Origin: a virus
Virus record (IMG/VR): IMGVR_UViG_3300036781_000420
Span: 1 to 64,000 of that record
Strand: one strand, 5' to 3'
Length of the DNA stretch: 64,000 bases
The notes under the pieces are model-generated. The model ran no database searches. It had not been told where the DNA came from and was given only the letters and a program-made list of their open reading frames with translations. The first letter of the stretch is position 1. Each line of letters begins with the position of its first letter. The position numbers and the translations under genes are program-made. Positions 1 through 64,000 of the stretch are shown piece by piece.

Positions 1-432
1 GATCGCGTCATCGACCCTTATACGGCCGATCCGACGCGCAAGGGCGTGCTGGTGCCGCAGCAGGTGATCTTTTGCTCCAAGCCGAACATGGCGCTGGAGC
101 CGGTCAACGACACGGCAAAGGCGATCTTCTCCGCCTATGAGCGGACGATGGCTGGTGGCTCCTCGGTTCAGCCGGGCATTTCGACGCCCGACCCGCTCAA
201 CGACAAACCGCTGTGGATGACGGACAAGGGCCGGCTGTTGTCGACCCCGACCGCCACGGCAATGGAGCATGGGATGGTTTCGGAGCCGGTGCGCGTTACC
301 GCCGATATGGTGCGCGCGCGGCCGGTGCAGGAAATCATCAGCCCTCACGATCCGCGCGCCAGCAAGATTCCGGTGACGGGTACCATTGCTCCGCCCGCCG
401 TGCGCGGCAGCATCGACGCGCGGGTGCGGTGA
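1..432 (+). CDS. hypothetical virion-module protein, 5' end cut by the window edge
   Basis: Frame +1 is open from base 1 to TGA 430-432. The stop overlaps ATG 432 of the next gene (TGATG coupling). Confidence 0.5.
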   Translation, partial: DRVIDPYTADPTRKGVLVPQQVIFCSKPNMALEPVNDTAKAIFSAYERTMAGGSSVQPGISTPDPLNDKPLWMTDKGRLLSTPTATAMEHGMVSEPVRVTADMVRARPVQEIISPHDPRASKIPVTGTIAPPAVRGSIDARVR

Positions 433-2126
433 TGGATAGGGCTGGCCTCGGCGCGATCCTGCGCCACCTCGTACGGCCCGCGCTGGCCGCCCTTCTTCTC
501 GCTGCCGCCGTGTCGCCGGGCGCGGCAATTGCGGCAACGCTCTATATCAGCGAATTCGCCAACGGCGTGTCGCAGGTCGGCTCGACCACGCCGCAGGTTT
601 ATCCGCAGGCGGCAATCACCGACCAGACGGTGGCGCTCAGCGGGGCTTCGGCCCAGTCGGCGGTATTCAATGCCGGCACGCATGCCGTTTCGCTCGTGTG
701 CGATGAAGGCTGCTCGGTGCTGTTCGGCACCAAGTCCGCGACCAACCCGGCCGCGACCACGAGCAATTACCTGCTTCAGCAGGGCGTCCCTTACGAATTC
801 ACCGTGGTGCCAGGCACCAAGCTCGCGGTGATCGCCAATGCTGCCGGAGATACCGGAGGCGGCGGCGGTGGCGGGGGCGGTGCGGTCACCATCGCCGACG
901 GCGCCGACGTTACGCAGGGCGCGATTGCCGATGCCGCCGCGACGGCAGGAGGTACCGGCACGGTATCGGCCAAGCTGCGGACCATCACCGGCCAGCTCGC
1001 GACCGGATCAGCCGGGCTCCTCAAGGCCGAGGATGCGGCGGCGGCCAGCGGGGATGCCGGCGTCATGGCGCTCGGCGTCCGCAACGATACTGGCGCCGAT
1101 GTCACCTCGGCGAATGGCGATTACAGTCAGATGTCGGTCGACTCCGCCGGCAACGAAAAGGTGGTCGGCAATGTTGCCGCTGCTGTTGCCGACGCCGGCA
1201 ACCCGGTGAAAGTCGGCGGCGTGGCGATGTCAACCGCCCCCTCGGCCGCAACGGACGGACAGCGGCAAAATGCATGGATGACGCCGACAGGTGCATTTGT
1301 GGTTGGCGGGATAGGCGCGACACTGGCAGATGGCGCCTCTAATACATCTGTTGCATTTCCAAGGACTAGCAGCGCTTCACCTGTCGGCCTCTGGAATGAC
1401 AATTACGTTTTCAACGGGGCGTCTTGGGATCGCCAGCGCGGCGATGTCAACGGCTCATGGGCGCAGGGTAACGTGGCGGCAGACGCCGTAGACATCGGCA
1501 ACCCAGTAAAAACCGGCTGTTATGCCATGGGAACTGCCCCCAATGCTGTCTCCGATGGGGATCGCCAGAATACATGGTGCAGCACCAACGGCGCCACTGT
1601 GGTCAGCGGCATTGCCACCACTCTGACCGACGGAATCGGTAATACCGGCGTTACCCTTGCTCGCCCCGGTCTGTCATCCGGAACGGGGATGTGGATGTTC
1701 CCGTCCTATTTCAACGGCACAACCTGGGACCGCATGCGCGGCAACGCCGTCGAGGGGCTTGTGGTCAAGCCCTATGCTTTCGCCGCGAGCGCATGGAACT
1801 ATGCAGCGGCCACCGGCGGCATCACCAACACCACGACGGCGGTGACGATCAAAGCCGCCGCCGGTTCGGGGGTCGTCAACTACATCACCTCGCTGTCGCT
1901 CAATTCCTCCGCCGTTGGCACGCCGACCGAATTCGTTATCCGGAAAGGCGCCGGCGGCACCGTGCTGTGGCGCTACGATGTAAGCTCGACCGGGCTGCTG
2001 CAAGGCATCAACATTCAGTTTCCGGTGCCGCTCGCAAGCGACCCGAACGGCCTGCTGGAAATCGCCACCTTGACGGCAACCGTCACGGGAAGCGTCTACT
2101 TCAACGCACAAGGGTATTCCGAATAA
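432..2126 (+). CDS. glycine-rich fibre-like protein with Sec-type signal peptide
   Basis: ATG 432 lies inside listed ORF 213..2126. N-terminus is MDRAGLGAILRHLVRPALAALLLAAAVSPGAAIA/A. It has a G9 run and two ~90-100 aa internal repeats. Confidence 0.7.
   Translation: MDRAGLGAILRHLVRPALAALLLAAAVSPGAAIAATLYISEFANGVSQVGSTTPQVYPQAAITDQTVALSGASAQSAVFNAGTHAVSLVCDEGCSVLFGTKSATNPAATTSNYLLQQGVPYEFTVVPGTKLAVIANAAGDTGGGGGGGGGAVTIADGADVTQGAIADAAATAGGTGTVSAKLRTITGQLATGSAGLLKAEDAAAASGDAGVMALGVRNDTGADVTSANGDYSQMSVDSAGNEKVVGNVAAAVADAGNPVKVGGVAMSTAPSAATDGQRQNAWMTPTGAFVVGGIGATLADGASNTSVAFPRTSSASPVGLWNDNYVFNGASWDRQRGDVNGSWAQGNVAADAVDIGNPVKTGCYAMGTAPNAVSDGDRQNTWCSTNGATVVSGIATTLTDGIGNTGVTLARPGLSSGTGMWMFPSYFNGTTWDRMRGNAVEGLVVKPYAFAASAWNYAAATGGITNTTTAVTIKAAAGSGVVNYITSLSLNSSAVGTPTEFVIRKGAGGTVLWRYDVSSTGLLQGINIQFPVPLASDPNGLLEIATLTATVTGSVYFNAQGYSE
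1196..1750 (+). repeat. in-frame internal tandem duplication (~100 aa unit, diverged)
   Basis: GNPVKVGGVAMSTAPSAATDGQRQNAW...FNGASWDRQRGD is followed by GNPVKTGCYAMGTAPNAVSDGDRQNTW...FNGTTWDRMRGN. Coordinates are approximate. Confidence 0.7.
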
Positions 2127-2127
2127 A

Positions 2128-2388
2128 ATGGCTGTTTTCACGAATCAGGTTTCGGTCGGTGTAGGTCCGACGCCGACGCTGGTCATCGCGGCTCGCACGC
2201 GCACCGCCGTTACGGTGACCAATATGGGAACCACCCCGGTGTTTTTGGGCGACATTTCGGTGACCCTCACCACCGGCCAGTTTCTTGCCGGCGTGGTCGG
2301 CGCGAGCGAAACCTTCCCCTCGCCTGCGGCGCTGTATGGCCTTGTCGCTTCTGGCTCGGCCAACGTCTCCTATGCGGACATCGACTGA
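2128..2388 (+). CDS. hypothetical small beta-rich virion-module protein
   Basis: 86-aa ORF starting 1 nt after the previous stop. Its stop overlaps the next ATG (ATGA-type coupling at 2388). Confidence 0.5.
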   Translation: MAVFTNQVSVGVGPTPTLVIAARTRTAVTVTNMGTTPVFLGDISVTLTTGQFLAGVVGASETFPSPAALYGLVASGSANVSYADID

Positions 2389-2819
2389 TGTCCAGCTTGA
2401 AGGACACTCCTCCCGTCAAAGGCGACACCGGTTCAAAAGGCGACACCGGCTCGCAGGGGCCGAAGGGCGATGCTGGCAATACCGGCAATACCGGGCCGAC
2501 TGGCGCCGCCGGAGCTGCCGGGACCGTGGTCCAGGCGGTGCGGGCACTGACGGATTCCACGGGCCTCTATACGTGGACCTATCCCACCGCTTACGCGAGC
2601 GGCGTGGTCCCCGTCATCCAGGCAACCGCCGAAGGGCCGAACCCGCAGGCCGGCGTGACGGTCAACACGCAACTCGAAGGCGTGCCGACCAATACCGCCT
2701 GCAAAATCCGGGTGACGCGGACGGCGGCAACTACAGTGGCGCTGCTCGGGCTGACGATCTTGAGCCTGCCGGCGGCGATAGCCACGGAAATCCATATCAC
2801 CGCGCAGGCGCCGACCTGA
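2388..2819 (+). CDS. collagen-like (G-X-Y repeat) fibre protein
   Basis: KGDTGSKGDTGSQGPKGDAGNTGNTGPTGAAGAAG gives about 12 uninterrupted G-X-Y triplets near the N-terminus, followed by a globular C-terminal part. Confidence 0.7.
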   Translation: MSSLKDTPPVKGDTGSKGDTGSQGPKGDAGNTGNTGPTGAAGAAGTVVQAVRALTDSTGLYTWTYPTAYASGVVPVIQATAEGPNPQAGVTVNTQLEGVPTNTACKIRVTRTAATTVALLGLTILSLPAAIATEIHITAQAPT

Positions 2820-2875
2820 TATAGCTCGGCCCAGTTGAGTGCCGGGCCGCCTCGTGAAACCTCAAAGGTGCAGAA

Positions 2876-3196
2876 ATGACGACGCAGCCCGGCCAGAAAA
2901 GTTTCAGCCTCGTGAATGGCGGCAAAGCCTATCGCGTGCCGCTCGATAGCGGCGGCGCGCTGATCGGCAGCATGCGCGGCCATGGCGGTACTGTCGTGCT
3001 CAATGGCGCCACGCCGGTCCCCGTGGTCAGCGATGGCGTGACCGCCGACTCCATCATCATCCTGACGTTGAAGACGGTGGGCGGCACGGTGAGCCCGACC
3101 GCGCCGAACGTGCTCACCATTACGCCGGGAACCGGTTTTTCCGTTGCCGGCGTAGCGGGCGATACCAGCACCTATAATTGGGCGCGCCTCGGCTGA
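2876..3196 (+). CDS. hypothetical beta-rich protein
   Basis: 106-aa ORF preceded by AAAGGTGCAGAA. Codon third positions are GC-rich like the neighbouring genes. Confidence 0.5.
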   Translation: MTTQPGQKSFSLVNGGKAYRVPLDSGGALIGSMRGHGGTVVLNGATPVPVVSDGVTADSIIILTLKTVGGTVSPTAPNVLTITPGTGFSVAGVAGDTSTYNWARLG

Positions 3197-3229
3197 GGCC
3201 GACCGCTTTCCCCTCCAAGGAGACACGTC

Positions 3230-3721
3230 ATGAAACTGCATTCGATCATCGGGCTTGCCGCTGCGGGTCTGTTCTTCGCCGGTGCCGGCCTCGCCATCGC
3301 CCAGACGGTTCCGCTCACCCCCGTCACGTCGGTCGGGCCTTCCGATCTGTTCGCCGACGTGGTTGGCGGCTCGCCCTCGGCGCAGAGCAAGTTCGCCACC
3401 GCCGCGCAGATCGCCGGGGTGCCGGGCTACCATAATTTCGGCACCATCTCCGCCGATCCGGCCTATACCGTGCCGAACGGCGTTACCGACCTGTTCGCCC
3501 ATGCCGCCGGCACGCTGACCCTCGCGACCATCACCACCGAGCCGAACCCGGCCGACGGCAAGCGCGAATGCTGGTGGCTCGACGCGGCGACCACGACGCT
3601 GACGTGGACCGCCAATACCGGGCAGACGATCAGCGCCAACGTTCACGCGGCAGGCGTCGCCTTCAACCCGAACTGCATCACCTTCGTGGCGGCGCTGTCG
3701 AGTTGGGTTAGTTCCCCCTGA
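3230..3721 (+). CDS. secreted hypothetical protein (Sec signal peptide)
   Basis: RBS AAGGAGA lies 7 nt upstream. N-terminus is MKLHSIIGLAAAGLFFAGAGLAIA/QTVPLTP. Confidence 0.65.
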   Translation: MKLHSIIGLAAAGLFFAGAGLAIAQTVPLTPVTSVGPSDLFADVVGGSPSAQSKFATAAQIAGVPGYHNFGTISADPAYTVPNGVTDLFAHAAGTLTLATITTEPNPADGKRECWWLDAATTTLTWTANTGQTISANVHAAGVAFNPNCITFVAALSSWVSSP

Positions 3722-3906
3722 TGCCGGCCCGATCCGAAGCACAGCGGCGGCTCATGGAAGCCGCCGCACATACAAAGGGGGGCGCTGGCGGCGTCCCTCA
3801 GAGTGTCGGCAAGGAGTTCGCCAGCGCCGATCCCGGTGGCAAACTGCCGGAGAATATCGGCAAGCGCCGTGACCGGCTCTATACGCATCCCCGCAGCAAG
3901 GATTGA
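3721..3906 (+). CDS. DUF3008-like small basic protein
   Basis: MPARSEAQRRLMEAAAHTKGG...KEFAS resembles the MPAKSKAQQ...AA..K.G pattern of DUF3008. The start is ATGA-coupled to the previous gene. Confidence 0.55.
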   Translation: MPARSEAQRRLMEAAAHTKGGAGGVPQSVGKEFASADPGGKLPENIGKRRDRLYTHPRSKD

Positions 3907-3956
3907 TCGCCATGGCCTCGCCGACCCTGGTGGATATGGCAGGAAGGACGAAGCCG

Positions 3957-4181
3957 ATGGCCGACAAGAAAAAGCACTGGATCAAGTCCGCGACATCGAA
4001 CAGCCATGGCCAGTTCCGCGCCAAGGCGGAGAAGGCAGGCGAAACGACGCGCGCCTTTGCCCATGAACACGAGGGCGATCAGGACAAGACCGGCCAGCAA
4101 TCGCGCCTGGCGCTGGCCCTGATGGGCGCGACGAAGCAGCGCGAACGGCAGAAGCGCCTCTATCCCAAGATGAAGGACTGA
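3957..4181 (+). CDS. small basic hypothetical protein
   Basis: ATG 3957 follows AGGAAGGA and lies within listed ORF 3903..4181, whose own start is TTG. The C-terminus RQKRLYPKMKD echoes the previous gene's RRDRLYTHPRSKD. Confidence 0.5.
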   Translation: MADKKKHWIKSATSNSHGQFRAKAEKAGETTRAFAHEHEGDQDKTGQQSRLALALMGATKQRERQKRLYPKMKD

Positions 4182-4185
4182 TCCG

Positions 4186-4563
4186 ATGGCCGAAGAAAAA
4201 ACCCGCCGCGAGCGCATGTACAACAAGACCAGCGTCGACAAGGCGCCGGAGAAGAAGCCCGACGACGCGCCGGCCGACAAGCCCGAGCATAAAGGCGACG
4301 GCGAGAAGCCCGGCAAGGGCGACAAGCATGCCAAGCACGGCGGCGAACGCAAAGACATGCACAAGCGCCATGAACAGGAACGCCGCGAGGCCCACGGCAA
4401 CCACCGTGAACTGCTGCGCACCATGGCCGAGCGCCACGACAAGGAAATCGCGGCCATGAACGACCGGCAGGACGCCGACATGATGGGCGGTGGCGAGCCG
4501 GAATCGGGCATGGCCGGCGCCGCGCCGGGCCCCGCTGTCGCAACCCCCGCCCCGGAGCAGTAA
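4186..4563 (+). CDS. highly charged K/E/H-rich hypothetical protein
   Basis: 125-aa ORF. The N-terminal RRERMYNKTSVDK repeats the R-x-R-L/M-Y motif of the two upstream genes. Confidence 0.55.
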   Translation: MAEEKTRRERMYNKTSVDKAPEKKPDDAPADKPEHKGDGEKPGKGDKHAKHGGERKDMHKRHEQERREAHGNHRELLRTMAERHDKEIAAMNDRQDADMMGGGEPESGMAGAAPGPAVATPAPEQ

Positions 4564-4566
4564 CCG

Positions 4567-4866
4567 ATGACGCAGATGGCCTCAATGGAACTGGACGACG
4601 ATGCGGCGATGGACGCGCCGCAGCCTATCCCCATGGCGAACAAGCCGAGCTATCCCTATGGCTTGTGCATATGCCTGACGGCTGATGAGGTGGAAAAGCT
4701 CGGGATCGATCCGGGTGACGCCATGGTCGGCGGCATCTTCCACTTCGAGGCGCTGGCCAAGATCACCAGCGTGACGCTCACCGATTCCGAACACGCCGAC
4801 GGCCCGCAATGCCGCATCGAGGCGCAGATCACCGATATGGGCGTTCTCTCGGCCGACGACGACTAA
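4567..4866 (+). CDS. acidic hypothetical protein
   Basis: 99-aa ORF starting 3 nt after the previous stop. Family not recognised. Confidence 0.55.
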   Translation: MTQMASMELDDDAAMDAPQPIPMANKPSYPYGLCICLTADEVEKLGIDPGDAMVGGIFHFEALAKITSVTLTDSEHADGPQCRIEAQITDMGVLSADDD

Positions 4867-4884
4867 ACCGCGCACGAGGTTGAA

Positions 4885-7398
4885 ATGTCGCTTCCCCGCT
4901 GGCTCGCGTTCATCGCGGTGCTCTTTGCCTCGCCAGCGCTGGGGCAGGTTGTGCCCTTGCAGGGCGGCCCCTGGGTTTCCGGTCACGCGCCGATGTATGT
5001 CAACAACGGCAGTGCCCAGCCGGTGCTGCTGGACAGCGGCGGGGCAGGCGGGGGCGGCTCCGGTACCGGCATCAGCGATATGGGCCTCACGGCACGCGGC
5101 CCGGGCGCGGGGCCCTATGCGGGCGCCGGCACCGGGCCGAATGGCGAGAACTGGTGCGATTACGACGCGCCCACGACGAACCCCGGCGGCTACCACTATC
5201 TTTGCCTGTCGCCCAACGCCCTCGGCGGCGGCCTGATCAGCTACGGCGCCAGTGGCGCGGCGAGCACCGACCCGCTCTATATCAGCGTCAACGGCCTGAC
5301 ATTTCCATTGGTGGGCGGTGGCACGGTGACCAGCGTCGGGCTGACCGCACCGGCACAGTTCAGCGTTTCGAACTCCCCCATCACCACGGCAGGCGACCTT
5401 GGGCTGGGCTGGGTTGCGCAGAATGCCAATACAGTGCTGGCCGGCCCCGGCAGTGGCGCCGCCGCAGCGCCGGGCTTTCGGGCGCTGGTTGCCGCCGACC
5501 TGCCGTTTCCCGGCCCTACGGCCATCGGTGGCGTGACCAGCCATGCGGCGGTGACGCATCAATTCCTTACCCAGATCGGCACCAACGGGACAATTTCCGC
5601 AGCGCAGCCGGCAGCCGCCGACCTCAGCAACGGCGTAACGGGCTCCGGCGCGGTGGTGCTGGCGACGGCGCCGACCATTGCCGGGCTGACCGCAACCGGA
5701 TCGCTGACCGCAACGGGGCTGGTGACCAATGCCGACCTGGTGAATGCCGCCACCACGGTCAACGGCCAGACCTGCACGCTGGGCAGCACATGCACGGTGA
5801 CGGCGGCGGCGACGGGGGTGACGATCAGCACCACGGCCATCGGCTCCGGCACATCGGGACGCGTGCTTTACGACAATGCCGGGGTGCTCGGCGAATTGAC
5901 GACCACGGGCAGCGGCAGTGCCGTGCTGGCCAGCAGCCCGAGCCTTGTTACCCCGAATATTGGCGCGGCCACAGGCACCACGCTGACCACCACCACGACG
6001 GTATCGGCCCAGCCGCCGCCATTGCCGGGCGGCCAGAGCGCGGTCAATTATCACCAGATCACCGGCGACAACGTTGCGGCGACCGGGTTCATCCTCGGCA
6101 ATGAAAACCAGTACATCTTCGGCGGCAGTTCGGTGACCGGTGGCCGCATCGCCAATTACGATTACATTGCGAATACGGCGATCACCAACGCCTCCAATAC
6201 CAACCGCAACTATGTCGGCCACGTCGGCGAGGCATATACCAATGTCGGCGACGGCGGCACCGATACGGCGGGCGGCGCCAAGGGAGCGTTCTTCGGCGAA
6301 AACCCGGAAATGTTCGTCGACGCGGGCGCGACCAACCTGCTCAATGCCACGGCAATGGAGGTCGACACCTTCACCGCTGCCGGCTCGACGGTGCGCTATC
6401 TGACCGGCATGCAGATTGCCGGCGCCAACGCGACGCACGGCGTGGAAGTCGATACCGCGCTTGCGATTTACGGCACCACGTCGTCTGGCGGCTTCGGCCC
6501 GCATATCGGCTGGGGCACCGGTATCCTGTTCACCGATATCGGCGGCGTGAGCCCGTTCTATTCCAGCTCGACCATCATCGGTTATCACTGGCAGGGCGCG
6601 ACGCCGACGATCCTGAACGGCATCGATTTCACCGGCTTCACCTTTACCGGCAACGCCTTCCAATCGCCCGGCGTGCTGATTACCGGCAATGGCGGCCTCA
6701 ACCTCACCAACGCCAACGCCGATATGGAATTCGGCAGCACAACGGGAGCCAATACGCCGCTGATCGACTGGCACAGCTCGGGCAACGCTATCGATTACGA
6801 CGCCCGGCTGATCGCCTCCGGCGGCAGTGCCAGCAGCGGCAACGGGCTGTTGCAGGCGCTGGCAAGCGGGTTCTTCGTCAATGCCGGGCTGGCCGACGCC
6901 GAACAGGTCAGCATCCTTGCCGCCGACAATACCGCGCCGACCAACGTCAACACCGCGCAGAGCGTGTTTTCGTCCGGCCAGAGCACATTCACCGCGACGG
7001 CGGCGACCAGCTACCAGTTCGAGGCCGAATACGAAATCGACTCCACCGGCGCCACCAGCAATTCGCTGGGCGTACTGTTCGGCGGCACGGCGACATTCAC
7101 CAGCATCGGCTATGACGCGATTGCCACCAACGGCACCACGTCGACCACGGCCTCCGCAACCTCCGGATCGAGAGGAAGCGCGGCCACGCTGCTGACGGTA
7201 ACTCCGGCGGTAGCGGCGGCGACGCAACGGCTGGTCAAGCTGCGCGGCACCCTTCGCGTCAACGCCGGGGGCACCATTATCCCGGAATTCCAGTATAGTG
7301 CAGCGCCGGGCGCCGCGCCGGTGGTGCGGTCCAATTCGTATTTCCGCTTGTGGCCGATCACCACGAACATCATCACCAAACTCGGCGGCTGGTCGTAA
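4885..7398 (+). CDS. tail-fibre-like protein (837 aa) with Sec-type signal peptide
   Basis: RBS is ACGAGGT. N-terminus is MSLPRWLAFIAVLFASPALG/QVVPLQGGP. The first ~240 aa are paralogous to the 7679 gene. The rest is Gly/Thr/Ala-rich and fibre-like. Confidence 0.75.
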   Translation: MSLPRWLAFIAVLFASPALGQVVPLQGGPWVSGHAPMYVNNGSAQPVLLDSGGAGGGGSGTGISDMGLTARGPGAGPYAGAGTGPNGENWCDYDAPTTNPGGYHYLCLSPNALGGGLISYGASGAASTDPLYISVNGLTFPLVGGGTVTSVGLTAPAQFSVSNSPITTAGDLGLGWVAQNANTVLAGPGSGAAAAPGFRALVAADLPFPGPTAIGGVTSHAAVTHQFLTQIGTNGTISAAQPAAADLSNGVTGSGAVVLATAPTIAGLTATGSLTATGLVTNADLVNAATTVNGQTCTLGSTCTVTAAATGVTISTTAIGSGTSGRVLYDNAGVLGELTTTGSGSAVLASSPSLVTPNIGAATGTTLTTTTTVSAQPPPLPGGQSAVNYHQITGDNVAATGFILGNENQYIFGGSSVTGGRIANYDYIANTAITNASNTNRNYVGHVGEAYTNVGDGGTDTAGGAKGAFFGENPEMFVDAGATNLLNATAMEVDTFTAAGSTVRYLTGMQIAGANATHGVEVDTALAIYGTTSSGGFGPHIGWGTGILFTDIGGVSPFYSSSTIIGYHWQGATPTILNGIDFTGFTFTGNAFQSPGVLITGNGGLNLTNANADMEFGSTTGANTPLIDWHSSGNAIDYDARLIASGGSASSGNGLLQALASGFFVNAGLADAEQVSILAADNTAPTNVNTAQSVFSSGQSTFTATAATSYQFEAEYEIDSTGATSNSLGVLFGGTATFTSIGYDAIATNGTTSTTASATSGSRGSAATLLTVTPAVAAATQRLVKLRGTLRVNAGGTIIPEFQYSAAPGAAPVVRSNSYFRLWPITTNIITKLGGWS

Positions 7399-7412
7399 CC
7401 TCGGAGATTTGC

Positions 7413-7667
7413 ATGCGCCTTCCTGCCGTTCTTGCCTGCCTCGCCCTGTTCGCTACGCCTGCCGTCGCCCAGCAGCAGGCGCCCAGCGCCGCGCAATTGA
7501 CCCGCGCGCTCCAGAATGTCACCGCTCAGCGCGAACAGGCGCTGAATGTCGCGGCGTTCTGCCAGGGCGATGAAGCGGACCTGCAACAGCAACTGGCTGC
7601 CGCCAACGCCCGCAACGCCGAATTGACCAAAGAGCTTGCCGGCCTCAAAGCCGCGCCGACCAAGTAA
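7413..7667 (+). CDS. small secreted coiled-coil protein
   Basis: ATG 7413 follows GGAGA. N-terminus is MRLPAVLACLALFATPAVA/QQQ, followed by a helical Q/A/L-rich segment. Confidence 0.6.
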   Translation: MRLPAVLACLALFATPAVAQQQAPSAAQLTRALQNVTAQREQALNVAAFCQGDEADLQQQLAAANARNAELTKELAGLKAAPTK

Positions 7668-7678
7668 GGAACCGGCAA

Positions 7679-9298
7679 ATGATCCGCCTTCGCCTTCTGC
7701 CTCTACTGCTGCTCGGCCTGCTGGCATTGCCGGCGAGCGCGCAGCAGGTGCCACTTCAATCCGGCCCGGTAACCGCCGGCCATGCCCCGATGTACGTCAA
7801 TTCCGGGAATGGCCAGCCCGTCATTCAGGACAGCGGCCCGGCGGCGGGCGGCCAGACCGGCCTTGGCATGGGAGAGGGGCTGTACATTGCTCGCGGCACC
7901 GGCACACCGCCCTATATCGGACAGGGTACCGGCCCCTCCGGCACCAATTGGTGCGATTATGACGCGCCGATTTCCAATCCCGCCGGCTATCATTTCCTTT
8001 GCCTCAGCGCCAATGCGCAGGGCGGTGGGTTGATGGTCTACGGGGCCGGCGGCATTGCCACGCCGCTGCCGTTGTCGGTGATTATCAACGGCGTGCAATC
8101 GTCATGGGCGACGGTGACCAGCGTCGGCCTGTCGATGCCGGCCGAATTCAGCGTTGCCGGCTCGCCCGTCACGTCTTCCGGTACGCTGGCGGCGACATGG
8201 GCGAGCGAATCGGCCAATCGCGTGCTGGCCTCGCCGAACGGCACCAGCGGCACGCCGGGCTTTCGGGCGCTGGTAAGTGGCGACATGCCGTTGCCGGGTC
8301 CGTCGAGCCTCGGCGCCGTGAACAGCCATGCCGCCGTCACGCACCAGTTCATCACGCAAATCGGCACCGACGGCGCCATTGCGGCGGCACAGCCGGCATT
8401 CACCGACGTTTCCGGCACGGCAACGATTGCGCAGGGCGGCACCGGCCAGACCTCGGCCAACGCGGCGCTCAACGCGCTGCTGCCCTCGCAGACCGGCAAT
8501 GCCGGCAAGGGATTGTTCACCGACGGCACCAACGCGACATGGACGCCGGTTTCGGGCTCCGGAACCGTGACCAGCGTGGCGCTGACAGCCCCCTCCGAAT
8601 TCGCGGTGACGGGCTCGCCTGTGACCGCCTCCGGCACGCTGGCGCTGGCCTGGGCCAATCCGGTAACGGTCGCGCATGGCGGCACCGGGCTCGCCTCCGG
8701 CACCTCTGGCGGTATCCCGTATTTTTCCGGCACCACATCGATCGCATCGAGCGGGGCGCTGACGGCGAGCCATGTGGTGCTGGGCGGCGGCGCTGGCGCT
8801 TCGCCAACCGTGCTGGCCTCCCTCGGCACGACAACGACGCTGCTCCACGGCAATGCCGCCGGCGCCCCGACCTTCGCCGCCGTGGCGCTCGCCACCGATG
8901 TCTCCGGGCAGCTGCCGACAGCCAATGGGGGCACCGGCGCGGCCAACCTGAACGGTATCGTGCAGGCGGGCACGACGAACACGATCACCACCGGCTACAC
9001 GCTGACGCCGTTCAATATCGGCACGGTAACGACCGGCACCACGACGCTGAGCGGCGCCAACGGCAATTACCAGTACATGACCGACAACGGCGCCTCGACA
9101 ATCGCCGCGCCCGCCGCCGATACCGCCATTGACGTGCTAATCACCAACGGCGCCTCGGCGGGGACGTTAACGTTTTCGGGGTTCACGGTCGGGAGCAATA
9201 CCGGCGACACGTTCGACACGGTGAACGGCCACAAATTTCTGCTCAACGTCATTCGAATCAACGGCACGTCAACCTATCTGGTGAAGGCGCTACAGTGA
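7679..9298 (+). CDS. tail-fibre-like protein (539 aa) with Sec-type signal peptide
   Basis: RBS is AAGGAA. N-terminus is MIRLRLLPLLLLGLLALPASA/QQVPLQSGP. It carries fibre motifs IAQGGTGQTSANAALNALLP and VAHGGTGLASG. Confidence 0.75.
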   Translation: MIRLRLLPLLLLGLLALPASAQQVPLQSGPVTAGHAPMYVNSGNGQPVIQDSGPAAGGQTGLGMGEGLYIARGTGTPPYIGQGTGPSGTNWCDYDAPISNPAGYHFLCLSANAQGGGLMVYGAGGIATPLPLSVIINGVQSSWATVTSVGLSMPAEFSVAGSPVTSSGTLAATWASESANRVLASPNGTSGTPGFRALVSGDMPLPGPSSLGAVNSHAAVTHQFITQIGTDGAIAAAQPAFTDVSGTATIAQGGTGQTSANAALNALLPSQTGNAGKGLFTDGTNATWTPVSGSGTVTSVALTAPSEFAVTGSPVTASGTLALAWANPVTVAHGGTGLASGTSGGIPYFSGTTSIASSGALTASHVVLGGGAGASPTVLASLGTTTTLLHGNAAGAPTFAAVALATDVSGQLPTANGGTGAANLNGIVQAGTTNTITTGYTLTPFNIGTVTTGTTTLSGANGNYQYMTDNGASTIAAPAADTAIDVLITNGASAGTLTFSGFTVGSNTGDTFDTVNGHKFLLNVIRINGTSTYLVKALQ

Positions 9299-10056
9299 TG
9301 CGGACCTTCCTCGGCTTCCTGCTCTGGCTCGCCCTTGCCGCCACGGCTCTGGCCACGCCGCCTTCTGTGGTGCAGACCAGCAATGGCGCTGCCTCGACAT
9401 CCTCGACCGTCAATCAGGTCGTCACGCTGCCCTCGACGGTTAACCCCGGCGACCTGCTGGTTGCCGCGCTTTATTTGTTGGGGGCCCCCAACAACCAGTC
9501 AGGGCCGACCGACTGGCCGGCGGGGTGGACGCTTTCCAACGACACCTTCACGGGGGCAAATGAAATCGCTGTTTATTACCGGATCGCCGATGGCAGTGAG
9601 GATGGCGGTTCGGTTGCGGTGACGGCATCCCAGGGTTCGTTTGGCAATTATATCGTCTATCGGATTACCGGGGCCGATCCGTCGGCGATGCCGACGACCC
9701 CCGCGGCACTACTCAGCGTCGGGTCGTCCAGCACTATCCCGTTCCCGTCCGTAACCCCGGCATGGGCGGCGGCTGATGACCTGTTCATCGCGTTTTTCGG
9801 CAGCTTCGGCGCCTCTCCAACATCGGTAACCTCGTGGCCCACGAACTATACCGATAACCAGATTTTCTATCGCAATAGCGGCAGTAATGCGTACATCACC
9901 GGGGGCGCAACGCGTGGCGCGACGGTTCCAACTGGCACCGAAACGCCGGGGAATCTCACCTTGAACGCCGTCACTACGCTGAGTCGGCTAAGCGTCACCA
10001 TCGCGGTCAAGCCGCAGATCGATTACACCTTCAATCTGCCGATGCTGGGGATGTAG
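9295..10056 (+). CDS. secreted hypothetical beta-rich protein
   Basis: The start is GTGATG-coupled. N-terminus is MMRTFLGFLLWLALAATALA/TPPSV. Confidence 0.6.
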   Translation: MMRTFLGFLLWLALAATALATPPSVVQTSNGAASTSSTVNQVVTLPSTVNPGDLLVAALYLLGAPNNQSGPTDWPAGWTLSNDTFTGANEIAVYYRIADGSEDGGSVAVTASQGSFGNYIVYRITGADPSAMPTTPAALLSVGSSSTIPFPSVTPAWAAADDLFIAFFGSFGASPTSVTSWPTNYTDNQIFYRNSGSNAYITGGATRGATVPTGTETPGNLTLNAVTTLSRLSVTIAVKPQIDYTFNLPMLGM

Positions 10057-10057
10057 G

Positions 10058-10627
10058 ATGCCGGTCACCTCTACGGATATCGTCAACGAGGCAATCCAGC
10101 TCATCGGCGACAATCAGCCGCCGGTGACGGGCACCGCGCCCGATTTCGACACGTCCACGGCCGGCAAGGCAGCGGCGCAGGTCTACCTGCCGACCATCGC
10201 CGCCGTGATGCGGCAGTTCTCGTGGGATTTCTCCCGCAGCACCGCCGCGCTCGTACTTTCCGGCAATACCGCGCCTTATCCGTGGACGCTGGAATATCAA
10301 TATCCGGCCGGCGCCATCGAAGTATGGGAATTGTCGCCCCTTACCGAGGACGACCCCAACGATCCGCTGCCAGTCAATTTCGTTGTCGCCAACGCCATTG
10401 TAAACGGAGTGCAGCAGCGCGTCATCCAAACCAGCCTTGTCGATGCGCAGGCGATATTCGGCAACAACCCGAGCCCCGACACATGGGACGCGCTATTCCA
10501 CCAGGCGGCGGTACGGCTGCTCGCGAGCACGCTGGCCATGGCTATCGGCGGCAAGCCCGACGTTGCCCAAAGCATGCTATCTTCGGGTGCGGCCTTTGAA
10601 GGCTTGGGCGAGACGCGGAGAAACTGA
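10058..10627 (+). CDS. T7 gp11-like tail tubular protein A / adaptor, paralogue 1
   Basis: IVNEAIQLIGDNQPP...MRQFSWDFS parallels T7 gp11 VNDILASIGEPPV...QSRGWTFN. It also has PWTLEYQYP. Confidence 0.6.
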   Translation: MPVTSTDIVNEAIQLIGDNQPPVTGTAPDFDTSTAGKAAAQVYLPTIAAVMRQFSWDFSRSTAALVLSGNTAPYPWTLEYQYPAGAIEVWELSPLTEDDPNDPLPVNFVVANAIVNGVQQRVIQTSLVDAQAIFGNNPSPDTWDALFHQAAVRLLASTLAMAIGGKPDVAQSMLSSGAAFEGLGETRRN

Positions 10628-11253
10628 TGCCGATCACCAGCGTAAAGAATCCGGCCGATGCGGTGAATGTCGCGCTCGTCCGCATCGGCTGGAAGGGTGG
10701 CGAAATCGGCAACCTCTATGATGGCTCGGAAGCCGCCATGGTGGCGCTCAACATCTACGGCCAGACCCGCGATGAGCTGCTGCGCTCGCACGCATGGGAT
10801 TTCGCCCAGCGCACCATCAGCCTGTCGTTGTTGAAAGCGGCGCCGGTCGGCGGCTACGTGCCGGGCTTTACGCCATGGGACCCCACCACCGACCCGCCTA
10901 TCCCGTGGTTGTTCGAATACGCCTATCCGGAAGACTGCATCAAAATCCGCGCGGTCAAGCCGGTGCCGATCTTCCTGCCGAATTTCGACCCGTTGCCCAA
11001 TGTCTTCTCTACCGCCAACGACAACGACTTTACCCCGGCGCGTGAAGTGATCCTCACCAATGTTGAAAATTCGCTGTGCATCTACACCGCCCGGGTGACC
11101 GACCCGACGACATGGACCGCCGATTTCACGAATTCGTTCATCGACGCGCTGGGCGAATCGCTGGCGCCAGCCCTGACCTCGCTCGATGCGGCCAAGCTTG
11201 AGGCGGCAGAGGGCGGCGCCAGCGTGACAATGGCCAAGATGGAGCAGGGTTGA
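10627..11253 (+). CDS. T7 gp11-like tail tubular protein A / adaptor, paralogue 2
   Basis: AVNVALVRIGW...LLRSHAWDFAQRT...PWLFEYAYPEDCIKIR. The start is ATGA-coupled. Confidence 0.6.
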   Translation: MPITSVKNPADAVNVALVRIGWKGGEIGNLYDGSEAAMVALNIYGQTRDELLRSHAWDFAQRTISLSLLKAAPVGGYVPGFTPWDPTTDPPIPWLFEYAYPEDCIKIRAVKPVPIFLPNFDPLPNVFSTANDNDFTPAREVILTNVENSLCIYTARVTDPTTWTADFTNSFIDALGESLAPALTSLDAAKLEAAEGGASVTMAKMEQG

Positions 11254-12146
11254 TGGGCGGCTTTACACCGACCGACGTTGCCAATGAAGCGCTGGATTCC
11301 GTCGGCTGGCCGAACGTGCTCGGCGACATCGAGGATGGGTCGGAACAGGGCGCCATCCTGCTGCGCAAATACCGGCAATGTCTGATGCAATTGCTGCGCT
11401 CCGCAAACTGGGATTTCGCCCGGAAGACCGTGCCGCTGACGCTGCTGGCCGACGCCACCGGCAACACGCCGAATGTCGGCACCGCCGTCCCGATCCCGTG
11501 GATTTACGAATACGCTTACCCGACCGACTGCATGAAGGTGCGGTTCGTGCCGTTCAACTACGCCAACCAGGCCGACATGACGCCGGCCAACAACATCCAG
11601 ATACCGCAAACGCCGCTGCTGACCGGCGTCGGCACGCAAGCGCTGATCGGCACGCGGCTTCGCCCTTCGCGCTTCGTCATCGCCACCGATTTCAATTACC
11701 CGCCGCCGCAGGGCCAGCAGACATGGGACATTCAGGGGATCAGCCCGCAGGGCCGCACCGTGGTGCTCTCCAATGTCCGCATGGCCTCGGTTGTCTATAC
11801 CGCGCTGGTGCTTTACCCGAGCGTATGGGACTCGCTGTTCCGCGCTGCCTTCGTCGCCTATCTGGCCAGCGAAGTCGCCATGCCGCTATGGACAAAAACC
11901 GACCGCAAGTTCGGTTTGCAGATGCGCGGCGAACAGATCAACATCGTGCGCGCCAAGGTTCAGGAAGCCCGGCTCGTCGATGGCAATGAGGGGTTCTACT
12001 CCTCGGATATTCCGGTCGACTGGATGCAGAGCCGGCGCGTCGGCGGCGGCTGGACCGGCCGCAACGGTGGCCTCGGCGGCAATAATGACGGGGTATGGGG
12101 CTACGGTAACGACATGTGTTCGTTTGCCGATGGCACCGCCTACTGA
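11250..12146 (+). CDS. T7 gp11-like tail tubular protein A / adaptor, paralogue 3 (C-terminally extended)
   Basis: VANEALDSVGW...LLRSANWDFARKT...PWIYEYAYPTDCMKVR. It has a ~100-aa extra Gly-rich tail. Confidence 0.6.
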   Translation: MMGGFTPTDVANEALDSVGWPNVLGDIEDGSEQGAILLRKYRQCLMQLLRSANWDFARKTVPLTLLADATGNTPNVGTAVPIPWIYEYAYPTDCMKVRFVPFNYANQADMTPANNIQIPQTPLLTGVGTQALIGTRLRPSRFVIATDFNYPPPQGQQTWDIQGISPQGRTVVLSNVRMASVVYTALVLYPSVWDSLFRAAFVAYLASEVAMPLWTKTDRKFGLQMRGEQINIVRAKVQEARLVDGNEGFYSSDIPVDWMQSRRVGGGWTGRNGGLGGNNDGVWGYGNDMCSFADGTAY

Positions 12147-12158
12147 TCGGGAGAACCC

Positions 12159-15100
12159 ATGGCCGTCCCCTTTATCTCGCCGGCGTTCGTTACCGGCGAA
12201 GTGTCGCCTTCGGTCTTCGGTCGCGTCGATGTCGACCGCGAGCGCGTTGGCGTAACGACGATGCGCAACATGTACGTCAATTATCGCGGCGGCGCGAACA
12301 GCCGGGCCGGCACCGCCTTCGTCGGGTTCTCGAAGCAGACCGGCCGCAATTTCCCGCCGCGCCTGATCCCGTTTCAGTTCTCCATCGATCAGGGATTGGC
12401 GCTGGAATTCGGCCACCACTATATGCGCGTGATCCTCAATGGCGGCTATATCACCGAGCCGCCGGTAGCGATCGGCAATGCCAGCCAAGGCAACCCGGCC
12501 GTGCTCACCTTCGGCGCGCAGGGTGCCGTGACAGCGACGCCGAACAATGCCGGCGTGACGTTCTCCTATGCGCCGGGTGACCTGATCACGGTCGCCGGCG
12601 GTATTGCGCTGGCGCCCGCCGTGCTCGCCGTCACCACCAGCGAACTGGTGTCGATGCTCGCCAACAATCGCGGCTCGGGATACGGCGTCGGCGACACCAT
12701 AACGCTGGGCGGCGGTTCCTTCACCAGCAGCGCCGTCGTCACCATCGCCTCGCTCGCCTCGGTTGCCGCCTCCGGTTCGGTGGCCTTCGTCGGCAACCCG
12801 AGCGATGGCGATACCGTCACGCTCAACAGCGTGGTGTGGACTTTCAAGACGACGCCGACCGCCCCGGCGCAGACGCAAATCCTGACGACGCTCAACGCCA
12901 CGCTGCTGCAACTGGCTTCGGACTTGAATGCCTCGGTCAATGCGCTGCTGACGGTTGCGACCTATGGCGCGACGCCCACCGACCTGACGATTGTCTATGA
13001 CACGGGCGGCACCGCCGGCAACGCCTATACCCTGGCGGCGAGCGTCGGCATTCCATCGAGCGGCACCTTGACCGGCGGCACGGCAACCGGCGTCGGAACG
13101 GTCAACGTCACCACGAAAGGCGTTTTCACGGCGCTGCCGGGCGGCGGCCTGATGACGCAAAGCGCGACCTCCGGGGGCGGCGCCGGAGCGTCTTTCCAGA
13201 CAGCGGTCTTCGGCCCGCATGCCTTGTCGATTTCAAGCCCCGGCGCCTATTCCGTCGTGCCAACCAATCCTGTCATGCAGGCCAGCACCACCGGCATCGG
13301 CGTCGGCGCGACGTTTACCATGACATGGGCGGCGGTACCGGCCTTCGCCAACGGCGACTGGATTTTCATCACCGGCGTGCAGGGCATGACCGAACTGAAC
13401 GGCAATACTTACATCGTGGCCGGTGCGACGCCGACCACCGTCAACCTGCTCGATGTTTATGGCGATACCGTCAATTCCTCGGGGTTCGGCGCCTATACCG
13501 GAGGCGGCACCGCCTCGCGCATTTTTACCGTGGCGACCCCCTATGACGAACAAGACCTCGCCTATCTGAAGTTCACGCAATCGGCCGATGTGATGTCGAT
13601 CTGCTGCGTCAACCAGAAGACGCGCGCCGAATATGCGCCGCAAGACCTGGCTCGGATATCCGATACCGATTGGGTGTTCTCGCCCGCCGTCGCGGTGCCA
13701 TCCGTATCGCCGCCAACCGGGTTGACGGCCTCGATCACGGCCGGCGGCGCCGAGTTTTATCAATACGAAGTCACGGCGGTCTCGCCTGCCGACGGCACGG
13801 AAAGCATCGCCTCAAATGTCGCCAGGGTGCAAGGCGTCCCCATCTTCACGACGCAGGGACAGGTGAACCTCAAATGGAACGCCGTCACCAACGTCAATTC
13901 GTATAACATCTACAAGGCCCAGCCGAGTTTCGGTTCGGATGTCCCGACCGGCTCGCTGTTCGGCTATATCGGCAGTTCATACGGCAACGGCTTTCAGGAC
14001 CCGAACATCCTGCCCGATTTCGCGCAGGTGCCGCCGCGCCACGTCAACCCGTTCGCGCGCGGCCAGATCGCGGCGGTGAACGTCGTCACTGGCGGCAGCG
14101 GCTACAGTTCATCGGCAGCGGCTTCGATTGTCACCTCGACCGGTGCGGGCGCGGTGCTGCAATGCGTCGTGCAGAGCGGCGCCGTCGTGGCGGTAATCGT
14201 TGTCGATGCCGGCCACGATTACGCGGCAACCGATACCGTCGCCATCACCGGCGGCACCGGGGCGACGGCAACGGCGCTGGTCGGGCCGCAAAGCGGTACC
14301 TATCCCTCGGTCGTCTCGTATTTTCAGGAGCGCCGTGGCTACGCCAACACGCTGAACACCACCGACACCTATTTCCTGTCGCAGCCCGGTGCCTTCAAGA
14401 ACTTCGACTCGCGCATCCCGCCCATCGACACCGACGCAATTGTCGGCAGCCCGTGGTCGGTGCAGGTGAACGGCATCCAGTGGATGGTACAGACTTCCGG
14501 CGGGCTGCTGGTGATGACCGGGCTTTCGGCGTGGCTGCTGGTCGGCGCCGGCAGTTTCGCCACCAACGTGCAGGCGATTTCGCCCTCGACGCAGGATGTG
14601 GTGTCGCAATCCTTTACCGGCGTTTCGCCCACCGTGGTGCCGATCAAGATCAACGATGACATCCTCTATGTGAACTCGAAGGGCGCCTATTATTACGCGC
14701 TGCCCTACCAGCTCTATGTGCTGTCCGAACCGGTCGATATCACCGAGGCGTCGACGCATCTGTTCACCAATTTCCAGATATTAGAAAACGCCTGGTGCGA
14801 GCAGCCGAGCAAGGTGTTGTGGGCCGTTCGCGACGATGGCGTGCTGCTCAGCCTGACCTATTACAAGGCGCAGCAGGTGAACGGCTGGGGTCGGCATGAC
14901 ACCAATGGCCAGTTCATCAGCCTTTGTTCGATCACCGAACTGCCGATTGATGCGCTGTACGTCGCCACCAAGCGGTTCATTGGTACGCACACCGCCTATC
15001 TGGTGGAGCGCATGGATGACCGGCTGTGGACGCAGGTAGAGGATTGCTGGTGCGTCGATTGCGGGTTGTCGCTGCCGCAGCCCGAGCCCAACGCCACGCT

Positions 15101-16172
15101 GACCGCCAACCTGCCCTACGGCCTTGGCAGCCTCACCGGCGTAACGGCACTGGTAGGCGGTGCCGGCTATTCCGCAGCGACGACAGCCAGCGTGGTTGAC
15201 GACAATGGCAATGGGCCCGGGACCGGTGCCGTGGCGGCACTGACCATCGTGGCGGGCGCTATCACGGCCATTGCTTTTACCAGCCCCGGCGCCGGCTATG
15301 TGAGCCCAAGGCTGGTAATCACCGATCCGGCCAATACCGGCAGTGGTGCGTCGGCCCGGCCGGTTCTCAATACGGCGGCGACGTTCACGGCTTCGGCTGC
15401 GGTATTTGCCAGCGGCGATGTCGGCAAGGTGATCCGCATGGGTGGCGGCATCGCGACCATCACCGTTTTCAACAGCACCACATCGGTGGTCGCAACGATC
15501 ACGACGCCGATCACCGACCTGTTGCCGAACAGCGCCATCGCACCGAGCATCACCGGCATCGTTCGCCCGCAGGATGCCGGCGAATGGACGATGACACGGC
15601 CGGTGTCGCTGATCTCGGGACTTGATCACCTCATCGGCGCGACGGTGACCGGGCTCGCCGATGGCGAGGTGATCACGCCACGCGTCGTTTCGGCGGCCGG
15701 AACGGTAACGCTCGACACGCCGGCCAGCGCCGTCAATGTCGGCCTTGGCTTTCAGGCGCAATTGCAGGGCGTTTATCTTGAGGCTGGGCCGCCGACCATT
15801 CAGGGTCAGCGCAAGAAGATCGCGGGCGCCAGCGCTCTGATGGAATCCTCGCGCGGCGTCAAGATGGGCGGCTCGCAGCCGGATGGCTCGACGCTGAGCC
15901 CGCCGCAGATCGCCCCGGTATGGTCGGACCTCGACGAAATCCCCGATCAAGGCCAGATCGGCCAGCCGACGAAGCCATATAACAGCGCCGTCGTGCCGCT
16001 CTATACCAGCTATGTGCGCATCCCGGTGGGAGGCGGCTTCACCAAAACCGGACAGGTATCATTGCAGCAGGACAACCCGCTGCCGATGAACATCAATGCC
16101 ATCGTGCCGGAGGCGTGGACCGGCGATAATCCAGAACAGCAAGCCGCACCGCGCCAGCGCGCCGGAGGATAG
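12159..16172 (+). CDS. gp12-like tail tubular protein B / nozzle, enlarged (1337 aa)
   Basis: It directly follows the gp11-like genes. N-terminus FVTGEVSPSVFGRVDVDRERVGVTTMRNMYVNYRGGANSRAG fits the gp12 pattern GG.S..P..R......N....G..R.G. It contains three G(S/A)GY-containing inserted modules. Confidence 0.6.
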   Translation: MAVPFISPAFVTGEVSPSVFGRVDVDRERVGVTTMRNMYVNYRGGANSRAGTAFVGFSKQTGRNFPPRLIPFQFSIDQGLALEFGHHYMRVILNGGYITEPPVAIGNASQGNPAVLTFGAQGAVTATPNNAGVTFSYAPGDLITVAGGIALAPAVLAVTTSELVSMLANNRGSGYGVGDTITLGGGSFTSSAVVTIASLASVAASGSVAFVGNPSDGDTVTLNSVVWTFKTTPTAPAQTQILTTLNATLLQLASDLNASVNALLTVATYGATPTDLTIVYDTGGTAGNAYTLAASVGIPSSGTLTGGTATGVGTVNVTTKGVFTALPGGGLMTQSATSGGGAGASFQTAVFGPHALSISSPGAYSVVPTNPVMQASTTGIGVGATFTMTWAAVPAFANGDWIFITGVQGMTELNGNTYIVAGATPTTVNLLDVYGDTVNSSGFGAYTGGGTASRIFTVATPYDEQDLAYLKFTQSADVMSICCVNQKTRAEYAPQDLARISDTDWVFSPAVAVPSVSPPTGLTASITAGGAEFYQYEVTAVSPADGTESIASNVARVQGVPIFTTQGQVNLKWNAVTNVNSYNIYKAQPSFGSDVPTGSLFGYIGSSYGNGFQDPNILPDFAQVPPRHVNPFARGQIAAVNVVTGGSGYSSSAAASIVTSTGAGAVLQCVVQSGAVVAVIVVDAGHDYAATDTVAITGGTGATATALVGPQSGTYPSVVSYFQERRGYANTLNTTDTYFLSQPGAFKNFDSRIPPIDTDAIVGSPWSVQVNGIQWMVQTSGGLLVMTGLSAWLLVGAGSFATNVQAISPSTQDVVSQSFTGVSPTVVPIKINDDILYVNSKGAYYYALPYQLYVLSEPVDITEASTHLFTNFQILENAWCEQPSKVLWAVRDDGVLLSLTYYKAQQVNGWGRHDTNGQFISLCSITELPIDALYVATKRFIGTHTAYLVERMDDRLWTQVEDCWCVDCGLSLPQPEPNATLTANLPYGLGSLTGVTALVGGAGYSAATTASVVDDNGNGPGTGAVAALTIVAGAITAIAFTSPGAGYVSPRLVITDPANTGSGASARPVLNTAATFTASAAVFASGDVGKVIRMGGGIATITVFNSTTSVVATITTPITDLLPNSAIAPSITGIVRPQDAGEWTMTRPVSLISGLDHLIGATVTGLADGEVITPRVVSAAGTVTLDTPASAVNVGLGFQAQLQGVYLEAGPPTIQGQRKKIAGASALMESSRGVKMGGSQPDGSTLSPPQIAPVWSDLDEIPDQGQIGQPTKPYNSAVVPLYTSYVRIPVGGGFTKTGQVSLQQDNPLPMNINAIVPEAWTGDNPEQQAAPRQRAGG

Positions 16173-16174
16173 CC

Positions 16175-16720
16175 ATGCCGATCTTCGAGCGCGTCGAGGC
16201 CAAACCGCAGCATTGCGGCATGCTGGTGCGGCGCATGCGGTACGAACATCTGCTGGCGCTGCGACGCGTCGGCAAAGACCCGCACCACGAATTGCGGATG
16301 ACGTTCGATGCCTCGACGCACCGGCGCGCGTGGTTGCTCGGCGGCCAGATTGCCGGTCTGGGCGGTGTCATGGCGCCGATTGCCGCAGCGCGCGGCTATG
16401 TCTGGATGGTGATATCGGAACAGGCGGCGCGCCATCCGGTGGCGGTGATCCGCGAAGCGCGCCGACACATCGACGAAATCATGCTAGTGAAACGCGAGCT
16501 GGCCACCACGATCATCGGCGGCGATGAGGGAGCGAAGCGGTTGAGTGTATTCCTCGGGTTCCATGTCGAGCATGACGGCGATGGCTCCCCGGCCATCAGC
16601 CGCGCCGGGCGCCGTACGCTGTCAGAGCATCTGGACGGCACGCCGGAACTGCGCATTCCCATCGGCTCCGGCTACGCCATTGGGCTCGGCTATCACCACG
16701 ATGAAGAACAATTCGCCTGA
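16175..16720 (+). CDS. hypothetical virion-associated protein
   Basis: 181-aa ORF starting 2 nt after the tube-B stop. Family not recognised. Confidence 0.5.
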   Translation: MPIFERVEAKPQHCGMLVRRMRYEHLLALRRVGKDPHHELRMTFDASTHRRAWLLGGQIAGLGGVMAPIAAARGYVWMVISEQAARHPVAVIREARRHIDEIMLVKRELATTIIGGDEGAKRLSVFLGFHVEHDGDGSPAISRAGRRTLSEHLDGTPELRIPIGSGYAIGLGYHHDEEQFA

Positions 16721-17210
16721 GGAGGCCGCCATTTGTGTCGCAACCGCATCCCTGATCCTCGGCATTGCCGGAGCTGGCGCTTCGGCCTTCGGCAGTTATG
16801 AGACCGGCGCCTTCCAAGGTCAGGTCGCCAGAAACAACGCCATCATCGCCCAGCAGAACGCCGACTATGCGCGGCAGGCCGGTTCCGAACAGGCATCCAT
16901 CGCCAGTCGCAAGGGCGCGGCCGAGGGTGGCAAGATAAAGGCGGCACAGGCCGCAAACGGGCTCGACGTGAACAGTGGCTCGGCGCTCGATGTGCAGGCC
17001 GGCGAGCGCGAGACGAACCGCCTCGACGCCGAAACCGTGCTCAACAATGCCGAACTGACCGCCTATGGCTACACCACGCAGTCAAACAATTTCAAGGCGC
17101 AGGCGCAGCAGGACGAGACGGCCGGCGATATCGGCGCGGTAAGCTCGCTGCTAGACAAAGCGTCGAGCCTGGGGCCAAAATGGTCGCAGTCCGACACTTT
17201 CGGAGGATAA
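16701..17210 (+). CDS. internal virion protein with N-terminal transmembrane segment
   Basis: ATG 16701 lies in listed ORF 16545..17210. It has the hydrophobic segment AAICVATASLILGIAGAGASAF followed by an A/Q-rich helical part. The start is uncertain: GAGGAGG at 16719 precedes an in-frame ATT. Confidence 0.5.
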   Translation: MKNNSPEEAAICVATASLILGIAGAGASAFGSYETGAFQGQVARNNAIIAQQNADYARQAGSEQASIASRKGAAEGGKIKAAQAANGLDVNSGSALDVQAGERETNRLDAETVLNNAELTAYGYTTQSNNFKAQAQQDETAGDIGAVSSLLDKASSLGPKWSQSDTFGG

Positions 17211-17213
17211 GCC

Positions 17214-19913
17214 ATGGCCGATATCGGCTATAATCAGGGCATCGCCGACGTGATGCCGCAGACGCAGGCGCCGGACGATTATCAGAACGTGCAATCCAAG
17301 GTCGGCGCCGCCGTTTCTGGATTCGGCGATGCCGCCGCCGATACCGCCAAGTTTTTCGGCACGGTAGCGGCGGACAATGCTTTCAATGAATATCAGGATG
17401 TCACCACCAAAATCCTGCGCGGCGATCCGAACAAGACCACCATCGGGCCGGATGGCCAGCCCGTGCAGGATACCGGCTATTATGGCTTGCAGGGGCGTGC
17501 CGCGCTCGATGCCCGGCCGCAGGTCCAACAGCAGCTCGATGACGCGCTCAAGGAGATAGAGGGCGGCTTGCGGACGCCGCAGCAGTTGGCGCAATTCGAA
17601 AGCTATTCGCGCCGCTACCGCGCCTCGACCTTCACCGACATCGGCAACCATGCCAACACCGAGGCGCAGGGCTGGTACAAGCAGGTTAACGGCATCTCGG
17701 CGCAAAACGCGATCGATGCGATTTCAAGCCAGCCGCTCGACACGGCAACGGTGCTCACCAGCGCCGCCGACCTGACCAACGCCTATACCAAGCAGGCGCA
17801 GATCGATGGAGCCACGCCCGGCGATCCGATCTGGCAGGAAGCGATATTGCGCGCCCGGCAGGATGCATTCAAGGCGCAGGTGAGGGGCGTCGGCGCGACC
17901 GACCCATCACGGGCCGTGAACATGCTGCAAAAGAGTCAGGCACTGGCCGGAACCGATTACCCGACGCTCTATTCGGACCTGAAGAATCGCGCCGACGCGC
18001 AGGACGCGCTATCGCTGGCCACAGGCGCAACAACCGGCGCCGTCGGCAAGGTCACGCAGGACTATGCCGCTTCTCTGGCCAACCCGGCTCAGCCGATCTA
18101 TCGCACCGCAGTGACGGAAATGCCCGGCGGCATGTCGCCGAATGCGCTGGCCCGCACCGTGCAGATCGAAAGCAATGGCCATGCCGACGTGGTGAACGCA
18201 TCGGGCCATACCGGGCTCGGCCAGTTCTCCGCCGCGACATGGAAATTGTTCGGCGCCGGCGGCGATCCGAAAAACCCAGACGATGCCATCCGAGCGATCC
18301 AGCGCTATGCGGTGGCCAATTCCAACTATCTGACGCCGCGACTTGGGCGCGAGCCGACCGACGCCGAACTGTACCTCGCGCACCAGCAGGGCCCACGCGG
18401 CGCCGCGCTGCTGCTGACGCATCCCGACGCGTCGGCGGTATCGCTGCTCGGCCGCGACGCGGTGATCCGCAATCACGGCACCGCCAGCATGACGGCTGCG
18501 CAGTACGCGGCGATGTGGACGCGCCGGTTCAACGCCGCAACGCCCGGCAATATCGTCACCGGTACCGATCCGGTAGCGCCGCGCCAGTCGTTCGCACCGA
18601 CAACGGTTGCCGGTGGCCCCGCCGGACCGCAGAGCGTGCCCGCTGGCGGCATTCCCGCTTCGCCGGATGATGTTGGCCGGCCGGCTGCGCCGGTGCCGCT
18701 GGCGCCCCTCCCGAGCGGCAATGACAGGGGCTCGGCGTCGGCCAGCCCGGATGGCGTGCCGAACGTGGCCCCGGCCAGCGCGCCGCCGCTATCCAGCAAG
18801 GCGGCGGCGTTTCAGGCCATCGCCGCTTCCGATGCCTCCCCGGAAGTGAAACAGCGGGCCTACGCACTGGCCAGCCAGCAGCTCGCAACCCAAGCCGCGA
18901 TGGATGACGCGACGGCGGCGCAGCGCAGGCAGTTGAACGATCAGGCCGCCAATGGCTACATGACGCAAATCCTGAAACCGGGCGCCGATATCAGCGGCCT
19001 CATGGGCCAGGTCGCCGAGGACCAAAGTCTCGATTGGCAGACCAAGCAATCGCTATCGAGCGCGATCATTTCGCATGCCGGCGAGAGCGTCAGCGCGGCG
19101 AGCGCGGTATATGGCCCCGGCTTTTTTTCGCTTTATCAGCAGGTGACGGCCGGCAGCGACAGCCCATCGCGCGTCTCGGATGTCGGCACCATCCTGCGTC
19201 GCGCCGGGCAGGGCGGCGACCTGACGCTGGTCGGCGCGCAAAAGCTGATTGACGTTCTCGGCCAGATGAAGCGCAGCCCCGACGACGCGGCGATCAATAC
19301 CACCAAGACATCGCTGCTGGCTTATGCCAAGTCGAAGATATCGGCCGATACCACGGGCATGCCGCTGGTCCCGGGCATGGCGATGCTGCACGACGCGCAG
19401 GGCGAAATGCTGTTCAACTCGCGGTTCGTGCCGAAATTCGAGGCCGCCTACGATAAGTGGGTGGGGGCAGGCAAGAACCCGTGGGAATTTCTCACGCAAG
19501 AAAACGTGGACAAGTTGGCGACAGGGGTTCGCTCTCCGCACGAAATGGCGATGGCGAAGCTGATGGCGCAACAGACCGGGATCGACGCCTCGCAATTGCA
19601 GGCGCCGCCGGCACCGGCCGGAATAGACGAGGATTCGTGGCACGTCGTGGTGAACCTGCCGCCAATCATAGCCGCCGGCAAGCCGATATCGATGGATGGG
19701 TGGAGCAAGGCATTGCAATTGCTGGTCGCGCAACCGACGCGAACGCAGGTCGACCACCTCAACCGCGCCATGGGGCCGGATGCCGCGTTCGATGCGCAAT
19801 CGATCCTCGATGCCCTAGGCGTGCCCATCCGCGATCCTGCCTCGCCAGATGATCGTCAAAACATCCTGCTGCCGCTGACCGGCGCGGCGGCAAATGTGGA
19901 GCACGCGCCCTGA
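17214..19913 (+). CDS. internal virion / ejection protein with lytic transglycosylase (SLT) domain
   Basis: VQIESNGHADVVNASGHTGLGQFSAATW...AIRAIQRY at about 18150-18330 is an SLT catalytic-Glu motif. The protein is 899 aa and sits at the T7 gp15/16 position. Confidence 0.8.
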   Translation: MADIGYNQGIADVMPQTQAPDDYQNVQSKVGAAVSGFGDAAADTAKFFGTVAADNAFNEYQDVTTKILRGDPNKTTIGPDGQPVQDTGYYGLQGRAALDARPQVQQQLDDALKEIEGGLRTPQQLAQFESYSRRYRASTFTDIGNHANTEAQGWYKQVNGISAQNAIDAISSQPLDTATVLTSAADLTNAYTKQAQIDGATPGDPIWQEAILRARQDAFKAQVRGVGATDPSRAVNMLQKSQALAGTDYPTLYSDLKNRADAQDALSLATGATTGAVGKVTQDYAASLANPAQPIYRTAVTEMPGGMSPNALARTVQIESNGHADVVNASGHTGLGQFSAATWKLFGAGGDPKNPDDAIRAIQRYAVANSNYLTPRLGREPTDAELYLAHQQGPRGAALLLTHPDASAVSLLGRDAVIRNHGTASMTAAQYAAMWTRRFNAATPGNIVTGTDPVAPRQSFAPTTVAGGPAGPQSVPAGGIPASPDDVGRPAAPVPLAPLPSGNDRGSASASPDGVPNVAPASAPPLSSKAAAFQAIAASDASPEVKQRAYALASQQLATQAAMDDATAAQRRQLNDQAANGYMTQILKPGADISGLMGQVAEDQSLDWQTKQSLSSAIISHAGESVSAASAVYGPGFFSLYQQVTAGSDSPSRVSDVGTILRRAGQGGDLTLVGAQKLIDVLGQMKRSPDDAAINTTKTSLLAYAKSKISADTTGMPLVPGMAMLHDAQGEMLFNSRFVPKFEAAYDKWVGAGKNPWEFLTQENVDKLATGVRSPHEMAMAKLMAQQTGIDASQLQAPPAPAGIDEDSWHVVVNLPPIIAAGKPISMDGWSKALQLLVAQPTRTQVDHLNRAMGPDAAFDAQSILDALGVPIRDPASPDDRQNILLPLTGAAANVEHAP

Positions 19914-22900
19914 TGGCCGACGCCAACAATCCGTTCGAGGCGATCTTCAACGATGACGCCAACGGCACTCCGGGCAGCGCGATAACGGCGCCGTTCATTT
20001 CGTCGCAACCGAGCGCACCGGCGCCCAGCGCGGCGCCGACCGAACCGCCGGGCGCCAATCCGTTCGAGACGATCTTTGCCGCCGACGAATCGGCGCAGGA
20101 GGCGCAGGCCGAAAGCGGCCCATCGCCCGGCGCCGGCTTTCGCTCCACCGAACGCGTCGTAATACCGGCAATGGTCGGCATGGCCGCCGCTGGAGCCGGC
20201 GCCGAGACGGGGGGGTCAATCGGCGCTGCGGCCGGCGCGCTCTTCGGCGGTATCGGCGCCGTGCCGGGCGGCATCGTCGGCAGCATCATCGGCGCTGTGG
20301 TCGGCGGCGTTGCTGGCTCGGTGGTGACGGACAAGGCGCAGGAATTCGCCGCCAGCCCATTGCCCGACAGTTGGAAAGACGTGCTCGGCGGTACTGAAGA
20401 ACAGCAGCAGCGCGATATCAAATACCATCCGACCGAGACGTTTATCGGCGGCATGGTGCCTTATATGCTGACCATGCGACCCGGCGGGTTCGGTGCATCG
20501 TCATTGCCACAAAACGCCACGTCACTGCAAAAAATCGCCAGCAGCCCCGTTACCTCGCACCTTTTCGGCGGCGCGGTAATGGGCGGCATGGAACTGGGCA
20601 ATCAGGTCGCCGCAGGACAGGCGCCCGATTGGCGCAATGTCGCAATCGCCACCGGCGTCGGCGTCATCTTCAACAAGCCGAATCGGGTCGGGCAGCGGCT
20701 TAATAATATCGGTGAAGCCGCTGCAGCGCGGGTGGGCGCGCGGATCAATTTCGGCGAGCCCCGGACGACACCAGACAACGCTGCGGCTCCCGCCGCCGAA
20801 GCCGCTTCCGATATCACCGTGGCGCAAGCCGGCGATGCCAATGTCATGGGGCCCGGTATCACCGAGGATGTGTTCATGGGAAGCCATGAGCCATCGCCCG
20901 AAGCCGCGATGAATAATAGGAACGCGGCGCGCAACGAGACGGCGGTACTCGCTCCCCAAGCGGATGCCGTTGCGGATGTGCACGCCACCGCCCGCCGGCT
21001 GGAACCGGAGACCTTTGCCGAGTACGACGCACTCGATCAGCAGCGAACCGACCTTCGGACCCATATCGCGCAACTCGCGAACCCGGTCGACGAGGATATT
21101 GCGGCGGCGACGGCGCGACGCGATGCCGCACAAGCGCAACTCGACGAACATCTTGCGGCCAGAGGCGGCTATGCGGCTGGCCCGGCGGCGCGACGGCTGC
21201 GGGCGCAGGTTCGTGACGCGCAGGGCGATGTCGACGACATGACGCAGCGGCGCGAGCAGTTCGATGCCGGACAGGGGCGAGATACGCCCGAAATGACGGC
21301 GCTGCGCGAACAACTCATGGCGACCGATATTGCCATGCGCGATCTGGCGCCGCAGGTATCGTCCGCCTACCGCCGCGCCGCCGAGCATGGCGGCTCCGAA
21401 ATCATCGAGCCGGAAGCTCCGGCCACCGCGCCTGCGCAGCCGGCCCCGCCTGACGAGGTTCGCACCCCGGGCGAACAAGAGCCCACCCCGGGGGGCCCCG
21501 TCACCGCGTCTGTCGAAGAACAGGGCGCCGAGATTGCCCAGGATGTGGCTCGGCAGTTGATCGCGGCCGGCCGCTCACCCGCAGAGGCCGAGGCATCCGG
21601 GCAATTGATCGCCTCGCATTATCGCACCCGCGCCGCTCGCTTCGGCGGAGCGCTGGGCACACCGCTGGAATTGTATCGGGCCCAGGCCCCCGCCATTCGC
21701 GGTGTCGGCGCTGCCGCCCGCGCCATAGAGCCGGCGCAGACCGAGGGATTGCCCCGCACCCTTGTCCCGGACGAACCGTCGGAAAATCAAACGGAATTGT
21801 TTCAGCGCCAGATCGGGCCGGTTCCTGCGGAGAGGAAGGCCGCTCACCTCGCCGCCGCGAAGGATTTCGAAGACAAGCTCCGGGCTGAATTCGGCGATGA
21901 TTTTACCATCGAGACCGAGCAGGCCAGCGGCGGCAGCACCTATGTGACGGTGCGCCAGCGCTTGAAGAACAAGAATGGATCATACAAGAAAGCCCGTGGC
22001 GAGGCGCCGGTAGGGCGGACCGGTTTCAAACTGCGGATCGCCGACCATGGGTCGTATTACGGCTCAACGATTTCCGTTGATCCCGCCAGCGGCAATTCCA
22101 TCGAACAGGCATTGGCGCTGTTCAGATATGTGGCGAAACGCAGCGATGAAGCGCCCGCGTTCAACGTGTCCAACATCGACCCAGGCAGCGGCGAAACGAA
22201 GATAGCTCCAGCTACCTACGAACGCGATTCGGAGACAAACCCGATAAAATATCGGCGGGATGATTTGCGGCCGGTCCCTGAGCGCACGCTCTATCAGCCA
22301 GCCTATCACGGCTCGCCGCACATCTTCGACAGGTTCTCGACGGAGAAAATCGGGACTGGCGAAGGCGCGCAAGCCTACGGGCATGGGCTGTACTTCGCGG
22401 GCAAGAAACAGGTTGCGGATTGGTATCGCGAGCAACTGGCTGGCAGGCAACAAGTAAAGTTCGACGGGAAATACCTGCGTGAATTGTCGCAAGATCACAT
22501 TCTGGACCTTGCTCGCCGAGCAGGCGTCGAGAACGCATCTGCGAGCGATGTGCGCGACGTTCTGGCTGTCGCTCGGGACTCTGTTCTGGGATCAGACGAT
22601 GCGCGATCCGACCTTCGAGAATACGCCAAGATAGAGCGGCTTAATGCCTCTGAAGCCTCTGATGAGTCTATCAAACTCGATCACGCCCGACACGCGAACA
22701 TTGCGGAGGCATTTGCGGCAAGTGATTTGATCAAGAACGAAAAGCCCGGTCGCCTCTACCACGTCGACGTCCCCGAGCCCCACGAGCTTATGGATTGGGA
22801 CAAGCCGCTAAGCGAGCAGCCCGAAGGTGTGCGCGAAAAGCTGGCCAAAGCAGGTGAGTTTGCCGACAAGCCGCTACTTCCAACGGATACCGGCGCACAG

Positions 22901-25900
22901 ATTTACAACAAGATGGGAAGCCCACAGCAGGCGTCAGAGGCCCTTAAATGGGCTGGCATCCCCGGCCACCAGTACATCGGCCACGAGAGCCAATCGACCA
23001 ACTACGTCATCTACGACGACAGCCGCGTGCCGATCACCAACTACGAGCAAGGCAAGCGCGGCTCGATCACTTTCGCCGCCGGCAGGAAGCCGATCATCAA
23101 ACTGTTCGCGGATGCCAACGCCTCGACGTTCATTCATGAGACCGGGCACCAGTGGCTGGAAGAAATGCTGCGCGACGCCTCCCATGCGGCGGCCCCCGAT
23201 GCGGTGAAGGCCGATACCGCGACGGTGCGCAAATGGCTCGGCATGACCGAAGACCAAGCCTCTCCTGTAACGCGGCAGCACGAAAAATTCGCACGCGGCT
23301 TCGAGCAGTACATGCGCGAAGGGGTCGCCCCATCGGCTGGTCTCGCGCGGGTATTCGCCCAATTCAAGTCGTGGCTGTCCTCGATTTATGCGAGCATCAA
23401 GGGGCTCGGCACGCCGATCAATGAGGACATCCGGAGCGTGTTCGACCGGCTTATCGCCGAGGAGCCGAGCCGGACAGTGGTGGCGCCGGAACGGGCCACC
23501 CCGGAAAGCCCCGTCGACATCCATGAGCGCGAAGCCGCGACCGTCGAGCCGCATGAGGCGGAGCCGGCCATGGACCGCATCATCGCCGAGCGCGATCGAT
23601 ATCTCGCCGAACAACCCCCGGAGGTACTGAATGAAATCACCGCAGCAGAAACCGAGCAGCAGGCAGCAGATGCAGCCGCCGCCGCCGACGCTGGAACAGA
23701 AGGTGGCGCAAGCGAACCTGGACCGGCAGAAGTGGGTGCGGCTGGCGGCGAACCCGGGGTTGAGCCCGCAGGCGGCGCGGGTGGCGGCGAACATGGCGAG
23801 GTCGTCGGCGGCGGCAACGAAGCTAGGCCAGCGGGCCCAGGCTTGGCAGGAGAACGCGGACCAGCAGATGCCGGATTACGGGGCGAGCGATCCGAACCTG
23901 CTGGCGCTGCTCGGGCTAACCCCCTCAATCCCTCCCCCTCGGCCCTCCTTGGAGCAGCCGAGTCTCCTTTTCTCGACAAGGCCGGGAATATCCGAGTCGA
24001 AAACCTCACCACCAGCGCCGAAGTAGCTCAGGCTATCCATGATGCCGCCGATACCAACAACGGCTTCATTGACCAGCGTCGCGAACTCACCGACGGCGAG
24101 GTGCTGGACCTGGCCGACGCTCTCGGCATGGACGTGGCGCAGTTGAGCAAACGAAAACTTGGGGAAGCGTTCAACGCCGAACAAATCGTTGCGGCGCGCA
24201 AACTGCTCATCCAGTCGGCGACGCGCGTTTCCGAACTGATGAAAGCGGCGGCAATTGGATCCGATCAGGACGTGCTCGCCTACGCCGAGGCGCGAGACCG
24301 ACACGTAATGATACAGGGGCAGGTGGCCGGGATCACCGCCGAAGCCGGACGCGCATTGCGGGCGTTCCGCTCTCTTGCTGGGCAGGAAACGGCGACAGTC
24401 ATTGACCAGTTCCTGCGCACCGCAACTGGCAAGACGCTGTTCCAGCTCAGGGAGGAGGCCAAGCTTGGGGCCAAGCTCGACACCCCCGCCAAGGTATCCA
24501 AGATGCTTCGCGATGCGCAGAAGCGCGATTTCGGCCGGATGATCCTCGAATACTGGATCAACGGGCTGGTGTCGGGCCCGCGCACGCAAGTGACGAACGC
24601 TATCGGCAACACGCTGATGTCGTTGCAGTCGGCCGGGCCCGAAACGGCAATGGCGGCACTGATCGGCAAGGTGCGTAGCGCCGCCGGCCGCGAAGGCACG
24701 CGGGTCCGTATGGGGGAGGTCGGCGCTCAATTGCGAGCCGCCGGCCAATCCCTGCCCGTGGCTACCAAGGCGGCGCTGGACGCCATCCGAACCGGCAGAG
24801 GTATCGCGCTCCCCGGCGAAGAAATCTCGGCGCTGCCTTACCAGCCCGGCTCCGAACTGGCCCATACCGCATTTCTCGACGAAACGATGACCGCCGACCG
24901 CATCATGCCGGAACTGTTTGGTACGGTACGCGGTCTAACCGACGGGCTGGTGGCCATCGGCAAACTGGCGGCAGGCGGGGGCGATGCGCAGGCGCCGCTG
25001 CTGCACCTCAGATTCTCGCCGCTCGGCGCCATTCCTGATATCGCAATACGTGGCACGACGGTGGTCCCGCTCGGAACCACGCTCCGGGCGCCGACGCGCA
25101 TGCTGGCCGCAGGCGACAGCTTTTTTCGTGCCGCCAATTATTCGATGGCCAAGGCGCGGATATCGTACCGTCAGGCGGCAGAGGAGGGATTAACCGGCAC
25201 TGACCTGCACGCCCGCATCGGCGATCTCTACCAGAACCCCAGTTCCGAAATGATGGAGCTATCTCGCTCCAACGCCAGCGAGTTGACCTTCATGGCCAAT
25301 CGTAGCGAATTCGTTACGACACTCGGTCGGCTGTCGAACCTCAACATCATCGGTCTGCCACTGCTGAAATTCATCGCCCCGTTCATCAACACGCCGTCCA
25401 ATATCATCGAGCAGGCAGCGATGCACCGTACGCCCTTCGGCCTGGTTTCTCCGGAAATTCGGGCCGATCTCGCCGGCAAGAACGGCAATATCGCGCAGGA
25501 CACGGCAACCGCCAAGATGCTGCTGGGCAGCGCGTACGCCATCAGCTTCGGCGGCTTGGCGGCGCGTGGCCTGCTCAGCGGCTCCGGGCCGGCTGACCCG
25601 GAGCAGACGGCGCTATGGATGCTCGCCGGCAACCAGCCGCACAGCGCCCGCATCGGCGATATGTGGTACGACCTGCGCGCCCTTGGGCCGGTCGGCATGC
25701 TGGCCGGCATATCCGCCGATATGCTCGATGTCGCGCATGCCGCCGAGACCGGCGATGTCGCGGCAGCGGGCGCGGCGGTGCTGCACGCCTTCATGCAGAA
25801 CATTTTCGATGCCAGCTTCATGACCGGGCCGGCCGATCTTATCCAGGCGCTGGAAGACCACGGGCGCTACGGTCAGCCTTACCTGCGCAATTTCGCCGCT

Positions 25901-26440
25901 TCGTTCGTGCCGTTCTCTGGGCTCATGGGGCAGGCGACGCGCTCCACCGACCCCTATACGCGGCAGGCGCGCACGGTCATCGACACGATCAAGCAGAAAA
26001 TCCCCGGTCTGTCGGAAACCCTGATGCCGCGCCGCGATGTATGGGGCAACGAAATCCCGGCAGGGACGGCGCTGGGGCCATCGTTCCTTTCGGCGATCTA
26101 TACGCAGCAGGTGAGCCATGATCCGGTCAACCAGGCGCTGCTGAGCGCCGGCTATTGGCCCGGGCCGCCGGACAGGAAGATTCGCGGCGTGCTGCTCACC
26201 GATGAACAGTACGACCAATATTCGCAATATGCCGGTCGCATGGCCAAGTCGCGTCTCGATACGATGGTGCGTTCTCCGGCATGGGCCTCGTGGCCACCGG
26301 AGGTGCGGCACGAAGTGGTCAAGGAAACCTTCGCGCAATCGCGTGAGACGGCACGCGGCGCCATTATGGCGAAATGGCCCGACATCGTGGTAAAGGCGGT
26401 GCAGCAGAAGCTGGCGCCGCTCAAGGGGGCAAGCGAATGA
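19913..26440 (+). CDS. giant polyvalent internal virion / ejection protein (2175 aa)
   Basis: The start is ATGA-coupled. It has a glycine-zipper hydrophobic block (GGSIGAAAGALFGGIGAVPGGIVGSIIGAVVGGVAGSVV). It has a PARP-like YHGSPH...GHGLYFAG...NYVIYDD motif set (22304-23020) and HETGH (23135-23149). The C-terminal half is long and helical. Confidence 0.8.
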   Translation: MADANNPFEAIFNDDANGTPGSAITAPFISSQPSAPAPSAAPTEPPGANPFETIFAADESAQEAQAESGPSPGAGFRSTERVVIPAMVGMAAAGAGAETGGSIGAAAGALFGGIGAVPGGIVGSIIGAVVGGVAGSVVTDKAQEFAASPLPDSWKDVLGGTEEQQQRDIKYHPTETFIGGMVPYMLTMRPGGFGASSLPQNATSLQKIASSPVTSHLFGGAVMGGMELGNQVAAGQAPDWRNVAIATGVGVIFNKPNRVGQRLNNIGEAAAARVGARINFGEPRTTPDNAAAPAAEAASDITVAQAGDANVMGPGITEDVFMGSHEPSPEAAMNNRNAARNETAVLAPQADAVADVHATARRLEPETFAEYDALDQQRTDLRTHIAQLANPVDEDIAAATARRDAAQAQLDEHLAARGGYAAGPAARRLRAQVRDAQGDVDDMTQRREQFDAGQGRDTPEMTALREQLMATDIAMRDLAPQVSSAYRRAAEHGGSEIIEPEAPATAPAQPAPPDEVRTPGEQEPTPGGPVTASVEEQGAEIAQDVARQLIAAGRSPAEAEASGQLIASHYRTRAARFGGALGTPLELYRAQAPAIRGVGAAARAIEPAQTEGLPRTLVPDEPSENQTELFQRQIGPVPAERKAAHLAAAKDFEDKLRAEFGDDFTIETEQASGGSTYVTVRQRLKNKNGSYKKARGEAPVGRTGFKLRIADHGSYYGSTISVDPASGNSIEQALALFRYVAKRSDEAPAFNVSNIDPGSGETKIAPATYERDSETNPIKYRRDDLRPVPERTLYQPAYHGSPHIFDRFSTEKIGTGEGAQAYGHGLYFAGKKQVADWYREQLAGRQQVKFDGKYLRELSQDHILDLARRAGVENASASDVRDVLAVARDSVLGSDDARSDLREYAKIERLNASEASDESIKLDHARHANIAEAFAASDLIKNEKPGRLYHVDVPEPHELMDWDKPLSEQPEGVREKLAKAGEFADKPLLPTDTGAQIYNKMGSPQQASEALKWAGIPGHQYIGHESQSTNYVIYDDSRVPITNYEQGKRGSITFAAGRKPIIKLFADANASTFIHETGHQWLEEMLRDASHAAAPDAVKADTATVRKWLGMTEDQASPVTRQHEKFARGFEQYMREGVAPSAGLARVFAQFKSWLSSIYASIKGLGTPINEDIRSVFDRLIAEEPSRTVVAPERATPESPVDIHEREAATVEPHEAEPAMDRIIAERDRYLAEQPPEVLNEITAAETEQQAADAAAAADAGTEGGASEPGPAEVGAAGGEPGVEPAGGAGGGEHGEVVGGGNEARPAGPGLAGERGPADAGLRGERSEPAGAARANPLNPSPSALLGAAESPFLDKAGNIRVENLTTSAEVAQAIHDAADTNNGFIDQRRELTDGEVLDLADALGMDVAQLSKRKLGEAFNAEQIVAARKLLIQSATRVSELMKAAAIGSDQDVLAYAEARDRHVMIQGQVAGITAEAGRALRAFRSLAGQETATVIDQFLRTATGKTLFQLREEAKLGAKLDTPAKVSKMLRDAQKRDFGRMILEYWINGLVSGPRTQVTNAIGNTLMSLQSAGPETAMAALIGKVRSAAGREGTRVRMGEVGAQLRAAGQSLPVATKAALDAIRTGRGIALPGEEISALPYQPGSELAHTAFLDETMTADRIMPELFGTVRGLTDGLVAIGKLAAGGGDAQAPLLHLRFSPLGAIPDIAIRGTTVVPLGTTLRAPTRMLAAGDSFFRAANYSMAKARISYRQAAEEGLTGTDLHARIGDLYQNPSSEMMELSRSNASELTFMANRSEFVTTLGRLSNLNIIGLPLLKFIAPFINTPSNIIEQAAMHRTPFGLVSPEIRADLAGKNGNIAQDTATAKMLLGSAYAISFGGLAARGLLSGSGPADPEQTALWMLAGNQPHSARIGDMWYDLRALGPVGMLAGISADMLDVAHAAETGDVAAAGAAVLHAFMQNIFDASFMTGPADLIQALEDHGRYGQPYLRNFAASFVPFSGLMGQATRSTDPYTRQARTVIDTIKQKIPGLSETLMPRRDVWGNEIPAGTALGPSFLSAIYTQQVSHDPVNQALLSAGYWPGPPDRKIRGVLLTDEQYDQYSQYAGRMAKSRLDTMVRSPAWASWPPEVRHEVVKETFAQSRETARGAIMAKWPDIVVKAVQQKLAPLKGASE

Positions 26441-27255
26441 TCATGGCATCCGTACCGGCAAGCGTCCGGCCGCTTCTCGATCTGATCCGCTCCGCCGAGG
26501 CTGGCCCCACCGACCAGTACAACGTGATCTTCGCCCACCACGAGCGCACCATAGCCAAGAAAATCACCGCCATGACGCTCGCCGAATTGCAGGCCAATCA
26601 GGCGCTGTGGGCAAAGCAGTGGCCGAGTACCGCAGCCGGCGGCTACCAGATCATCCAAAGCACGCTCAAGGGCCTGATGAGCAAGACCGAGATCGCGGGC
26701 TCGGCGCTGTTCACCCCGGCGCTGCAAGACGCGCTCGCCTTTCAACTGCTGCTCGGTCGCGGCTGGGCGAATTTCATCGCGGGCACTTTGTCGACCATCG
26801 ATTTCGGCAAGGCGCTCGCGCAGGAATGGGCCTCGTTCCCGGTCCTGTCGGCCACGAAGGGCGCCCACGGCTCTGTCGCTCGCGGCGTGAGCTATTACGC
26901 AGGCGATTCGCTCAATGCCGCACAACTGGCGCCGGAGCGCGTCGAAGCGGTATTGAAGCAATGTCGAATTCCAGCCACAGTCCCGCCGTCGACGCCGGCC
27001 CCGCCGGTTTCGCCCCCGTCAACCCTGAAGGACATTCAGATGAACCTCTCCCTGCTGACACTGCTGATTTCCTACCTGCCGCTGCTGCCCTATTTGCAGG
27101 CCGATGTGATGACCGAAGTGAAGGTGCTCACCGGCAGTTCCGACGGCGAGGCCAAGGCTCGCCAGACCTTGGCCGTGCTCAAGGATGTGATCGCCCAGAT
27201 CGAGGCGGTTCTTGACGACAAGGCGATCCCGCCGGCCACCGCGCCCGGCGCCTGA
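26437..27255 (+). CDS. lambda-R-type lytic transglycosylase endolysin (GH104-like) with a C-terminal hydrophobic extension
   Basis: LLDLIRSAEAG..YNVIF...STAAGGYQIIQSTL...FTPALQDALAFQLL...EWASFP parallels lambda R FLDMLAWSEGT..YDVIVGG...GAGRYQLLSRWW...SPKSQDAVALQQI...IWASLP. ATGA at 26437. Confidence 0.75.
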   Translation: MIMASVPASVRPLLDLIRSAEAGPTDQYNVIFAHHERTIAKKITAMTLAELQANQALWAKQWPSTAAGGYQIIQSTLKGLMSKTEIAGSALFTPALQDALAFQLLLGRGWANFIAGTLSTIDFGKALAQEWASFPVLSATKGAHGSVARGVSYYAGDSLNAAQLAPERVEAVLKQCRIPATVPPSTPAPPVSPPSTLKDIQMNLSLLTLLISYLPLLPYLQADVMTEVKVLTGSSDGEAKARQTLAVLKDVIAQIEAVLDDKAIPPATAPGA

Positions 27256-27325
27256 CGGGATTGATCGTTCCGGGTCGGGGCATACCGCTCCGGCCTCGTT
27301 TCCTGCGGTGGGGGCCGCAACGCAA

Positions 27326-27589
27326 ATGGCCATCGACTGGGTTCGAATTCAGCGGTTCTCCAAGGCGCTCGCCGCCGGCCTGAGCGCCGCTGTCGCCACC
27401 ACCAGCAGCACCGCCATCGTCTACGTCGCAGTGCCTGCCACGGCGGGCCTGCCCGGCTGGCTATGGGCGGCCATTCCCCTGATCAATGCGGCGATCGGGT
27501 TCGTGCTCGGATTTTCCGGCACTTACGCGGCGCCGCCGAACCTGCATCCTGTTTCTCCTACTACCCCTCCCTCGACCACAACCCCATAA
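27326..27589 (+). CDS. holin-like small membrane protein
   Basis: ATG 27326 lies in listed ORF 27212..27589. It has two hydrophobic segments (LAAGLSAAVATTSSTAIVYVAV and LWAAIPLINAAIGFVLGF) and sits downstream of the endolysin. Confidence 0.45.
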   Translation: MAIDWVRIQRFSKALAAGLSAAVATTSSTAIVYVAVPATAGLPGWLWAAIPLINAAIGFVLGFSGTYAAPPNLHPVSPTTPPSTTTP

Positions 27590-27601
27590 GGACTATCTCT
27601 C

Positions 27602-27946
27602 ATGGCCGATATTTCGACCTCCGTTGCCGCCGGCGTTCAGGCTTACGCCGCCGCCGAAGCCGCGCTGCTGACGGCGCATGACGCGCTGCTGAAACTGCCG
27701 GCCGTCTATGCCGACATTGCCGCCGCGCGGCCGGCCGTCACCGGCGACGTGAAGCCCTTCAGCTTTTTCGAAGGCCAGCAATATGGCTCTTATGCCCGGC
27801 AACTCGCCGCCAGCGTCAATTCGGTCTATTCGGAGGTGATCGAGCGGCACCAGGCCGATACCGAACGCGCCAAGGAGCTGGGCATCGACCTGCCGCCCCC
27901 GCCCGCGCCGGCCGGCACCGTGCATCCCGATGGCGGCGGCAGGTGA
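27602..27946 (+). CDS. hypothetical protein
   Basis: 114-aa ORF. It is ATGA/GTGA-coupled to the next gene. Confidence 0.5.
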   Translation: MADISTSVAAGVQAYAAAEAALLTAHDALLKLPAVYADIAAARPAVTGDVKPFSFFEGQQYGSYARQLAASVNSVYSEVIERHQADTERAKELGIDLPPPPAPAGTVHPDGGGR

Positions 27947-28434
27947 GCGATTACGAACTCTATATGCTGATGGTGGGGACGGCATGCTTTGTGCTGTCTC
28001 TCGTCGCCGGCAATCAGCGCGGCATGGTCTGGATCGCGGCAATCTGCTGCGATCTGATCGTCTCGACATGGTATTGGCGTGCGGGGCTTCCCTTCGCCGA
28101 TGCCGTGACGGGCACGCTGGATTTCAGCGTCTGTGCCGCGATCTATTGTTTTGGGCGGCACCAGTGGGAACTCCATATCTGGCTGTTGTTCCAACTGTCG
28201 ATGCTCGCCAGCATCGCCGATGCCGGTTCGGTATTGTTCGCGGGCGCCGGTATCGACCACGACGCTTACTCGGCGGTGCTCGAACTGATCAATTATCTGG
28301 CGTTCATCCTGATCGGGGGAGTGTCGTCCTATGCCCTCGCAGGTCGCCGAAATATTGGCCTTTATCGGCCTTGGCGCTGGCTTCGTCCTGCTGGTTTTCC
28401 TCTACTCGCGGAAAAGCGCCGAACTCAAGGATAA
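27943..28434 (+). CDS. multi-pass membrane protein
   Basis: 163 aa with 4-5 hydrophobic segments. The C-terminal ~30 aa may be read-through overlapping the 28331 mini-ORF. Confidence 0.5.
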   Translation: MSDYELYMLMVGTACFVLSLVAGNQRGMVWIAAICCDLIVSTWYWRAGLPFADAVTGTLDFSVCAAIYCFGRHQWELHIWLLFQLSMLASIADAGSVLFAGAGIDHDAYSAVLELINYLAFILIGGVSSYALAGRRNIGLYRPWRWLRPAGFPLLAEKRRTQG

Positions 28435-28459
28435 GCAGCGTGACCGGCGGCGACATTGA
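28331..28459 (+). CDS. 42-aa single-pass membrane peptide
   Basis: Not in the ORF track because it is under 60 aa. GGGGAG RBS lies 9 nt upstream. Sequence is MPSQVAEILAFIGLGAGFVLLVFLYSRKSAELKDKQRDRRRH, that is, a TM segment plus a basic tail. Confidence 0.35.
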   Translation: MPSQVAEILAFIGLGAGFVLLVFLYSRKSAELKDKQRDRRRH

Positions 28460-28733
28460 TATCCCGTCGCTGCCGGTGGCTGCGGCAGCCGATCAAATCC
28501 TCAAGGCGGACCCAATCCTCGGCGCGGTCGTTATCTTCCAGACGGCGGCCATCTGCTTCCTGATCTGGTGGCTGCTTCGGGTTTACCACGAGAAGGATGA
28601 GGCGCTGGTGGTGAAGGATCGGGAACTCTCCGACTCGAGGGCCGCCCACATCGCGGACCTGAAATTGAATATCCCTGCGATGCAGGAACTGCGAGAAACC
28701 ATTCTCAGCTTGTTGCCGCGGGGCCGCCGGTGA
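28440..28733 (+). CDS. i-spanin-like protein (N-terminal TM plus helical periplasmic part)
   Basis: GTG 28440 is in frame with listed ORF 27930..28733. It has ILGAVVIFQTAAICFLIWWLL followed by a charged helix. The start codon is uncertain. Confidence 0.4.
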   Translation: MTGGDIDIPSLPVAAAADQILKADPILGAVVIFQTAAICFLIWWLLRVYHEKDEALVVKDRELSDSRAAHIADLKLNIPAMQELRETILSLLPRGRR

Positions 28734-28945
28734 TGATCAAGGCGCTATGGAAAATGCTGGGGCAGAAAACCACGGACGTACCGACACCGCCGGCTCCGGC
28801 GTCAGAACGCGAGTACGAAGAATTGCGGTTCAAGATGAGGCGCGAGGCGACGAACCTGAGTCTCGCCAACAAGATCGTGCTGCGCAGCGTTCTTTTCGAT
28901 GAAATGATTGGCACCCGGAAGCATCCCCAAAATGACAGTCACTAG
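28730..28945 (+). CDS. hypothetical small protein
   Basis: 71-aa ORF, ATGA-coupled. Confidence 0.45.
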   Translation: MMIKALWKMLGQKTTDVPTPPAPASEREYEELRFKMRREATNLSLANKIVLRSVLFDEMIGTRKHPQNDSH

Positions 28946-29414
28946 GCTCCGCATCGTCGGCATTTTCATCGCCGCCAACCTGATCTATTGGGTTCCGGCC
29001 CTTCCCTTCCCGGACCAGATGCGCGGCGCCGTCAACGCGGCATTGATGATCCTGTCGCTGATGACATCCATGACGCTGGTGCCGGATATGTTCGATATCT
29101 GGCTGAACCGGGGCGACGGGTTGTCATGGCAGGCGCTGGTCGCTAAAACCGGTCTGTTCCTGCTGTCGCTGAGCTTTTTCCTGACGCGGCTATGGGCGCT
29201 GTTCCTCGCCGAGCAGAATTATCCAGACGACCTGCTGCACGGCCCGGTGAGCGGTTATCTGGCCTACCTGATGGGGCTCGGAATGTTCGGGATTTTCTTC
29301 GGATTCAACAGCGTGGGCGCGGTGGCGCCGCAGATGTCGATTCGCGGAATTGTCGCCGCCGCGCTGATTATCGGTATTATCGTCGGCGTTGTAATCTCGC
29401 GCCTGCCAGTATGA
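28932..29414 (+). CDS. multi-pass membrane protein
   Basis: ATG 28932 is preferred (the listed ORF starts at TTG 28908). It has about 5 hydrophobic segments and is the last gene of the rightward late block. Confidence 0.5.
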   Translation: MTVTRLRIVGIFIAANLIYWVPALPFPDQMRGAVNAALMILSLMTSMTLVPDMFDIWLNRGDGLSWQALVAKTGLFLLSLSFFLTRLWALFLAEQNYPDDLLHGPVSGYLAYLMGLGMFGIFFGFNSVGAVAPQMSIRGIVAAALIIGIIVGVVISRLPV

Positions 29415-29464
29415 GCCAGGGCCGGCGCATCGAAGCGCTGCCCCCGGCATTGATTGACTTCGGA

Positions 29465-30028
29465 TCAGCTATTGTACGTGAACATCGCGGGCGCGCTGCT
29501 ACCGGCGCCGGTGGTGATGACGACCGGAACCGACCCGGTGCCGGCAGGGACAATGACTATCGCCGTACCGTCGTCGGTGACATTGATGCCGGTCGACGGC
29601 ACCGGAATGCCGTTGAAGCTGACGCCTTCGGTCGAAACGAAATCGCTGCCGGTGAGGGTGACCGTATCGCCGGCAATGCCGGTGGGCGGGGAGACCGCAT
29701 TGAGCACGGGCGCGGTGGACGTTACGGACGGGGGCGGCGGCTCGACCACCGGCGGGGCGACGGCTTCGGTATTGGCGAGCGCGGCTTCGGCGGCGGCATT
29801 GGCGTCGAGGGCATCGTTGGTCTGCTTGATCGCGTCGGAGATAGCCTGCAACTGGGCCGGGTCGGCCTGCGACGCGATGGCGTCGTCAAGCTGCTCCTGC
29901 AAATCGGCGATCTTGGTCTTCTGGTCGGTGATCACCTGCGCAATCGCGGTGAGGGCGCTGGTCTGCGCCTGCACCTTGGCGAGCGTGGCCTCGGCGTCGT
30001 TTTCGATTTCGGCAAGGGTCTTCGCCAT
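29465..30028 (-). CDS. coiled-coil protein with C-terminal IPT/TIG-like Ig domain
   Basis: ATG 30028 follows AAGGA, and GC3 rises sharply after it. The C-terminus PVLNAVSPPTGIAGDTVTLTGSDF...GSVPVVITT fits the IPT/TIG pattern. The listed ORF extends to 30400. Confidence 0.6.
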   Translation of the reverse strand: MAKTLAEIENDAEATLAKVQAQTSALTAIAQVITDQKTKIADLQEQLDDAIASQADPAQLQAISDAIKQTNDALDANAAAEAALANTEAVAPPVVEPPPPSVTSTAPVLNAVSPPTGIAGDTVTLTGSDFVSTEGVSFNGIPVPSTGINVTDDGTAIVIVPAGTGSVPVVITTGAGSSAPAMFTYNS

Positions 30029-30201
30029 ATCGGTATCCTTTCGAATGATCAGTTGAAGGGCGGCATAACTCAGGTCGATTTTGCGCTCTAACCGCACGAA
30101 ATCGGCGTAACTCGCAAAGAGGGGCATTCCGGCCTCGCGATTGCTGGCGCGATCTACAATGCAGCGCGGCCCGCGAAAGTTCAATGACAGACGGCGGAGG
30201 C

Positions 30202-30504
30202 TCACAGCAGCATCGGTTCTTCTGGCGCAGGGGACGTTTCGCTTGCCGCGTACGACTCGAAATACAGCGCGTGGGCTTTTTCTCGGTGCTCGGCGCAAGC
30301 CCATATTCCACCTCGCTGGCGGTCGCCGCTCCGCATGGCGGCCCGAATGCTGCCGCCGAAGCCATAGGACGCCTCGGTCGTGCATCCGGAGACGAAGCAA
30401 TCGAACGCCATCACCACACCGGTGGCGCCGCTCGGATGCTGGGTTTTGACGCTGCGAACCGGCATCAGCCCGATCCGAAATGGAAGCTCACAAAGGCGCC
30501 TCAT
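30202..30504 (-). CDS. small Cys-containing hypothetical protein
   Basis: 100-aa ORF with FDCFVSGC...WACAEH. An alternative start is ATG 30411. Confidence 0.4.
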   Translation of the reverse strand: MRRLCELPFRIGLMPVRSVKTQHPSGATGVVMAFDCFVSGCTTEASYGFGGSIRAAMRSGDRQRGGIWACAEHREKAHALYFESYAASETSPAPEEPMLL

Positions 30505-31303
30505 CGATGTTGCGGCGCTCGACCGTGAAGCTGACGGCGACGACCCACGGGTTGATCGACCAGCCGAAGCCGCGATCAGCGTTGAGACTGTCCCAAATGC
30601 TCTCGTAGGACGCCCTCGGCGTCTCGCTCACATGCCATTGGTCATGTGACCACCCGCCATGGGAGAGGTGGTTCTTAGGCTCGTAGAGCGTCGCCCCTTC
30701 GGCTCTGGCACCCGCCTCGCTGATCTCCTGCACTCGTTGCACCCGCACCTCGGTGACGGTGAGCGTCAGGCGCGAGGCCCAGCGGGGCATGTGCATGGCT
30801 TGGCGAAACTTGCCGGCGCCGCCCGACATCTCATCGTCCCCGATGATCCACTCCCTGCCGGCGAGGCCCTTGGTGATCGAAAGATTGCCGCCAGTTTCGT
30901 AGTAGATGCCGGCGCCGCGCTCTAGATTGGGAGCCCAGATGTCGCGCGGAGCGATCTTGTCGAGGCTGACGAAGGTGCGCCACGCCTCCCTGACATAGAG
31001 CCGGTCGCCGACTTCGATGCGAGGCCAGAGCCGCTTCACAGTCCCCGGCCAACCCATGTCGAGGCAGCGCGGGCAATCGCAGGCCGGCCCAACTTCCACA
31101 TGGCACGGAACATGAAGGTACTGGCCGCTCTCGGCGCGCCCATCGACATACGCCGCGGCAAAATTCCCGTGCGCCCAGAAGTCGCGTGGCGCGCCGCCGA
31201 ACGCGGCATTGCCGACGGTCATCACCCGCCGCGTCTGCGTCTTGGTGCCTGCGAGCAGCGAGCGAACCATCGGACCGTTAAACAGAATGGGACGGTCGTT
31301 CAA
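30488..31303 (-). CDS. ASCH-like phage protein
   Basis: N-terminus ILFNGPMVRSLLAGTKTQTRRV matches the ASCH-type motif ..L.G.KT.T.R (compare YqfB ILAGRKTITIRD). Confidence 0.6.
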   Translation of the reverse strand: MNDRPILFNGPMVRSLLAGTKTQTRRVMTVGNAAFGGAPRDFWAHGNFAAAYVDGRAESGQYLHVPCHVEVGPACDCPRCLDMGWPGTVKRLWPRIEVGDRLYVREAWRTFVSLDKIAPRDIWAPNLERGAGIYYETGGNLSITKGLAGREWIIGDDEMSGGAGKFRQAMHMPRWASRLTLTVTEVRVQRVQEISEAGARAEGATLYEPKNHLSHGGWSHDQWHVSETPRASYESIWDSLNADRGFGWSINPWVVAVSFTVERRNIDEAPL

Positions 31304-31644
31304 AGGTCCACTCCCCGATTGCGCAGAGCGTGGATCGACTCCAGGCAGCTCGCGTCCTCTACCTCGATGTCGGCGAGGTTGTGTTCTTGCACCGCCAGAA
31401 CCTCCTGCAATTTGGAGATGTTCTGCCGGGTTCGTTCGATGTCGTCGCGAAACTGGCTCTTTTCCTTCACCAGTTCGGCGTGGCGCAGTTCGTCCTGCTC
31501 CAAGCGCTGCTGAGCGCGGGTAAGGATTTGCGTGCCGGCCTGTCTCTCGCGCTCGCGGGCAATCGCCCTGCTGAGGGCGGGATTATCGAGCGCAGAACTT
31601 GCGGCCGCAAGCACGTCGGTCATCGTCTGTGATTTGTCGTTCAT
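31300..31644 (-). CDS. coiled-coil hypothetical protein
   Basis: 114-aa helical E/R/Q-rich ORF, ATGA-coupled at both ends. Confidence 0.6.
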   Translation of the reverse strand: MNDKSQTMTDVLAAASSALDNPALSRAIARERERQAGTQILTRAQQRLEQDELRHAELVKEKSQFRDDIERTRQNISKLQEVLAVQEHNLADIEVEDASCLESIHALRNRGVDL

Positions 31645-32045
31645 GGTTTGCCTCGTTTCGGAAAAGGGCGGCTTACCATCGGGCGGGCGCCCTGCTGGAA
31701 GCCGCGACTACGGATCGGGTGCTTGGCGTCGCGCCGGTCTTCGACGGGCCCGGCCGCGCGGCGGATGCGGTTGGACTTGGCGATCATCGCCTTGTCGCGC
31801 CGGCTTTTGATCTTGTGACACGGCATCGGATGGGCATGGATCGGCGCCAGGTTCTCGTCTGCATCGGCGCTGGCATCTGGCAGCAGCTCGCGGGCGGTGA
31901 GGTGTTCAATGTCCCATGGCTGGCCGGGTTCGATAGGTTGCTCGCACCAATAGCAAACGCCTCCATGCAGGACGAGAAAGGCAGCACGTTGCGCCTTGGT
32001 GAAGCGGCGGCGCGGAGCGTGATTATACGTCACGCCACCTCCCAC
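31641..32045 (-). CDS. HNH endonuclease
   Basis: CYWCEQPIEPGQPWDIEHLTA...NLAPIHAHPMPCHKIKS gives CxxC...H-N-H...C.H. Confidence 0.8.
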   Translation of the reverse strand: MGGGVTYNHAPRRRFTKAQRAAFLVLHGGVCYWCEQPIEPGQPWDIEHLTARELLPDASADADENLAPIHAHPMPCHKIKSRRDKAMIAKSNRIRRAAGPVEDRRDAKHPIRSRGFQQGARPMVSRPFPKRGKP

Positions 32046-32302
32046 GCGAACCGCCTCTGCTGGAAGCCGACCACCGGCATCCGGACCGGCCGTTCATTCT
32101 CCGTTTCGGTTTCGGCCTGCATCGGCGGTGCCGACTTGATCGTGCTCGGATGCGGCCCCAATTGCAGACGCTCCGCTTTCGACACCACCGTGCTGCGAGT
32201 GGCGTCGATAAACTCGCAGATACTGTTGATGTCGCGGCCCTCCCGCCAATAGGAAATGAGGATGGCGATGCGGCCGTGGGTCCATCGATATTTCGGGTTC
32301 AT
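32030..32302 (-). CDS. GcrA N-terminal-domain-like DNA-binding protein
   Basis: WTHGRIAILISYWREGRDINSICEFIDATRSTVVSKAERLQL aligns with Caulobacter GcrA WTDERVSTLKKLWLDGLSASQIAKQLGGVTRNAVIGKVHRLGL. ATG 32302 is ATGA-coupled. There is no GcrA C-terminal domain. Confidence 0.65.
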   Translation of the reverse strand: MNPKYRWTHGRIAILISYWREGRDINSICEFIDATRSTVVSKAERLQLGPHPSTIKSAPPMQAETETENERPVRMPVVGFQQRRFAWEVA

Positions 32303-32775
32303 TTCTTGGTCCTGTTGGAATTGCCGTTCGGACGCCGTTCGTCCATCCACATTTGCCAGGGGTCATCGCCCCAATGCTCCACCATGAAGGCGCGTACGCG
32401 CTCGAAGAAAGCCTCGAAAGTGGGGTCGTCCATGTTGTCGATTGCGATGCTGTCGGGCACCACGCGAAAGCTGCCGTCGATCCGGTAAATCTTTTCGGTA
32501 TGCCCAAGCTCCTCCATCAGCATGTTGTGGAGCTTGCGCGTTGTCGGCCATTGCAGTTGCGATGCCTCATCGAGGTTTTCGAGCAGCAGGGCGAGGCCAC
32601 CCCAGTACCAGCCCATTTTCCCGGCGCGCTTGAAATTGGTGATGGTGACGCCGAGCGAGGCGTTCATCGGATAACTGCTCATGCGCTCATCGGCCCATGG
32701 CTCGGTGGGGAACAACCCCACCTCGCCCGCTTTGTGCGCTGGCCGGCGCGTGAACATCAGCTTCGGTGTGGCCAT
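32299..32775 (-). CDS. hypothetical phage protein
   Basis: 158-aa ORF immediately downstream of recT. Family not recognised. Confidence 0.6.
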   Translation of the reverse strand: MATPKLMFTRRPAHKAGEVGLFPTEPWADERMSSYPMNASLGVTITNFKRAGKMGWYWGGLALLLENLDEASQLQWPTTRKLHNMLMEELGHTEKIYRIDGSFRVVPDSIAIDNMDDPTFEAFFERVRAFMVEHWGDDPWQMWMDERRPNGNSNRTKK

Positions 32776-32776
32776 T

Positions 32777-33967
32777 TTATTTCAGCGGCCGACCGAGCGG
32801 TTTCATCGGTCTGTCTCCCGGAAAGATATCGCCTTGGCCTTCATCCTCATCGGGCGGCGGGAAATCGTCGCCGGTGATTTCTCCGGTTTCCGGATCGTGC
32901 GAAATGGTCGCCCGGTCGATGAGCGCCCGGCGCATGTCGAACGCCTTCTGCAAATCGTCCGGCAGGTCGCTAAGCACCGATTCGACATCGTGCTCGTCCC
33001 ATGCCTGGATAATAGCGTCCTCGCCAACGGCAAGCGACATGTCTCCCTCGACCGTTTCGAGGAACTGTTCGACACTCACGGGCTCCCCGTTGATCGTCAG
33101 AATACGCGACGGCGGCCCATCGGAAGGGGCGCCAGCGGCCGTTTGGTGATCCTCCGCCATATCGACCACCGGCAATGAGGATGGCTGCGGCTCATCGTTC
33201 TCCGGCTCATCCTGTGGCGGGGGCGGCGGTACCGTGCTGTCGATCTGTCGGGGAGGCGTGACATCGACCAGCATTTCGATATCCCGCGCCTCGAATTCAT
33301 CCAGCATGCCGCCCAGCACGTCGGCGAACAGCCAGCGCATGCAATAGCCGGTGGCGCGCCATTGGAGCATCCGCTTCCAGAACCGGTGCCACGGCGAGTC
33401 GTTGGCGGCTTCGTAGCTGTCGCCGCCCTTCTTGTAGCGCTTCACCCTGTCAGCCGGAGACCAGAGCCCGGCAATCTTGGCGTCGGCAATGCTGAATTCC
33501 TCGCGGTGCGTCTCGCCATTGTCGGCTCGCTTGGCTTCGCACCATCCATAGGATTCGTCCGTCATTTCGCCCGTCGGGCCGCGAACGGCCTCGAACCCGG
33601 CGTGGATGTAGACGGCAAGTTTTTCGCCATTCGGCATCCTGGCTTTGCGCACCACTGCGACATTGCCATCGCCGTAAAGCATCACCTTGCCGTTGATGTT
33701 GCCGAACATGCGCAGCGCCGCCATCGGCGGAACGCCGAGTTCCATGCCCGCCATGAGGACACTGCCGATTGCCGCCTTGTTGCGGATCGCCACGCGTTCG
33801 GCGTTTTCGTCTTCCCTTGGGGGCGGGGCCAGCGACAGAGGGGCAAGCCCGCTGCCAAGGATGGTCCCGGCAATGCGGCCAAGTTCGTCGAAGTTCTGCG
33901 GCACGATGGCCAGCACCTCGCCGCCGACCGGCAGCGGTGCGAATGCTTTGGGCTGAGTGTCGCTCAT
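32777..33967 (-). CDS. recT: RecT-family single-strand annealing protein
   Basis: AAIGSVLMAGMELGVPPMAALRMFGNINGKVMLYGD...WHRFWKRMLQWRATGYCMR is RecT-like. ATG 33967 is ATGA-coupled (the listed ORF starts at GTG 33979). Confidence 0.8.
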   Translation of the reverse strand: MSDTQPKAFAPLPVGGEVLAIVPQNFDELGRIAGTILGSGLAPLSLAPPPREDENAERVAIRNKAAIGSVLMAGMELGVPPMAALRMFGNINGKVMLYGDGNVAVVRKARMPNGEKLAVYIHAGFEAVRGPTGEMTDESYGWCEAKRADNGETHREEFSIADAKIAGLWSPADRVKRYKKGGDSYEAANDSPWHRFWKRMLQWRATGYCMRWLFADVLGGMLDEFEARDIEMLVDVTPPRQIDSTVPPPPPQDEPENDEPQPSSLPVVDMAEDHQTAAGAPSDGPPSRILTINGEPVSVEQFLETVEGDMSLAVGEDAIIQAWDEHDVESVLSDLPDDLQKAFDMRRALIDRATISHDPETGEITGDDFPPPDEDEGQGDIFPGDRPMKPLGRPLK

Positions 33968-34188
33968 GGTCTTTCCCACATGGATTTCAGAATGAATGTC
34001 GCCGTTTCGATGTTCGAGGCGCTGATGAGATAGGCGGCACGGAATGCCGACAGGATTTCGACGAAAAGGGTCGTCGAGAAATCGATGATCATCCCCAGGA
34101 TCACAGCCAGCACCAGCACGATGGAAACGACGATTTTTACCGCGACGGGCAGGCAGGCCAGTTCTTCCTCGGTGTACTCGTCCATCAT
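33964..34188 (-). CDS. small membrane protein
   Basis: 74 aa with the hydrophobic segment VVSIVLVLAVILGMIIDF. Confidence 0.5.
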   Translation of the reverse strand: MMDEYTEEELACLPVAVKIVVSIVLVLAVILGMIIDFSTTLFVEILSAFRAAYLISASNIETATFILKSMWERP

Positions 34189-35255
34189 TCCCTCGTTTTC
34201 TCGATCACCATCCCCGAAAGCGCGATGCCTGCCTTTGCCGCCCGGTCGGCGAGCCTCTTGATCATGTCCTGCAATTCCGGATGTCCGGTATCGAGCAGCG
34301 CCAGCGTCAGCGCCCGCATATCGGTGATGTTGGCCCGGGTGACCGTGCGCAGCCCGACGGCCCTGCCATACGAACTGGTTGCCTGCACCTTGGGCGCCTC
34401 GGTCACGGCCGGCGCCAGTTCCTCGATCTGCTCGGCCACGGGAGGCGGCGCCGAATCGCCATTTTCGACAGCGTCTGCAAAGGCAACCCGCGCCTCAGCC
34501 ATGCGCCGTTCATTCTCCTGCCGGATACGCTCGTTTTCGGCGTCGATTTCCGCCTGCCGGACCCGCCGCGCGGCCTCTGCCGCCGCCCGTTGCCGGTCTT
34601 CCTCCGCCTTTACCCACGCCTTGGCCAAGCCCAGCACGCGGACCCGTTCGTCGGATGCGGGCGTGATGACCGGCAGCCACTTCGCCTGCACCGCCTTGCT
34701 GGCGTCGTCGTGCGGACGCTTTTCCTTGTCGCGCTCGGCATTGCCCAGCTTGAACAGCGTCTGCAACCGTTCGGCCATTTCGTTGGCTTTACGAGCGCCG
34801 TCAGCGTCGATCACGGCCGTGATCTTCTGCGCACTTTCGACGGCAGATGCGATCTGGTCGGCAATCGCCTCCTCGGCCGGCGGCGCGTTATCGCCCAGAC
34901 CGGTCATGGAGAACCCAGCCTTCTCCGCCTCGGTCTGCCTGCGGGCCGGCTTGCCATCGTTCGGCCAGACGCCATGCGCCACGGCGGCATCGTATTCGAC
35001 GACGCTGACGGCAATGCACTTCGTCCAGCCGTTACCGATGAACTCGTGCCAGTCGGTCGAATTCTGCGAGACCGCTTCCTGCCGGCCGATTTTCAGCAAT
35101 TGCCCGGTTCCGGTCGGCCAGATCGCGACGGGGTAATCCGGCTTGGTCTTCGCGCCGACGATCCGCCAGCGCCCGCAGATGTTGGAATCGGTATCGTGTT
35201 CGTGGGCGCGGCCATTCAATTCGGCCCGCCAATTCGAATATTCTTCGTTGGGCAA
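34185..35255 (-). CDS. hypothetical early protein with central coiled coil
   Basis: TTG start at 35255 follows GGAGA. It is 356 aa and the first gene of the leftward early operon. Confidence 0.6.
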   Translation of the reverse strand: MPNEEYSNWRAELNGRAHEHDTDSNICGRWRIVGAKTKPDYPVAIWPTGTGQLLKIGRQEAVSQNSTDWHEFIGNGWTKCIAVSVVEYDAAVAHGVWPNDGKPARRQTEAEKAGFSMTGLGDNAPPAEEAIADQIASAVESAQKITAVIDADGARKANEMAERLQTLFKLGNAERDKEKRPHDDASKAVQAKWLPVITPASDERVRVLGLAKAWVKAEEDRQRAAAEAARRVRQAEIDAENERIRQENERRMAEARVAFADAVENGDSAPPPVAEQIEELAPAVTEAPKVQATSSYGRAVGLRTVTRANITDMRALTLALLDTGHPELQDMIKRLADRAAKAGIALSGMVIEKTRE

Positions 35256-35291
35256 AGGCGTTCTCCTGTTTCGTATTGCGCTCTAAGTTGA

Positions 35292-35317
35292 GCGGTGTTA
35301 CCTCATATGTCAACCGC
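35292..35317. promoter_or_regulatory. imperfect inverted repeat (candidate operator) overlapping a TTGACA -35 on the minus strand
   Basis: GCGGTGTTAC-CTCATAT-GTCAACCGC lies in the 86-bp divergent gap. The minus-strand TTGACA is at 35308-35313. Confidence 0.35.
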
Positions 35318-35341
35318 AAAACAAAGCAAGGTAGCGTGTAA

Positions 35342-35506
35342 ATGGCGACGACAATTCGGGTGCAGGCAAGTTTGCGAAAGCCTCTCGGCGACGAGGTGCG
35401 CCGGCTCGCCGCGCAGGAAGGGCGGACCGTAGGAGATATGGTCGAGCGTCTGGTTGACGAGGCGGTCAAGGATCGTGCGGCCAAAGGCCTCGCGAACGTC
35501 GTATGA
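35342..35506 (+). CDS. ribbon-helix-helix (Arc/CopG-type) regulator, 54 aa
   Basis: Not in the ORF track because it is under 60 aa. MATTIRVQASLRKPLGDEVRRLAAQEGRTVGDMVERLVDEAVKDRAAKGLANVV has the strand-helix-helix pattern. The stop overlaps the next ATG. There is no obvious RBS, so it may be leaderless. Confidence 0.6.
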   Translation: MATTIRVQASLRKPLGDEVRRLAAQEGRTVGDMVERLVDEAVKDRAAKGLANVV

Positions 35507-35829
35507 GGCGCGGTTGCGTCTATTGCGGGACGCGAATGCAGCACGGGCGCCCCGGCGCACTGCATGGGCCTGCGGTCCGCTCGATCGATCATGTCCATCC
35601 GATCTCGGCCGGCAAGCATCTCAACCGGTCGCGGATATGGCTCGAACTCAACGAAGTGGTGTGCTGCCAGCGTTGCAACAACCTGAAGGATTCCATGTCG
35701 CCACTGGCATGGCTGCGGATAATGCCGGCTTACGGCGTCAGCGATCTTGCCGCCCGGCTACAGCGCATGGGCATCGCTTCCGGCGATATTCAGGCGGCGA
35801 TCAGCCTGCGGGCCGGAGCGCGCGTCTGA
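35503..35829 (+). CDS. HNH-type endonuclease
   Basis: CVYCGTRM...IDHVHPISAG...NEVVCCQRCNNLK. Confidence 0.65.
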   Translation: MRRGCVYCGTRMQHGRPGALHGPAVRSIDHVHPISAGKHLNRSRIWLELNEVVCCQRCNNLKDSMSPLAWLRIMPAYGVSDLAARLQRMGIASGDIQAAISLRAGARV

Positions 35830-36284
35830 TGGCCCGTGGCGGCGCATGGTTGCGAACGGGGCGCGTCAATGGCAGCGATGCGGCGGCGAGGCGAATCATC
35901 GTCCATGTCTGCAACGGCTGCGGGCTGTGGCACGAAGGCAAGAAGCCGGCGCAATGCCTTTCCTGCGGCCGTATGGATTTCACCCGGTTCGATTCGAAGG
36001 GGGAGGCCAAGTATTTTGCCACCTTGCAGATGCTCGAACGGGCCGGCGAAATATCGGACCTGCGCCGGCAGGTGGTGCTACCGTTGATGACGGTGGGGCG
36101 TGAAGGACTGCCCGTGCAGTGGAGCAAGATGATCGTCGATTACGCCTATTCCGACGATACAGGCGCCCATTTTCTCGACTTCAAGCCCGCCGCCGGCATG
36201 TCGCCAGATAGTGCTTTGAAAATTCGGTGCCTTGAGGCTCAGGGCATCATTGTTGAAATCGTAACCTCGAAAGGCAGAGACTGA
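35829..36284 (+). CDS. DUF1064-like nuclease (tentative)
   Basis: ATG 35829 overlaps the previous TGA. FDSKGEAKYFATLQMLERAGEISDLRRQVVLPL resembles DUF1064 FDSKKEA..Y..L..LEKAG.I.DL..Q. It has an N-terminal CxxC...CxxC. Confidence 0.55.
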   Translation: MARGGAWLRTGRVNGSDAAARRIIVHVCNGCGLWHEGKKPAQCLSCGRMDFTRFDSKGEAKYFATLQMLERAGEISDLRRQVVLPLMTVGREGLPVQWSKMIVDYAYSDDTGAHFLDFKPAAGMSPDSALKIRCLEAQGIIVEIVTSKGRD

Positions 36285-36911
36285 ATGTCGAAATCCCCCG
36301 AAGAAGAAAAAATCGACGGGAGCCTGATCAAGCTCGCCGAACAATACGCGAGCTGTGATCGGCGGTCGGCCGGCATCAACGACGAACGCAAGACGATTCG
36401 CGATAACGCCGAAAAGATCGGCATCCCCTCGAAGGCGTTTCAGCACGCCGTCGGCATGGTCAAGCAGATGACCACGGGCGAGCGCCGCGATTACCAGGTC
36501 GGCATCAACCGCGTGCTGTCGGCGATTTCGGATCGGCAGAACGACTTGTTCCCGGTCCAGGCCGAGCGCAACCGCAAGCGTGAAGAAAACCGGGCACGGA
36601 CCGGCAAGGAAGGCGCTATCAACTCCGACACCAACCCACGATCCGACCCGAACCGTGGCGGCGCGGCACAGGAACGGGTCGCCAGCGGCAGCGAGCAGGC
36701 TTCGGCTACCAATACCGCCCCGGCGCGGCCGACGCCTCCCAGCGAGGCTGAGAACGCCGCAGAGCAGGAGGAGGGCGAGAACGTGCTTGCCTTCGGCGGC
36801 CGTAACGCCCCCTTGGTCGGCGGACAATGGCCGGATGATGTCGCCGCCGCCAAAAAGCCGTCACAATCCGAGCAGGCCGCCAAAAAGCGGGCCGCTGCGC
36901 TTATCAACTGA
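36285..36911 (+). CDS. DUF2312/GapR-like N-terminal domain protein (tentative) with a disordered tail
   Basis: LIKLAEQY....ERKTIRDNAEKIGIPSKAFQHAVGMVKQMTTGERRDYQVGINRVLSAI loosely parallels GapR. The assignment is weak. Confidence 0.5.
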   Translation: MSKSPEEEKIDGSLIKLAEQYASCDRRSAGINDERKTIRDNAEKIGIPSKAFQHAVGMVKQMTTGERRDYQVGINRVLSAISDRQNDLFPVQAERNRKREENRARTGKEGAINSDTNPRSDPNRGGAAQERVASGSEQASATNTAPARPTPPSEAENAAEQEEGENVLAFGGRNAPLVGGQWPDDVAAAKKPSQSEQAAKKRAAALIN

Positions 36912-37465
36912 TGATGCTGTGAACTTTGCGTCTGCCGGCTCTTGCCAAAACGGGAGTCGGTGGCGCAAATAAGACGAAGGCCGGGGAGTAATCAGCTCCA
37001 CCGGCCCCTAGTCTGCCACCGACGCGATGTGCACGCGTGCGGGATTGCCCCTTCTGTATGGGCAACCTCCTCACCCATTGCAAGCCTTCTCGCGCTGGTT
37101 TCCCCTTGAGGGCCGTCGTGGGCATTTCCACGCGGCTGTGGCGGCAGGTAGCCGCTGCATGGTGTGCGCCCAGTGAGCCGCCTTAAGGTCTAGCCTGCAC
37201 CATTCACGGGGACGATCACGGTGCAACCCCAGTCCTGACGACCGAAGGGGGATCGGCCAAGCAGCGAAATGCTTGGTGAAAGTAGCGGTCGTGACGGAAG
37301 GGGTTTCGATTTCCCTGATGTTGCCCGATGCGCCGACTCGTCTCAAGGGAACGGGTAGCACGGGAGGGGACCGACCCTGCTTTTTAGCGGGGAAGGTCGT
37401 CCTTTGCCCAAGTACAACCGATCTGAACTCAGCGAACATGGTTAGATAAGAATAGGGAGATAGTT
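36912..37465 (+). ncRNA. candidate structured non-coding RNA or cis element (class unknown)
   Basis: A 554-nt gap with no plus-strand ORF of 60 aa or more. Many local helices can be read off the sequence (see finding). Strand assignment is tentative. Confidence 0.3.
36979..37006 (+). terminator. GC-rich hairpin downstream of the 36285 gene, without a U-tract
   Basis: GGCCGGGGAG-TAATCAG-CTCC-A-CCGGCC. Confidence 0.3.
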
Positions 37466-37822
37466 ATGATGAACTGGCCTATCCAGTTGTTGCAGTTGAA
37501 AGCCTTCCTCGGGGCAAATGGCGTGGTCACCAGCAAAATCGGCAACGCGGAGGATGTTGCCTATGTCGCGACCAAGCTGTTTGGACTGCGATTGGATGCA
37601 TCCGAGCCGCTTTCGTTGTTGTCCCTCCAGTCTCGGATTTCCTCTCTCGGGTATGCTCACCGCCGGGCGATGGTCCGGCTGAACCTCGGGACGTTGCCGG
37701 CGCATCTGGTGAGTACCCGCGAGGCGCACAAAGACAAGCGCGAGGGCAAGTTGGCCAGGCGAGACCGGAAATATCTCAAGACCTTGGGGAGCGGCGAAAT
37801 AGGCAAGAGTAAAAATCCATGA
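37466..37822 (+). CDS. hypothetical protein (lower-GC island)
   Basis: RBS is GGGAGA. The 118-aa ORF ends ...GKSKNP, with its stop inside the ATGA of the next gene. Confidence 0.55.
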   Translation: MMNWPIQLLQLKAFLGANGVVTSKIGNAEDVAYVATKLFGLRLDASEPLSLLSLQSRISSLGYAHRRAMVRLNLGTLPAHLVSTREAHKDKREGKLARRDRKYLKTLGSGEIGKSKNP

Positions 37823-38460
37823 ACGCGCTCGTGCCGAAGTCGCCGCAGCGGTTGAGGATGATGAAGTTCAAATGCGCGCATTGCGGCGTCGAGGCCGACA
37901 GGTTCGTCGGGGAAGTGAACCGGTCGCGGCGTAGCGGGCTCCCGCTCTACTGCGGACGCGAATGCGCTGGGCTGGAGCGCAGAAAGTGGGAGTCGCCAGC
38001 GCAGCGCAAAGCTGAGAAGCAGGCATATGACGCTGCCCGCCGCATCGCTCTAGCTGATGAACTACGCGCCAAGAAGGCAGAATACCACAAACGCACCTAC
38101 GACCCTGCGAAGGCGGCGGTTGAGCGCAAGAAGCGCATGCCAAAGCATATCGAATATTGCCAAAGTCAAAAATATCGGGAGTGGAAACGGGAGTACGACC
38201 GCCAATATTTGGCGAAGAAAGACTACGGTGAATTTTGGGAGTGCCATTTGTTAGCCCTCGATATTCGAGAGGAAGTTCTTCGGCAATCCTCCGACTACGA
38301 CATCCGCCTGGAGAAAGGCGGAATTGCAAAAACCCAACAACGGAGACGTGACTATGAGCAGTTCAGACGTTCTGACACTGACGGCCAAGAACTTGAAGTC
38401 GGCCCTTTGGGAAACCTTGCAGGCCGTCAAGAGCGGCGATATGCAGCCCGGCCAAGCTGA
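37819..38460 (+). CDS. Zn-ribbon-containing basic hypothetical protein
   Basis: KFKCAHCGVEADRF...LYCGRECAG, then a K/R/E-rich helical region. Its 3' end overlaps the next gene by ~107 nt. Confidence 0.55.
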   Translation: MNALVPKSPQRLRMMKFKCAHCGVEADRFVGEVNRSRRSGLPLYCGRECAGLERRKWESPAQRKAEKQAYDAARRIALADELRAKKAEYHKRTYDPAKAAVERKKRMPKHIEYCQSQKYREWKREYDRQYLAKKDYGEFWECHLLALDIREEVLRQSSDYDIRLEKGGIAKTQQRRRDYEQFRRSDTDGQELEVGPLGNLAGRQERRYAARPS

Positions 38461-38575
38461 TGCCGTGGCATCTCAGGCCCGCGAGATTCTCCGCACCACC
38501 AACACGCAGCTTCGTGTCGTGCAGCAGGCCAAGCGGACTGTGCCGGTGGACGTTTTGACGTTCGCGGAAAGCTGA
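38354..38575 (+). CDS. small helical hypothetical protein
   Basis: ATG 38354 follows GGAGA and lies within listed ORF 38324..38575. Confidence 0.5.
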   Translation: MSSSDVLTLTAKNLKSALWETLQAVKSGDMQPGQADAVASQAREILRTTNTQLRVVQQAKRTVPVDVLTFAES

Positions 38576-38610
38576 GCCCTACCTTCAACCCGAAACACAG
38601 AGGGGGATAG

Positions 38611-38712
38611 ATGCTGACGAGCACCGAACTAACGATGCGGAGTGCCGCTCCCGGATCGAAGTTAAAAATCATCGCCGCTGCAAAGCGGGCGAAGGCGAGG
38701 AAAAATCCATGA
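38611..38712 (+). CDS. 33-aa basic mini-protein
   Basis: Not in the ORF track. RBS is AGAGGGGGA. MLTSTELTMRSAAPGSKLKIIAAAKRAKARKNP ends ...KNP with ATGA coupling, the same junction as at 37819. Confidence 0.4.
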   Translation: MLTSTELTMRSAAPGSKLKIIAAAKRAKARKNP

Positions 38713-39344
38713 ACGCGCTCGACTTCACGTCGGCCTCGGAAATGATCGAGAACTATGCCCGTGTCAGGTCGGCTTTTTGGGGCAAGCCTGCGGCAAAGGC
38801 CCCGGCGCCGCTCAAGACAATCGCCAGGGCCATCCACCCGAGGCCAACGCCGCGAGATTGGTTGATAATCGGCGATCTCGACTTGCCGGCCGGCACCGAA
38901 ATCCGCGTTCTCTCGAAACCGCGCAAGCCGAACCAGCGCGCCATGAAGAACAGCGATCCTCGTTGGCACGATATCGCGCGGGAGGTCTGCGACAAATACG
39001 TCGTGAGCCTGCTTATGCTCCAGTCCAACAGCCGCAGTACCAAGCTGATTTTGCCCCGGCACGAGATGGCCTATCGCCTGCGCAAGGAAACGCAGATGAG
39101 CTGCGCCGCCATCGGCAGGAAGCTTGGCGGGCGCGACCACACCACAATCATGCATAGCGTCAAGAAGCACGCCGAACGTCTGAAGGCGGCGCGCGATCCT
39201 GGGGCCGCAGCCGGCGAAGCTGCGACCCCAGTGCCACTTGGGGGACTCGCCGGACATCCCCACGGAAACCGGCAAGGGGGGCTCCAAGCGCAAGCCCACG
39301 ATGCCTCTGGCGCGCCGGCGATGCCATCGACACAATCGAGTTAA
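38709..39344 (+). CDS. DnaA domain IV-like DNA-binding protein
   Basis: SRSTKLILPRHEMAYRLRKETQMSCAAIGRKLGGRDHTTIMHSVKK aligns with E. coli DnaA [45 protein letters not shown]. Confidence 0.8.
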   Translation: MNALDFTSASEMIENYARVRSAFWGKPAAKAPAPLKTIARAIHPRPTPRDWLIIGDLDLPAGTEIRVLSKPRKPNQRAMKNSDPRWHDIAREVCDKYVVSLLMLQSNSRSTKLILPRHEMAYRLRKETQMSCAAIGRKLGGRDHTTIMHSVKKHAERLKAARDPGAAAGEAATPVPLGGLAGHPHGNRQGGLQAQAHDASGAPAMPSTQSS

Positions 39345-39367
39345 CCGATAAACCGAAAGGGTAGGAC

Positions 39368-39760
39368 GTGACCAAGGGGGCTGAGGCTGAACTGTTCACT
39401 GCACGACAAGAACTTGAGCGCGTATTGGACGCGGAACACGCCAAAGGCGTTGTGGATCATCGGACGGCGAAACGGGCAAAGCTTACGCCATTCGCCGCAA
39501 GGCTGCTGGCAAAGGAATTCGCCAAGTGCGCCGACCCGAATGCAGCAGCGGAGGCCATGATCGTCTTCGGCTGGACGGGCTTCAAAGTCGAATGGATGGA
39601 ACGGGGGCAAGCCCGGTCTTCCTATGGTAGACAGGGCGGGATAGAGGCCGCGAAGGAAGCATTGAGGCGGAGAGTGCAAGATGAACTCGGATCATCTCGC
39701 GAAGGAATCGCTGGTGCTCAACATGTTGGAAGGTTGGGCCTCATCGCAAAACTTAACTGA
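39368..39760 (+). CDS. hypothetical protein
   Basis: GTG start. 130 aa. The 3' end overlaps the next ORF by 80 nt. Confidence 0.45.
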   Translation: MTKGAEAELFTARQELERVLDAEHAKGVVDHRTAKRAKLTPFAARLLAKEFAKCADPNAAAEAMIVFGWTGFKVEWMERGQARSSYGRQGGIEAAKEALRRRVQDELGSSREGIAGAQHVGRLGLIAKLN

Positions 39761-40160
39761 GGGAGCGCTGCGCGTCTTCTTCGCGGTGGTCGGCCCTTAT
39801 CCTCTGGTATCGGTCCGGGTGGCCTGCCTCGCTTTCGCGGCGGGCGAAGTGGAGGGGCGCAACAACGCCTACCCACCATCGAGCGCCGAGCTGGGAGCGG
39901 AGGTGCGTCGCCACCTTCCGGCCGACGCCCGCGACCCGAACGACAGCACTGACATGCGCAATCTCATCGCCTATCCCATCGGCGGGAAACCGCCGGAGGG
40001 GAAGGTGCCGGCTGGCCTGGTAAGTATCGACTTCGGTCGCGGCAAGATTGACCTGTCGCGAATGACGCATGCGGAACAGGAGGCCACTTTGCGAAAGCAG
40101 GATGCACCGGAACGAATCAGACACGACACGATCCAGCGGCCGGCGCTGAAAAGGATGTGA
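39681..40160 (+). CDS. hypothetical protein
   Basis: 159-aa ORF. An alternative start is ATG 39723. Confidence 0.5.
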   Translation: MNSDHLAKESLVLNMLEGWASSQNLTEGALRVFFAVVGPYPLVSVRVACLAFAAGEVEGRNNAYPPSSAELGAEVRRHLPADARDPNDSTDMRNLIAYPIGGKPPEGKVPAGLVSIDFGRGKIDLSRMTHAEQEATLRKQDAPERIRHDTIQRPALKRM

Positions 40161-40540
40161 TGAAATGCCGCGAGACATCTTCGGCGAAGGACTGGCCGGA
40201 TGTGCGAGAGACGCGCGAACGACGCGCCGAACTCGTCGAGCGGTTGCTTGGCCCCAAGCCGATCAGGGCGCCTGACCAGCAGATCGACACCAAGGCCGAT
40301 GAAATGCGCCGCCAGGGGGAAGGGGCGCGATCCTCTGCCTTCTGGCGCCAGAGAGAAACCCGAACGCTGGCCGAGCGTCTCGGGTTACGCAGCGCCGACC
40401 AGCGCTTGCAGTATGACGATCCGGCGATACTTCCCCCAACGAGAGGCAATGATGGGAAAGCGAATTCCAGTAATATTGGTTCAAGCGAAATGGCGACCTT
40501 TGATGCACTTTTCGGACCCAGCGGGCGGGGTGCTGAATGA
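40157..40540 (+). CDS. hypothetical charged protein
   Basis: 127-aa ORF, ATGA-coupled at both ends. Confidence 0.5.
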   Translation: MMKCRETSSAKDWPDVRETRERRAELVERLLGPKPIRAPDQQIDTKADEMRRQGEGARSSAFWRQRETRTLAERLGLRSADQRLQYDDPAILPPTRGNDGKANSSNIGSSEMATFDALFGPSGRGAE

Positions 40541-41337
40541 GTAGCGAGGCCGATACCGTATTGGCGTTCGGACGCGTCTTTCTGGCCGACCGGGACGGCT
40601 ACATCGTGGTGCTCAATGTCTTCATGGACGAATCAGGTGTTCACGATAACGCCCCGGCTATTGCTGTCGGCGCGTGGGTAGGAAGGCCGGAGGCGTGGGC
40701 TGAATGGACCGACGCGTGGAATGCGGCAAAGAAGCCCATCCACGTCTATCATGCCGCCGATTGCCACAACCGCTCTGGTGAATTCGAGGGCTGGGAGAAG
40801 CCGGAGCGCGACGACTTCGTGCGGAAAATGCTTTCGATCATGGGCAGCGCTCCCCTCGCGTCATTCTGCGCTGGGATTGTGCTGACCGATTACCGAGAGG
40901 TAGTTGCGGAACATCCTGAACTCGGCGTTGCGCTTGGAAAGACCCCGTACGCTCCATGTTTCCAGTGGGTTCTCATGAACATCTTTGACGCCATGGACCG
41001 TGTAAAAGACCCGCAGGCGGTCGCAATTGTCCATGAAACAAACGACTACGAAGGGGAAGCCTTCGCCACGTTTCACGCCATGGAAGCCAGATACCCCAAC
41101 CGGGAAATGACTTTAGCCTTCGGTGCGAAGAAGGCATACGTCCCGCTGCAAGCCGCCGATATCCTGGCTTACGAAGCCTACAAGACATTGCAGAACGTCA
41201 ATGCGCCGGGCCGCAAGCCATTCATGGCCCTAAATCCGACGCGGCGAGCCCGGAAGTTTCAATATTTTGACAAGGTAGCGCTGTTGCGATGGGTCAAGAT
41301 CATGGAAGAGCGAAAGCCCGTCGCCAGTGCCGGCTAA
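40537..41337 (+). CDS. DUF3800-family protein, copy 1
   Basis: It has N-terminal VLNVFMDESGVH and C-terminal VPLQAADILAYE, the two DUF3800 hallmarks. Confidence 0.7.
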   Translation: MSSEADTVLAFGRVFLADRDGYIVVLNVFMDESGVHDNAPAIAVGAWVGRPEAWAEWTDAWNAAKKPIHVYHAADCHNRSGEFEGWEKPERDDFVRKMLSIMGSAPLASFCAGIVLTDYREVVAEHPELGVALGKTPYAPCFQWVLMNIFDAMDRVKDPQAVAIVHETNDYEGEAFATFHAMEARYPNREMTLAFGAKKAYVPLQAADILAYEAYKTLQNVNAPGRKPFMALNPTRRARKFQYFDKVALLRWVKIMEERKPVASAG

Positions 41338-41594
41338 TCCAGTATCTCAATCGAGTAGCGACCACCTATGAGGCTTACATAGGCGTCCGTCCCACCTGTA
41401 GCGCGGTTCATGCCGAACGCCGATCCGCCGCCCACTGGGGCGTTGTAGAACGACCCGTCCGCGCAATTGACGGCCACGATGTGACCGTTGGCGTGAGCAA
41501 ATGCATCAGGCCAACGAAGGTAACGGAATCGGCCGCGCCTATTGCTCTGATCGCCGCGCCAAGCTACGTTCAGGTTCTCCCCTGAGACCCGCGA
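41334..41594 (-). pseudogene. start-less ORF remnant (about 87 codons)
   Basis: The minus-frame reading is ...NVAWRGDQSNRRGRFRYLRWPDAFAHANGHIVAVNCADGSFYNAPVGGGSAFGMNRATGGTDAYVSLIGGRYSIEILD*. There is no ATG/GTG/TTG upstream in frame. It lies downstream of the terminator hairpin. Confidence 0.2.
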
Positions 41595-41602
41595 ATAGAT
41601 AA

Positions 41603-41632
41603 GGGGCCCCCGCCTGTAATCGCGGGGGCCCC
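41603..41632. terminator. strong GC hairpin, likely terminator of the leftward 44.05-41.67 kb operon (possibly bidirectional)
   Basis: GGGGCCCCCGC-CTGTAATC-GCGGGGGCCCC gives a perfect 11-bp stem. The minus strand continues UUAUCUAUU. Confidence 0.65.
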
Positions 41633-41664
41633 TTCGGGCATCATGGACGGCAGCCTCTGTGGAG

Positions 41665-41748
41665 TCAGAGGCGTCCGGACGCGAGCAGCAGGAACAGCAA
41701 CCAACCCGCCGGTACGCTGGCGGCGAGCAAGAACACGATATGATGCAT
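41665..41748 (-). CDS. 27-aa hydrophobic mini-peptide
   Basis: Not in the ORF track. RBS is GAGGAGG. Sequence is MHHIVFLLAASVPAGWLLFLLLASGRL. Confidence 0.4.
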   Translation of the reverse strand: MHHIVFLLAASVPAGWLLFLLLASGRL

Positions 41749-41760
41749 GGTGGCGCCTCC

Positions 41761-41862
41761 TCAGCTCGGCAAAAAGGTGACGATCAGCGCGAGCGATAGC
41801 GTCAGGATGACGATGCACGCCCAGCCGGGGTTATTGGAAATCCAGTCTTCCAGCCAGTTCAC
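41761..41862 (-). CDS. 33-aa hydrophobic mini-peptide
   Basis: Not in the ORF track. The GTG overlaps the upstream stop (GTGA). Sequence is VNWLEDWISNNPGWACIVILTLSLALIVTFLPS. Confidence 0.35.
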   Translation of the reverse strand: MNWLEDWISNNPGWACIVILTLSLALIVTFLPS

Positions 41863-42245
41863 GACTTCATCCTCTCGGAAATACCGACCTGAGCATCCGC
41901 GAGGATGTCTTCGCAGTAGTTGCCGTCCGCAAGCAGGCAGAAGTCGCAGAACACGTCCTGCACCACCGTGTTGAGCGTTACCGCCGCTTCCTTAAGCTGG
42001 ATATCCGCAAGGATGAGGGCCATATCGAGTGTCACGTCATGAACTGACGGAGATGCGTAGGGCAGGCTGGCCGAGGCAAGCGGCGCGACGAGCCAGACGC
42101 GTACCGGGTTGGCGCTCGGGTTTTTTCGCCCGGCCTGGATCAACTCCATGTTGCGCAACGCCGAGAATAATCCGTTCCTGCTCGGCCACGATGCTTCGAG
42201 ATCGTAGAGCCACGGCCGGCCGTCGATGATGATTTGGAAAAACAT
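41859..42245 (-). CDS. hypothetical protein
   Basis: 128-aa ORF with visibly lower GC. Family not recognised. Confidence 0.55.
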   Translation of the reverse strand: MFFQIIIDGRPWLYDLEASWPSRNGLFSALRNMELIQAGRKNPSANPVRVWLVAPLASASLPYASPSVHDVTLDMALILADIQLKEAAVTLNTVVQDVFCDFCLLADGNYCEDILADAQVGISERMKS

Positions 42246-42280
42246 TTGTCGATCCTCTTTCGGATAAAACTTTTGGAGTG

Positions 42281-43357
42281 CTACGCAGCGACCAGTTTGC
42301 CATCCTTGGCGACATAGGTCGTATCGGGCTCAAGCCCATCGGTGCCGATGCATCCGGTAGCGAAGCCGATGCACTTCCCATCCTTGTATTCAGCGAGAGC
42401 AATCCATGTGCCCAAGCCACCTCTCGCCGAGGTGTGCGCCCCGGACGCCGCGAGCACTGAGCGGTCGCCGGACGCCGCGAGCTTCGAGCCGTTGCCGGAC
42501 GCCGCGAGCTTCGAGCCGCTGCCGGACGCCGCGAGCTTCGAGTAGTTGCCGGACGCCGCGAGCTGCGAGTAGTTGCCGGACGCCGCGAGCTGCGAGCCGT
42601 TGCCGGACGCCGCGAGCTCCGAGCCGCTGCCGGACGCCGCGAGCACCGAGCGGTCGCCGGACGCCGCGAGCTTCGAGTCGCTGCCGGACGCCGCGAGCAC
42701 CGAGCGGTCGCCGGACGCCGCGAGCTTCGAGCCGCTGCGGGACGCCGCGAGCACCGAGCGGTCGCCGGACGCCGCGAGCTTCGAGCCGTTGCCGGACGCC
42801 GCGAGCACCGAGCCGCTGCCGGACGCCGCGAGCTTCGAGTAGTCGCCGGACGCCGCGAGCTTCGAGTAGTTGCCGGACGCCGCGAGCTGCGAGTAGTTGC
42901 CGGACGCCGCGAGCTTCGAGTAGTCGCCGGACGCCGCGACAGCCTGCTCTCTGGCCTCGGCGGACGTATTGTTGACAAGCCACTCGACGCCTCGCTTGAT
43001 GAATTGCGGAAGCGAAAGCTCGGGCTTGATCGTGATGGTGGCAGAGGCGACCTTGCTGCCGCCCGTCGCGTCCTCGCGATCCGTGGCGCCGGACTGCTCA
43101 GTATCGGCGTAGCGTGTAAGCTTGCCGTCATCGCCGATCAGAGGATAGTGGTTCCAAACGTCGAACGGAGAGCGGTCGCAGGCGTGGAAACCATTGTGGC
43201 ACACCCTCACGGCGCCGGGGGTGGTGTAGGTTTTCCCAACCTCGAATTGGAACGGCTGGCCTCCGCCGAAGCACTGAAATTCAGAGTTGAAGCCCTTCAC
43301 CGATTTGATGACGGGCCCGCTCTGCGCCGCCTCGAAAGTTTCGTCTGCCTTGGACAT
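42281..43357 (-). CDS. repeat protein: Cys/His N-domain plus ~18 tandem 8-aa (LAASGxxS) repeats plus small C-domain
   Basis: The N-domain has FQCFGGG...VCHNGFHAC. The repeats run SKLAASGNYSQLAASGNYSKLAASGDYSKLAASGSGSV... The C-terminus is GTWIALAEYKDGKCIGFATGCIG. Confidence 0.75.
   Translation of the reverse strand: MSKADETFEAAQSGPVIKSVKGFNSEFQCFGGGQPFQFEVGKTYTTPGAVRVCHNGFHACDRSPFDVWNHYPLIGDDGKLTRYADTEQSGATDREDATGGSKVASATITIKPELSLPQFIKRGVEWLVNNTSAEAREQAVAASGDYSKLAASGNYSQLAASGNYSKLAASGDYSKLAASGSGSVLAASGNGSKLAASGDRSVLAASRSGSKLAASGDRSVLAASGSDSKLAASGDRSVLAASGSGSELAASGNGSQLAASGNYSQLAASGNYSKLAASGSGSKLAASGNGSKLAASGDRSVLAASGAHTSARGGLGTWIALAEYKDGKCIGFATGCIGTDGLEPDTTYVAKDGKLVAA
42441..42938 (-). repeat. 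24-nt tandem repeat array (~19-20 units), coding
   Basis: Units look like GCCGGACGCCGCGAGCTTCGAGCC(G/A)(T/C)T. All six reading frames are open across it (see the ORF track). Confidence 0.9.
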
Positions 43358-43422
43358 TTCTCGTTCCCCATTTTGTTGGTCGTCTGGTGCTGTGCCGGCT
43401 TCTTCGACGCAGGGCGAAGGGC

Positions 43423-43749
43423 TCAGAACGGCCTATTGTCGTCCGGATCATCTTCGAGAGCAGGTGACGACAGGCGCTCTGAAGGCCGGTATTCGACGGG
43501 CCGGATCGGCCTCGGATCAGCGCCGTAGCTTCGGCGCACGGCGTCCCGGACGATTTCTTCCGAAGCGGGGCGCATCGAATACAGAGCGGCAGTGCCATAG
43601 AACTCTGTGACGACATCGCTTTCGGTGACGGGGATATCGATGCGAAGCATCTTGCCGCCGGCCATCTCGACTTCCTTGACGTACCCCGGCCGCTGCCGGT
43701 GGCCCATCAGTTCAAGGATCGCCCAACCCTCGAAAGTTTCGTCTGCCAT
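43423..43749 (-). CDS. hypothetical protein
   Basis: 108 aa. The N-terminus MADETFEGW shares a 20-nt start-region repeat with the 42281 gene (MSKADETFE). Confidence 0.6.
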   Translation of the reverse strand: MADETFEGWAILELMGHRQRPGYVKEVEMAGGKMLRIDIPVTESDVVTEFYGTAALYSMRPASEEIVRDAVRRSYGADPRPIRPVEYRPSERLSSPALEDDPDDNRPF

Positions 43750-43832
43750 TTTCGTCTCCCTTTCCGGCCTTCAGCCAGCGTTAAACCTGTTGTGCTGCTC
43801 ACCACTCGGATGGGCAGGGCGATGTTCGGGGA

Positions 43833-44054
43833 TCAGGCGGCGAGGCCGAGTGCGAGCATTTGCTTTACGCTGAACGGGATGCCTTGAAGGCCGCCGAATT
43901 CCGCAGGCACATGCATCAGCAATCTGTTGGTGGTCGTGGCCGCCAGCGCGGCGTCGTCGTCGTTCCACTTCGAGCGGTTCGCTTTGCGCATCTGCGCATT
44001 GGCGGCGTCCTGCCCGGAGGCGAACGCTAGTTCCCGCGTGAGTGTGATTGCCAT
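43833..44054 (-). CDS. hypothetical protein, first gene of the leftward operon
   Basis: RBS is GAGGGACGAGAA. 73 aa. Confidence 0.55.
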   Translation of the reverse strand: MAITLTRELAFASGQDAANAQMRKANRSKWNDDDAALAATTTNRLLMHVPAEFGGLQGIPFSVKQMLALGLAA

Positions 44055-44099
44055 TTCTCGTCCCTCATGCGGCGCGGTGCCGCGTTGCCGATGACAACC

Positions 44100-44128
44100 A
44101 ACATAATGCGCGTTGCTGCGAAGTGCAA
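44100..44128 (-). promoter_or_regulatory. candidate sigma70-type promoter for the leftward operon
   Basis: The minus strand reads TTGCAC-17 nt-TATGTT, about 45 nt upstream of ATG 44054. Confidence 0.4.
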
Positions 44129-44215
44129 TAGAAAAAATTGGGCCACACTATCTTGCCAAATGCATGTCTAAGGCATACCTTCCCTCATCGAGTATGGATT
44201 CGAGGAGATAAAAGG

Positions 44216-44401
44216 ATGGCAGGAAAAGGCAAGCCAGGGCCAAACAAGAGCGCGGCAAAGATGACGATGGTCGGCGTCTATTTCCCTCCCGATGAGCGGG
44301 AAAAGATAAAATCGATTGCCGACAAGGAAGCGCGGTCTGAGTCGAACACGGTTCTTGTGCTGACCCGCGAGGCGCTGGCCGCTCGGGATGGCACGCGATG
44401 A
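44216..44401 (+). CDS. ribbon-helix-helix (CopG/Arc-type) regulator
   Basis: ATG 44216 follows AGGAGATAAAAGG. KMTMVGVYFPPDEREKIKSIADKEARSESNTVLVLTREAL has the strand-helix-helix pattern. It is divergent from the leftward operon. Confidence 0.6.
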   Translation: MAGKGKPGPNKSAAKMTMVGVYFPPDEREKIKSIADKEARSESNTVLVLTREALAARDGTR

Positions 44402-44592
44402 TCGCCGAAATCAAGCCGACGATGTGTCCGCTGTCGTTTTCTCAGCCCGGCGCCCCGCTTCCCTGCATTGGCGGCGAATGCATGCTGTGGAGGGAGGTGC
44501 CTCGCAGCTCTGGTCACGCGGTGCTCCAGCTTAAAGCCGAACGCACTGCTGGATTTTGCGGGCTAGGAGGACGAGATGGCGCCGATTCTTGA
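44398..44592 (+). CDS. small Cys-containing hypothetical protein
   Basis: 64 aa, ATGA-coupled. Confidence 0.45.
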   Translation: MIAEIKPTMCPLSFSQPGAPLPCIGGECMLWREVPRSSGHAVLQLKAERTAGFCGLGGRDGADS

Positions 44593-45118
44593 AGAACCGA
44601 TCAATCTCAAGGCGGACATGATCGAAGCATCGACGGTGATCGAGTCCCCGCGTTTAGCCTCGGCCGTTCTGCACGGCATCACCATCATCGACCTGCAAGC
44701 CCGCAGCCTCGAAGCCCAGTGCCGGGCTCTCGCCGCCAAGGATGCACGCATTGCCGACCAAGATGGATTGATCGTGAGGATGCAGGAGGAACTGCGAAAG
44801 CAGCGCGAAACCAGCGCCATGACGGAACCGAAGCCGTCCAGCAAGAACGTCATCCCCGCCGGCACGACGCTGACCATTACGACCGGAGCCTACAGCGACT
44901 ACCGTGATTACGGGCCGTTTCTTGTGATCAAGGAGATCGACAAGGCCACCGTCGCAAATGAGTTCACGGGGCAATGGAAGCTAATCCATGATGGCGACAG
45001 GCCGGACGGCTTGGACTTCATCGCGTGGTTGTCGCAGTACGGCTATATCGAAGATGTGGCCGGTAGCCAAACGTGGCATGCAGGAGACTACGATTTTGAG
45101 CCGGAGTTCGAGCTATGA
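44576..45118 (+). CDS. hypothetical protein
   Basis: RBS is TAGGAGGA. 180 aa. Confidence 0.6.
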   Translation: MAPILEEPINLKADMIEASTVIESPRLASAVLHGITIIDLQARSLEAQCRALAAKDARIADQDGLIVRMQEELRKQRETSAMTEPKPSSKNVIPAGTTLTITTGAYSDYRDYGPFLVIKEIDKATVANEFTGQWKLIHDGDRPDGLDFIAWLSQYGYIEDVAGSQTWHAGDYDFEPEFEL

Positions 45119-45255
45119 GCCGCTCCACTCGAACCGGGCCGGAGGCTGGGGCCCAGTTTCGTGCCGCCCCCTCGATCCGCAGCAACGTCCGCTCCAGTTC
45201 TCACATTTCAGGGCAGCAAGAGTCTATTTCGGTAAAATCAAGGATCACCCCAAAA

Positions 45256-45870
45256 ATGGCTGACACGGCGGAAAAATGGCTTCGGGACGATGCCGGCAAC
45301 AGGGCAAGCGTCGTCTATTTCGGCAGTGAGGAGGTGGCGCGCGAGGCGCTGCAATCTCTCAAGGGCTGCCGCAATTGCGTCAATTGCTCGAACTGCTGGC
45401 GCTGCTCGTACTGCTCGAACTGCTGGCGCTGCTCGGGTTGCTGGGACTGCGCGGACTGCTCGGACTGCTCGGGCTGCCGGAACTGCCAGCTTTGCTCGTA
45501 CCGCTCGGACTGCTGGGGCAGGCATGGAGAAACCGGCCATTTCGAGCGGCCTGCAACCCCCAAAATCGAGCACATCCACGCGCGCGTCCTGGAAGCAGCG
45601 TCGCGGCCGGGTGCGCTCGATATGACCGACTGGCACCCCTGCGAGACGACCCATTGCCGCGCTGGCTGGGTGGTGCATCTGGCTGGAGAGCCGGGATACG
45701 CGCTGGAGCGGTTCTGCGGCCCAGTGCTCGCCGCGCAGCTGATCTACCGCGAGAGTAGCCCGAAGCTCACCGTCAGCCCGGCCCGGTTCTACGAAACGAA
45801 CGACGAGGCAATGGCGGACATGCATCGCATGGCTGAACTGGAAGCGGCGGAGGAGAGGTCATGGGCGTGA
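45256..45870 (+). CDS. Cys-triplet-repeat protein with a conserved-looking C-domain
   Basis: ATG 45256 is preferred because 45115-45255 looks non-coding and AT-richer. An ATGA-coupled ATG at 45115 is an alternative. The protein has 15 consecutive C-x-x triplets, then DWHPCETTHCRAGWVVHLAG. Confidence 0.6.
   Translation: MADTAEKWLRDDAGNRASVVYFGSEEVAREALQSLKGCRNCVNCSNCWRCSYCSNCWRCSGCWDCADCSDCSGCRNCQLCSYRSDCWGRHGETGHFERPATPKIEHIHARVLEAASRPGALDMTDWHPCETTHCRAGWVVHLAGEPGYALERFCGPVLAAQLIYRESSPKLTVSPARFYETNDEAMADMHRMAELEAAEERSWA
45367..45513 (+). repeat. period-9/18-nt coding repeat (TGC-NNN-NNN)n
   Basis: CRNCVNCSNCWRCSYCSNCWRCSGCWDCADCSDCSGCRNCQLCSYRSDC. Confidence 0.85.
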
Positions 45871-46751
45871 ACAGCACTGTGAGCGACGAAGAAGTAGAGG
45901 CAGCGTGCATGGCCAATTTGAGCCCGCTGGCAGAGCCGTCGGGCACCGAGCGTCGACACATGCGCGTTGCCCTTGAAGCCGCTGCCAAGGTGAGGCCCGC
46001 TGCCCTCGATCCGCAGGGCCCCCCGCTCACCATCATCTACACGAACTGGCGCGGCGAGACTGCCGAGCGCAGCATCGTGCCGATCCGCCCGTGGTTCGGC
46101 TCAACCGAGTGGCATCCTGAGCCGCAATGGCTGCTGACCGCGTTCGATGTCGAAAAGCAGGCGGCGCGCGACTTCGCTTGGGCCGGCATCGATCCTCAGG
46201 GCAAGCGCCGCGTCGCCATCTGGATTGCCGGCCGCCCTCCTCTTAGCGTCATGCAAGAGGCAGTGGAGGCGGGACCGGAACGGCAAGCCCTGATCGGGAG
46301 GCTGACCAAAAGCGCAGCCCTGCTCCGGAAGCACGCTCGCAAACTGCAAGTGGGGCCCGGCGACAATGACTATGAGGACGCTGCAGGACGCATTGATGAC
46401 GCCATTGCTGCCCTCTCCTCCCCGCCATCCCAGCCCTCCTTCGTAGCGGGAGAGGGGTGGCAGCCGATCGGAACCGCGCCGAGGGATGGGACTTGGATTT
46501 GGGTATGGTGCAATCCAGCAGCGGACCCCGAGCACTGGGCCAACCCGCTTTTCGTCCGCTGGCATACCTTCGGCGATGGTGACGCCGCGTGGGTATGGCC
46601 TGACGATGTTTATGAGGTCTACAGCGAGCGCGGTCGCGAAATGGCTGACGAGGCGATTGCCCGAGGCGTTTGCGGAGAGGACACCAAGAGTTTCACCTAC
46701 TGGCGGCCCCTTCCCACCCCTCCGGTCCCCGAGCAGGGAGGAGAAGGCTGA
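45861..46751 (+). CDS. hypothetical protein, C-terminal DUF551-like motif (tentative)
   Basis: RBS is GGAGGAGAGG. The C-terminal part is GWQPIGTAPRDGTWIWVW. Confidence 0.55.
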   Translation: MGVNSTVSDEEVEAACMANLSPLAEPSGTERRHMRVALEAAAKVRPAALDPQGPPLTIIYTNWRGETAERSIVPIRPWFGSTEWHPEPQWLLTAFDVEKQAARDFAWAGIDPQGKRRVAIWIAGRPPLSVMQEAVEAGPERQALIGRLTKSAALLRKHARKLQVGPGDNDYEDAAGRIDDAIAALSSPPSQPSFVAGEGWQPIGTAPRDGTWIWVWCNPAADPEHWANPLFVRWHTFGDGDAAWVWPDDVYEVYSERGREMADEAIARGVCGEDTKSFTYWRPLPTPPVPEQGGEG

Positions 46752-47092
46752 TGGGCGCTAAACGCGAAGCGTGGAGTCCGGCCTCCGCCTATACCGGACC
46801 CGTCCCCTTCAAGGTCGTGTCTGACAACGAACGCAAACGCTGGATCATTGCCGACGACCCCAGCGATGACGGCGTTGAGGCCGGCCGCGTTGACGTTCGC
46901 ATTGTCGAAGTCATCGACACTCAATCGGCTGGCCGGATCGTGGTCTATTTCCGCGATTTTGTCGCACCAGACGGCGAAGTTGTCAGTTCAAAGCGTCGGC
47001 GCGTCGGCTCGCTTTCGAGCCTCCGTGCCTACATCAGCAAGCGCGGCCTTCGGCCATGCGACCCGCCTACTCCGGAGCTCTCCCATGACTAA
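46751..47092 (+). CDS. hypothetical protein
   Basis: ATG 46751 overlaps the previous TGA and lies within listed ORF 46670..47092. Confidence 0.5.
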   Translation: MGAKREAWSPASAYTGPVPFKVVSDNERKRWIIADDPSDDGVEAGRVDVRIVEVIDTQSAGRIVVYFRDFVAPDGEVVSSKRRRVGSLSSLRAYISKRGLRPCDPPTPELSHD

Positions 47093-47912
47093 TCCGAACA
47101 CCGCCCCGCTGAGCGAGGCAAAGCCAGATTTCAGCCCAGAGAGCGAGGCCGCGTACCTTGCGTCAATCTGGAAGCTCTCGACGCCGCAGTACCAGCGTCT
47201 AGTCGAGACCCTTACCCGCGCCATGGGCCGCTCTCGCCCGCAAGACGATACGAGCAAGCGGGAGGGAGAAGAGCGCGAGACCGCCATCGACATTCTGGAA
47301 TCAATGCGAAAGGTCGCAGCGCAGACCGCTGCGGCGACCAATGAACCATTTAAGCGGTTGTACCAGGATCAAGAACGCGCACTGAGCGTCGCAATCGTCG
47401 CCCTGGACGGCGCGATTGCCCTGGAAAAGGCTGAACGCCGCGCCCTCTTAGCTCCAGACAAGAGCCTGCTGAATGCGGCGCGACACGGCATCTACATCGC
47501 GTCCACTATGACGCATGCCTATCGTTGGCAGTTGCTGCGCGACAAGGTGGGCTACCCGATCATCTCGACGTGGATTGACGAGGCCGGCATCGGCGAGAGC
47601 GAAGACCTGAGCGACTTGTGGCGGCGCTGCATCGCCGAGGCGTCGAGTGCAGAGGTGTTGATCCTGAACCGCGGGCCGGGCGAAGTCCTCAAGGGCGGCT
47701 GGGTCGAGCTTGGGGCTGCATTGGCGGCCGGCGTGCCGGTCTTCGCCGTGGGTATCGAAGAGTTCACGGTCGCCAAGGACAAGCGCATTCGCCACTTCGC
47801 TTCGATGGCCGACGCCATGGCTGCGCTCAAGCCGATGATCAACGGCCAACGTTTTGCCGACATCGACTCCGTCGACGTTGCTCGCGCTCTCGCATCACGG
47901 GAGGGGAAGTAG
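47085..47912 (+). CDS. protein with a C-terminal nucleoside 2-deoxyribosyltransferase-like (DUF4406-type) domain (tentative)
   Basis: ATG 47085 lies within listed ORF 46848..47912. GIYIAS...ISTWIDE...AEVLILNRGPGEVLKGGWVELGAALAAGVPVFAV fits IY.AGP...(D)..v....g..s.G...E.G.A...GkPV. Confidence 0.45.
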   Translation: MTNPNTAPLSEAKPDFSPESEAAYLASIWKLSTPQYQRLVETLTRAMGRSRPQDDTSKREGEERETAIDILESMRKVAAQTAAATNEPFKRLYQDQERALSVAIVALDGAIALEKAERRALLAPDKSLLNAARHGIYIASTMTHAYRWQLLRDKVGYPIISTWIDEAGIGESEDLSDLWRRCIAEASSAEVLILNRGPGEVLKGGWVELGAALAAGVPVFAVGIEEFTVAKDKRIRHFASMADAMAALKPMINGQRFADIDSVDVARALASREGK

Positions 47913-48113
47913 ATGGGCGCCTTGACCGTCCGAGCGTTGATCAACAAGCTCAAGAAGATGCCGCCCACTGCATTGGTCGCCGTCCAAGCCCACGACCAAT
48001 CGGAATGGGCGATGGATGGCTATATCTGGGGCGTCGAAGAGGGCAGCGACGAGTTGCATGCTGCTCAGCGGCGCGAGGGCAGGACCGGCCAAATCGTGGT
48101 GCTGCAATGCTGA
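47913..48113 (+). CDS. hypothetical small protein
   Basis: 66-aa ORF starting directly after the previous stop. Confidence 0.5.
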   Translation: MGALTVRALINKLKKMPPTALVAVQAHDQSEWAMDGYIWGVEEGSDELHAAQRREGRTGQIVVLQC

Positions 48114-48628
48114 CCCCTGATCCCGATAAGGACTATGCGGGGCTGGTGGAGAGGCTGAAGCACGTCAACGCGCGGCGATGCCCGTTCGATGATCCTGCGT
48201 TCCGCATGGACCCACTCAAACCGTGCCCCGTCTGCGGAGACGTGGGGGGCGGCCCTGGTGTGGACGAGCCGAGCAAGTGCGTCAGCAACAACTACGCTGT
48301 CCTCCATACCGAAGCTGCCACCGCCATCTCCGACCTAACCGCCCGGCTCGCGGAGGCGGAGTGGCTGGCCTACGACATCGGCCACGACGGCAGGCGCGTC
48401 CTCTGGAGCGACCGGTGGTCGGACATCCTCGGCGAGTACAAGCACGAGCTGGCCCGCGCCAACGCTGCCGAAGCCGCCCTCGCCACGGTCACAGCGGAGA
48501 GGGACGCGATGCGGGAGGCGTTGAGCGAATTGGCCGATCTGGTCGACGCTTCGCTGATCGGTGAGTACGATATCGACAGTTTCACCGCACAGCCGGCTCG
48601 CCGCGCCCTTTCCGAGGTGAAGCAATGA
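48107..48628 (+). CDS. hypothetical protein with coiled-coil C-terminus
   Basis: ATG 48107 lies within listed ORF 47618..48628 and overlaps the previous stop region. Confidence 0.5.
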   Translation: MLTPDPDKDYAGLVERLKHVNARRCPFDDPAFRMDPLKPCPVCGDVGGGPGVDEPSKCVSNNYAVLHTEAATAISDLTARLAEAEWLAYDIGHDGRRVLWSDRWSDILGEYKHELARANAAEAALATVTAERDAMREALSELADLVDASLIGEYDIDSFTAQPARRALSEVKQ

Positions 48629-48870
48629 CACAGAAACTGACGAAGCTGACGAGTGCGCAACAACGTACGCTGTCCGCGCTCCACGCCGCTGGGATTTGGC
48701 GCTCCAGCTATCCTGGCCTGAACCTTAGGACGCTGGGCGCGCTGCGGGGCAAGGGCCTGGCAGAATCGCGGGCCGGCGTCGGGTCGATAGCGTTTCCAAC
48801 TACCGCTATCAAGTGGCGCATCACCGACGCCGGCCGTGCTGCTCTTACCGATGGAGGCCGGGATGAATGA
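48625..48870 (+). CDS. hypothetical small protein (possibly winged-helix)
   Basis: 81 aa, ATGA-coupled. Confidence 0.5.
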   Translation: MTQKLTKLTSAQQRTLSALHAAGIWRSSYPGLNLRTLGALRGKGLAESRAGVGSIAFPTTAIKWRITDAGRAALTDGGRDE

Positions 48871-49096
48871 CCGCATGATCCGCATCCGCATCATGTTGCT
48901 CGTGGGCAGCAATGGCAAAGCCGCGGCTTGCGTCGAGAATGAACTGGACTGGGGCGACTTGGCCGCCAACATCACGGATTACGAGGGCGCGCAGGCGAAA
49001 GACCCGACGGCAACGTCGAGACGCATCATCACCGTCTCGGTTCCCGAGCCCGTCATCGCCGAAATCACGGGTGAGGTTTCCAATGTCCAGCCCTGA
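48863..49096 (+). CDS. hypothetical small protein
   Basis: ATG 48863 follows GGAGG and lies within listed ORF 48836..49096. Confidence 0.5.
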   Translation: MNDRMIRIRIMLLVGSNGKAAACVENELDWGDLAANITDYEGAQAKDPTATSRRIITVSVPEPVIAEITGEVSNVQP

Positions 49097-49430
49097 TACC
49101 CAAGCACTGGAAGCGCTGCTGGCGCGAGTGGAAGCGGCGACGCGACCGGATCGCGAGATCGACGGCGAAATTGCCCAACTCTGCGGTTGGCTCAAGACAC
49201 CGCTGGACTGGACTGACAACTTCGGCACGAAACGGAATCTGCCGCCGCCCTACACGTCCAGCCTCGACGCCATCGCGGCATTGGCCGAGACGGAACTGCC
49301 CGTGTGGTGGTGGGGAGGCATGCGCAGCACTGTGTCTGCGTTAGGCGAGGCAAATCTGCCGGGGAACGCCTTGCCTCGTTACGTCGTTGCCGCTTTCCTT
49401 CGCGCCATGATCGCCGAGAGGCCGGAATGA
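49083..49430 (+). CDS. hypothetical protein
   Basis: ATG 49083 lies within listed ORF 48912..49430. Confidence 0.5.
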   Translation: MSSPDTQALEALLARVEAATRPDREIDGEIAQLCGWLKTPLDWTDNFGTKRNLPPPYTSSLDAIAALAETELPVWWWGGMRSTVSALGEANLPGNALPRYVVAAFLRAMIAERPE

Positions 49431-50128
49431 CAGCCTTTGTGACCGGAAACAAGACATCCAGCGATGCGGCGAAGGGGCCGGAACTCTATATTTCCGATTA
49501 CGCCGTATTGCCTCCTCTGCTGGCGCAGGAAGGGCGCCGGCTGCCGAGGGTGCTGTGGGAGCCCAGTTGTGGCAACGGCGCCCTGGTGCTGCCTCTGCGC
49601 CGCCTGCGCTACGAAGTGACGGCGACCGACCTGCACGACTGGGGCTGCCCGGACAGTAGCGGCGATGTGGACTTCTTCAGCGACATCGCCTCCCGCTACT
49701 TGCCTGTTACCAATATCGGTACGCGCATCGGCATCGTCAGCAATCCGCCTTTTGGTCCAGTCGAGGAATATATCGAGCGAGCCACCCGGATGGCGCCTTA
49801 TACCGCGCTGCTGCTGCGGTTCTCTTTCCTCGAAAGCGGTGGCCGTTTCCGCTGGTGGAACAGCGTCGGATTGCAGCGCGTGCACCTGATAATCGACCGG
49901 GTACCGATGATGCATCGCCATGGATGGCAGGGGCCGAGATTAGAACAATCCGGCTTGGCTTTCGCGTGGTTCATCTTCGAAACCGGGAAGCGCCCGCGAA
50001 AATCGTTTCCGGTCCACATGGTGATCTGGAAAGAGGCGGCGCGGCTTTATCCGGAAATGCCCGGGGACCGGCCGGCGGCGGCAAAATCTCAAATTGGATT
50101 ATTCGACTCGGAGGAGACTGGGAGATGA
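49427..50128 (+). CDS. DNA methyltransferase (N6-adenine/N4-cytosine amino-MTase type)
   Basis: ATGA-coupled ATG 49427. Motif I is LWEPSCGNGALV (~49566) and motif IV is VSNPPFG (~49738). Target specificity is unknown. Confidence 0.75.
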   Translation: MTAFVTGNKTSSDAAKGPELYISDYAVLPPLLAQEGRRLPRVLWEPSCGNGALVLPLRRLRYEVTATDLHDWGCPDSSGDVDFFSDIASRYLPVTNIGTRIGIVSNPPFGPVEEYIERATRMAPYTALLLRFSFLESGGRFRWWNSVGLQRVHLIIDRVPMMHRHGWQGPRLEQSGLAFAWFIFETGKRPRKSFPVHMVIWKEAARLYPEMPGDRPAAAKSQIGLFDSEETGR

Positions 50129-50523
50129 AGAAACTGGATATCGACGCCACGCTTGTGCGGATGCGGGAATCCCTTGTGATGCTCGCGAAACATGGCAATG
50201 ACGTTGACGGCCTCGCGTTGAACGCGAGTGGCATCGAAGCGCAAATCGCCCTGATGCACTGGGCGTTATCCACGATGGTCGAAGGCGGCGATCTCGCCGA
50301 TATCACCGATATTCTGCTGGCGGCGGTGGCGATCTGCGCCACCGCGGTCGCCAACATGGTGATGACGGTCGAATGCAATGACGCCTCGGAGACCATCGGT
50401 GCGCGACAATATTTGCTGGATTATTTCGTCGCCGCTCTCGGCAAAAAGCTGCACGAGATGGTGATGGATGGCGATGCGGATGTAGACATTGCCGCCGTGC
50501 GCATCGATGTCGGCGACGCCTGA
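50125..50523 (+). CDS. hypothetical helical protein
   Basis: ATGA-coupled ATG 50125 follows GGAGGAGACTGGGAG. Confidence 0.55.
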   Translation: MKKLDIDATLVRMRESLVMLAKHGNDVDGLALNASGIEAQIALMHWALSTMVEGGDLADITDILLAAVAICATAVANMVMTVECNDASETIGARQYLLDYFVAALGKKLHEMVMDGDADVDIAAVRIDVGDA

Positions 50524-50639
50524 TGTGGTGGTTGAGCTATGAAGGGCTGGCTCTCATTGCATGGGGAAGCGGCACTGCTGTTTTGCTGGCGGCATGGAAA
50601 TGGCTGGACTGACCGGCCGACGGGAACGGGGGGAGATTT

Positions 50640-50894
50640 ATGGCCCAAAAAACGCGATCTTACTGCGAGAACTGCTGGGCGCCGCTTGAGACTGCCGGGG
50701 CGAACGTCTGCTGTCCGACCTGCATGGTGCAGTTGACGAAGCTGAGGCACACCACGCGGCTGTCGATCCGGGGCAATGAATTCCAGATGATCGGCGGCAA
50801 CGACACCATCACGGTGCCGCTGGCGCAACCGGTGCCGGCGAGCCCCTCCCTGCCTTGGTGGGCGCGACTCGCGTACCGGATGAGACTGTGGTGA
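50640..50894 (+). CDS. Zn-ribbon hypothetical protein
   Basis: RBS is GGGGGGAGA. It has CENCWAPL...CCPTC. Confidence 0.55.
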   Translation: MAQKTRSYCENCWAPLETAGANVCCPTCMVQLTKLRHTTRLSIRGNEFQMIGGNDTITVPLAQPVPASPSLPWWARLAYRMRLW

Positions 50895-50918
50895 GGCGTG
50901 AACAAAAATAGCTGGCAT
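50888..50918. promoter_or_regulatory. 7-bp inverted repeat in an intergenic gap
   Basis: GTGAACA-N17-TGTTCAC, followed by the related words CATGAAAAACAG and CATGAACAACATG. Confidence 0.25.
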
Positions 50919-50962
50919 TTCTGTTCACGCTCCAGCATTGTTGTGCATGAAAAACAGGGGGC

Positions 50963-51337
50963 ATGAACAACATGACAAAAGGCGCGACGACGCCGCCGAC
51001 GTGCGGGCTCTGCGGGGCCGCACACTGGCTCCGAGAGCCGCACCAATTTTCGGGCAGAACGTCGCCCCCCGAGTTGCAGACACCCCGACCCAACAGCCAG
51101 CATGAGCGACAGATGATCGATGTGACGCCGACGCCGCCCGAGGACAAAACCAGCCGCAAGGCAAAGCCGAGGCCCAGCAAGAATGCGGGCGCCCCTCGAC
51201 GCGCTGTCGCTGCTGCGGCTCTCGCCGAAGCCGAGAAGCCGAAGAAGGGGCGCCCGAAAGCAACGACCGACCGTGCCGCCTACCGGGCGGAATGGGCGCG
51301 CAAAAAGCGAATCGCCGACAAGGCGAATAAAACCTGA
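50963..51337 (+). CDS. basic hypothetical protein
   Basis: RBS is CAGGGGG. 124 aa, K/R/P-rich, with N-terminal CGLCG. Confidence 0.55.
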   Translation: MNNMTKGATTPPTCGLCGAAHWLREPHQFSGRTSPPELQTPRPNSQHERQMIDVTPTPPEDKTSRKAKPRPSKNAGAPRRAVAAAALAEAEKPKKGRPKATTDRAAYRAEWARKKRIADKANKT

Positions 51338-51376
51338 TATTGCACTTTGCGGGCCCAGCGGGTCGGGGAGGGGTAA

Positions 51377-52162
51377 ATGAGTAGTCATTTTCCAGTGCGG
51401 GAGTTGTCTGGCGTGGCGCTGCCAAGATTTATGCGTCGCGGTCTTCTCCTGATGCTCAAAGCCTATAACGGCTCAGGCACGCATGGCGGCAGAGGCGTTG
51501 TCGTTATGGGCGGCCTGGTGGGCGCTGTGGACCAGTGGGAAGCCTTTGAGGTGGAATGGGCCGCGCTACTCGCCGATCCATTGCCAAAGGCACATAAGCC
51601 GCCGCTTCGGATGTTCCATCTCTCGCATTGCCGCAACCATTGGGGCGAGTTTGCCGATTACAGCGATGCCGAAAGTGATGCGGTAACCCATGACTTTCGG
51701 CGGCTCGTGATGGATGCTGGGCTATTCAGCTTCGCGGCTGCAATCGAGCGTGAGCCGTGGCGCGAACTGGCGGCGACAAAGTTTGGTTCCGATATAGGCG
51801 CCTGTGTTGGCCGGTGTATCGAGGCTGCGATAGGCTTCGCATCGGACCATCCGCTTGGCGATAGCGCGGGTCTTGTCTTCGACCGTGGCATGTGGACTCA
51901 AGAACTAGAGATTCGGACAACCCCATTCACCTATCCGCTGGTGCGTCCCCGGATTCGCAGCATCACGGCTTGCACCGTGGAGGACGTATTGCCCCTTCAA
52001 GCGGCAGATATCGTCGCGACCGAAAACTACTGGCACGCCCTAGAAGTGCTGAAGCTTGGGATCGACGCAGCACCACGAGCCCATATGCAGCACTACCTAG
52101 GCGAAATGCCGCATCTCGGCGTGATCCTAGATCGGCCAGCGATAGAAGCTCTCATTGGCTAG
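51377..52162 (+). CDS. DUF3800-family protein, copy 2 (diverged paralogue)
   Basis: RBS is GGGGAGGGG. It has LKAYNGSGTHGGRGVVVMGGLVGAVDQWEAFEVEW and C-terminal VLPLQAADIVATENYW (copy 1 has VPLQAADILAYEAY). Confidence 0.6.
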   Translation: MSSHFPVRELSGVALPRFMRRGLLLMLKAYNGSGTHGGRGVVVMGGLVGAVDQWEAFEVEWAALLADPLPKAHKPPLRMFHLSHCRNHWGEFADYSDAESDAVTHDFRRLVMDAGLFSFAAAIEREPWRELAATKFGSDIGACVGRCIEAAIGFASDHPLGDSAGLVFDRGMWTQELEIRTTPFTYPLVRPRIRSITACTVEDVLPLQAADIVATENYWHALEVLKLGIDAAPRAHMQHYLGEMPHLGVILDRPAIEALIG

Positions 52163-52207
52163 GAGGTGGGCCGGACAAGGCAAATAAAATCTGATGAGGG
52201 GGATTAA

Positions 52208-52381
52208 ATGCAATTGGAATTGCTGCCCGATGAACGGGTGATCTTATATCGGGCCGTGGCCAGCGAGGTGGAGGCAACCCGGCTTCACATCCGGGAGCGC
52301 GGCGCCGATACCGGGCCAGCGGTGCTTGTCTACCGGAAACAGCTTGAGGCCGTGTTGCGCAAGTTGTTGCACGCCGGCTGA
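52208..52381 (+). CDS. 57-aa hypothetical protein
   Basis: Not in the ORF track. RBS is GAGGGGGA. Sequence is MQLELLPDERVILYRAVASEVEATRLHIRERGADTGPAVLVYRKQLEAVLRKLLHAG. Confidence 0.45.
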   Translation: MQLELLPDERVILYRAVASEVEATRLHIRERGADTGPAVLVYRKQLEAVLRKLLHAG

Positions 52382-52525
52382 AGAATCGCCGACAGACCCA
52401 ACCTTCCCGTTCTTCCAGACCCATGCGGGAATTGTCCATCTGCCGGCGCACTGGCCCGGCCGGCTCCGCAAATACCGTCGCGCCGGGCTTTTTTCTACCA
52501 ACAAGCGCCAAGGAGGCGCATTCAT

Positions 52526-52945
52526 ATGAGGCACATCCCCACCGCTCTCGCCCTGTTGGCCCTGCTTGCCGCACCAGCTTTTGCCGGGAGCGAGACCGGT
52601 TTGACCACAGATCAGGTCTTCAGCCAACTCGGCGGCTATTCGTGCTCTGGGTCGAGTTGCACGCACGGCGACCCCGGCAGCAGGATCGAGCCGCAGGCAC
52701 ATCAGGACGCCGAGCACATCTATGTCGCGCCTATCGCCCATGCCCGCTGCGGCCATTTCATCGGCCATCTCGACGCCAATTGCGTTTCGATGTCTATCGC
52801 GCCGCAGAGTTCGGGCGGCGTCGTGCACCCGTTGGCCCCCAGGACCGTCACGACAGTCGTGACGACCACCAAGGTGCTCACCTTCAACGGGCCGGATAAT
52901 TGGACCATCGATACCAGTTCGTCCAGCGTCGACGCGCGCCGATAG
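52526..52945 (+). CDS. secreted hypothetical protein (moron-like)
   Basis: Strong RBS AAGGAGG. N-terminus is MRHIPTALALLALLAAPAFA/GSE. It contains four Cys. Confidence 0.65.
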   Translation: MRHIPTALALLALLAAPAFAGSETGLTTDQVFSQLGGYSCSGSSCTHGDPGSRIEPQAHQDAEHIYVAPIAHARCGHFIGHLDANCVSMSIAPQSSGGVVHPLAPRTVTTVVTTTKVLTFNGPDNWTIDTSSSSVDARR

Positions 52946-52992
52946 TGGGTCAGTTTGAAATTGGATACTGCTTTTTGTAGGGGCTGCGTGTC

Positions 52993-54183
52993 GTGACACA
53001 CATTGAGGAGGACTCGGGAATGACCATCGCTTCTTTGCTGACTGACGTCCCTCATCCGGGAGAATTCATCCGAGAGGAATTGGAAGCACGCGGCTGGCTA
53101 CAGCGCGATCTCGCTTACATTCTCGGCGTGCCTGAACAGGCCGTGAATCTCATTGTGTCTGGCAAGAGGGGGATTAGCCCCGAAATGGCAAAAGCGCTTG
53201 GAAACGCGTTCGACGTTTCCGCGGATTATTTCGCCAATCTCCAGCAGGCGTTTGAGATGTCAAATGCGCGAGCTCCGGACCCCAGCATCGCCAGGCGCGC
53301 TGTGTTGCAGGGCATCTATCCGGTCAGAGAAATGATCCGTCGCGGCTGGCTTGAAGATACCGACATCGGCCTATTGGAGGCTCAGGTCATGCGATTCTTT
53401 GAGAAGAACGATCTGTCGGACGTTCCCTATATCGCTCATGCCGCCAAGAAAAGGAACTACAGCGAGACCTCTCCGGTCCAACTGGCGTGGCTGTTCCGAG
53501 CGCGTCAGTTGGCGGCTGACATGGTGGTGGCAGGGTATTCCGAAGCAAAACTGAAGAGCCTAGTCGCCACATTGCCAAGACTGATGGGCGACCCGGAGGA
53601 GATTAGGCAAATCCCTCGTGCTTTATCCGATAGCGGCGTCCGCTTTCTGGTCGTCGAAACTTTGCCCAAGGCGGACATCGACGGCGCGTGCTTCTGGCTG
53701 GATAGCAAGTCTCCGGTAATCGCGATGACTACCCGATATGATCGCATAGACAATTTTTGGTTCGTGCTGCGCCATGAAATAGACCACATCCTACATCGCG
53801 ACGGCCAAGGCCCCCTCAACGAAGACAACGTAGATAGCGGTCTAGAGGGCGCCAAGGCTGGTTTCGGGGAGGATTTGCCGCCGGAGGAGCGTCGAGCAAA
53901 CAGAACGGCAGCCGAGCTTTGCGTTCCGAGCGACGAACTTGAGTCCTTTGTCATCCGGAAATTCCCATTCATCTCAGAGCGAGACATGTTGGGATTTGCT
54001 CGCCGGGTTCAACGTCACCCTGGCATCGTGGTTGGGCAGATACAGCGAAGAATAGATCGTTACGATTGGCTTGCGCGTTACAAGGTGAAAATACGGCAAC
54101 ACCTCATTGGAAATGCCGTTGTTGACGGGTGGGGAATTCCAGCCCCCGTTTCCTCTTGCCCCACGCACACTCGACGTGTATAG
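52993..54183 (+). CDS. HigA-type XRE HTH fused to an ImmA/IrrE (M78) metallopeptidase domain
   Basis: PGEFIREELEARGWLQRDLAYILGVPEQAVNLIVSGKRGISPEMAKALGNAF is HigA-like. FWFVLRHEIDHIL supplies the HExxH. The start is GTG 52993 or ATG 53020. Confidence 0.8.
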   Translation: MTHIEEDSGMTIASLLTDVPHPGEFIREELEARGWLQRDLAYILGVPEQAVNLIVSGKRGISPEMAKALGNAFDVSADYFANLQQAFEMSNARAPDPSIARRAVLQGIYPVREMIRRGWLEDTDIGLLEAQVMRFFEKNDLSDVPYIAHAAKKRNYSETSPVQLAWLFRARQLAADMVVAGYSEAKLKSLVATLPRLMGDPEEIRQIPRALSDSGVRFLVVETLPKADIDGACFWLDSKSPVIAMTTRYDRIDNFWFVLRHEIDHILHRDGQGPLNEDNVDSGLEGAKAGFGEDLPPEERRANRTAAELCVPSDELESFVIRKFPFISERDMLGFARRVQRHPGIVVGQIQRRIDRYDWLARYKVKIRQHLIGNAVVDGWGIPAPVSSCPTHTRRV

Positions 54184-54227
54184 ATCGTTCATCAGCAACG
54201 GGGCAGCGCCCCACTGGAACCTTCACC

Positions 54228-54782
54228 ATGAACCTGTCGCTCACCTTCCTGCTCGACACCTACAAGAAACTCAAAGCCCACGACAACGAGATCATGTCGG
54301 CGCGGCCGGAAGCCACGCCGCGCGGCGCCTGGCGCGCGGAAAACCCGCACAACCTGGTGACGAGCTGGCCGGTGCGCGTCAAGGGTCGCAAGGGCCGTTA
54401 CGTTGCCTCGATCAATTTCGACACCAAGCCGGAACTGATCATCCGCGAGGCGCGCGATGGGGGGCGCGTCGTCGACATGATCGAATTGCATGGAGAGGAT
54501 GCCGAAATGCGCCTCGCAACCCTTGAGCAGTTGCCGCGTCAGATGACAGGCGAGGAAGTGATCGCGGCCAAGGCTACGCTGGGGCGGGCGTGGGGGCTGA
54601 ACCGGCCCTTGCACAATTCCGAACTGGCCCGGGCGCTGCGACTCACGGGGCGCGATCCCGGCCGGTCGGTGCAGGACTGGTCCACCGGCCAAACTCGGGT
54701 CAGTGGGCCCGCCGCCGTGGCGATTGAAATGATGCTCGCCGGTGGCTTGCCGGCCCACGTTAGCAGGCGTATCGTTCGGTAG
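54228..54782 (+). CDS. protein with a C-terminal MqsA/XRE-like HTH
   Basis: ATG 54228 lies within listed ORF 54129..54782. MTGEEVIAAKATLGRAWGL...ELARALRL...SVQDWSTGQTRVSGPAAVAIEMML. The N-terminal ~95 aa are unassigned and the RBS is weak. Confidence 0.5.
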   Translation: MNLSLTFLLDTYKKLKAHDNEIMSARPEATPRGAWRAENPHNLVTSWPVRVKGRKGRYVASINFDTKPELIIREARDGGRVVDMIELHGEDAEMRLATLEQLPRQMTGEEVIAAKATLGRAWGLNRPLHNSELARALRLTGRDPGRSVQDWSTGQTRVSGPAAVAIEMMLAGGLPAHVSRRIVR

Positions 54783-54856
54783 CCGCAGAGTATGGTGGCC
54801 GTGTAGTTGCTGATGCTCCGGTGTCGGTTAACAAGCTCTAGACAGCACCAAATAAG

Positions 54857-54880
54857 GCCCTCGCTCCGGCGGGGGCTTTT
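54857..54880 (+). terminator. rho-independent terminator
   Basis: GCCCTCGC-TCCG-GCGGGGGC followed by TTTTCACTTT. Confidence 0.65.
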
Positions 54881-54942
54881 CACTTTAGCGCCTAACTGCT
54901 CTGCCATGATGCCGACGACAGCGCGCTAAAAAGGAACATTCT

Positions 54943-55317
54943 GTGTCCGAAAAAGCACTAGAAAATGCGCAAGCCCTTCGCGATCGGTTGGCCAAGGAGC
55001 GAAATGACCTTGCACAGCGCTCGGATGAGCTTCGCAGGCAAGTGGCCCGACTGGACCAATTCATCGCCGACTACGGCGCGTTTGAGCAAGGACAATTCTA
55101 CAGCGACGGATCAATCGCCGGGGGCGCCGAACCTGAGTCATCTGGCGCGCGTGTTGGGTGCAACTCCGCGTTCAACTCGCGGTTGGTTCAAATTCGAAGA
55201 AGGACCGAAATCGCTCGGCAACTCGAAGCGGACGAGACCGAGAAAGCCTTTGATGAGGCGGTCTCAAAAATCATGCCGTTCCCTACAAGAGCGCCGGACG
55301 ATAAATTAAGGCGTTGA
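54943..55317 (+). CDS. coiled-coil hypothetical protein
   Basis: GTG start. 124 aa. Lower GC. Confidence 0.45.
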   Translation: MSEKALENAQALRDRLAKERNDLAQRSDELRRQVARLDQFIADYGAFEQGQFYSDGSIAGGAEPESSGARVGCNSAFNSRLVQIRRRTEIARQLEADETEKAFDEAVSKIMPFPTRAPDDKLRR

Positions 55318-55522
55318 TTTATAATGGTCTTCTCGGATTCGTGACGAACGAACGATATAAGCTTGGGTCGCGGTGTGGCCCGTCGCACGGCCAACTGCCC
55401 GACCCCATCGGACCGTTCGAAAAGGCGTCCAGCGCACATGACTGTCACCCGGTTTGATCGCGGCCATTCGAAATGCTACTTCTTGCTATCGGCGACCCAA
55501 TTGCAAAAGTAGATATTGACCC

Positions 55523-55855
55523 ATGGCAGCAGGTTCGAAGCCCGGTGAGTATCGCGGCGGCCGAAAGAAAGGCACCCGCAATCACGCCTCGATCAAACGA
55601 CAGGAACAGGTCTACGCGACCGGCCTTGCGCCCCTGGATTTCATGCTCGAAGTGATGCGCAATGAGGATAACCCGCGCGACGTTCGGCTTGAAGCGGCCA
55701 AAGCGGCGGCGCCCTACGTCCACCCGAAGCTTGCGACTCTACAGACCAATGTGAGCCTGAGCGGCAAGTTGACGCTGGAACAGCTTGTGGCCGGCAGCAT
55801 TGCCGCCTCAGCCACCGCCGCCTCGGTCGAGGCAGACGGGGAAAACCAGGCGTGA
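55523..55855 (+). CDS. terS: terminase small subunit (probable)
   Basis: It lies immediately upstream of terL and overlaps it. LAPLDFMLEVMRNEDNPRDVRLEAAKAAAPYVHPKL is a common small-terminase motif. Confidence 0.6.
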   Translation: MAAGSKPGEYRGGRKKGTRNHASIKRQEQVYATGLAPLDFMLEVMRNEDNPRDVRLEAAKAAAPYVHPKLATLQTNVSLSGKLTLEQLVAGSIAASATAASVEADGENQA

Positions 55856-57315
55856 CCCCGTTCGAGCGCACCATTGCCGCCTGGCGCGCTCACCCATCAC
55901 AGATGGTCGTCGATCTGTTCGGCGTAACGCCTGACCCGTGGCAGCACGACGCGCTCGAAGCCTTCCCGCACAAACAGCGCATTGCCATGAAAAGCTCGAA
56001 GGGGCCAGGCAAGTCCACGGTCGAGGCGTGGATCGCATGGAACTTTCTGCTGACGCGCCCGCACCCCAAGATCGCCGCCACCTCGATCAGCGCCGACAAC
56101 CTCGCGGACGGGCTGTGGACAGAAATGTCGAAGTGGCAGCAGCGCAGCGAGCTACTGAAGCAAACGTTCACGTGGACGAAGACGCGCATTTTTGCCAATG
56201 ACCATCCGGAAACGTGGTGGATGGCGGCTCGCTCATGGTCGAGAACCGCCGACAAATCGCAGCAGGCCGACACGCTGGCGGGGCTGCACGCCGATTACAT
56301 CCTGTTCGTGCTGGATGAAAGCGGCGGCATCCCCGATTCGGTGATGGCCGCTGCTGAAGCGGCGCTGGCCTCCGGCATCGAAAGCCACATCGTGCAGGCC
56401 GGCAATCCAACGATGCTCAGCGGTCCGCTCTATCGAGCCTTCTCCATTGAGGCCCGGCTTTGGCATCGCATCGAAGTCACCAGCGACCCGGACAATCCGA
56501 AGCGGTCGCCGCGCGTCTCGCTGCAATGGGCCAAAGAGCAGATCGAGAAATACGGTCGCGACAACCCATGGGTGATGGTGAACGTTCTCGGCCAGTTCCC
56601 GCCGTCCAGCCTGAATTCGCTGATCGGCCCGGACGAAGTAGCTGAGGCCACGAAGCGCTACTATCGCGAGTTTGAAATCGGGCAAGCGCCGCTGGTGTTC
56701 GGTGTCGATGTGGCGCGGTTCGGCGACGATGCCAGCGTCATATTTCCGCGCCGGGGCATCCAGGCATTCGCGCCGCGCAAACTGCGCAACGTCGATTCGA
56801 CGCAAGGCGCCGGCACGGTCGCCCGGATGTGGCAGGACCAGAATGCCGACGCGGTGTTCATAGACGACACGGGCGGCTTTGGTTCGGGCTGGATTGACCA
56901 ATTGCGGCTTATGGGCCGGACGCCGATCGGTGTTCACTTCGCGGGCAAGGCCCACAATGCAGGCAAATACGCGAACAAGCGGGCGGAGATATATTTCGAG
57001 GCTGTCGAGTGGATCAAGCGCGGCGGCGCGTTGCCCGACGTGCCAGAATTGGCGGCGGCACTGACGCAGACCACGTACACGTTTGCCGGCGACAAACTGA
57101 TGCTGGAGCCGAAGGATGACATCAAAGCCAAGCTCGGATATTCTCCGGACGAAGCGGATGCTTTCGTGCTGTCGTTCGCTGAGCCGGTTTCAGTGCAGCA
57201 TTTGCCGCACGGGTGGTCCCGGCACCAGGCGGAATACGACCCGTTCGCCAACATCGGCCGAGCGGTCAGGAATTCTATCGATGGCGGGTACGACCCGTAT
57301 GAGGGCAATCGATGA
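55852..57315 (+). CDS. terL: terminase large subunit
   Basis: Walker A is MKSSKGPGKST (~55999). Walker B is DYILFVLDESGG. The C-terminal nuclease-like half includes VDVARFGDDASV. Confidence 0.85.
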   Translation: MTPFERTIAAWRAHPSQMVVDLFGVTPDPWQHDALEAFPHKQRIAMKSSKGPGKSTVEAWIAWNFLLTRPHPKIAATSISADNLADGLWTEMSKWQQRSELLKQTFTWTKTRIFANDHPETWWMAARSWSRTADKSQQADTLAGLHADYILFVLDESGGIPDSVMAAAEAALASGIESHIVQAGNPTMLSGPLYRAFSIEARLWHRIEVTSDPDNPKRSPRVSLQWAKEQIEKYGRDNPWVMVNVLGQFPPSSLNSLIGPDEVAEATKRYYREFEIGQAPLVFGVDVARFGDDASVIFPRRGIQAFAPRKLRNVDSTQGAGTVARMWQDQNADAVFIDDTGGFGSGWIDQLRLMGRTPIGVHFAGKAHNAGKYANKRAEIYFEAVEWIKRGGALPDVPELAAALTQTTYTFAGDKLMLEPKDDIKAKLGYSPDEADAFVLSFAEPVSVQHLPHGWSRHQAEYDPFANIGRAVRNSIDGGYDPYEGNR

Positions 57316-57923
57316 CCACCGAAGCTGAAATTGATGCGGTGCTTGCCGCGATGGGCGAGGACAAGCGGATAAACCGAGGGCAGCATCAAGCTGAGGTTGA
57401 TACGGCACTTGCCGCAGTGATGCGGTCCGTTACCCTTCGGTCGATATCCAAGGCGCTGGAGGCCGAGCGGGCCAAAGCCAACCCGACCAGCGCAGCAACT
57501 CTCTCGGTCTATAATCAGCGAACCCTCTGGAAGGGGGAGGCGCCCCAGAGACGCAAGAAGGAAAGGGAAAACGCGATGCCCCAAGAAGCCGAGTTCATCG
57601 AAAAGGGCGTTCGCCCCCCGATGGGCGCCGATTTTCAGCCGAAAGGGGTTGCCTATCCCGGCCCCATTGCGCCGGCGCCGGATCGAGCCTTTCTGTTCGT
57701 CTCCCTGATCCTCAATGGCGCGCTGTATCTGACAGGCGTGTTCGCCATCGGTCTCATCGTCGACAACAAACCGGCATGGACCTTCGCGCTGGCAACCGTC
57801 GGGGTTTGCTATCTCTGCGCTGTCATGCAGACGTTGCTACCGGCATGGCGCATCGCCGCCGCCGCCTTGTTCGCGCTCTCGCTCATCACCGGCCTTGCCG
57901 CCGGACTCGCGCTGTTCACTTGA
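57312..57923 (+). CDS. membrane protein (3 C-terminal TM segments) carrying a portal-derived 16-aa segment
   Basis: ATGA-coupled. It contains AEFIEKGVRPPMGAD, identical to a segment of the portal at both aa and nt level. The C-terminal half is hydrophobic. Confidence 0.6.
   Translation: MTTEAEIDAVLAAMGEDKRINRGQHQAEVDTALAAVMRSVTLRSISKALEAERAKANPTSAATLSVYNQRTLWKGEAPQRRKKERENAMPQEAEFIEKGVRPPMGADFQPKGVAYPGPIAPAPDRAFLFVSLILNGALYLTGVFAIGLIVDNKPAWTFALATVGVCYLCAVMQTLLPAWRIAAAALFALSLITGLAAGLALFT
57586..57632 (+). repeat. 47-nt perfect direct repeat, copy 1
   Basis: AAGCCGAGTTCATCGAAAAGGGCGTTCGCCCCCCGATGGGCGCCGAT is identical to 59376-59422. Confidence 0.95.
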
Positions 57924-57934
57924 AGGATATCGCC

Positions 57935-58147
57935 ATGTCGTTTTTGATGCCCAGCGCCCCCGCCGCCCCACCGCCGCCGCCAACGCCTCCCACCATGGCC
58001 AGTGCCGGTGTGCAGCAGGCGCAGAGTGCCGCTCGTGCCGCGGCCGCAGCTGCTGCCGGCAAAGGCTTTAACGGCACGCTGACATCGGGCTCGCAGGCCG
58101 GTATTCCAGCCGCCGCGACTGCCTCCAAGACGCTGTTCGGGCAGTAG
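57935..58147 (+). CDS. small Pro/Ala-rich hypothetical protein
   Basis: ATG 57935 follows GAAGGA. Sequence begins MSFLMPSAPAAPPPPPTPPTMASAG... Confidence 0.5.
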   Translation: MSFLMPSAPAAPPPPPTPPTMASAGVQQAQSAARAAAAAAAGKGFNGTLTSGSQAGIPAAATASKTLFGQ

Positions 58148-58151
58148 CTTC

Positions 58152-58358
58152 ATGAGCGACGAGCAGCAAACGTCGCCACTCCCTGAACTGCCGCCGGGGG
58201 GAGATTGGGCTTTCCAAGCCCGGGCCTATGGTTTTGTCGCCGTCGACAGGTCCGGCAGAAACCCCGATATGCTGATTCGCCAAGGTGTCGCCGAGGTGCT
58301 GCGAATCGGCATTAACGCGCCTCCATACCGCGCAGTTCGCAACCTCGCAGGAACATAG
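58152..58358 (+). CDS. hypothetical small protein
   Basis: 68-aa ORF between the 57935 gene and the portal gene. Confidence 0.5.
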   Translation: MSDEQQTSPLPELPPGGDWAFQARAYGFVAVDRSGRNPDMLIRQGVAEVLRIGINAPPYRAVRNLAGT

Positions 58359-58363
58359 CCGCC

Positions 58364-60178
58364 ATGGATCGCGCGTACGACACCGCCGCCTATATGGACA
58401 TGTCGCCCGACCTGCTGTCGCAGCAGCCGGTGTCCGACAAAGCCTCCGACAAGGGGCCGATGCGGCGCGAGGATTGGGATGTCGTTTACGGCAAGCTCGA
58501 AAGTCGCATGGGCATGCTGCGCACGTGGCGCTATTCGTGGTGGCAGCACTGGTCGGTGCTGGCCGAATTCTTCCTGCCCCGGCGCTGGTCGTGGCTGGTC
58601 GTTCCAAACCGCACATGGCGCGGGGGTGCGATCAACAACGCCATCATCGATTCCACCGGGCTGCTCGCGGTGCGCACCTGCGCCGCCGGCATGTGGACCG
58701 GACTGACCTCGCCATCGCGGCCGTGGTTCACGCTCGAAATCGGCCTGCCCTGGGTCGAACTGGATGAGGACGGCAAGGCGTGGCTCGAAGACACGCAGGA
58801 GCGGGCCTACACCGTGCTGGCGCAGTCCAACTTCTACACCACGATGGCGCAGGCGTTTCAGGATGTCACGGTGTTCGGCACCGCGCCGGTGATCATCTAC
58901 GAGGACTTCGAGGACGTGATCCGCTGCTATCTGCCGTGCACGGGAGAATACTATCTGGCCTCGGGCTCGCGCTTCAGCAATGACACGCTGTACCGCGAAT
59001 TCAATCTCACCATCATACAGATCGTCGAGATGTTCGGCGCCGAGAACTGCCCGCAGGAAGTGCTAACGCTCTGGCGCGCGGGCGGCGGCTCGCTCGATGG
59101 TGAATTCACCGTTGCCCATTCCATCGAGCCCAACACCGCGATTTCGCCGCAGGACGGCCGCCCCAACATCCAGGTCGTGCCGGGCAGCTTCGTCTACCGC
59201 GAGGTGTACTGGCTGCGGGCCGTCAAGAGCGACCGGCCGCTCAGCGTGCGCGGCTTCCACGGCACCCCGTTCATGTCGGCCCGGTGGGCGACGGTCTCGA
59301 ACGAACCCTATGGCCGTTCGCCCTGCATGGATGCCCTCGGCGACAACAAGCAGGTGCAGCTTGAAACGCTGCGCAAAGCCGAGTTCATCGAAAAGGGCGT
59401 TCGCCCCCCGATGGGCGCCGATCCGTCGCTGAAGAACGAGCCGTCGTCGATTTTGCCCGGCAACATCACCTATGTCAGTGGCGACGGTTCGAAAAAGGGG
59501 TTCTGGCCGCTATTCGAGCCAAATCCGCAATGGCTGGCTGGTCTCACCATCGACATCGACAAGGTGAACGCCCGCATCGAAAAGGCGCTGTTCGTCGATT
59601 TGTTCATGGCGATCTCGCGGATGGAAGGCGTGCAGCCGCGCAACGAACTGGAACTGACCCAGCGCAACCTTGAGCGCTTGCAGGAACTGGGCCCGTTCAT
59701 CCACATGTTCGAGAACGAATTCGCGGCGCCGACGCTGCGCCGGGTGCTCGACATCATGCGTCGCAAGCGTATGCTGAGCCCGATGCCGAAATCTCTCCAA
59801 GGCGTGCCGCTCAAGATCAACTACGTCTCGATCATGAAGCTGGCGCAGAACGCCACCGAATCGGTGACGATGAAGGACGTGTTCCAGACCGCCGGCCTCG
59901 CCGACAGCGCGGCGCATTCGTCCGGGCAGAAGCCGCCGTCGCGCATCATCAATTTCGACAAGGCCCTGCGCGAATACGGCGACCGCAACAACTTCCCGCA
60001 GAACCTGTGGTTCACCGACGACGAGGTGGCCGCGCACGACAAGCTCGCGGCCAAGGCGGCGCAGGCTGCGCAGGCACCGGGTGCCGCAATGGCGGCGGTG
60101 ACGGCGGCAAAGACACTCAGCGAAACCCCGATCAGTTCCGGCAATGCCCTGGGCGCGTTGACCGGGGTGCAGCAATGA
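58364..60178 (+). CDS. portal protein (T7 gp8 / head-to-tail connector type)
   Basis: 604 aa, downstream of terL. The N-terminal W/R-rich pattern RTWRYSWWQHWSVLAEFFLPRRW is typical of podoviral connectors. Confidence 0.75.
   Translation: MDRAYDTAAYMDMSPDLLSQQPVSDKASDKGPMRREDWDVVYGKLESRMGMLRTWRYSWWQHWSVLAEFFLPRRWSWLVVPNRTWRGGAINNAIIDSTGLLAVRTCAAGMWTGLTSPSRPWFTLEIGLPWVELDEDGKAWLEDTQERAYTVLAQSNFYTTMAQAFQDVTVFGTAPVIIYEDFEDVIRCYLPCTGEYYLASGSRFSNDTLYREFNLTIIQIVEMFGAENCPQEVLTLWRAGGGSLDGEFTVAHSIEPNTAISPQDGRPNIQVVPGSFVYREVYWLRAVKSDRPLSVRGFHGTPFMSARWATVSNEPYGRSPCMDALGDNKQVQLETLRKAEFIEKGVRPPMGADPSLKNEPSSILPGNITYVSGDGSKKGFWPLFEPNPQWLAGLTIDIDKVNARIEKALFVDLFMAISRMEGVQPRNELELTQRNLERLQELGPFIHMFENEFAAPTLRRVLDIMRRKRMLSPMPKSLQGVPLKINYVSIMKLAQNATESVTMKDVFQTAGLADSAAHSSGQKPPSRIINFDKALREYGDRNNFPQNLWFTDDEVAAHDKLAAKAAQAAQAPGAAMAAVTAAKTLSETPISSGNALGALTGVQQ
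59376..59422 (+). repeat. 47-nt perfect direct repeat, copy 2
   Basis: Identical to 57586-57632, with the same reading frame relative to the repeat. Confidence 0.95.
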
Positions 60179-60200
60179 CGATGAAGCATGGAGGCGTGCA

Positions 60201-60707
60201 TTGAGCGACCTGACCGAAACCGAGGTGGTAGACCGCCTCAAGACCAGCCTGCGCATTGCAGGCGAGGCAGCAATGGACCTGTCCATCGCCTCGCGCCGGG
60301 GGCCGATCTATAGCCGGTTGCGTGAACACCTGCTGCTGATCGAAGGCAGTTGCCGCCAGTTGTCAGCAATGCGCGAGGATACCCGCTGGCTCGAAATCGG
60401 CGTTGCGATGCACAAGGCGCACGACATGGCCGGCGGCTGGCTGCGTGGCTACAAGCACCCGACGACCGGCATGCGCGTGCACTTCTCGGCCAAGACCCGC
60501 AACCCGCTATTCGTCAAGCTGAGCCATAATCTGGCGATGATGCTGGTGGGGGCCGACAGCCTGCTGACCCGCCGCACCGGCATGCGCGGGCCTATCCTGC
60601 CGGGCTTGCCTGCCTATGAGCGCCGAGTTGGCGCGCCGGTGCAGGTGCTTCTGCCGGCGGAAGCGCGGACCAAGAGCGGTATCATCCTGCCGCGCGGAGC
60701 TTTCTGA
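60201..60707 (+). CDS. hypothetical protein
   Basis: TTG start 6 nt after GGAGG. 168 aa. Confidence 0.5.
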   Translation: MSDLTETEVVDRLKTSLRIAGEAAMDLSIASRRGPIYSRLREHLLLIEGSCRQLSAMREDTRWLEIGVAMHKAHDMAGGWLRGYKHPTTGMRVHFSAKTRNPLFVKLSHNLAMMLVGADSLLTRRTGMRGPILPGLPAYERRVGAPVQVLLPAEARTKSGIILPRGAF

Positions 60708-60709
60708 AG

Positions 60710-61072
60710 ATGGCGGTATCCGACAGCGAACGCCGGCTGATCCGCGAGAACGTCGCGCTGCGCGAGCGGGTGCGGCAACTCGAATCCCAGTTCATGCCGC
60801 ACGTCTCGGTCTCGCTGCGTCCCGAATGGGGGCTGACGCGCAGCGAAGAATTGTTGTTCACGCACCTGTCCGAGCGGGAAATGGCCAACCAGCAGGAATT
60901 GCTCAGCGTGCTCTACGGCCCGAGAGTGGCACCGCCAGATGAACGCATCCTCGGAGTGTTCGTCTACAACATGCGCCGCAAGCTCAGGAACTTCGGCATC
61001 AACATATCAACGGTTCGCGGCTATACCCTGAAACCCGCGCTTCCGGCACCGAGCAAGCAAGAGGCAGCATGA
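60710..61072 (+). CDS. OmpR/PhoB-type winged-helix DNA-binding protein with an N-terminal coiled coil
   Basis: LTRSEELLFTHLSEREMANQQELLSVLYG....DERILGVFVYNMRRKLRNFGINISTVRGYTL fits the Trans_reg_C pattern LT..E..LL..L......R..L........D...VDV.I..LRRKL......I.TVRG.GY.L. Confidence 0.7.
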   Translation: MAVSDSERRLIRENVALRERVRQLESQFMPHVSVSLRPEWGLTRSEELLFTHLSEREMANQQELLSVLYGPRVAPPDERILGVFVYNMRRKLRNFGINISTVRGYTLKPALPAPSKQEAA

Positions 61073-61470
61073 CCCCGGACGATGACGAAGACGAAGGCGA
61101 CGACCTCGGGCCGGAGCCGTTTGCCCCGCTGCAATCGCCCACCGATGTCATGCACCAGGACAACGCCGAAAGCCGCGAGGGACGCCGCTCCCGTCGCCGC
61201 TATGTCCGGGAGGCGCGTGAGTTCTGGGCCAAGGCGCTTGTCGACAAGGTAGGGCGCCGCGAAATATGGTCGCTGCTCGACAGCATGCACCCGTTCGAGA
61301 CGCGCTTCGCCACCGGGCCGAACGGTTTCCCGCAGCCGGAAGGAACGTGGTTTCATGCCGGACAGCAATCCATCGGGCTGACCATCTATTTCTCCCTGCT
61401 CAAGCTGAACCGCGAGGGCGTGCTGTTGATGCAGATGGAAAACGACCCGCAATTCCGTGAACAGAAATAG
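61069..61470 (+). CDS. hypothetical protein with an acidic N-terminus
   Basis: 133 aa, ATGA-coupled. Confidence 0.5.
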   Translation: MTPDDDEDEGDDLGPEPFAPLQSPTDVMHQDNAESREGRRSRRRYVREAREFWAKALVDKVGRREIWSLLDSMHPFETRFATGPNGFPQPEGTWFHAGQQSIGLTIYFSLLKLNREGVLLMQMENDPQFREQK

Positions 61471-61510
61471 CCGAATTAATTCAATTCATTTGATTTCAAT
61501 TAAATCAGGC
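61471..61510 (+). promoter_or_regulatory. AT-rich island with TTCAATT direct repeats and a GATTT-N5-AAATC inverted repeat
   Basis: CCGAATTAATTCAATTCATTTGATTTCAATTAAATCAGG stands out in an otherwise ~65% GC context, ~100 nt upstream of the scaffold gene. Confidence 0.4.
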
Positions 61511-61601
61511 CCGTCTTTTGCATCAAAAATAGGCGTGATACCGCTCGCGGCAAGAACTGAAACGCTAGTCGGTCGGCGGACGGGCATAAAGCGAGAGTTC
61601 G

Positions 61602-62498
61602 ATGCCGCCCGATATTCCCAACGATTTGCCGATCCCTGTTGCTGTCGCTGCCGCCGCTCCTCCCTCGTCAGTTCCTGCAACGGAGAACGCCGCTTCCCCT
61701 GTCCACGCCGACCAGGGTGAAGTTGCGGACAGTGCACCGCCGGCTGGTTCGATGCCTCAGCCGGCCGGCGGTGACGCCCCCTCTGCCGTAGAGGCTATTG
61801 CCCCGGCAGACGGCGAGCCCACCCTTCTCGAAAAGTTCGATGCCGCCAAAACGGCCGCCGATGACAAGCCGGGCGCCGATGCGCCGAAGCCGAGCGCAGA
61901 GGCCAAGCCCGTCGAGGAAGCCAAGCCGGAAGCAGCGGTCGAGCCCGTCGCGCTCGAACCGGTCGACTATCTCAAGGATGTCAAGCTTCCCGAAACGCTG
62001 ACGCTCGACGACACGCGCCGTGGCGAACTGACGGCGGCGCTCGACAGCTTCCGCACCGATCCGGGTGCTGGCACGCAAAAGCTCATCGACCTGCATAACA
62101 GCGCGATGACGACGTATGCCGATCACGTCGCCTCCGAACAGCGCCGGGTGTGGAACGACACCAACAAACAATGGGTCACCGATGTGATGGCCGATCCCGT
62201 CCTCGGCGGCGCCGGTTACCAAACCGCGATGGCGGCTGTAGCGCAGGTGCGCGACCTCGGCATGTCGTCGGCCAAGCCCGGCTCGCCGCAATACGAGGCG
62301 GACGCCCAGCAGTTCGAACAGTTCCTGCGCGCCACCGGCGCCGGCAACCACCCTGCCTTTCTGCGCCTGATGCACAATCTTTCCCGCTATACGACCGAAG
62401 GCGCCGCAATACGCGGCCAGACGCCGCCCAAGGATATCGCCTTGGCCGGCGGCAGCCGCCGCGAGCGGCTTTACCCCAACTCGAATACGCAGCGCTAG
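61602..62498 (+). CDS. scaffolding protein (probable)
   Basis: It lies between the portal block and the capsid gene. It has an A/P/E-rich disordered N-half and a helical C-half. Confidence 0.55.
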   Translation: MPPDIPNDLPIPVAVAAAAPPSSVPATENAASPVHADQGEVADSAPPAGSMPQPAGGDAPSAVEAIAPADGEPTLLEKFDAAKTAADDKPGADAPKPSAEAKPVEEAKPEAAVEPVALEPVDYLKDVKLPETLTLDDTRRGELTAALDSFRTDPGAGTQKLIDLHNSAMTTYADHVASEQRRVWNDTNKQWVTDVMADPVLGGAGYQTAMAAVAQVRDLGMSSAKPGSPQYEADAQQFEQFLRATGAGNHPAFLRLMHNLSRYTTEGAAIRGQTPPKDIALAGGSRRERLYPNSNTQR

Positions 62499-62535
62499 CG
62501 CGTCTGCTTGAACCTGAAGACGAAAGGAAAAGTAG

Positions 62536-63585
62536 ATGGCTACCGGAAGCTGGCCCACCATCATCGATGTCGCGTTGCGCACCGATCCTCAGGGCCGCAT
62601 GGGCGATATCGCCGAAATGCTGAGCCAGTCCAACGACTATGCGGAAGACATGCCGATGGTCGAGGCCAACGAGAAGACGGGCCACGAATTCATCTTCCGC
62701 ACGTCGATCCCGGCCGGTACGTGGCGCCAGTACAATATGGGCGTCCCTTACTCGAAGTCGACCACCGCGAAGGCGCGTGTTGGCATCGGCATGCTGGAAG
62801 ATTACAGCCAGGTCGACCGCGCGTTGGCCGAGCATTCCGGCGACATGATGGGCTTCCGCGAATCGGAGGACGTGGCCTTTCTCGAAGGCATGTCGCAGAC
62901 GATTGCGCAGACGACGTTCTACGGCAACACCGTGGCGACGCCTGCCGAATTCATGGGCCTTACGCCGTTTTATAACACCCTGAACGTCGCGAACGCGCAG
63001 AACGCCGCGAACGTGATGAGTGGCGGCGGCGCCGGCAACAACAATGCCTCGCTGTGGCTGGTCGGATGGGGCACCAAAAGCATCTACGGCATCTACCCGC
63101 ACGGCTCCAAAGCCGGCCTGTCGATGGAAGACAAGGGCGACGTGACGCCTGGTTTCGATAACGCTGGCAACCGCTTCGAGGCTTATACCTCGTGGTTCCG
63201 CCAGCAGATGGGCATTGTGCCGCAGGACTGGCGCTATGCAGTGCGCCTCGCCAACCTCGACACCACGACCGGCACGAACGGCCTCGCGAGCAACAACCCG
63301 CCCGACCTGTTCACGATGATGGCCTCGATGGTCATGCGCTTCCCGAAGTTCACGCCGCCGACTTCCGGCATCACCCGCACCGATGCGCCGCGCGACGACA
63401 TCACCGTGCGTGCCGTGTTCTACGCCAACCGTACGGTCCGGCAGTGGATGGACATTCAGGCGATGCGCGACCGCAATGTGCTGCTCACCCTCAACGATTA
63501 CGCGGGCAAGCCGATAACCACCTATCGCGGTATCCCGATCAAGATCGTCGATCAACTGCTCAATACTGAAACCCTCGTTTCGTAA
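62536..63585 (+). CDS. major capsid protein
   Basis: RBS is AAGGAAAAG. 349 aa, at the position after the scaffold gene. The sequence looks like an HK97-fold podoviral coat protein, but the family is not assigned. Confidence 0.75.
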   Translation: MATGSWPTIIDVALRTDPQGRMGDIAEMLSQSNDYAEDMPMVEANEKTGHEFIFRTSIPAGTWRQYNMGVPYSKSTTAKARVGIGMLEDYSQVDRALAEHSGDMMGFRESEDVAFLEGMSQTIAQTTFYGNTVATPAEFMGLTPFYNTLNVANAQNAANVMSGGGAGNNNASLWLVGWGTKSIYGIYPHGSKAGLSMEDKGDVTPGFDNAGNRFEAYTSWFRQQMGIVPQDWRYAVRLANLDTTTGTNGLASNNPPDLFTMMASMVMRFPKFTPPTSGITRTDAPRDDITVRAVFYANRTVRQWMDIQAMRDRNVLLTLNDYAGKPITTYRGIPIKIVDQLLNTETLVS

Positions 63586-63611
63586 CTAGCCGCTCGGACA
63601 GGAGAAAGAAC

Positions 63612-64000
63612 ATGCTCACCGACGCTCTGCTTAACTTCGTTCCGATCGGCGGCAACCTCTCCCTCGTGGCGGGTGCCGGCATCGCGATTCCTTCCACTGG
63701 GATCATCGACCTTCTCGGCCTCGGGGTAGGCGTTGCCCCCTCCGAGCGCATCATCGGCCTGCCGTCGAGCGGCCTGTTCGGCGAAGACGCCGGCATCGGC
63801 GCGGTCAAGCCGCAGGTGCAGGTCAACCTGCTCAGTTCCGTCGTTCCCACGGCGGGTACGGGCACGCCGACGCTCAATATCGCCTTCCAGGGGGCGCCCG
63901 ATACGGCCGGCACGCACTTGCCCGGCGCGTGGCAGACGCTGGTGGAAACCGGGCCGCTCACCGTGGCGCAGCTCGTTGCCGCAGCGAGCGCCACGCTCGG
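63612..64000 (+). CDS. hypothetical virion protein, 3' end cut by the window edge
   Basis: ATG 63612 follows GGAGAAAGAA. The frame is open to the window end (MLTDALLNFVPIGGNLSLVAGAGIAIP...). Confidence 0.55.
   Translation, partial: MLTDALLNFVPIGGNLSLVAGAGIAIPSTGIIDLLGLGVGVAPSERIIGLPSSGLFGEDAGIGAVKPQVQVNLLSSVVPTAGTGTPTLNIAFQGAPDTAGTHLPGAWQTLVETGPLTVAQLVAAASATL

Follow-up and report, generated by a model that had tools for sequence, protein, structure and literature searches.

Sec-type signal peptides on tail fibre-like proteins of an uncultured podovirus family and a possible periplasmic step in virion assembly

Six proteins encoded in the late morphogenetic operon of a podovirus, two of them large tail fibre-like proteins, carry N-termini that, judged from sequence patterns and their conservation, are very probably real Sec-type export signals cleaved by signal peptidase I. 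Because tailed phages assemble their particles in the cytoplasm, export signals on fibre-like proteins are unexpected; the leader proteins therefore either undergo maturation in the periplasm or have their function outside the virion. We agree with the first-pass annotation of this DNA that such leaders are at odds with standard virion biology, and the comparison of homologues indicates that canonical Sec signals on fibre-like proteins of this operon are evolutionarily maintained. The boldest reading considered here, to which we give a probability of roughly 0.4, is that in a large uncultured podovirus family fibres and spike are secreted, processed and oxidatively folded, and mounted on the particle only at the holin breach, i.e., that assembly takes place in two compartments.

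The window, i.e., the whole stretch of 64,000 nt that was analysed, comes from an epsilon15/BPP-1-like podovirus, a member of a family of short-tailed phages with hosts among soil and water Proteobacteria. It carries the genes of a lytic head-and-tail phage, namely terminase, portal, HK97-type capsid, endolysin and internal ejection proteins. All features described here are located on the plus strand. The leaders lie inside a tightly packed late operon, where genes of the leader block overlap or are separated by gaps of 1-56 nt. A promoter/terminator scan of the block found no plus-strand promoter-like site and no intergenic terminator, and the GC content of the leader genes (0.65-0.68) is like that of the neighbour genes in this Ala/Leu-rich genome of 65% G+C. 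Several genes of the region have no leader: a collagen-repeat mini-fibre (2388-2819), a K1-lyase_C-like protein of 106 residues (2876-3196), three small, very basic proteins that are conserved in relatives (3721-4563) and a Gp10-like protein resembling the epsilon15 staple (4567-4866). Directly 3' of the fibre genes follow, likewise without leader, three paralogous tail-tubular-A/adaptor genes (10058-12146) and tail tubular B (12159-16172), matched by phrog_394 and phrog_376. The endolysin (26437..27255, phrog_90) is located directly 3' of the internal virion protein genes, and the lysis genes (26437-29414) lie away from the six leader proteins. The placement of the block between capsid and tail-tube genes, given in the first-pass annotation, does not hold physically in the window, which is a circular permutation and thus separates the major capsid gene (62536-63585) and the start of the Bbp16-like cement protein gene (63612 to the window end, annotated up to 63998) from the leader block. 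In approximately 80 related loci it is correct: both genes are located directly upstream, and capsid, cement, block, tube A and tube B follow one another without interruption.

The six N-terminal sequences were all recovered from the translation at their annotated positions. The start annotated at 9295 is a GTG; the likelier start is the ATG at 9298, one codon downstream, because it overlaps the TGA of the preceding gene. Five of the six starts had been credited with their own ribosome-binding site. SD-like motifs are indeed present at 3230 (AAGGAGA), 4885 (GAGG), 7413 (GGAG) and 7679 (AAGGAA), and the fifth (GAAGG) precedes 9298. The start at 432 overlaps the upstream stop as described (GTGATG), and at 4885 and 3230 the start codon is the first available one, 6-11 codons past the upstream stop. 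Each of the six leaders has R/K within the first 2-15 residues, five reach a hydropathy of 2.4-3.1 in their best 9-residue segment, and the AxA-type sites are confirmed as AIA/A, AIA/Q, ALG/Q, AVA/Q, ASA/Q and ALA/T. The common mature end Q-x-V-P-L is also borne out after the predicted sites of 3230 (QTVPL), 4885 (QVVPL) and 7679 (QQVPL). A heuristic scan found no lipobox ([LVI][ASTVI][GAS]C) in any of the six window proteins. The leaders also differ from SAR domains in that the cleavage site is kept and only that of 3230 is Gly/Ala-rich, the others being Leu-rich.

Leaders were called with a home-made heuristic that combines n-, h- and c-region with the (-3,-1) rule. It flags five of the six window leaders; the sole reason for missing 432 is its n-region of 15 residues. 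Across all ORFs of the window it accepts 43 of 2102 start codons (2%), mostly in non-coding frames, and among six classes of control genes in the related loci it fires on 1 of approximately 435 (tube A 0/209, tube B 0/35, capsid 0/40, scaffold 0/35, Gp10-like 0/70, Bbp16-like 1/46). Five to six leader-positive proteins among 17 adjacent genes are therefore far above chance. The 2% background is what could be held in favour of a chance or ORF-calling artefact in an Ala/Leu-rich, G+C-rich genome. Against it stand the SD motifs, the near absence of leaders from other structural genes, and the persistence of the leader across hundreds of clusters that share <50% identity and across the approximately 80 syntenic loci, and we regard this explanation as effectively refuted.

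The fibre-like framing of the block needs correcting in that only two of the six proteins are large fibres. The 837-residue fibre (4885..7398; phrog_25788 tail fibre, E 8e-13) and the 539-residue fibre (7679..9298) start with leaders of residues 1-20 (4885-4944) and 1-21 (7679-7741), respectively. These are followed by a common mature N-terminal domain of 117 residues (residues 21-137, 4945-5295, and residues 22-138, 7742-8092) and then by fibre repeats, which in the 539-residue protein are of the GGTG..ALNALLP type and match tail fibre genes of cyanophages and jumbo phages. The longer fibre has the Cys pairs C91/C107 and C297/C303, and C92 and C108 of the shorter one are invariant. The N-terminal domain (N-domain) defines a family of 786 representative clusters. 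Its columns show a mean identity of 68%, compared with only 11% in the full-length alignment, and members range from 168 to 1599 residues. Among 69 members, the C-terminal modules include pectate-lyase-like (5), Peptidase_S74 (4) and beta-helix (3) domains, as in receptor-binding proteins. The N-domain has no annotated relative, and none is detectable in cultured phages or the PDB. A tblastn search with both fibres, the 564- and 163-residue proteins described below and protein P0035 against 50,697 phage records found no cultured relative of the leader-bearing parts; the phiRSL1 match lies in the repeat region of an internal segment and not in the N-domain. PHROGs and Pfam gave no match for 432, 3230, 7679 and 9298 and only a sub-threshold one for 7413, and a PDB sequence search with the 539-residue fibre, the 163-residue protein and a leaderless ISxLP-type fibre returned none. 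The AF2 model of the N-terminal domain was poor, with a pLDDT of 64 (20-sequence alignment), and Foldseek against the PDB gave nothing below E 0.7.

A homologue search for conservation of the leader, a check proposed with the original claim, found it near-universal in the N-domain and 163-residue families. Among the best 150 of the 786 representatives, 130 are SPI-like, 9 have a lipobox (e.g., LAAC/SSQAPAQSVPL) and 11 were typed as having none; in most of these 11 the same hydrophobic leader can be recognised after an N-terminus that was called too long or truncated. In the related loci the heuristic scores 79 of 91 N-domain fibres as positive. Of 74 distinct N-domain matches, 60 pass the strict test and 11 more have a leader on inspection; in the other three the upstream stretch is non-leader or too short for judging. 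The typical leader of the best 150 has approximately 22 residues, with R/K, a hydrophobic core of 9-11 residues and an AxA-like end. The profile (n = 142) places R/K at -18/-17, a mean hydropathy of 2.5-3.0 from -15 to -8, P/S/G at -6 to -4, A at -3 (88%), F/L/W/H at -2 and A/G at -1 (94%), and only 2.8% of leaders have a charge inside the core. Pairwise identity is 24% in the leader and 62% in the first 18 mature residues. On these alignments, the leader evolves exactly as a signal peptide is expected to, its sequence drifting while physico-chemical pattern and cleavage site are kept. The Cys pair motif CxWNNT..DCG was found in leader-bearing proteins only (30 out of 30), a correlation that is only suggestive, as the sample holds few leaderless proteins with the motif. 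Neighbouring genes tend toward the same leader status.

Of the other four proteins, the one at 3230..3721, with 163 residues, a leader of residues 1-24 (3230-3301) and the conserved pair C114/C149, is knob/spike-like. Its leader is called in 43 of 44 syntenic homologues by the heuristic, and MKK.., a hydrophobic core and AxA/Q recur in each of the 68 database homologues that were aligned. The AF2 model (pLDDT 87) suggests a fold like that of known virion spikes, the best Foldseek matches being the Pa223 capsid spike, the N-terminal region of CBA120 TSP4 and T4 baseplate chains. The match to Pa223 gp52 (PDB 9ny6; E 1.3e-3, probability 1.0, TM 0.42) is a moderate similarity between model and structure with no sequence homology. 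Gp52 is a trimeric appendage of 295 residues per chain with a short N-terminal attachment segment, a triple beta-helix and a distal knob; its model starts from residue 2 and no signal peptide is reported (bioRxiv 10.1101/2025.06.11.659172), whereas the 163-residue protein has a leader.

The 564-residue protein at 432..2126 has a leader of residues 1-34 (432-533), a predicted mature end ATLYISEF, a poly-Gly linker followed by two tandem repeats of approximately 100 residues, and the Cys pairs C90/C94 and C363/C383. By the heuristic, 4 of 18 family members carry a leader: long homologues (341-672 aa) have it, while short ones of approximately 100 aa lack it; their first residues, M-ATLYISEF, begin exactly where cleavage is predicted, and a stop codon closely precedes them. 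The protein at 9298..10056 (252 residues; leader residues 1-19, 9298-9354; mature end TPPSVVQTS) is translationally coupled to the fibre gene at 7679. Its family was not found in the related loci, and 17 of its 20 homologues are leaderless and start with M-AFPTVQS beside the predicted cleavage site; one homologue, P0349, retains the leader end as ..NAEA/AFPTVAAT. In both families leader-bearing homologues are thus the minority. The protein at 7413..7667 (84 residues; leader residues 1-19, 7413-7469) has a Gln/Ala-rich mature part that looks coiled-coil; with no homologue in the approximately 80 related loci and no significant family match, it is an accessory gene.

Several observations point to a role of the fibres in the virion. 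The synteny is fixed: major capsid protein, cement and, further downstream, the 163-residue protein, the three basic proteins, the Gp10-like protein, one or two copies of the fibre, three to five tube A genes and tube B. The gene that follows the fibre is tube A or another fibre in 82 of 95 cases, and the order Gp10-like, fibre, tube A occurs in 82-83 of 95. Fibre and 163-residue genes are core genes, the former in the only fibre slot; there is no other fibre gene, and in the window the internal proteins are followed by the endolysin, in the position that T7-, BPP-1- and Jess A-like phages reserve for the tail fibre gene. An additional N-domain fibre copy, with leader, occupies this canonical slot after the internal proteins in one genome. 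Homology to an annotated fibre (4885), a conserved anchor with variable C-terminal modules and the location in the morphogenesis module all speak for tail fibres.

Known podovirus fibres and tailspikes (T7 gp17, P22, epsilon15, CBA120 TSPs) likewise combine a conserved N-terminal domain with swappable C-terminal repeats and depolymerase or Peptidase_S74 modules, and their genes likewise neighbour those for tail adaptor and nozzle within the late operon. These known proteins lack a signal peptide and are assembled in the cytoplasm, whereas the leader is essentially universal in the present N-domain family; a preprint states for the P22 tailspike that it is without Sec signal, the usual expectation. 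Virion proteins with cleavable Sec signals are found in filamentous phages (Ff pIII and pVIII), and pIII is disulfide-bonded in the periplasm; these phages assemble at the envelope and are extruded without lysis, while the present phage is lytic with head and tail. SAR endolysins and o-spanin lipoproteins share late, Sec-dependent export and an action coupled to holin triggering, but the six proteins show no lysin or spanin features and have a conserved cleavage site instead of a releasable Gly/Ala-rich anchor. PblA and PblB of the Streptococcus mitis phage SM1 are tail fibre-like proteins that end on the bacterial surface. They lack a signal peptide and get there by holin/lysin-mediated release in a Gram-positive host, unlike the leader-bearing proteins described here.

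In the pathway that we propose, the leader proteins would be produced together with the other products of the late morphogenetic operon and would pass through SecYEG. Cleavage after AxA would yield mature fibres with an N-terminal Gln, probably as pyroglutamate. Folding and trimerisation would take place in the periplasm, where the conserved Cys pairs could be oxidised; in principle these pairs could bind metal instead of forming disulfides. The virion appendages would comprise the two tail fibres with their family-specific anchor domain, the spike/knob protein and partners. Docking onto fibre-less particles, the most speculative step, may occur upon opening of the inner membrane by the holin or in the newly formed lysate; that P22 tailspikes can be added to heads in vitro provides a model. 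We know of no tailed phage that receives virion parts from the periplasm, and our literature search found no published account of Sec signals on tail fibres or of periplasm-derived virion parts of tailed phages. For the whole chain, from export and processing to attachment once lysis breaches the inner membrane, we consider the odds to be about even.

The idea that the leader is an uncleaved N-terminal anchor is disfavoured, as is its wider form, in which the hydrophobic N-terminus either remains as a structural element for anchoring or assembly or is cut off by a protease of the phage, during the usual cytoplasmic fibre assembly. It would leave standard virion biology intact, and AF2 shows the leader as a helix, though it does so for any signal peptide. 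A partner-docking element should be conserved, whereas the leader is far less so than the adjacent mature part, and the conserved positions are those that signal peptidase I reads (-3, -1 and the helix breakers from -6 to -4). Homologues without a leader have their N-terminus at or next to the predicted site, which argues for cleavage; independent lipobox replacements exist; and SRP/Sec would capture cores that are as hydrophobic and Leu-rich as LLPLLLLGLLAL. We therefore hold this explanation to be improbable. Even less credit is given to two isoforms per gene, with an internal start just past the cleavage site yielding a cytoplasmic virion form and the full-length product an exported envelope form. 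There is a GTG at residue 23 of the 4885 protein and at residue 24 of the 7679 protein, start-like codons occur at +3 to +5 in both window fibres, and TTG is somewhat enriched at the conserved Leu (17/64 vs 15% background). Such starts are not conserved: ATG, GTG and TTG are all missing from +1 to +8 in 40 of the 74 distinct N-domain genes, the 3230 family has no internal start before residue 44, and the shorter form would lose the invariant Gln(+1).

A more serious competitor, though one we hold to be less likely than not to apply, is that the leader proteins are exported and never enter the virion, their place of action being the envelope of the producing cell, in or on which they would work as infection ends. 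Their target might be the phage's own receptor, a polysaccharide or a protein, to be bound, masked or cleaved either from the periplasm or by lipoproteins of the outer membrane. Progeny would then not be lost on debris and late superinfection would be blocked, as with T5 Llp or Cor; alternatively, they may be free adhesins or depolymerases simply released at lysis. Exported proteins encoded beside tail-fibre genes are known from T5 (Llp), T1/phi80/N15 (Cor) and lambda (Lom and Bor), and they share with the present proteins a Sec or lipoprotein signal, the fibre/receptor-binding region and a receptor-tied function. They are small, non-fibre and accessory, and Lom and Bor are transcribed independently in lysogens, whereas the present proteins are large fibre-like core genes co-transcribed with virion genes and without moron signature. 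Lysogenic conversion, which had also been put forward, is disfavoured accordingly by promoter/terminator scan, GC content and synteny: the genes are core, positionally fixed and translationally coupled. The core status applies to the fibre and 163-residue genes; 7413 is accessory, and family 9298 was not found in the related loci. The real Sec signals, the depolymerase-type C-terminal domains of some N-domain members and the lipobox variants fit an envelope role; the approximately 6% of N-domain relatives predicted to be outer-membrane lipoproteins would suit a membrane tether better than virion docking. Families 432 and 9298 work with or without leader, so the place of folding is not critical there. 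In the unrelated myovirus contig L086, two signal peptide-bearing fibre-like genes and a 44-residue lipoprotein come after a leaderless candidate fibre, a layout that recalls receptor-blocking genes beside receptor-binding genes. At least one myovirus lineage seems to have evolved a similar arrangement on its own. On the other side, the N-domain fibre belongs to the core genes, keeps a fixed position between capsid-decoration and tail adaptor genes and is the only large fibre candidate in these genomes. The N-domain is seen only in phages with this tail type (approximately 80 loci), the usual signature of tail docking. Late, operon-coupled expression leaves little time for exclusion, and the fold of the 163-residue protein is virion spike-like. 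Taken against a lysis-time role outside the virion, periplasmic fibre maturation is rated somewhat higher.

Tailed-phage assembly is taught as purely cytoplasmic, and receptor-binding proteins are the ones most used for host-range prediction and engineering. If fibres of a whole family pass through Sec, lysis and the last assembly step would be linked, the fibres could rely on Dsb and Sec functions of the host for folding, intracellular fibre-less particles would be non-infectious by design, and such fibres would have to be directed to the periplasm when expressed recombinantly. If the proteins never enter the virion, they would form a new class of late, fibre-derived envelope effectors, and the real receptor-binding protein of the virion would be a different protein. 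A prophage carried by the sequenced isolate Rhizobium sp. BK313 could offer a way to test this, provided that the strain is obtainable and the prophage inducible. Either way, a 'tail fibre' annotation that ignores the leader misses the biology of these proteins.

The metagenomic contig comprises 64,784 bases, 64,000 of which lie in the window, has approximately 64% G+C and encodes a podovirus. Genes were located for the large terminase (55852-57315), the portal (58364-60178), an HK97-type capsid protein (62536-63585) and a Bbp16-like cement protein (from 63612). The tail is represented by three paralogous tail-tubular-A/adaptor genes in tandem (10058-12146) and by a tail tubular B of 1337 residues (12159-16172), for which phrog_394 and phrog_376 are cited. 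These are followed by internal virion proteins including a transglycosylase (16175-26440), an endolysin (26437-27255) and small membrane proteins. The capsid protein shares ~41% identity with its counterparts in BcepC6B, Ab31, Caulobacter Rauchvirus phages and epsilon15-like phages. In relatives, the capsid gene, the cement gene, the block of leader-bearing proteins, tube A and tube B are contiguous in this order, of which the window is a circular permutation. Its end (63612-64000) cuts the cement gene and its start (1-432) lies inside the gene that follows cement in relatives, and thus the contig is probably a complete, circularly permuted genome.

Several further genes were noted. Three tube A paralogues in the window, and three to five in relatives, suggest stacked adaptor rings, which could give appendages several docking sites. 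Tail tubular B is roughly double the size of its cultured relatives; it carries an E1_FCCH-like insert as well as an Ig-like region (629-715) with a possible receptor-binding role of its own. Just past the lysis genes, the minus strand encodes a leaderless protein of 220 residues that ends in an IPT/TIG (Ig-like) domain (29465-30127). A protein with HTH_3 and Peptidase_M78 (ImmA/IrrE-like) domains (52993-54183) hints at a temperate lifestyle, which is in agreement with a relative inserted into the chromosome of Rhizobium sp. BK313.

The first-pass annotation had read leaders, i.e., Sec-type signal peptides, at six N-termini, and all six read exactly so in the sequence. Cleavage is predicted at residues 34/35 (432), 24/25 (3230), 20/21 (4885), 19/20 (7413), 21/22 (7679) and 19/20 (9298). 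One start had to be moved: 9295 is a GTG, and the ATG at 9298, overlapping the upstream TGA, is the better start. Shine-Dalgarno-like motifs precede five of the starts, each of which had been credited with its own ribosome binding site, and the overlap of 432 with the upstream stop codon was confirmed. Packing of the block is tight, its genes overlapping or lying 1-56 nt apart; neither a sigma-70-like site on the plus strand of the block nor a terminator-like hairpin between its genes was found. Signal peptides were called by a home-made heuristic on n-, h- and c-regions and the (-3,-1) residues, on genes from our own caller. It flags five of the six leaders; the exception is 432, whose n-region of 15 residues is the sole reason for the miss. 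Positives amount to 43 of 2102 starts when all start codons in all ORFs of the window are scored, and to one of ~435 real structural genes of related phages. All leader statistics depend on which start codons were chosen, in public gene calls or by us. The cluster of leaders is not due to chance, a reading to which we assign practically no weight. In the early/regulatory region, a 139-residue protein without family match (52526-52945) adds a seventh signal peptide, also a clean one, MRHIPTALALLALLAAPAFA/GSET.

A domain of 117 residues is common to the two large fibres, which start at 4885 and 7679. Its first residue is the predicted mature Gln (consensus QxxxLQGGPxTxGHAPMY...C.YD.P...YH.LC, both Cys, C92 and C108 in 7679, invariant); its structure model is poor. 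A profile of this mature N-domain alone retrieved 786 clusters at E<=1e-3, and 454 at E<=1e-30, from 1.84 billion representatives. Among the best 150 of the 786, the domain begins at residue 19-30 in nearly every case; 130 score as having a leader of the signal peptidase I type and 9 carry a lipobox, e.g., LAAC|SSQAPAQSVPL. Of the 11 negatives, most have this hydrophobic leader as well, preceded by an N-terminus that was called too long or truncated. Aligned leaders (n=142) have the profile of a textbook signal peptide: R/K at -18/-17, a mean hydropathy of 2.5-3.0 from -15 to -8, Pro/Ser/Gly at -6 to -4, Ala at -3 (88%), a bulky residue at -2 and Ala/Gly at -1 (94%), with a charged core in 2.8%. 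Pairwise identity is 24% for the leaders, mostly shared composition, versus 62% for the first 18 mature residues; the leader thus evolves like a signal peptide and unlike a structural helix that docks to a conserved partner. The conserved Leu at +5 is encoded by TTG in 17 of 64 genes against a background of 15%, a mild enrichment (4945-4960 and 7742-7760 in the window, and related loci); no conserved internal start accompanying it was found in the N-domain genes. In the BK313 prophage (NZ_JACHZQ010000001.1, ~2,182,458-2,202,811), the fibre reads MLRLAAAILAMVAFPCFALA/QQAILQGGPW and the 163-residue protein ..ATAAVA/QTISVPLLA.

This latter protein, starting at 3230 in the window, is a core gene with a leader in 43 of 44 syntenic and 68 of 68 aligned database homologues; AxA/Q is kept in all, and the family has a conserved Cys pair (C114/C149). 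No relatives of 7413 were detectable. The 432 family has leader-bearing long forms (341-672 residues) and short forms (~100 residues); the latter have a stop codon shortly before their start, M-ATLYISEF, which coincides exactly with the predicted cleavage site. Among homologues of 9298, 17 of 20 are leaderless and start with M-AFPTVQS beside the predicted site, and another, leader-bearing member reads ..NAEA/AFPTVAAT. The leader is thus a module that can be added before an otherwise unchanged mature N-terminus. Removal of Met from the ATLYISEF forms would yield the same end as signal peptidase cleavage of the long forms, and we take these starts and the common end as strong indirect evidence for leader cleavage. 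Adjacent partner genes tend to match in leader status: both bear leaders in the window and in two related loci (L001, L088), and both lack them in L089; L087, where a leaderless homologue adjoins a leader-bearing gene, is a partial exception. Closely spaced Cys pairs occur in the mature parts of four of the six proteins, and the pair in CxWNNT..DCG was seen only in leader-bearing proteins (30 of 30, with few leaderless motif carriers sampled). Both patterns would fit oxidative folding, with metal binding as an alternative.

Gene order speaks for a role in the virion. The ~80 related loci, which stem from IMG/VR, from two MAGs (Aliidongia, Salinisphaerales) and from the isolate Rhizobium sp. 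BK313 (a 2.56-Mb contig), have a fixed order: capsid, cement, further genes, the 163-residue protein, three small basic proteins, a Gp10-like protein, one or two N-domain fibres, three to five tube A copies, tube B and internal proteins. The gene after the fibre is tube A or another fibre in 82 of 95 cases, and a search anchored on tube A gave the same picture. One genome has an extra N-domain fibre, also leader-bearing, past the last internal protein, which is the canonical T7-type fibre slot; Jess A has a tail protein there, whereas the window phage has its endolysin. No other fibre gene was found in the window. C-terminal modules of the family (pectate-lyase-like, beta-helix, Peptidase_S74 chaperone) are typical of receptor-binding proteins. 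The 163-residue protein gave a good model (pLDDT 87), and each of its top PDB hits belongs to a phage appendage, namely the Pa223 capsid spike gp52 (E 1.3e-3), CBA120 TSP4 (N-terminal region) and baseplate chains. The three small, highly basic Lys/Arg/Glu-rich proteins (3721-4563), kept in nearly all relatives between the 163-residue and Gp10-like genes, are possibly packaged or ejected. A leaderless 143-residue protein with collagen G-x-y repeats (2388-2819) matches many tail-fibre PHROGs and could be a small fibre made in the cytoplasm.

Judged by comparison with homologues, the six N-termini are very probably cleavable Sec signals; every functional step past this identity is what we infer. 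The proteins would be co-expressed late with the virion operon, exported through SecYEG, cleaved after AxA, and folded and trimerised in the periplasm with disulfides. In the most speculative step, they would dock onto fibre-less particles upon opening of the inner membrane by holin, or in the fresh lysate. Such docking is physically plausible, given that heads can receive podovirus tailspikes in vitro, as established for P22. We give the whole chain a probability of about 0.5.

Its main rival, in which the proteins stay off the virion and serve as late envelope effectors or free factors, is a serious if less probable candidate. Approximately 6% of the fibre family are predicted to be lipoproteins of the outer membrane, which counts against a virion role. 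So does an unrelated E217-like myovirus (L086, 10001-13861, 54.5% G+C), in which two leader-bearing fibre-like genes (557 and 683 residues) and a 44-residue lipoprotein come directly after the baseplate wedge genes, behind a leaderless candidate fibre. This layout resembles receptor-blocking genes beside receptor-binding genes. Fibre-like genes with a leader are thus not confined to this podovirus family. No cultured relative of the leader-bearing proteins was found among 50,697 phage records (tblastn of the two fibres and the 564- and 163-residue proteins). That the leader stays on as an N-terminal anchor is unlikely, as a docking helix would not drift (24%) beside a conserved mature end (62%). 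Two isoforms made via an internal start are rated lower still, since start-like codons at +1 to +8 are missing from 40 of 74 genes.

The block proteins share architecture and gene position with tail fibres and break the tacit rule that these carry no export signal, an expectation made explicit for the P22 tailspike in one preprint; a full-text search of the published literature found no description of Sec signals on tail fibres. Llp, Cor, Lom and Bor are likewise exported products of the fibre region, but the block proteins are large, fibre-like, core and operon-coupled. Sec signals are also carried by the coat proteins of filamentous phages, whereas here the putative virion proteins belong to a lytic head-tail virus. 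If docking at lysis holds true, these phages would be assembled by a categorically new route.

Follow-up and report, generated by a model that had tools for sequence, protein, structure and literature searches.

The window analysed here is a stretch of 64,000 nucleotides from the virus record IMGVR_UViG_3300036781_000420, and all features described below lie on its plus strand. The gene at 19913..26440, taken from the list of open reading frames and its translation, starts with ATG and encodes a protein of 2175 amino acids (aa); the same call is made for this gene in an independent assembly (Logan contig SRR11833507_76542). Upstream from this gene are located the genes for a tail protein B homologue of 1337 aa (12159..16172; phrog_376, E = 3e-133), which matches Pseudomonas podophage tail proteins in tblastn and anchors a T7-type tail/ejection module, for two small internal virion proteins at the gp13 and gp14 positions (16175..17210; phrog_308, E = 5e-14, and phrog_418, E = 7e-30), and for an 899-aa protein at the gp15 position (17214..19913), the stop codon of which overlaps the ATG with which the 2175-aa gene begins. 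The 899-aa protein carries a transglycosylase domain (phrog_4067, E = 3.6e-21; 26.5 bits against Pfam Transglycosylas, slightly below the cut-off of 27), and an N-terminal lytic transglycosylase domain was not found by Pfam in the 2175-aa protein. The 2175-aa gene occupies the gp16 position, 3' of the genes for tail protein B and for the smaller proteins of the interior, and the gene order is that of gp12-gp16 of Pseudomonas phage AF.

The C-terminal region of the 2175-aa protein (aa ~1331-2175; 23903..26437) is gp16-like (phrog_6651 internal virion protein, E = 7e-27). In tblastn these ~850 residues match internal virion protein D of Desulfovibrio phage ProddE and of Roseobacter and Pelagibacter podophages, and the region is common to 125 of the 145 representatives of the protein family. 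Because of this homology, the order and PHROG matches of the neighbouring genes and the synteny with phage AF, the protein is most likely the gp16-type internal or ejection protein of a podovirus, which would be packaged and ejected, in agreement with an earlier note on this DNA that placed the product where T7-like phages encode their internal core proteins.

Near the start of the protein, a Gly/Ala-rich hydrophobic block of the glycine-zipper type (aa ~85-140; 20165..20332), also recognized in the earlier note, is apparent in the sequence and is kept in the family consensus; it shows weak matches to phrog_1047, phrog_16692 and DUF6861 and is a probable membrane-inserting segment. A periodic repeat of 33 nt is present within this block at 20219-20308. 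The following conserved N-terminal region (aa ~150-599; 20360..21709), including a coiled-coil-like stretch, was delineated by phmmer, in which aa 1-600 as query matched 115 of the 145 representatives. Its C-terminal end at aa ~599 forms the left edge of a variable slot. Between the HExxH domain described below and the gp16-like region lies an acidic, Gly/Pro-rich linker of low complexity (aa ~1200-1330; 23510..23902), which is poorly conserved in the family alignment (A3) and of low pLDDT at its start in the AF2 model of the HExxH domain.

The slot between the conserved N-terminal region and the HExxH domain ranges from 4 to 2457 aa in 119 relatives and is no longer than 26 aa in 38 of them. 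Here it measures 449 aa and consists of an uncharacterised part followed by an ADP-ribosyltransferase (ART) domain (aa 600-1045; 21710..23047). The cargo segment is absent in one relative (P0027) and replaced in another (L005), and the slots of other relatives carry canonical ART-PolyVal, LPD23 or GNAT domains. For the first ~190 aa (aa 600-790; 21710..22282), no match was detected in Pfam, PHROG, NCBIfam or PDB sequences, and the sole match among the 145 representatives was the window protein itself; this part may hold a small domain.

The slot coincides with a segment of low GC content. In 300-nt windows, the GC content was 0.56-0.60 at 21.9-23.1 kb against 0.61-0.72 in the rest of the gene, and for the aa 600-1045 segment as a whole it was 0.588, at the 4.8th percentile of the window (mean 0.630, sd 0.024); GC3 was 0.67-0.70 in the segment and 0.74-0.79 in its flanks. 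The lower GC content of 22.0-23.1 kb described in the earlier note is thus real but modest. From it the acquisition of a module had been proposed, which is in part sustained: comparison with orthologues supports the ART-bearing segment as an accessory insertion that some of them lack, but the HExxH domain was not acquired along with the ART domain: it belongs to the core of the family, and the GC dip stops where it starts.

The ART-PolyVal-related ADP-ribosyltransferase-fold domain (aa 795-1041; 22295..23035), delimited from homologues, an AF2 model and hhalign, has H799, S801, E817, Y827, D963, P1017 and N1030 as key residues. The motifs quoted in the earlier note for the ART and HExxH domains were all found in place, including AYHGSPH from aa 797 (nt 22301), GHGLYFAG from aa 823 (nt 22379-22402) and GHESQSTNYVIYDD at aa 1023-1036 (nt 22979-23020), in which NYVIYDD is separated by 45 aa from HETGH. 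Searches with the ART region gave 2526 homologue matches, and ~100 of the 120 matches listed align to about aa 797-1041, most of them with a precomputed assignment to PF18760 (Pfam ART-PolyVal). The window protein itself stays below the 31.2-bit threshold of this model, with a score of 16.8 bits when searched at full length and of 19.9 bits for aa 730-1262, its match covering model positions 10-46 of 140 only, but four members of the same subfamily with 34-39% identity to the query over ~245 aa are above it (P0072, 34.5 bits; P0095, 31.7; P0002, 47.5; P0035, 36.2). After removal of a helical insert from the subfamily alignment, which permits alignment of the full-length profiles, hhalign against 16 canonical ART-PolyVal domains gave Prob 97.0% and E = 9.2e-11 over 125 columns covering all core strands, and jackhmmer seeded with a canonical domain also picks up members of this subfamily. 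The presence of an ART-superfamily module, as claimed in the earlier note, is therefore upheld through the homologues and the profile-profile match. By these comparisons the domain is genuinely related to ART-PolyVal, though divergent, with putative catalytic activity.

The AF2 model of the ART domain has a pLDDT of 87.7. The insert (~90 aa, aa ~852-938; 22466..22726), modelled as helices at aa 860-936, varies in length among homologues and is poorly conserved in the ART alignment (A1). In a Foldseek search with this model, the PARP domains of tankyrase and diphtheria toxin (DT) were the sole fold family that could be recognised among the best matches, at non-significant values (E 0.2-2.5, TM 0.26-0.37, rmsd 8-12 Å); the helical insert probably makes the alignment to PARP/DT worse. 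The N-terminal block of the ART domain is 76% identical in the orthologue L004, against ~41% over the remaining protein. A small protein of the same subfamily (P0079) is encoded immediately 3' of a portal gene, which is the site of head-packaged MuF-type proteins, and we therefore count it in favour of delivery of this ART subfamily; injection of such ARTs was predicted by Iyer et al. in 2017 and 2022 (PMC5512222, PMC9503650). A macro or ARH partner gene was not found within the window.

Across 80 domains of the subfamily, H799, S/T801, E817 (77/80), Y827, D963 (77/80) and N1030 are near-invariant. H799 and Y827, each kept in 79 of the 80, are located in strands of the model (aa 795-801 and aa 825-829, respectively) and correspond in the alignment to YHGT and GxYFT of the canonical domains. 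By strand order, N1030 (strand aa 1029-1033) corresponds to the catalytic Glu of PARP/DT, and no acidic residue is present at this position. The earlier note took this Asn for a replacement of the catalytic Glu; that interpretation is not retained, since Asn is common to 78 of the 80 subfamily members, rather than a lineage-specific loss, and ART-PolyVal is an H-Y-D family (PMC5512222). The conserved Asp on strand 5 of H-Y-D ARTs would, as we infer from the alignments, be the Asp of the G[HY]DG motif. This GxDG Asp, which reaches the 80% conservation level among the 16 canonical domains, aligns with Pro1017 of GIPG here, a position occupied in the 80 subfamily domains by P in 59, K in 10 and D in 3. 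The window protein departs from its own subfamily by Gly in place of D1023, Gln in place of R1027 and a shortened loop.

The HExxH domain (aa 1046-1197; 23048..23503; phrog_9880, E = 2e-44) contains HETGH from aa 1075 (23135-23149) and, 45 residues downstream of the motif, Glu1124 (23282-23284). H1075, E1076, H1079 and E1124 are invariant in both the alignment of the domain (A2) and that of the family (A3), and together they form a predicted gluzincin-like metal site. The domain matches 12,176 protein clusters at E ≤ 1e-3, in which H-E-x-x-H and a later Glu are nearly universal, and it belongs to the core of the giant-protein family. A strict pattern of HExxH plus E[KRQ][FW]A is passed by 141 of 152 domains, and most of the ten exceptions listed still have the HExxH motif and, further downstream, a comparable Glu helix. 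In the AF2 model (pLDDT 79.9), strands precede the helix bearing the HExxH motif (aa 1070-1089), and Glu1124 is on the helix at aa 1120-1136. With respect to known peptidases, the whole protein matched no Pfam peptidase family at E ≤ 1, MPTase-PolyVal included, and the query and its 22 aligned homologues gave no MPTase-PolyVal match and only marginal hits to Peptidase_M78 (in two sequences; best E = 0.088) and Peptidase_M1 (in one; E = 0.17). No peptidase domain was matched among PDB sequences, and Foldseek against PDB found no metallopeptidase above noise, the order of secondary structure being compatible with a zincin fold; the BFVD matches were homologous phage giant proteins only. Of the zincin or MPTase module proposed in the earlier note, the invariant H-E-x-x-H...E residues are borne out, but the expected MPTase-PolyVal match did not appear, nor did a PDB zincin match, and the peptidase call is made from these invariant residues only.

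The two domains are closely adjoined. The ART domain ends ~8 aa upstream of the HExxH domain in the window protein, and an ART domain is present in 28 of the 145 representatives (~19%), with its end at most 23 aa upstream of the HExxH domain in 21 of these 28.

Taken together, the protein is probably best read as a gp16-type podovirus ejection protein consisting of a conserved N-terminal region, a cargo slot with an ART domain, an HExxH domain, a linker and a gp16-like C-terminus, the ejected ART modifying the host. On this reading, the protein would form part of the capsid core and be ejected before the DNA, its N- and C-terminal parts would help to form an envelope-spanning ejectosome, and the cargo would already be in the cytoplasm when infection starts. 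The ART domain would then modify a host macromolecule with NAD+, for take-over or counter-defence, as T4 Alt does, and the HExxH domain would bind metal and most likely cut the polypeptide in cis, by which the cargo would be freed or activated or the protein matured.

That the two regions are chance motif matches in a purely structural protein without any enzymatic module is scarcely credible. Short HExxH-like motifs are common and the query alone is under the Pfam thresholds, but each region is a discrete domain that is widely conserved and has near-invariant residues in its motif, the AF2 models of the two are confident, and this reading is in effect refuted by the thousands of HExxH clusters, the profile-profile link to ART-PolyVal and the residue conservation. 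The possibility that the ART-fold domain is no protein ADP-ribosyltransferase has more in its favour and is still unlikely; it could be a pseudo-enzyme, a binder of NAD+ or ADP-ribose, a modifier of nucleic acids or small molecules, or an NADase by which NAD+ is lowered or NAD-derived immune signals are destroyed. The ART superfamily includes modifiers of DNA, RNA and small molecules as well as NADases (PMC9503650), and the Pro at the canonical Asp position, the Asn at the PARP/DT Glu position and the loss of the subfamily's own D1023 and R1027 in the window protein all point the same way. Against it, ~30 residues around the H and Y motifs are nearly invariant, a level of conservation that speaks for catalysis rather than for a decayed domain, and the conserved E817 and D963 could provide the missing acid. 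Members of the PARP family without the catalytic Glu are, moreover, still mono-ARTs.

Somewhat less improbable, though still well short of the main reading, is a HExxH domain that is no peptidase, serving instead as a structural metal-binding module in folding, encapsidation or ejectosome assembly, or carrying out other HExxH chemistry such as that of alpha-ketoglutarate-dependent HExxH oxygenases, the cargo staying attached. In line with this, neither peptidase profiles nor peptidase folds were matched, and the domain is core to the family and is kept even where the slot is empty, so that its role cannot be cargo release alone. Coliphage N4 vRNAP contains a comparable HExxH region, which it needs for encapsidation, and is reportedly packaged unprocessed (PMC5512222); the 2026 structure paper on N4 left the function of the motif open and noted non-peptidase HExxH enzymes (PMC13434306). 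On the other side, the domain has the full set of gluzincin-type ligands, with H, E, H and the Glu of a later helix, including the general-base Glu, its modelled secondary structure fits the zincin core of PMC5512222, and effector domains tightly adjoin it. A metal-dependent peptidase acting in cis is kept as the preferred reading of this domain.

In comparison with known systems, the 2175-aa protein is one more case of the polyvalent virion proteins known from earlier work and no new kind of system: two unrelated effector-type domains, ART and HExxH, are found in one large protein of the virion module, polyvalent proteins being large virion-associated polypeptides with at least two such domains and, as a rule, LPD domains. 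These were described by Iyer, Burroughs, Anand, de Souza and Aravind in 2017 (PMC5512222), with the vRNAP of Roseovarius Plymouth podovirus 1 (CBX87992.1) as the prototype, in which ART-PolyVal is located at aa 1023-1096 and M90/SprT-like matches at aa 1252-1387. Both are giant multidomain virion proteins encoded among late structural genes and predicted to be injected with the DNA, and both have an ART of the H-Y-D (ART-PolyVal / N4-ART) lineage upstream of an HExxH domain. The window protein differs in having neither an RNA polymerase module nor an LPD domain detectable by Pfam, its ART is of a divergent subfamily in which Pro takes the place of the conserved Asp and the helical insert is present, and the two HExxH domains are similar at the level of the motif only.

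Examples from cultured phages are gp039c of Caulobacter phage Jess A (QCW21969.1, 2039 aa, Rauchvirus) and gp16 of Pseudomonas phage AF (YP_007237191.1, 2213 aa). Their genes occupy the same place in the genome, following those for tail protein B, two small internal proteins and a protein with a lysin, and both carry the same HExxH domain (E = 4e-49 and 2e-54, respectively). The former carries LPD22 and a full canonical ART-PolyVal (79 bits) ending ~10 aa before HExxH, and the latter LPD22, LPD23 and HExxH without ART; outside the HExxH region, profile matches of both to the family of the window protein are weak or absent. With T7 gp16 and its podovirus homologues the window protein shares its place as the last and largest internal core or ejection protein, and a homologous C-terminal region. 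The peptidoglycan-cleaving domain may be carried by gp15 or gp16, and its swap between the two has been noted (PMC8954989); the window phage has it on the protein at the gp15 position. The window protein is longer than the gp16 homologues of that review (609-1337 aa), in which neither ART cargo nor HExxH is mentioned for gp16-like proteins.

T4 Alt is alike in concept, as an ART that is delivered with the genome and modifies proteins of the host as infection begins (PMC5512222, PMC9503650). It is, however, of the R-S-E clade and a separate protein packaged via a capsid-targeting sequence, not embedded in an ejectosome protein, and no sequence relationship to the window ART was seen. An analogous order of parts is found in N4 vRNAP (gp50), the gp16 analogue of its ejectosome, with a membrane-active N-terminal part, an enzymatic module, an HExxH-bearing C1 and a large helical C2 (PMC13434306); its cargo is an RNA polymerase, unlike that of the window protein, and homology of the HExxH and C-terminal parts was not demonstrable by hmmsearch and hhalign (E 0.04-0.5), C1 being similar to the HExxH domain at the level of the motif only.

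A wider proposal can be put forward only tentatively. In a very large group of podoviruses, with the HExxH domain common to more than 12,000 protein clusters, proteins of the gp16 type may be a general effector-delivery chassis, with a conserved membrane-active N-terminus, a single hypervariable slot, an adjacent HExxH protease freeing the cargo in the cytoplasm and a conserved C-terminal ejectosome part; the slot is empty in some relatives and holds up to ~2,400 aa in others, with ART, GNAT, LPD or uncharacterised domains, and vRNAPs of the N4 type may represent the same design with RNA polymerase as cargo. As part of the same proposal, the ART subfamily, with Pro at the canonical Asp position and conserved E817, D963 and N1030, may have a relocated catalytic acid and so a new active-site arrangement within the H-Y-D clade.

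To our knowledge, no ART-PolyVal-type enzyme has a known target. If the ART domain is active and delivered, the phage would modify its host by an enzyme arriving before any phage gene is expressed, and the T7-type ejectosome would gain a function like that of T4 Alt. Labels such as 'hypothetical protein' and 'lysis protein' on genes for proteins of ~2000 aa in AF, Jess A and other cultured phages hide such modules. The architecture, a constant chassis in which a variable slot adjoins the conserved HExxH domain, suggests a simple rule for where podoviruses place injected effectors, and offers a route to mine thousands of uncharacterised cargo domains for anti-defence functions.

The 2175-aa protein is encoded by an ORF at 19913..26440 (+), which begins with ATG and overlaps at its start the stop of the upstream gene. 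The identical gene call was obtained in an independent assembly (Logan SRR11833507, 47.7-kb contig). A megablast search of 50,697 phage records with the gene sequence gave no match, indicating the absence of a close sequenced relative. The motifs noticed from the sequence alone were confirmed in their positions: AYHGSPH at aa 797 (nt 22301), GHGLYFAG at aa 823, GHESQSTNYVIYDD at aa 1023-1036 (nt 22979-23020) and HETGH at aa 1075 (nt 23135-23149). The glycine-zipper membrane-type block described at the N-terminus corresponds to a Gly/Ala-rich hydrophobic stretch (aa ~85-140) kept in relatives, and its coding sequence contains a 33-nt periodic repeat (20219-20308, 2.7 copies, 74% matches).

Since the matching Logan contig is shorter, the possibility was considered that the window is a concatemer, and it was rejected because long internal repeats are lacking. 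A 27-nt tandem array (18.5 copies, 87% matches) lies at 42441-42939 inside the ORF 42281-43357 (-). The Logan contig ends at a 27-nt tandem array, by calculation at about this position, and this repeat probably broke the shorter assembly. One of the 49 window ORFs scanned gives a Pfam collagen triple-helix match; the scan names families and not ORFs, and the match probably comes from this ORF, whose repeat unit is 9 aa.

The location of the gene was examined from its neighbours. Three consecutive tail-protein paralogues (189, 208 and 298 aa; 10058-12146) all match phrog_394 (E 5e-17 to 3e-25), at a place where related phages would normally carry a single tail-tubular-A-type gene. The adjacent tail protein B homologue (12159-16172; phrog_376, E 3e-133) is unusually long, 1337 aa versus the 712 positions of the PHROG profile; its insert gives a ubiquitin-E1 FCCH match of 29.0 bits, just below the Pfam cut-off of 29.5, and a Vibrio phage homologue bears the same annotation. 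Upstream of the 2175-aa gene are two small internal virion proteins (phrog_308 and phrog_418) and an 899-aa product that contains a transglycosylase domain. Over its C-terminal ~850 aa, the 2175-aa protein matches phrog_6651 (internal virion protein, E 7e-27) and, by tblastn, 'internal virion protein D' genes of Desulfovibrio phage ProddE and of Roseobacter, Pelagibacter and Synechococcus podophages. Pseudomonas phage AF shows the same gene order as the window: tail protein, two internal virion proteins, lysin-bearing protein and then a 2213-aa 'hypothetical protein'. Among the 49 ORFs outside 10-27 kb, Pfam detected a T7-type head-tail connector and a GP7-type major capsid protein. The gene order, the C-terminal homology and these head proteins together make the gp16-position assignment sound, and the T7-like internal core position proposed in the earlier note is thereby borne out. 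Judged from ORF size, the portal and capsid genes probably occupy the last part of the window (~58-64 kb). The same Pfam set includes a DnaA C-terminal HTH domain, an HTH_3 regulator, a K1-lyase C-terminal domain and a TIG domain; no RNA polymerase was detected by Pfam in these 49 ORFs, and no macro or ARH partner gene was found by Pfam scan in the window.

The window protein alone gave only 16.8-19.9 bits against Pfam ART-PolyVal, below the cut-off of 31.2 and covering positions 10-46 of the 140 in the model. A homologue search with aa 701-1250, however, returned 2526 proteins; among the 120 matches listed, about 100 cover approximately aa 797-1041 with 30-40% identity, a precomputed PF18760 match being present in most of these. 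When re-scanned, members of this divergent subfamily passed the Pfam cut-off. AF2, given 29 sequences, modelled the domain confidently (pLDDT 87.7), with strands at aa 795-801 (including H799), 825-829 (including Y827), 847-850, 940-943, 947-953, 1018-1022, 1029-1033 and 1041-1046, and with a helical insert at aa 860-936. Foldseek of this model against PDB gave no significant match, the sole coherent group in the top matches being the tankyrase PARP domains and diphtheria toxin at a non-significant E of 0.2-2.5, and a PDB sequence search with the subfamily profile gave nothing meaningful. For direct comparison, a canonical ART-PolyVal alignment of 16 domains was used, including the homologue P0004 (full-length Pfam match, 67.7 bits) and the published prototype, the vRNAP of Roseovarius Plymouth podovirus 1 (RPP1). 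Global hhalign with the helical insert left in was misaligned by this insert; after its removal from the subfamily alignment, the two alignments matched at Prob 97% and E 9.2e-11 across 125 columns that run from the first core strand to the last, indicating that the domain belongs, as a divergent member, to the ART-PolyVal lineage. The ART module claimed from the sequence thus stands as a member of this lineage, although the protein itself stays sub-threshold in the Pfam search. The orthologue at locus L004 is 76% identical in the N-terminal ART block versus ~41% in the remaining protein, indicating strong constraint on the ART block.

The ART-PolyVal family is characterized by H in strand 1, Y in strand 2 and D in strand 5 (Iyer et al., PMC5512222). 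In the canonical alignment the conserved Asp sits in G[HY]DG, which from the alignment would be the strand-5 Asp, and it aligns with Pro1017 in 'GIPG' of the window protein. The 80 non-identical domains of the subfamily have P here in 59 cases, K in 10 and D in 3. The earlier note took the Asn of the last motif as a replacement of the catalytic Glu; N1030 is Asn in 78/80 domains, and hence is a family feature rather than a lineage-specific loss. Other polar residues are near-invariant in the subfamily, E817 (77/80), D963 (77/80) and Q969 (78/80), and any of them could supply the missing acid. In the loop between its last two core strands, the window protein departs from the subfamily at 1023 (Gly versus Asp in 67/80) and at 1027 (Gln versus Arg in 69/80), and this loop is ~5-8 residues shorter; these departures are in part shared by its closest relative, P0003.

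The second module, aa 1040-1183, matches phrog_9880 (unknown function, E 2e-44). In an alignment of the window protein with 22 homologues, H1075, E1076, H1079 and E1124 are invariant, and the AF2 model (pLDDT 79.9) shows two short strands followed by the HExxH helix, with E1124 two helices further on. Pfam peptidase models, MPTase-PolyVal among them, gave no match to this region in any of the 23 sequences, a profile search of PDB sequences gave nothing meaningful, and Foldseek of the model gave noise only against PDB and only homologous unannotated giant phage proteins against BFVD. By hhalign, the motif helix alone aligned with the RPP1 vRNAP MPTase and with the C1 domain of N4 vRNAP, in neither case with a significant score; the resemblance to N4 vRNAP C1 is one of layout, and homology is not claimed. 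We therefore retain from the proposed zincin module a conserved domain with an invariant ligand set, but not its assignment to a Pfam peptidase family. The term 'zincin-like' is used because this ligand set is complete and of gluzincin type and the predicted secondary structure is compatible with it.

When the HExxH profile was run in an exhaustive HMM search, 12,176 clusters matched at E<=1e-3, of which 4,962 reached E<=1e-30. A representative set of 145 new proteins was taken from the 150 matches listed. The gp16-like C-terminus of the window protein is common to 125/145 of these representatives and its N-terminal region to 115/145, indicating that the HExxH domain is a core element of a giant-protein family. 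The gap that separates the HExxH domain from the conserved N region ranges from 4 to 2457 aa in relatives (449 aa in the window protein), and is 26 aa or less in 38/119. Within this slot, the divergent ART subfamily was detected in 16 of the 145 representatives and canonical ART-PolyVal in 19. An ART of either type is present in 28, and in 21 of these the ART ends at most 23 aa ahead of the HExxH domain. Pfam on 23 other cargo-bearing members detected ART-PolyVal in three, LPD23 in one and GNAT in one, with no match in the rest. In the homologue P0027, aa 590-1041 are wholly missing, while the orthologue at L005 carries in the slot a different ~300-aa insert without Pfam match. NCBIfam gave no match, and a PDB sequence search with the whole-family profile gave nothing meaningful. 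The upstream part of the cargo (aa 600-790; 21710-22282) is without match in Pfam, PHROGs, NCBIfam and PDB sequences and was not found in the other 144 representatives among the matches listed; a second domain, of effector or adaptor type, may lie here.

Across aa 600-1045 GC is 0.588, against a window mean of 0.630 (sd 0.024), which puts this segment at the 4.8th percentile; its GC3 is below that of the flanks. The dip reported in the earlier note is therefore real but modest. The low-GC stretch coincides with the cargo and ends where the HExxH domain begins, and thus the ART-bearing cargo looks mobile and the HExxH domain does not; module acquisition, as suggested before, would hold for the cargo in its variable slot but not for the HExxH domain, a family core outside the dip.

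Just ahead of the HExxH domain is a conserved junction motif, I-x-x-[YFH]-[EQ]-Q-x-x-[RK]-G, located at 23033-23056 (aa 1041-1048) in the window and present also in P0004; the whole-family consensus reads 'ELFQxARG'. It accompanies either ART type and also other cargo, and is a candidate self-cleavage site. P0069 (682 aa, from NCBI) is apparently a fusion in which a BipA/TypA-type translational GTPase (PF00009, PF00679, PF03144) is followed at its C-terminus by the phage HExxH domain, here 47% identical to aa 1045-1184; this could reflect a chimeric assembly or prophage insertion into the gene.

Cultured phages carry similar proteins. Gp039c of Caulobacter phage Jess A, a 2039-aa product labelled 'lysis protein', combines LPD22 and the HExxH domain with a full ART-PolyVal (79.3 bits), and Pseudomonas phage AF gp16 contains LPD22, LPD23 and the HExxH domain. 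Both fall under the polyvalent proteins as PMC5512222 defines them, and the class is thus already known. The divergent ART subfamily also occurs on another carrier, P0079 (~417 aa), encoded in another phage directly after the portal gene (terminase, portal, ART protein). The position right after the portal is the usual place of head-packaged MuF-type proteins. This suggests a second, MuF-like delivery route, and fits a virion-delivered role of the ART lineage on two different carriers. A 407-aa subfamily member at locus L009 lies inside a phage structural region, in which no portal was identified.

From its gp16-type homology, the 2175-aa protein would be packaged in the core and expelled ahead of the DNA, its N- and C-terminal parts would go into the ejectosome, and the cargo would be exposed in the cytoplasm. 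Residue conservation and domain adjacency suggest that the ART would act with NAD+ on a host target, by analogy with T4 Alt, and that the HExxH domain would bind metal and probably cut in cis near the conserved junction (…Y-E-Q-G-K-R-G…). For the ART domain, the evidence supports the fold and the H and Y of the NAD site, and catalysis itself is putative; the main alternative, a non-canonical enzyme or a binder, is favoured by Pro at the canonical Asp position and by the altered loop of the window protein. For the HExxH domain, the invariance of all four putative ligands is set against a structural role or other chemistry, the main alternative, to which three observations point: the domain is kept even where the slot is empty, N4 vRNAP was reported to be packaged unprocessed (PMC5512222), and a 2026 N4 structure paper leaves the role of the HExxH motif open (PMC13434306).

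A review of ejection proteins describes gp16 homologues of 609-1337 aa and does not mention such modules (PMC8954989). The analysis adds to this the divergent active site seen in the ART subfamily, the finding that a very widespread HExxH domain has no curated model, and the cargo-slot architecture of gp16-type proteins, additions that are useful, yet unsurprising to a specialist familiar with PMC5512222.

Follow-up and report, generated by a model that had tools for sequence, protein, structure and literature searches.

Results

A non-coding gap between early genes and the replication module

The window analysed here, a stretch of 64,000 nt of viral DNA, belongs to a phage genome with a T7-type portal and a G+C content of 62%. 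A gap of 554 nt (36912-37465) follows the TGA stop codon at 36909-36911 and ends before an ATG at 37466. Genes for an exonuclease, an HNH protein and a DUF1064 resolvase-like protein lie to the left of the gap, and genes for a DnaA domain IV protein and an O-like protein lie to its right. The features of the locus are listed in Table 1.

Table 1. Genes, promoter-like sites, hairpins and predicted RNA at the locus (window coordinates).
Feature	Position	Strand	Description
Upstream gene	36285-36911	+	208 aa; no Pfam or PHROG match; family marks the locus
Promoter-like site P+	36942-36971	+	-35-like TTGCCA (36942-36947), 17-18 nt spacer, -10-like GCAAAT(A) (36965-36971)
Predicted antisense RNA	36967-37048	-	~80 nt (82); 5' single strand GCAAUCCCG, H2, linker, H1, then UUCGUCUUAUUU
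Hairpin H1	36979-37006	not assigned	GGCCGGGGAG / CTCC-A-CCGGCC; 12/13 pairs doubly changed, 95% of cells paired
Hairpin H2	37019-37042	not assigned	CCG-ACGCG / CGCGTGCGG; 5/7 pairs doubly changed, 93.6% of cells paired
Hairpin H3	37045-37065	+	TTGCCC / GGGCAA, loop CTTCTGTAT; 7/7 pairs doubly changed, 71-91% of cells paired
Promoter-like site P-	37055-37083	-	-35 TTGCAA (37083-37078), 17-nt spacer, -10 CATACA (37060-37055)
Hairpin H4 (GGTTCC motif)	37095-37115	+	6/8 pairs doubly changed
3' domain, type B3	37125-37400	+	~330 nt; shared with L002 only
B3 helix Pa	37197-201/37220-24	+	RNAalifold and manual count with L002
B3 helix Pb	37225-30/37300-05	+	RNAalifold and manual count with L002
B3 helix Pc	37238-44/37286-92	+	RNAalifold and manual count with L002
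B3 helix Pd	37257-62/37271-76	+	RNAalifold and manual count with L002
B3 terminal hairpin	37369-37398	+	then GTCCTTTG, no proper T-run; not called a terminator by the scan
First downstream gene	37452-37822	+	RBS AGGGAG, 118 aa; coding bias resumes at 37466

An initial annotation had described the gap as non-coding and packed with stable helices. The ORF scan bears out the absence of a plus-strand ORF of 60 aa or more that it reported, and codon-position G+C is flat over 36912-37465, with both flanking genes strongly biased at the third position. ORFs of 49-122 aa do occur in the gap, on both strands, and would suit an overlooked small protein gene or one that has decayed. We find this explanation scarcely credible given the flat codon-position G+C, the lack of a Pfam match for the 122-aa minus-strand ORF, and the fact that gene callers leave the gap empty in all relatives. 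Furthermore, the window and L002, the relative that shares its 3' domain, have no reading frame in common and hence no conserved ORF in that domain, where their alignment contains indels of 1, 8 and 29 nt; this speaks against the conserved small protein that had been considered for the gap.

All 16 sequence words listed in the initial annotation, every helix arm included, occur exactly at the positions it gave. RNAfold z-scores against 100 dinucleotide shuffles were -3.62 for the plus strand and -3.48 for the minus strand (-3.3 and -3.0, respectively, in a repeat run). For 24 control windows of 554 nt each from the same 64 kb, the mean z was -0.26 (sd 1.2, minimum -3.1). The gap is the most negative of these windows, by a margin over the controls that is not wide, and folding energy by itself is insufficient to convince.

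We searched the gap for known RNA families and for features of a replication origin. The earlier failure to place the sequence in a known RNA family holds: for 13 related loci and for the 64-kb window alike, Rfam 15 gave no match at gathering score, searches within the gap at E up to 10 gave chance-level matches only, and ARAGORN detected no tRNA or tmRNA. A replication origin had been offered as an alternative and finds no support here, as we found no tandem or iteron-like direct repeats in the gap, no DnaA box with up to one mismatch in 36912-37465 and no AT-rich unwinding element, G+C being 0.55-0.63 throughout the gap.

The gap is conserved with the upstream gene

The 208-aa protein encoded upstream of the gap has 46 homologues in metagenomes. 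On the contigs that we fetched (given L numbers here), an ORF-free gap, generally of 230-590 nt, nearly always follows the homologue of the upstream gene and carries the same 5' module. The gap is 448-535 nt long in L002, L003, L006, L009, L016, L017, L018 and L019, and shorter, ~150-230 nt, in L001, L008, L015 and L020. The element of L022 is located further down the operon. The genes that come after the gap vary by contig and include DnaB, DUF1376, GcrA, methylases and orphans; MucR and GcrA are the regulators encoded in relatives.

In the window itself, the first downstream gene encodes an orphan, as a database search with its 118-aa product returned that protein as the sole match. A downstream 213-aa gene has 159 homologues, some of them in Devosia and Roseibium. 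None of 50 viral contigs with this gene carries the window-type element, and two of the 50 (L035 and L032) carry a related cassette in another gene context. The initial annotation had noted a stretch of lower G+C beginning in the gap and had suggested that the gap was acquired together with three downstream genes. The compositional difference is real yet mild (0.50-0.61 at 37200-38400 versus 0.60-0.69 in the flanks), and the joint acquisition is not supported. Because the 50 contigs with the 213-aa gene lack the window-type element and the downstream genes vary, the element belongs with the upstream gene and the other early genes on that side. The element belongs to a group of uncultured alphaproteobacterial phages, in which it lies between the early genes, the one for the DUF1064 resolvase-like protein followed by the one for the 208-aa protein, and the replication module.

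Several other searches were carried out for the locus. There was no match for the gap by blastn against 50,697 phage records, for the upstream 208-aa protein and a 637-aa protein by tblastn against deposited phage genomes (50,697), or for the upstream-protein family in 185,579 reference genomes, and single-protein locus searches in IMG/VR returned no relatives.

We conclude that the gap, which is non-coding, is a conserved and structured regulatory element. The strongest evidence against chance is the occurrence of the same ORF-free gap in ~15 independent metagenomic contigs together with the covariation of its helices.

A shared 5' module with covarying helices

A 5' module of ~150 nt with four hairpins (H1-H4), located at approximately 36940-37120 in the window, is common to all relatives. 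It begins with a TTGAC-like box just past the stop codon, a small GC palindrome (H0) and an A-rich stretch, continues with a GC hairpin of 10-13 bp (H1), hairpin H2 and hairpin H3 with its CTnTAT loop, and ends with a pyrimidine-rich stretch, TGCAAG and the GGTTCC hairpin H4. The 10-bp palindrome GCACGCGTGC, which had been listed as a separate element, is present and forms the top of H2. The large structured RNA proposed in the initial annotation is upheld as a structured element and not as one large RNA, as it is composed of this shared ~150-nt module and a replaceable 3' domain of ~330 nt.

In plain MAFFT alignments the stems of the 5' module fell out of register, so that RNAalifold predicted zero pairs; we therefore started a covariance model from a single sequence and refined it by iteration. 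The first model, made from L020 alone, found the window at E = 0.002. The second model was built from five relatives, with the window excluded, and matched the window full-length (36972-37122) at E = 2e-6. It also matched L003, L019, L001 and L015, as well as a copy in the unrelated viral contig L032. The 5' module of the window was likewise recovered by nhmmer.

In the covariance-model alignment, which is fitted to structure so that pairing is inflated, and most rows of which were unused in model building, 90.6% of cells in the 5' module are standard pairs, versus 64.6% after shuffling the 3' letters. Double changes are found at 30 of 35 pairs (18.8 in shuffles) and in 113 cells (33 in shuffles), and 0 of 500 shuffles attain the observed values. 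When partners were slid by 1-3 columns, pairing fell to 34-46%. Given the effect size and the rows outside the model, a real structural constraint on the 5' module is the reasonable reading. Compensatory changes in relatives also keep four of the helices put forward in the initial annotation (36979/37006, 37045/37060, 37238/37286 and 37257/37271). H4 is degenerate in the window (GGTTTCC ... GGG), where its own pairing is weak.

The gap could alternatively be a control region acting at the DNA level only, made up of promoters and operator-type inverted repeats that serve regulators of the phage or the host, in which the hairpins are palindromes bound by proteins. The conservation of the TTGAC, TGCAAG and GGTTCC motifs at fixed spacing is compatible with this, as are the palindromes that overlap both promoter-like sites and the MucR and GcrA regulators that relatives encode. 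Nevertheless we regard it as improbable, because the stems vary freely yet stay complementary, as the double changes show, whereas operators keep the sequence of their half-sites. The stems are also GC-rich, 8-13 bp long and variable in loop length, and the G.U-type variation of H4 is sensible in RNA only.

Leftward signals and a predicted antisense RNA

Read along the minus strand, cTTGCAw is separated from a following (C/G)ATAnA by exactly 17 nt in all homologues. This promoter-like site (P-) has its -10 box within the H3 loop, on the opposite strand. The pattern TTGC[AG][AT]-N17-[CG]AT[AT]N[AG], which was derived from the same sequences it describes after viewing them, has 12 matches in 341 kb of fetched DNA, and 12 of 12 are at the homologous minus-strand spot. 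The spacing from TAT to GCAA is constant at 20 nt; the fixed -35/-10 geometry of the leftward motif accounts for this constant distance between the H3 loop and TGCAAG. A CCUCCUC word noted earlier as resembling an anti-Shine-Dalgarno sequence is indeed present and sits in the P- spacer, inside the conserved pyrimidine-rich stretch. A generic sigma-70 scan called neither P- (in the window and relatives) nor the rightward site P+ (in the window), because both -10 boxes are without T at position 6. An ECF-like GGAAC-N16/17-CGTT on the minus strand overlaps P- and allows an alternative reading of this site.

A small RNA from P- is predicted to start ~7 nt after the -10 box, with GCAAUCCCG as its first letters. 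As the U-rich tract after minus-strand H1, the window has UUCGUCUUAUUU (also given as TTCGTCTTATTT), L015 has UUUCUUUUU and L017 has GCUUCUUUU. In 12 of 15 homologues, one hairpin precedes a GC hairpin with a U-rich tract, the tract being 65-85 nt from the predicted start; the U-tract is weak in L003, L019, L022 and L002. The sequence layout thereby offers the stem-loops and the putative intrinsic terminator expected of an antisense cassette. A generic terminator scan that is independent of the model called H1 a minus-strand terminator in L017 and L015.

We also used a composite signature, in which the promoter-like motif is combined with a hairpin whose energy is <= -14 kcal/mol and with T-rich sequence located 55-105 nt downstream. 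This signature has 11 matches in the 341 kb, all 11 at the element, and 0 matches in 1.07 Mb of shuffled sequence. It has four matches in 687 kb of unrelated viral contigs, two of which (in L035 and L032) are diverged copies of the cassette in other gene contexts.

Rightward signals and the predicted leader

In 14 of 16 homologues for which the distance was measured, TTGAC, TTGCC or TTGAA precedes the GGTTCC motif by a constant ~145-160 nt; the distance is longer in L021 and L022. The out-of-context copies in L035 and L032 have the -35-like box too. The TTGAC-like box lies 36-37 nt upstream of the first base of H1, the spacing to be expected if a transcript were to begin at the base of this hairpin. 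The A-rich '-10' of P+ complements the U-tract of the small RNA, and its conservation therefore has two possible causes, as it may be a mere complement of the terminator U-tract. In the short forms L020, L001 and L015, the module reaches right up to the next gene's start codon, which is, by analogy, the classical layout for antisense control of a leader.

An intrinsic plus-strand terminator for the upstream operon was also considered, and was rejected in most relatives, which have no T-run after H1.

Which strand is folded

Although the gap folds well, as the first structured-RNA proposal held, folding energy does not identify the strand: it is equally good on both strands in 11 homologues. 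The G.U versus A.C counts are balanced in H1 to H3, singling out no strand. Folding of both strands at similar strength is what is expected for a sense/antisense pair. The full H3 is possible in the rightward transcript only. H4 has many U.G and G.U cells (for example, UG:7 versus UA:5 at one pair), and since these would be mismatches on the other strand, H4 is probably an RNA helix of the rightward strand. The completeness of H3 in the rightward direction only, the covariation of all seven of its pairs, and H4 together lead us to predict that a rightward RNA is made and folded.

Three types of 3' domain

Profile searches using nhmmer distinguish three types of 3' domain with no mutual detection. 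Type B1 is found in L016, L017, L018 and L022, and type B2 in L003, L006, L009 and L019 and also in L035. Type B3 is found in the window and L002 only, and was undetected by nhmmer in other relatives. DNA-pattern scans for further B3 copies gave one chance match in IMG/VR and none in genomes. The short forms have no 3' domain.

For B3, RNAalifold on the window and L002 predicted 24 pairs, eight of them compensatory, and a manual count agrees. From the window to L002, GCACC/GGTGC becomes GCGCC/GGCGC, (A)CGACCG/CGGTCG(T) becomes TGGCTG/CAGCCA, CCAAGC/GCTTGG becomes CCGAGG/CCTCGG, and AACCCC/GGGGTT becomes GTCCGC/GAGGGT, with G.U pairs. These changes, in two sequences only, are suggestive of conserved helices. 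B2 has covarying pairs as well (19/46). A canonical plus-strand terminator ends the B1 element in L016 and, by sequence, also in L018 and L022.

Discussion

A candidate antisense cassette upstream of replication genes

We propose, with a probability of roughly 0.5, that the element is an antisense cassette similar to oop, sar or RNA I and that it includes a long structured leader ahead of the replication module. Its two promoters would face each other ~140 bp apart. The rightward promoter, just past the stop codon, would give rise to a folded leader of ~430 nt, comprising H1-H4 and the 330-nt domain, and transcription would continue into the downstream genes. The leftward promoter, with its -10 box in the H3 loop, would produce an RNA of ~80 nt made up of one hairpin, a GC-rich terminator hairpin and a U-tract. 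The 3' end of this small RNA would be the start point of the rightward transcript, so that the small RNA would be perfectly complementary to approximately the first 80 nt of the leader. Pairing with the leader, along with convergent transcription, would hold down the expression of genes in the replication region, which is the mode of action of lambda pO/oop, P22 sar, ColE1 RNA I and R1 CopA. We infer the existence of both RNAs, their ends and the effect of their pairing from sequence.

The main rival is a single long rightward non-coding RNA or 5' leader of ~430-500 nt that has no antisense RNA and acts, for example, on the replication genes by antitermination, attenuation or the sensing of a ligand or protein, with the minus-strand signals as by-products of the hairpins. 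This is a serious reading, albeit a rather unlikely one. It would explain why H3, H4 and the 3' domain covary and why the U.G pairs of H4 are strand-specific; the plus-strand terminator that closes the element in L016 would also be expected, as would the T.G wobbles that a reading of the H0 palindrome shows in the plus orientation in several relatives, and no promoter passes the generic scan. However, 12 of 15 homologues have the minus-strand GC hairpin with a U-tract, and this terminator-like signal is not a by-product of a plus-strand hairpin because it needs the A-tract that is conserved on the 5' side of H1. That TTGCAw and CATAnA are always 17 nt apart is predicted by promoter geometry and not by RNA folding. 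Finally, the 3' domain is replaceable or absent, and therefore cannot be the core function.

Comparison with known systems

In phage lambda, the pO/oop region directly precedes the replication genes and encodes a short antisense RNA, for which antisense pairing and promoter interference have both been proposed (PMC3985674). Like the RNA predicted here, oop has a stem-loop and an intrinsic terminator, and its promoter points against the rightward early transcript at a site directly before replication genes. The oop RNA overlaps the 3' end of the cII coding sequence, whereas the RNA predicted here would overlap the non-coding leader only and end past the upstream stop codon. Unlike oop, the element also has a rightward promoter-like site of its own, together with a predicted folded leader of considerable length. 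We found no sequence or Rfam similarity between oop and the element.

RNA I of ColE1 is 108 nt long with three stem-loops, and ColE1 requires no plasmid-encoded initiator protein. As in the RNA I/RNA II pair, a small multi-hairpin antisense RNA would here cover the 5' end of a folded rightward RNA of ~500 nt and end near its start, and in both cases the locus adjoins replication functions. These likenesses raise the question of whether the locus is itself a ColE1-like primer system or a phage origin, with an RNA II-like precursor and an RNA I-like inhibitor that controls copy number or timing. A folded rightward RNA of 430-550 nt, an antisense RNA that covers its 5' end and stops at its start site, and a position immediately upstream of replication genes (DnaA domain IV and O-like here, DnaB and DUF1376 in relatives) would all fit. 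We nonetheless judge it highly improbable: the locus has none of the origin features sought above (iterons, DnaA boxes or an AT-rich unwinding stretch), and the 3' domain, in which an origin would be expected, is unconserved between relatives, is missing in the short forms and does not supply the hybrid region of a ColE1-type system. These phages also encode their own initiator-type proteins, and the small RNA, at ~80 nt, is predicted to have two hairpins and not three.

In P22 sar, R1 CopA and pT181, convergent promoters lie in the leader, and the small structured antisense RNA either prevents translation of the downstream gene or makes its transcription stop early. The target in these systems, an RBS or an attenuator, is within a few tens of nucleotides of the pairing region. 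Only the short forms (L020, L001 and L015) match this proximity, whereas the window has 330 nt of folded RNA in between. Phages are known to carry other long non-coding RNAs that are conserved, folded and located after an early promoter, among them the large structured RNAs GOLLD, ROOL and HEARO of Rfam and the cis-acting antiterminator RNAs of the HK022 put type, the put RNAs being ~70 nt. Compared with these, the element has no Rfam model match in the window or 13 relatives, and its 3' domain is small (~330 nt) and, for B3, known from two sequences only.

To our knowledge, detailed descriptions of antisense RNA switches adjacent to phage replication genes come from only a few enterobacterial model phages. 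The kind of switch proposed here is most likely a known one, and what is new is most likely its form, which has no sequence relation to a known family, its occurrence in an alphaproteobacterial phage group, and its exchangeable 3' domain. If confirmed, the cassette would be a conserved and computationally well-defined antisense switch in uncultured alphaproteobacterial phages, and the prediction is specific in naming two promoters, an ~80-nt RNA and its terminator. It could then help to annotate early and replication regions in metagenomic phages, serve as a compact regulatory part, and assist in finding roles for the exchangeable domains.

The antisense-cassette reading leaves the 330-nt 3' domain unexplained. 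Tentatively, and with the doubt that such a proposal deserves, the region behind the shared antisense-controlled promoter cassette could be an exchangeable slot for RNA cargo. At least three folded domains of ~330 nt with unrelated sequences (B1, B2 and the window's B3) would then represent new classes of free-standing functional RNA and not mere leaders; they might, for example, target host or defence proteins as decoys or regulators. The B2 domain also recurs in a different phage context. In any case, the analysis brings to light a set of folded RNA domains of 330 nt that replace one another and have no counterpart in Rfam.

Diverged copies of the cassette in other gene contexts

Two diverged copies of the cassette, the 5' module of the ORF-free gap (36912-37465), were found in the viral contigs L035 and L032. 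Both retain the TTGAC box, the A-tract and the GC hairpin, and their leftward motif reads TTGCAA-N17-TATTTT or TTGAAT-N17-TATTTA. The L035 copy also carries a 3' domain of the B2 type, one of three sequence-unrelated types. These copies occur in contigs that lack the 208-aa gene preceding the gap; the cassette is therefore a module that passes from one gene context to another.

Coordinates of genes, cassette copies and promoter-like readings (window positions unless a contig is named)
Feature	Location	Strand or direction	Remarks
Exonuclease	34185-35255	leftward	among recombination genes
54-aa ORF	35342-35506	rightward	first of early operon
GGAAC-N16/17-CGTT-like reading	37078-37103; homologous sites in L003, L016, L017	minus	sequence reading
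213-aa protein gene	37819-38460		CxxC...CxxxC motifs; basic, repeat-like middle part
Diverged cassette copy	L035 2122-2640	minus	viral contig without 208-aa gene
Diverged cassette copy	L032 583-760	minus	viral contig without 208-aa gene

A chance pattern match was obtained in another viral contig, the AT-rich L024, at 3330-3560. This is a sharply GC-rich, hairpin-rich island of approximately 230 nt with AT-rich flanks on both sides, whose appearance suggests a structured RNA or else an insertion; it is unrelated to the gap element.

Promoter-like sites in and near the gap

On the minus strand, the GGTTCC and TGCAAG/ACGCAA motifs can be read jointly as GGAAC-N16/17-CGTT (or CATT, or CAAT), which resembles the consensus for promoters recognised by ECF/EcfG sigma factors of alphaproteobacteria. 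This reading and the leftward promoter-like motif overlap at the -35 box of the latter. A generic scan returned a single sigma-70-like site between 35000 and 39500, TAGATA-16-TATGAT at 37443-37470. This site shares bases with both the ribosome-binding site and the start codon of the 118-aa gene, and transcription from it would be predicted to begin inside the ORF; it is therefore probably a chance match.

At the 3' end of the gap in L002, a contig with the same 3' domain type as the window, the TGCAA...CCGGTTCC motif recurs in inverted orientation (6090-6113, reading GGAACCGGTCTGAGCACAGTTGCAT) and is directly abutted by the start codon of the next gene. A weaker counterpart lies at ~37417-37443 in the window.

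Approximately 1.6 kb upstream of the gap, leftward recombination genes and the rightward early operon meet at a divergent junction (35255-35342), probably the main early switch region. Our guess from its sequence is that the 54-aa ORF encodes a ribbon-helix-helix protein.

RNA folding and the downstream 213-aa protein

In the minimum-energy fold of the window, hairpin H1 (36979-37006) is enclosed by a perfect 9-bp long-range pairing, GTCGGTGGC / GCCACCGAC (36956-36964 with 37015-37023). Since the relatives show no such pairing, it is probably phage-specific or due to chance. One control window, 50400-50953, falls just short of the gap in folding stability (z = -3.1, 40 dinucleotide shuffles); besides the gap itself, it was the sole case of z < -2.6 among 24 control windows, and it is overlapped by ORFs on both strands.

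The 213-aa protein belongs to a large family that has no match in Pfam. It has 159 homologues, including proteins from Devosia sp. ZB163 and a Roseibium MAG, a spread that offers a clue to host range, and it is found in 50 IMG/VR contigs.
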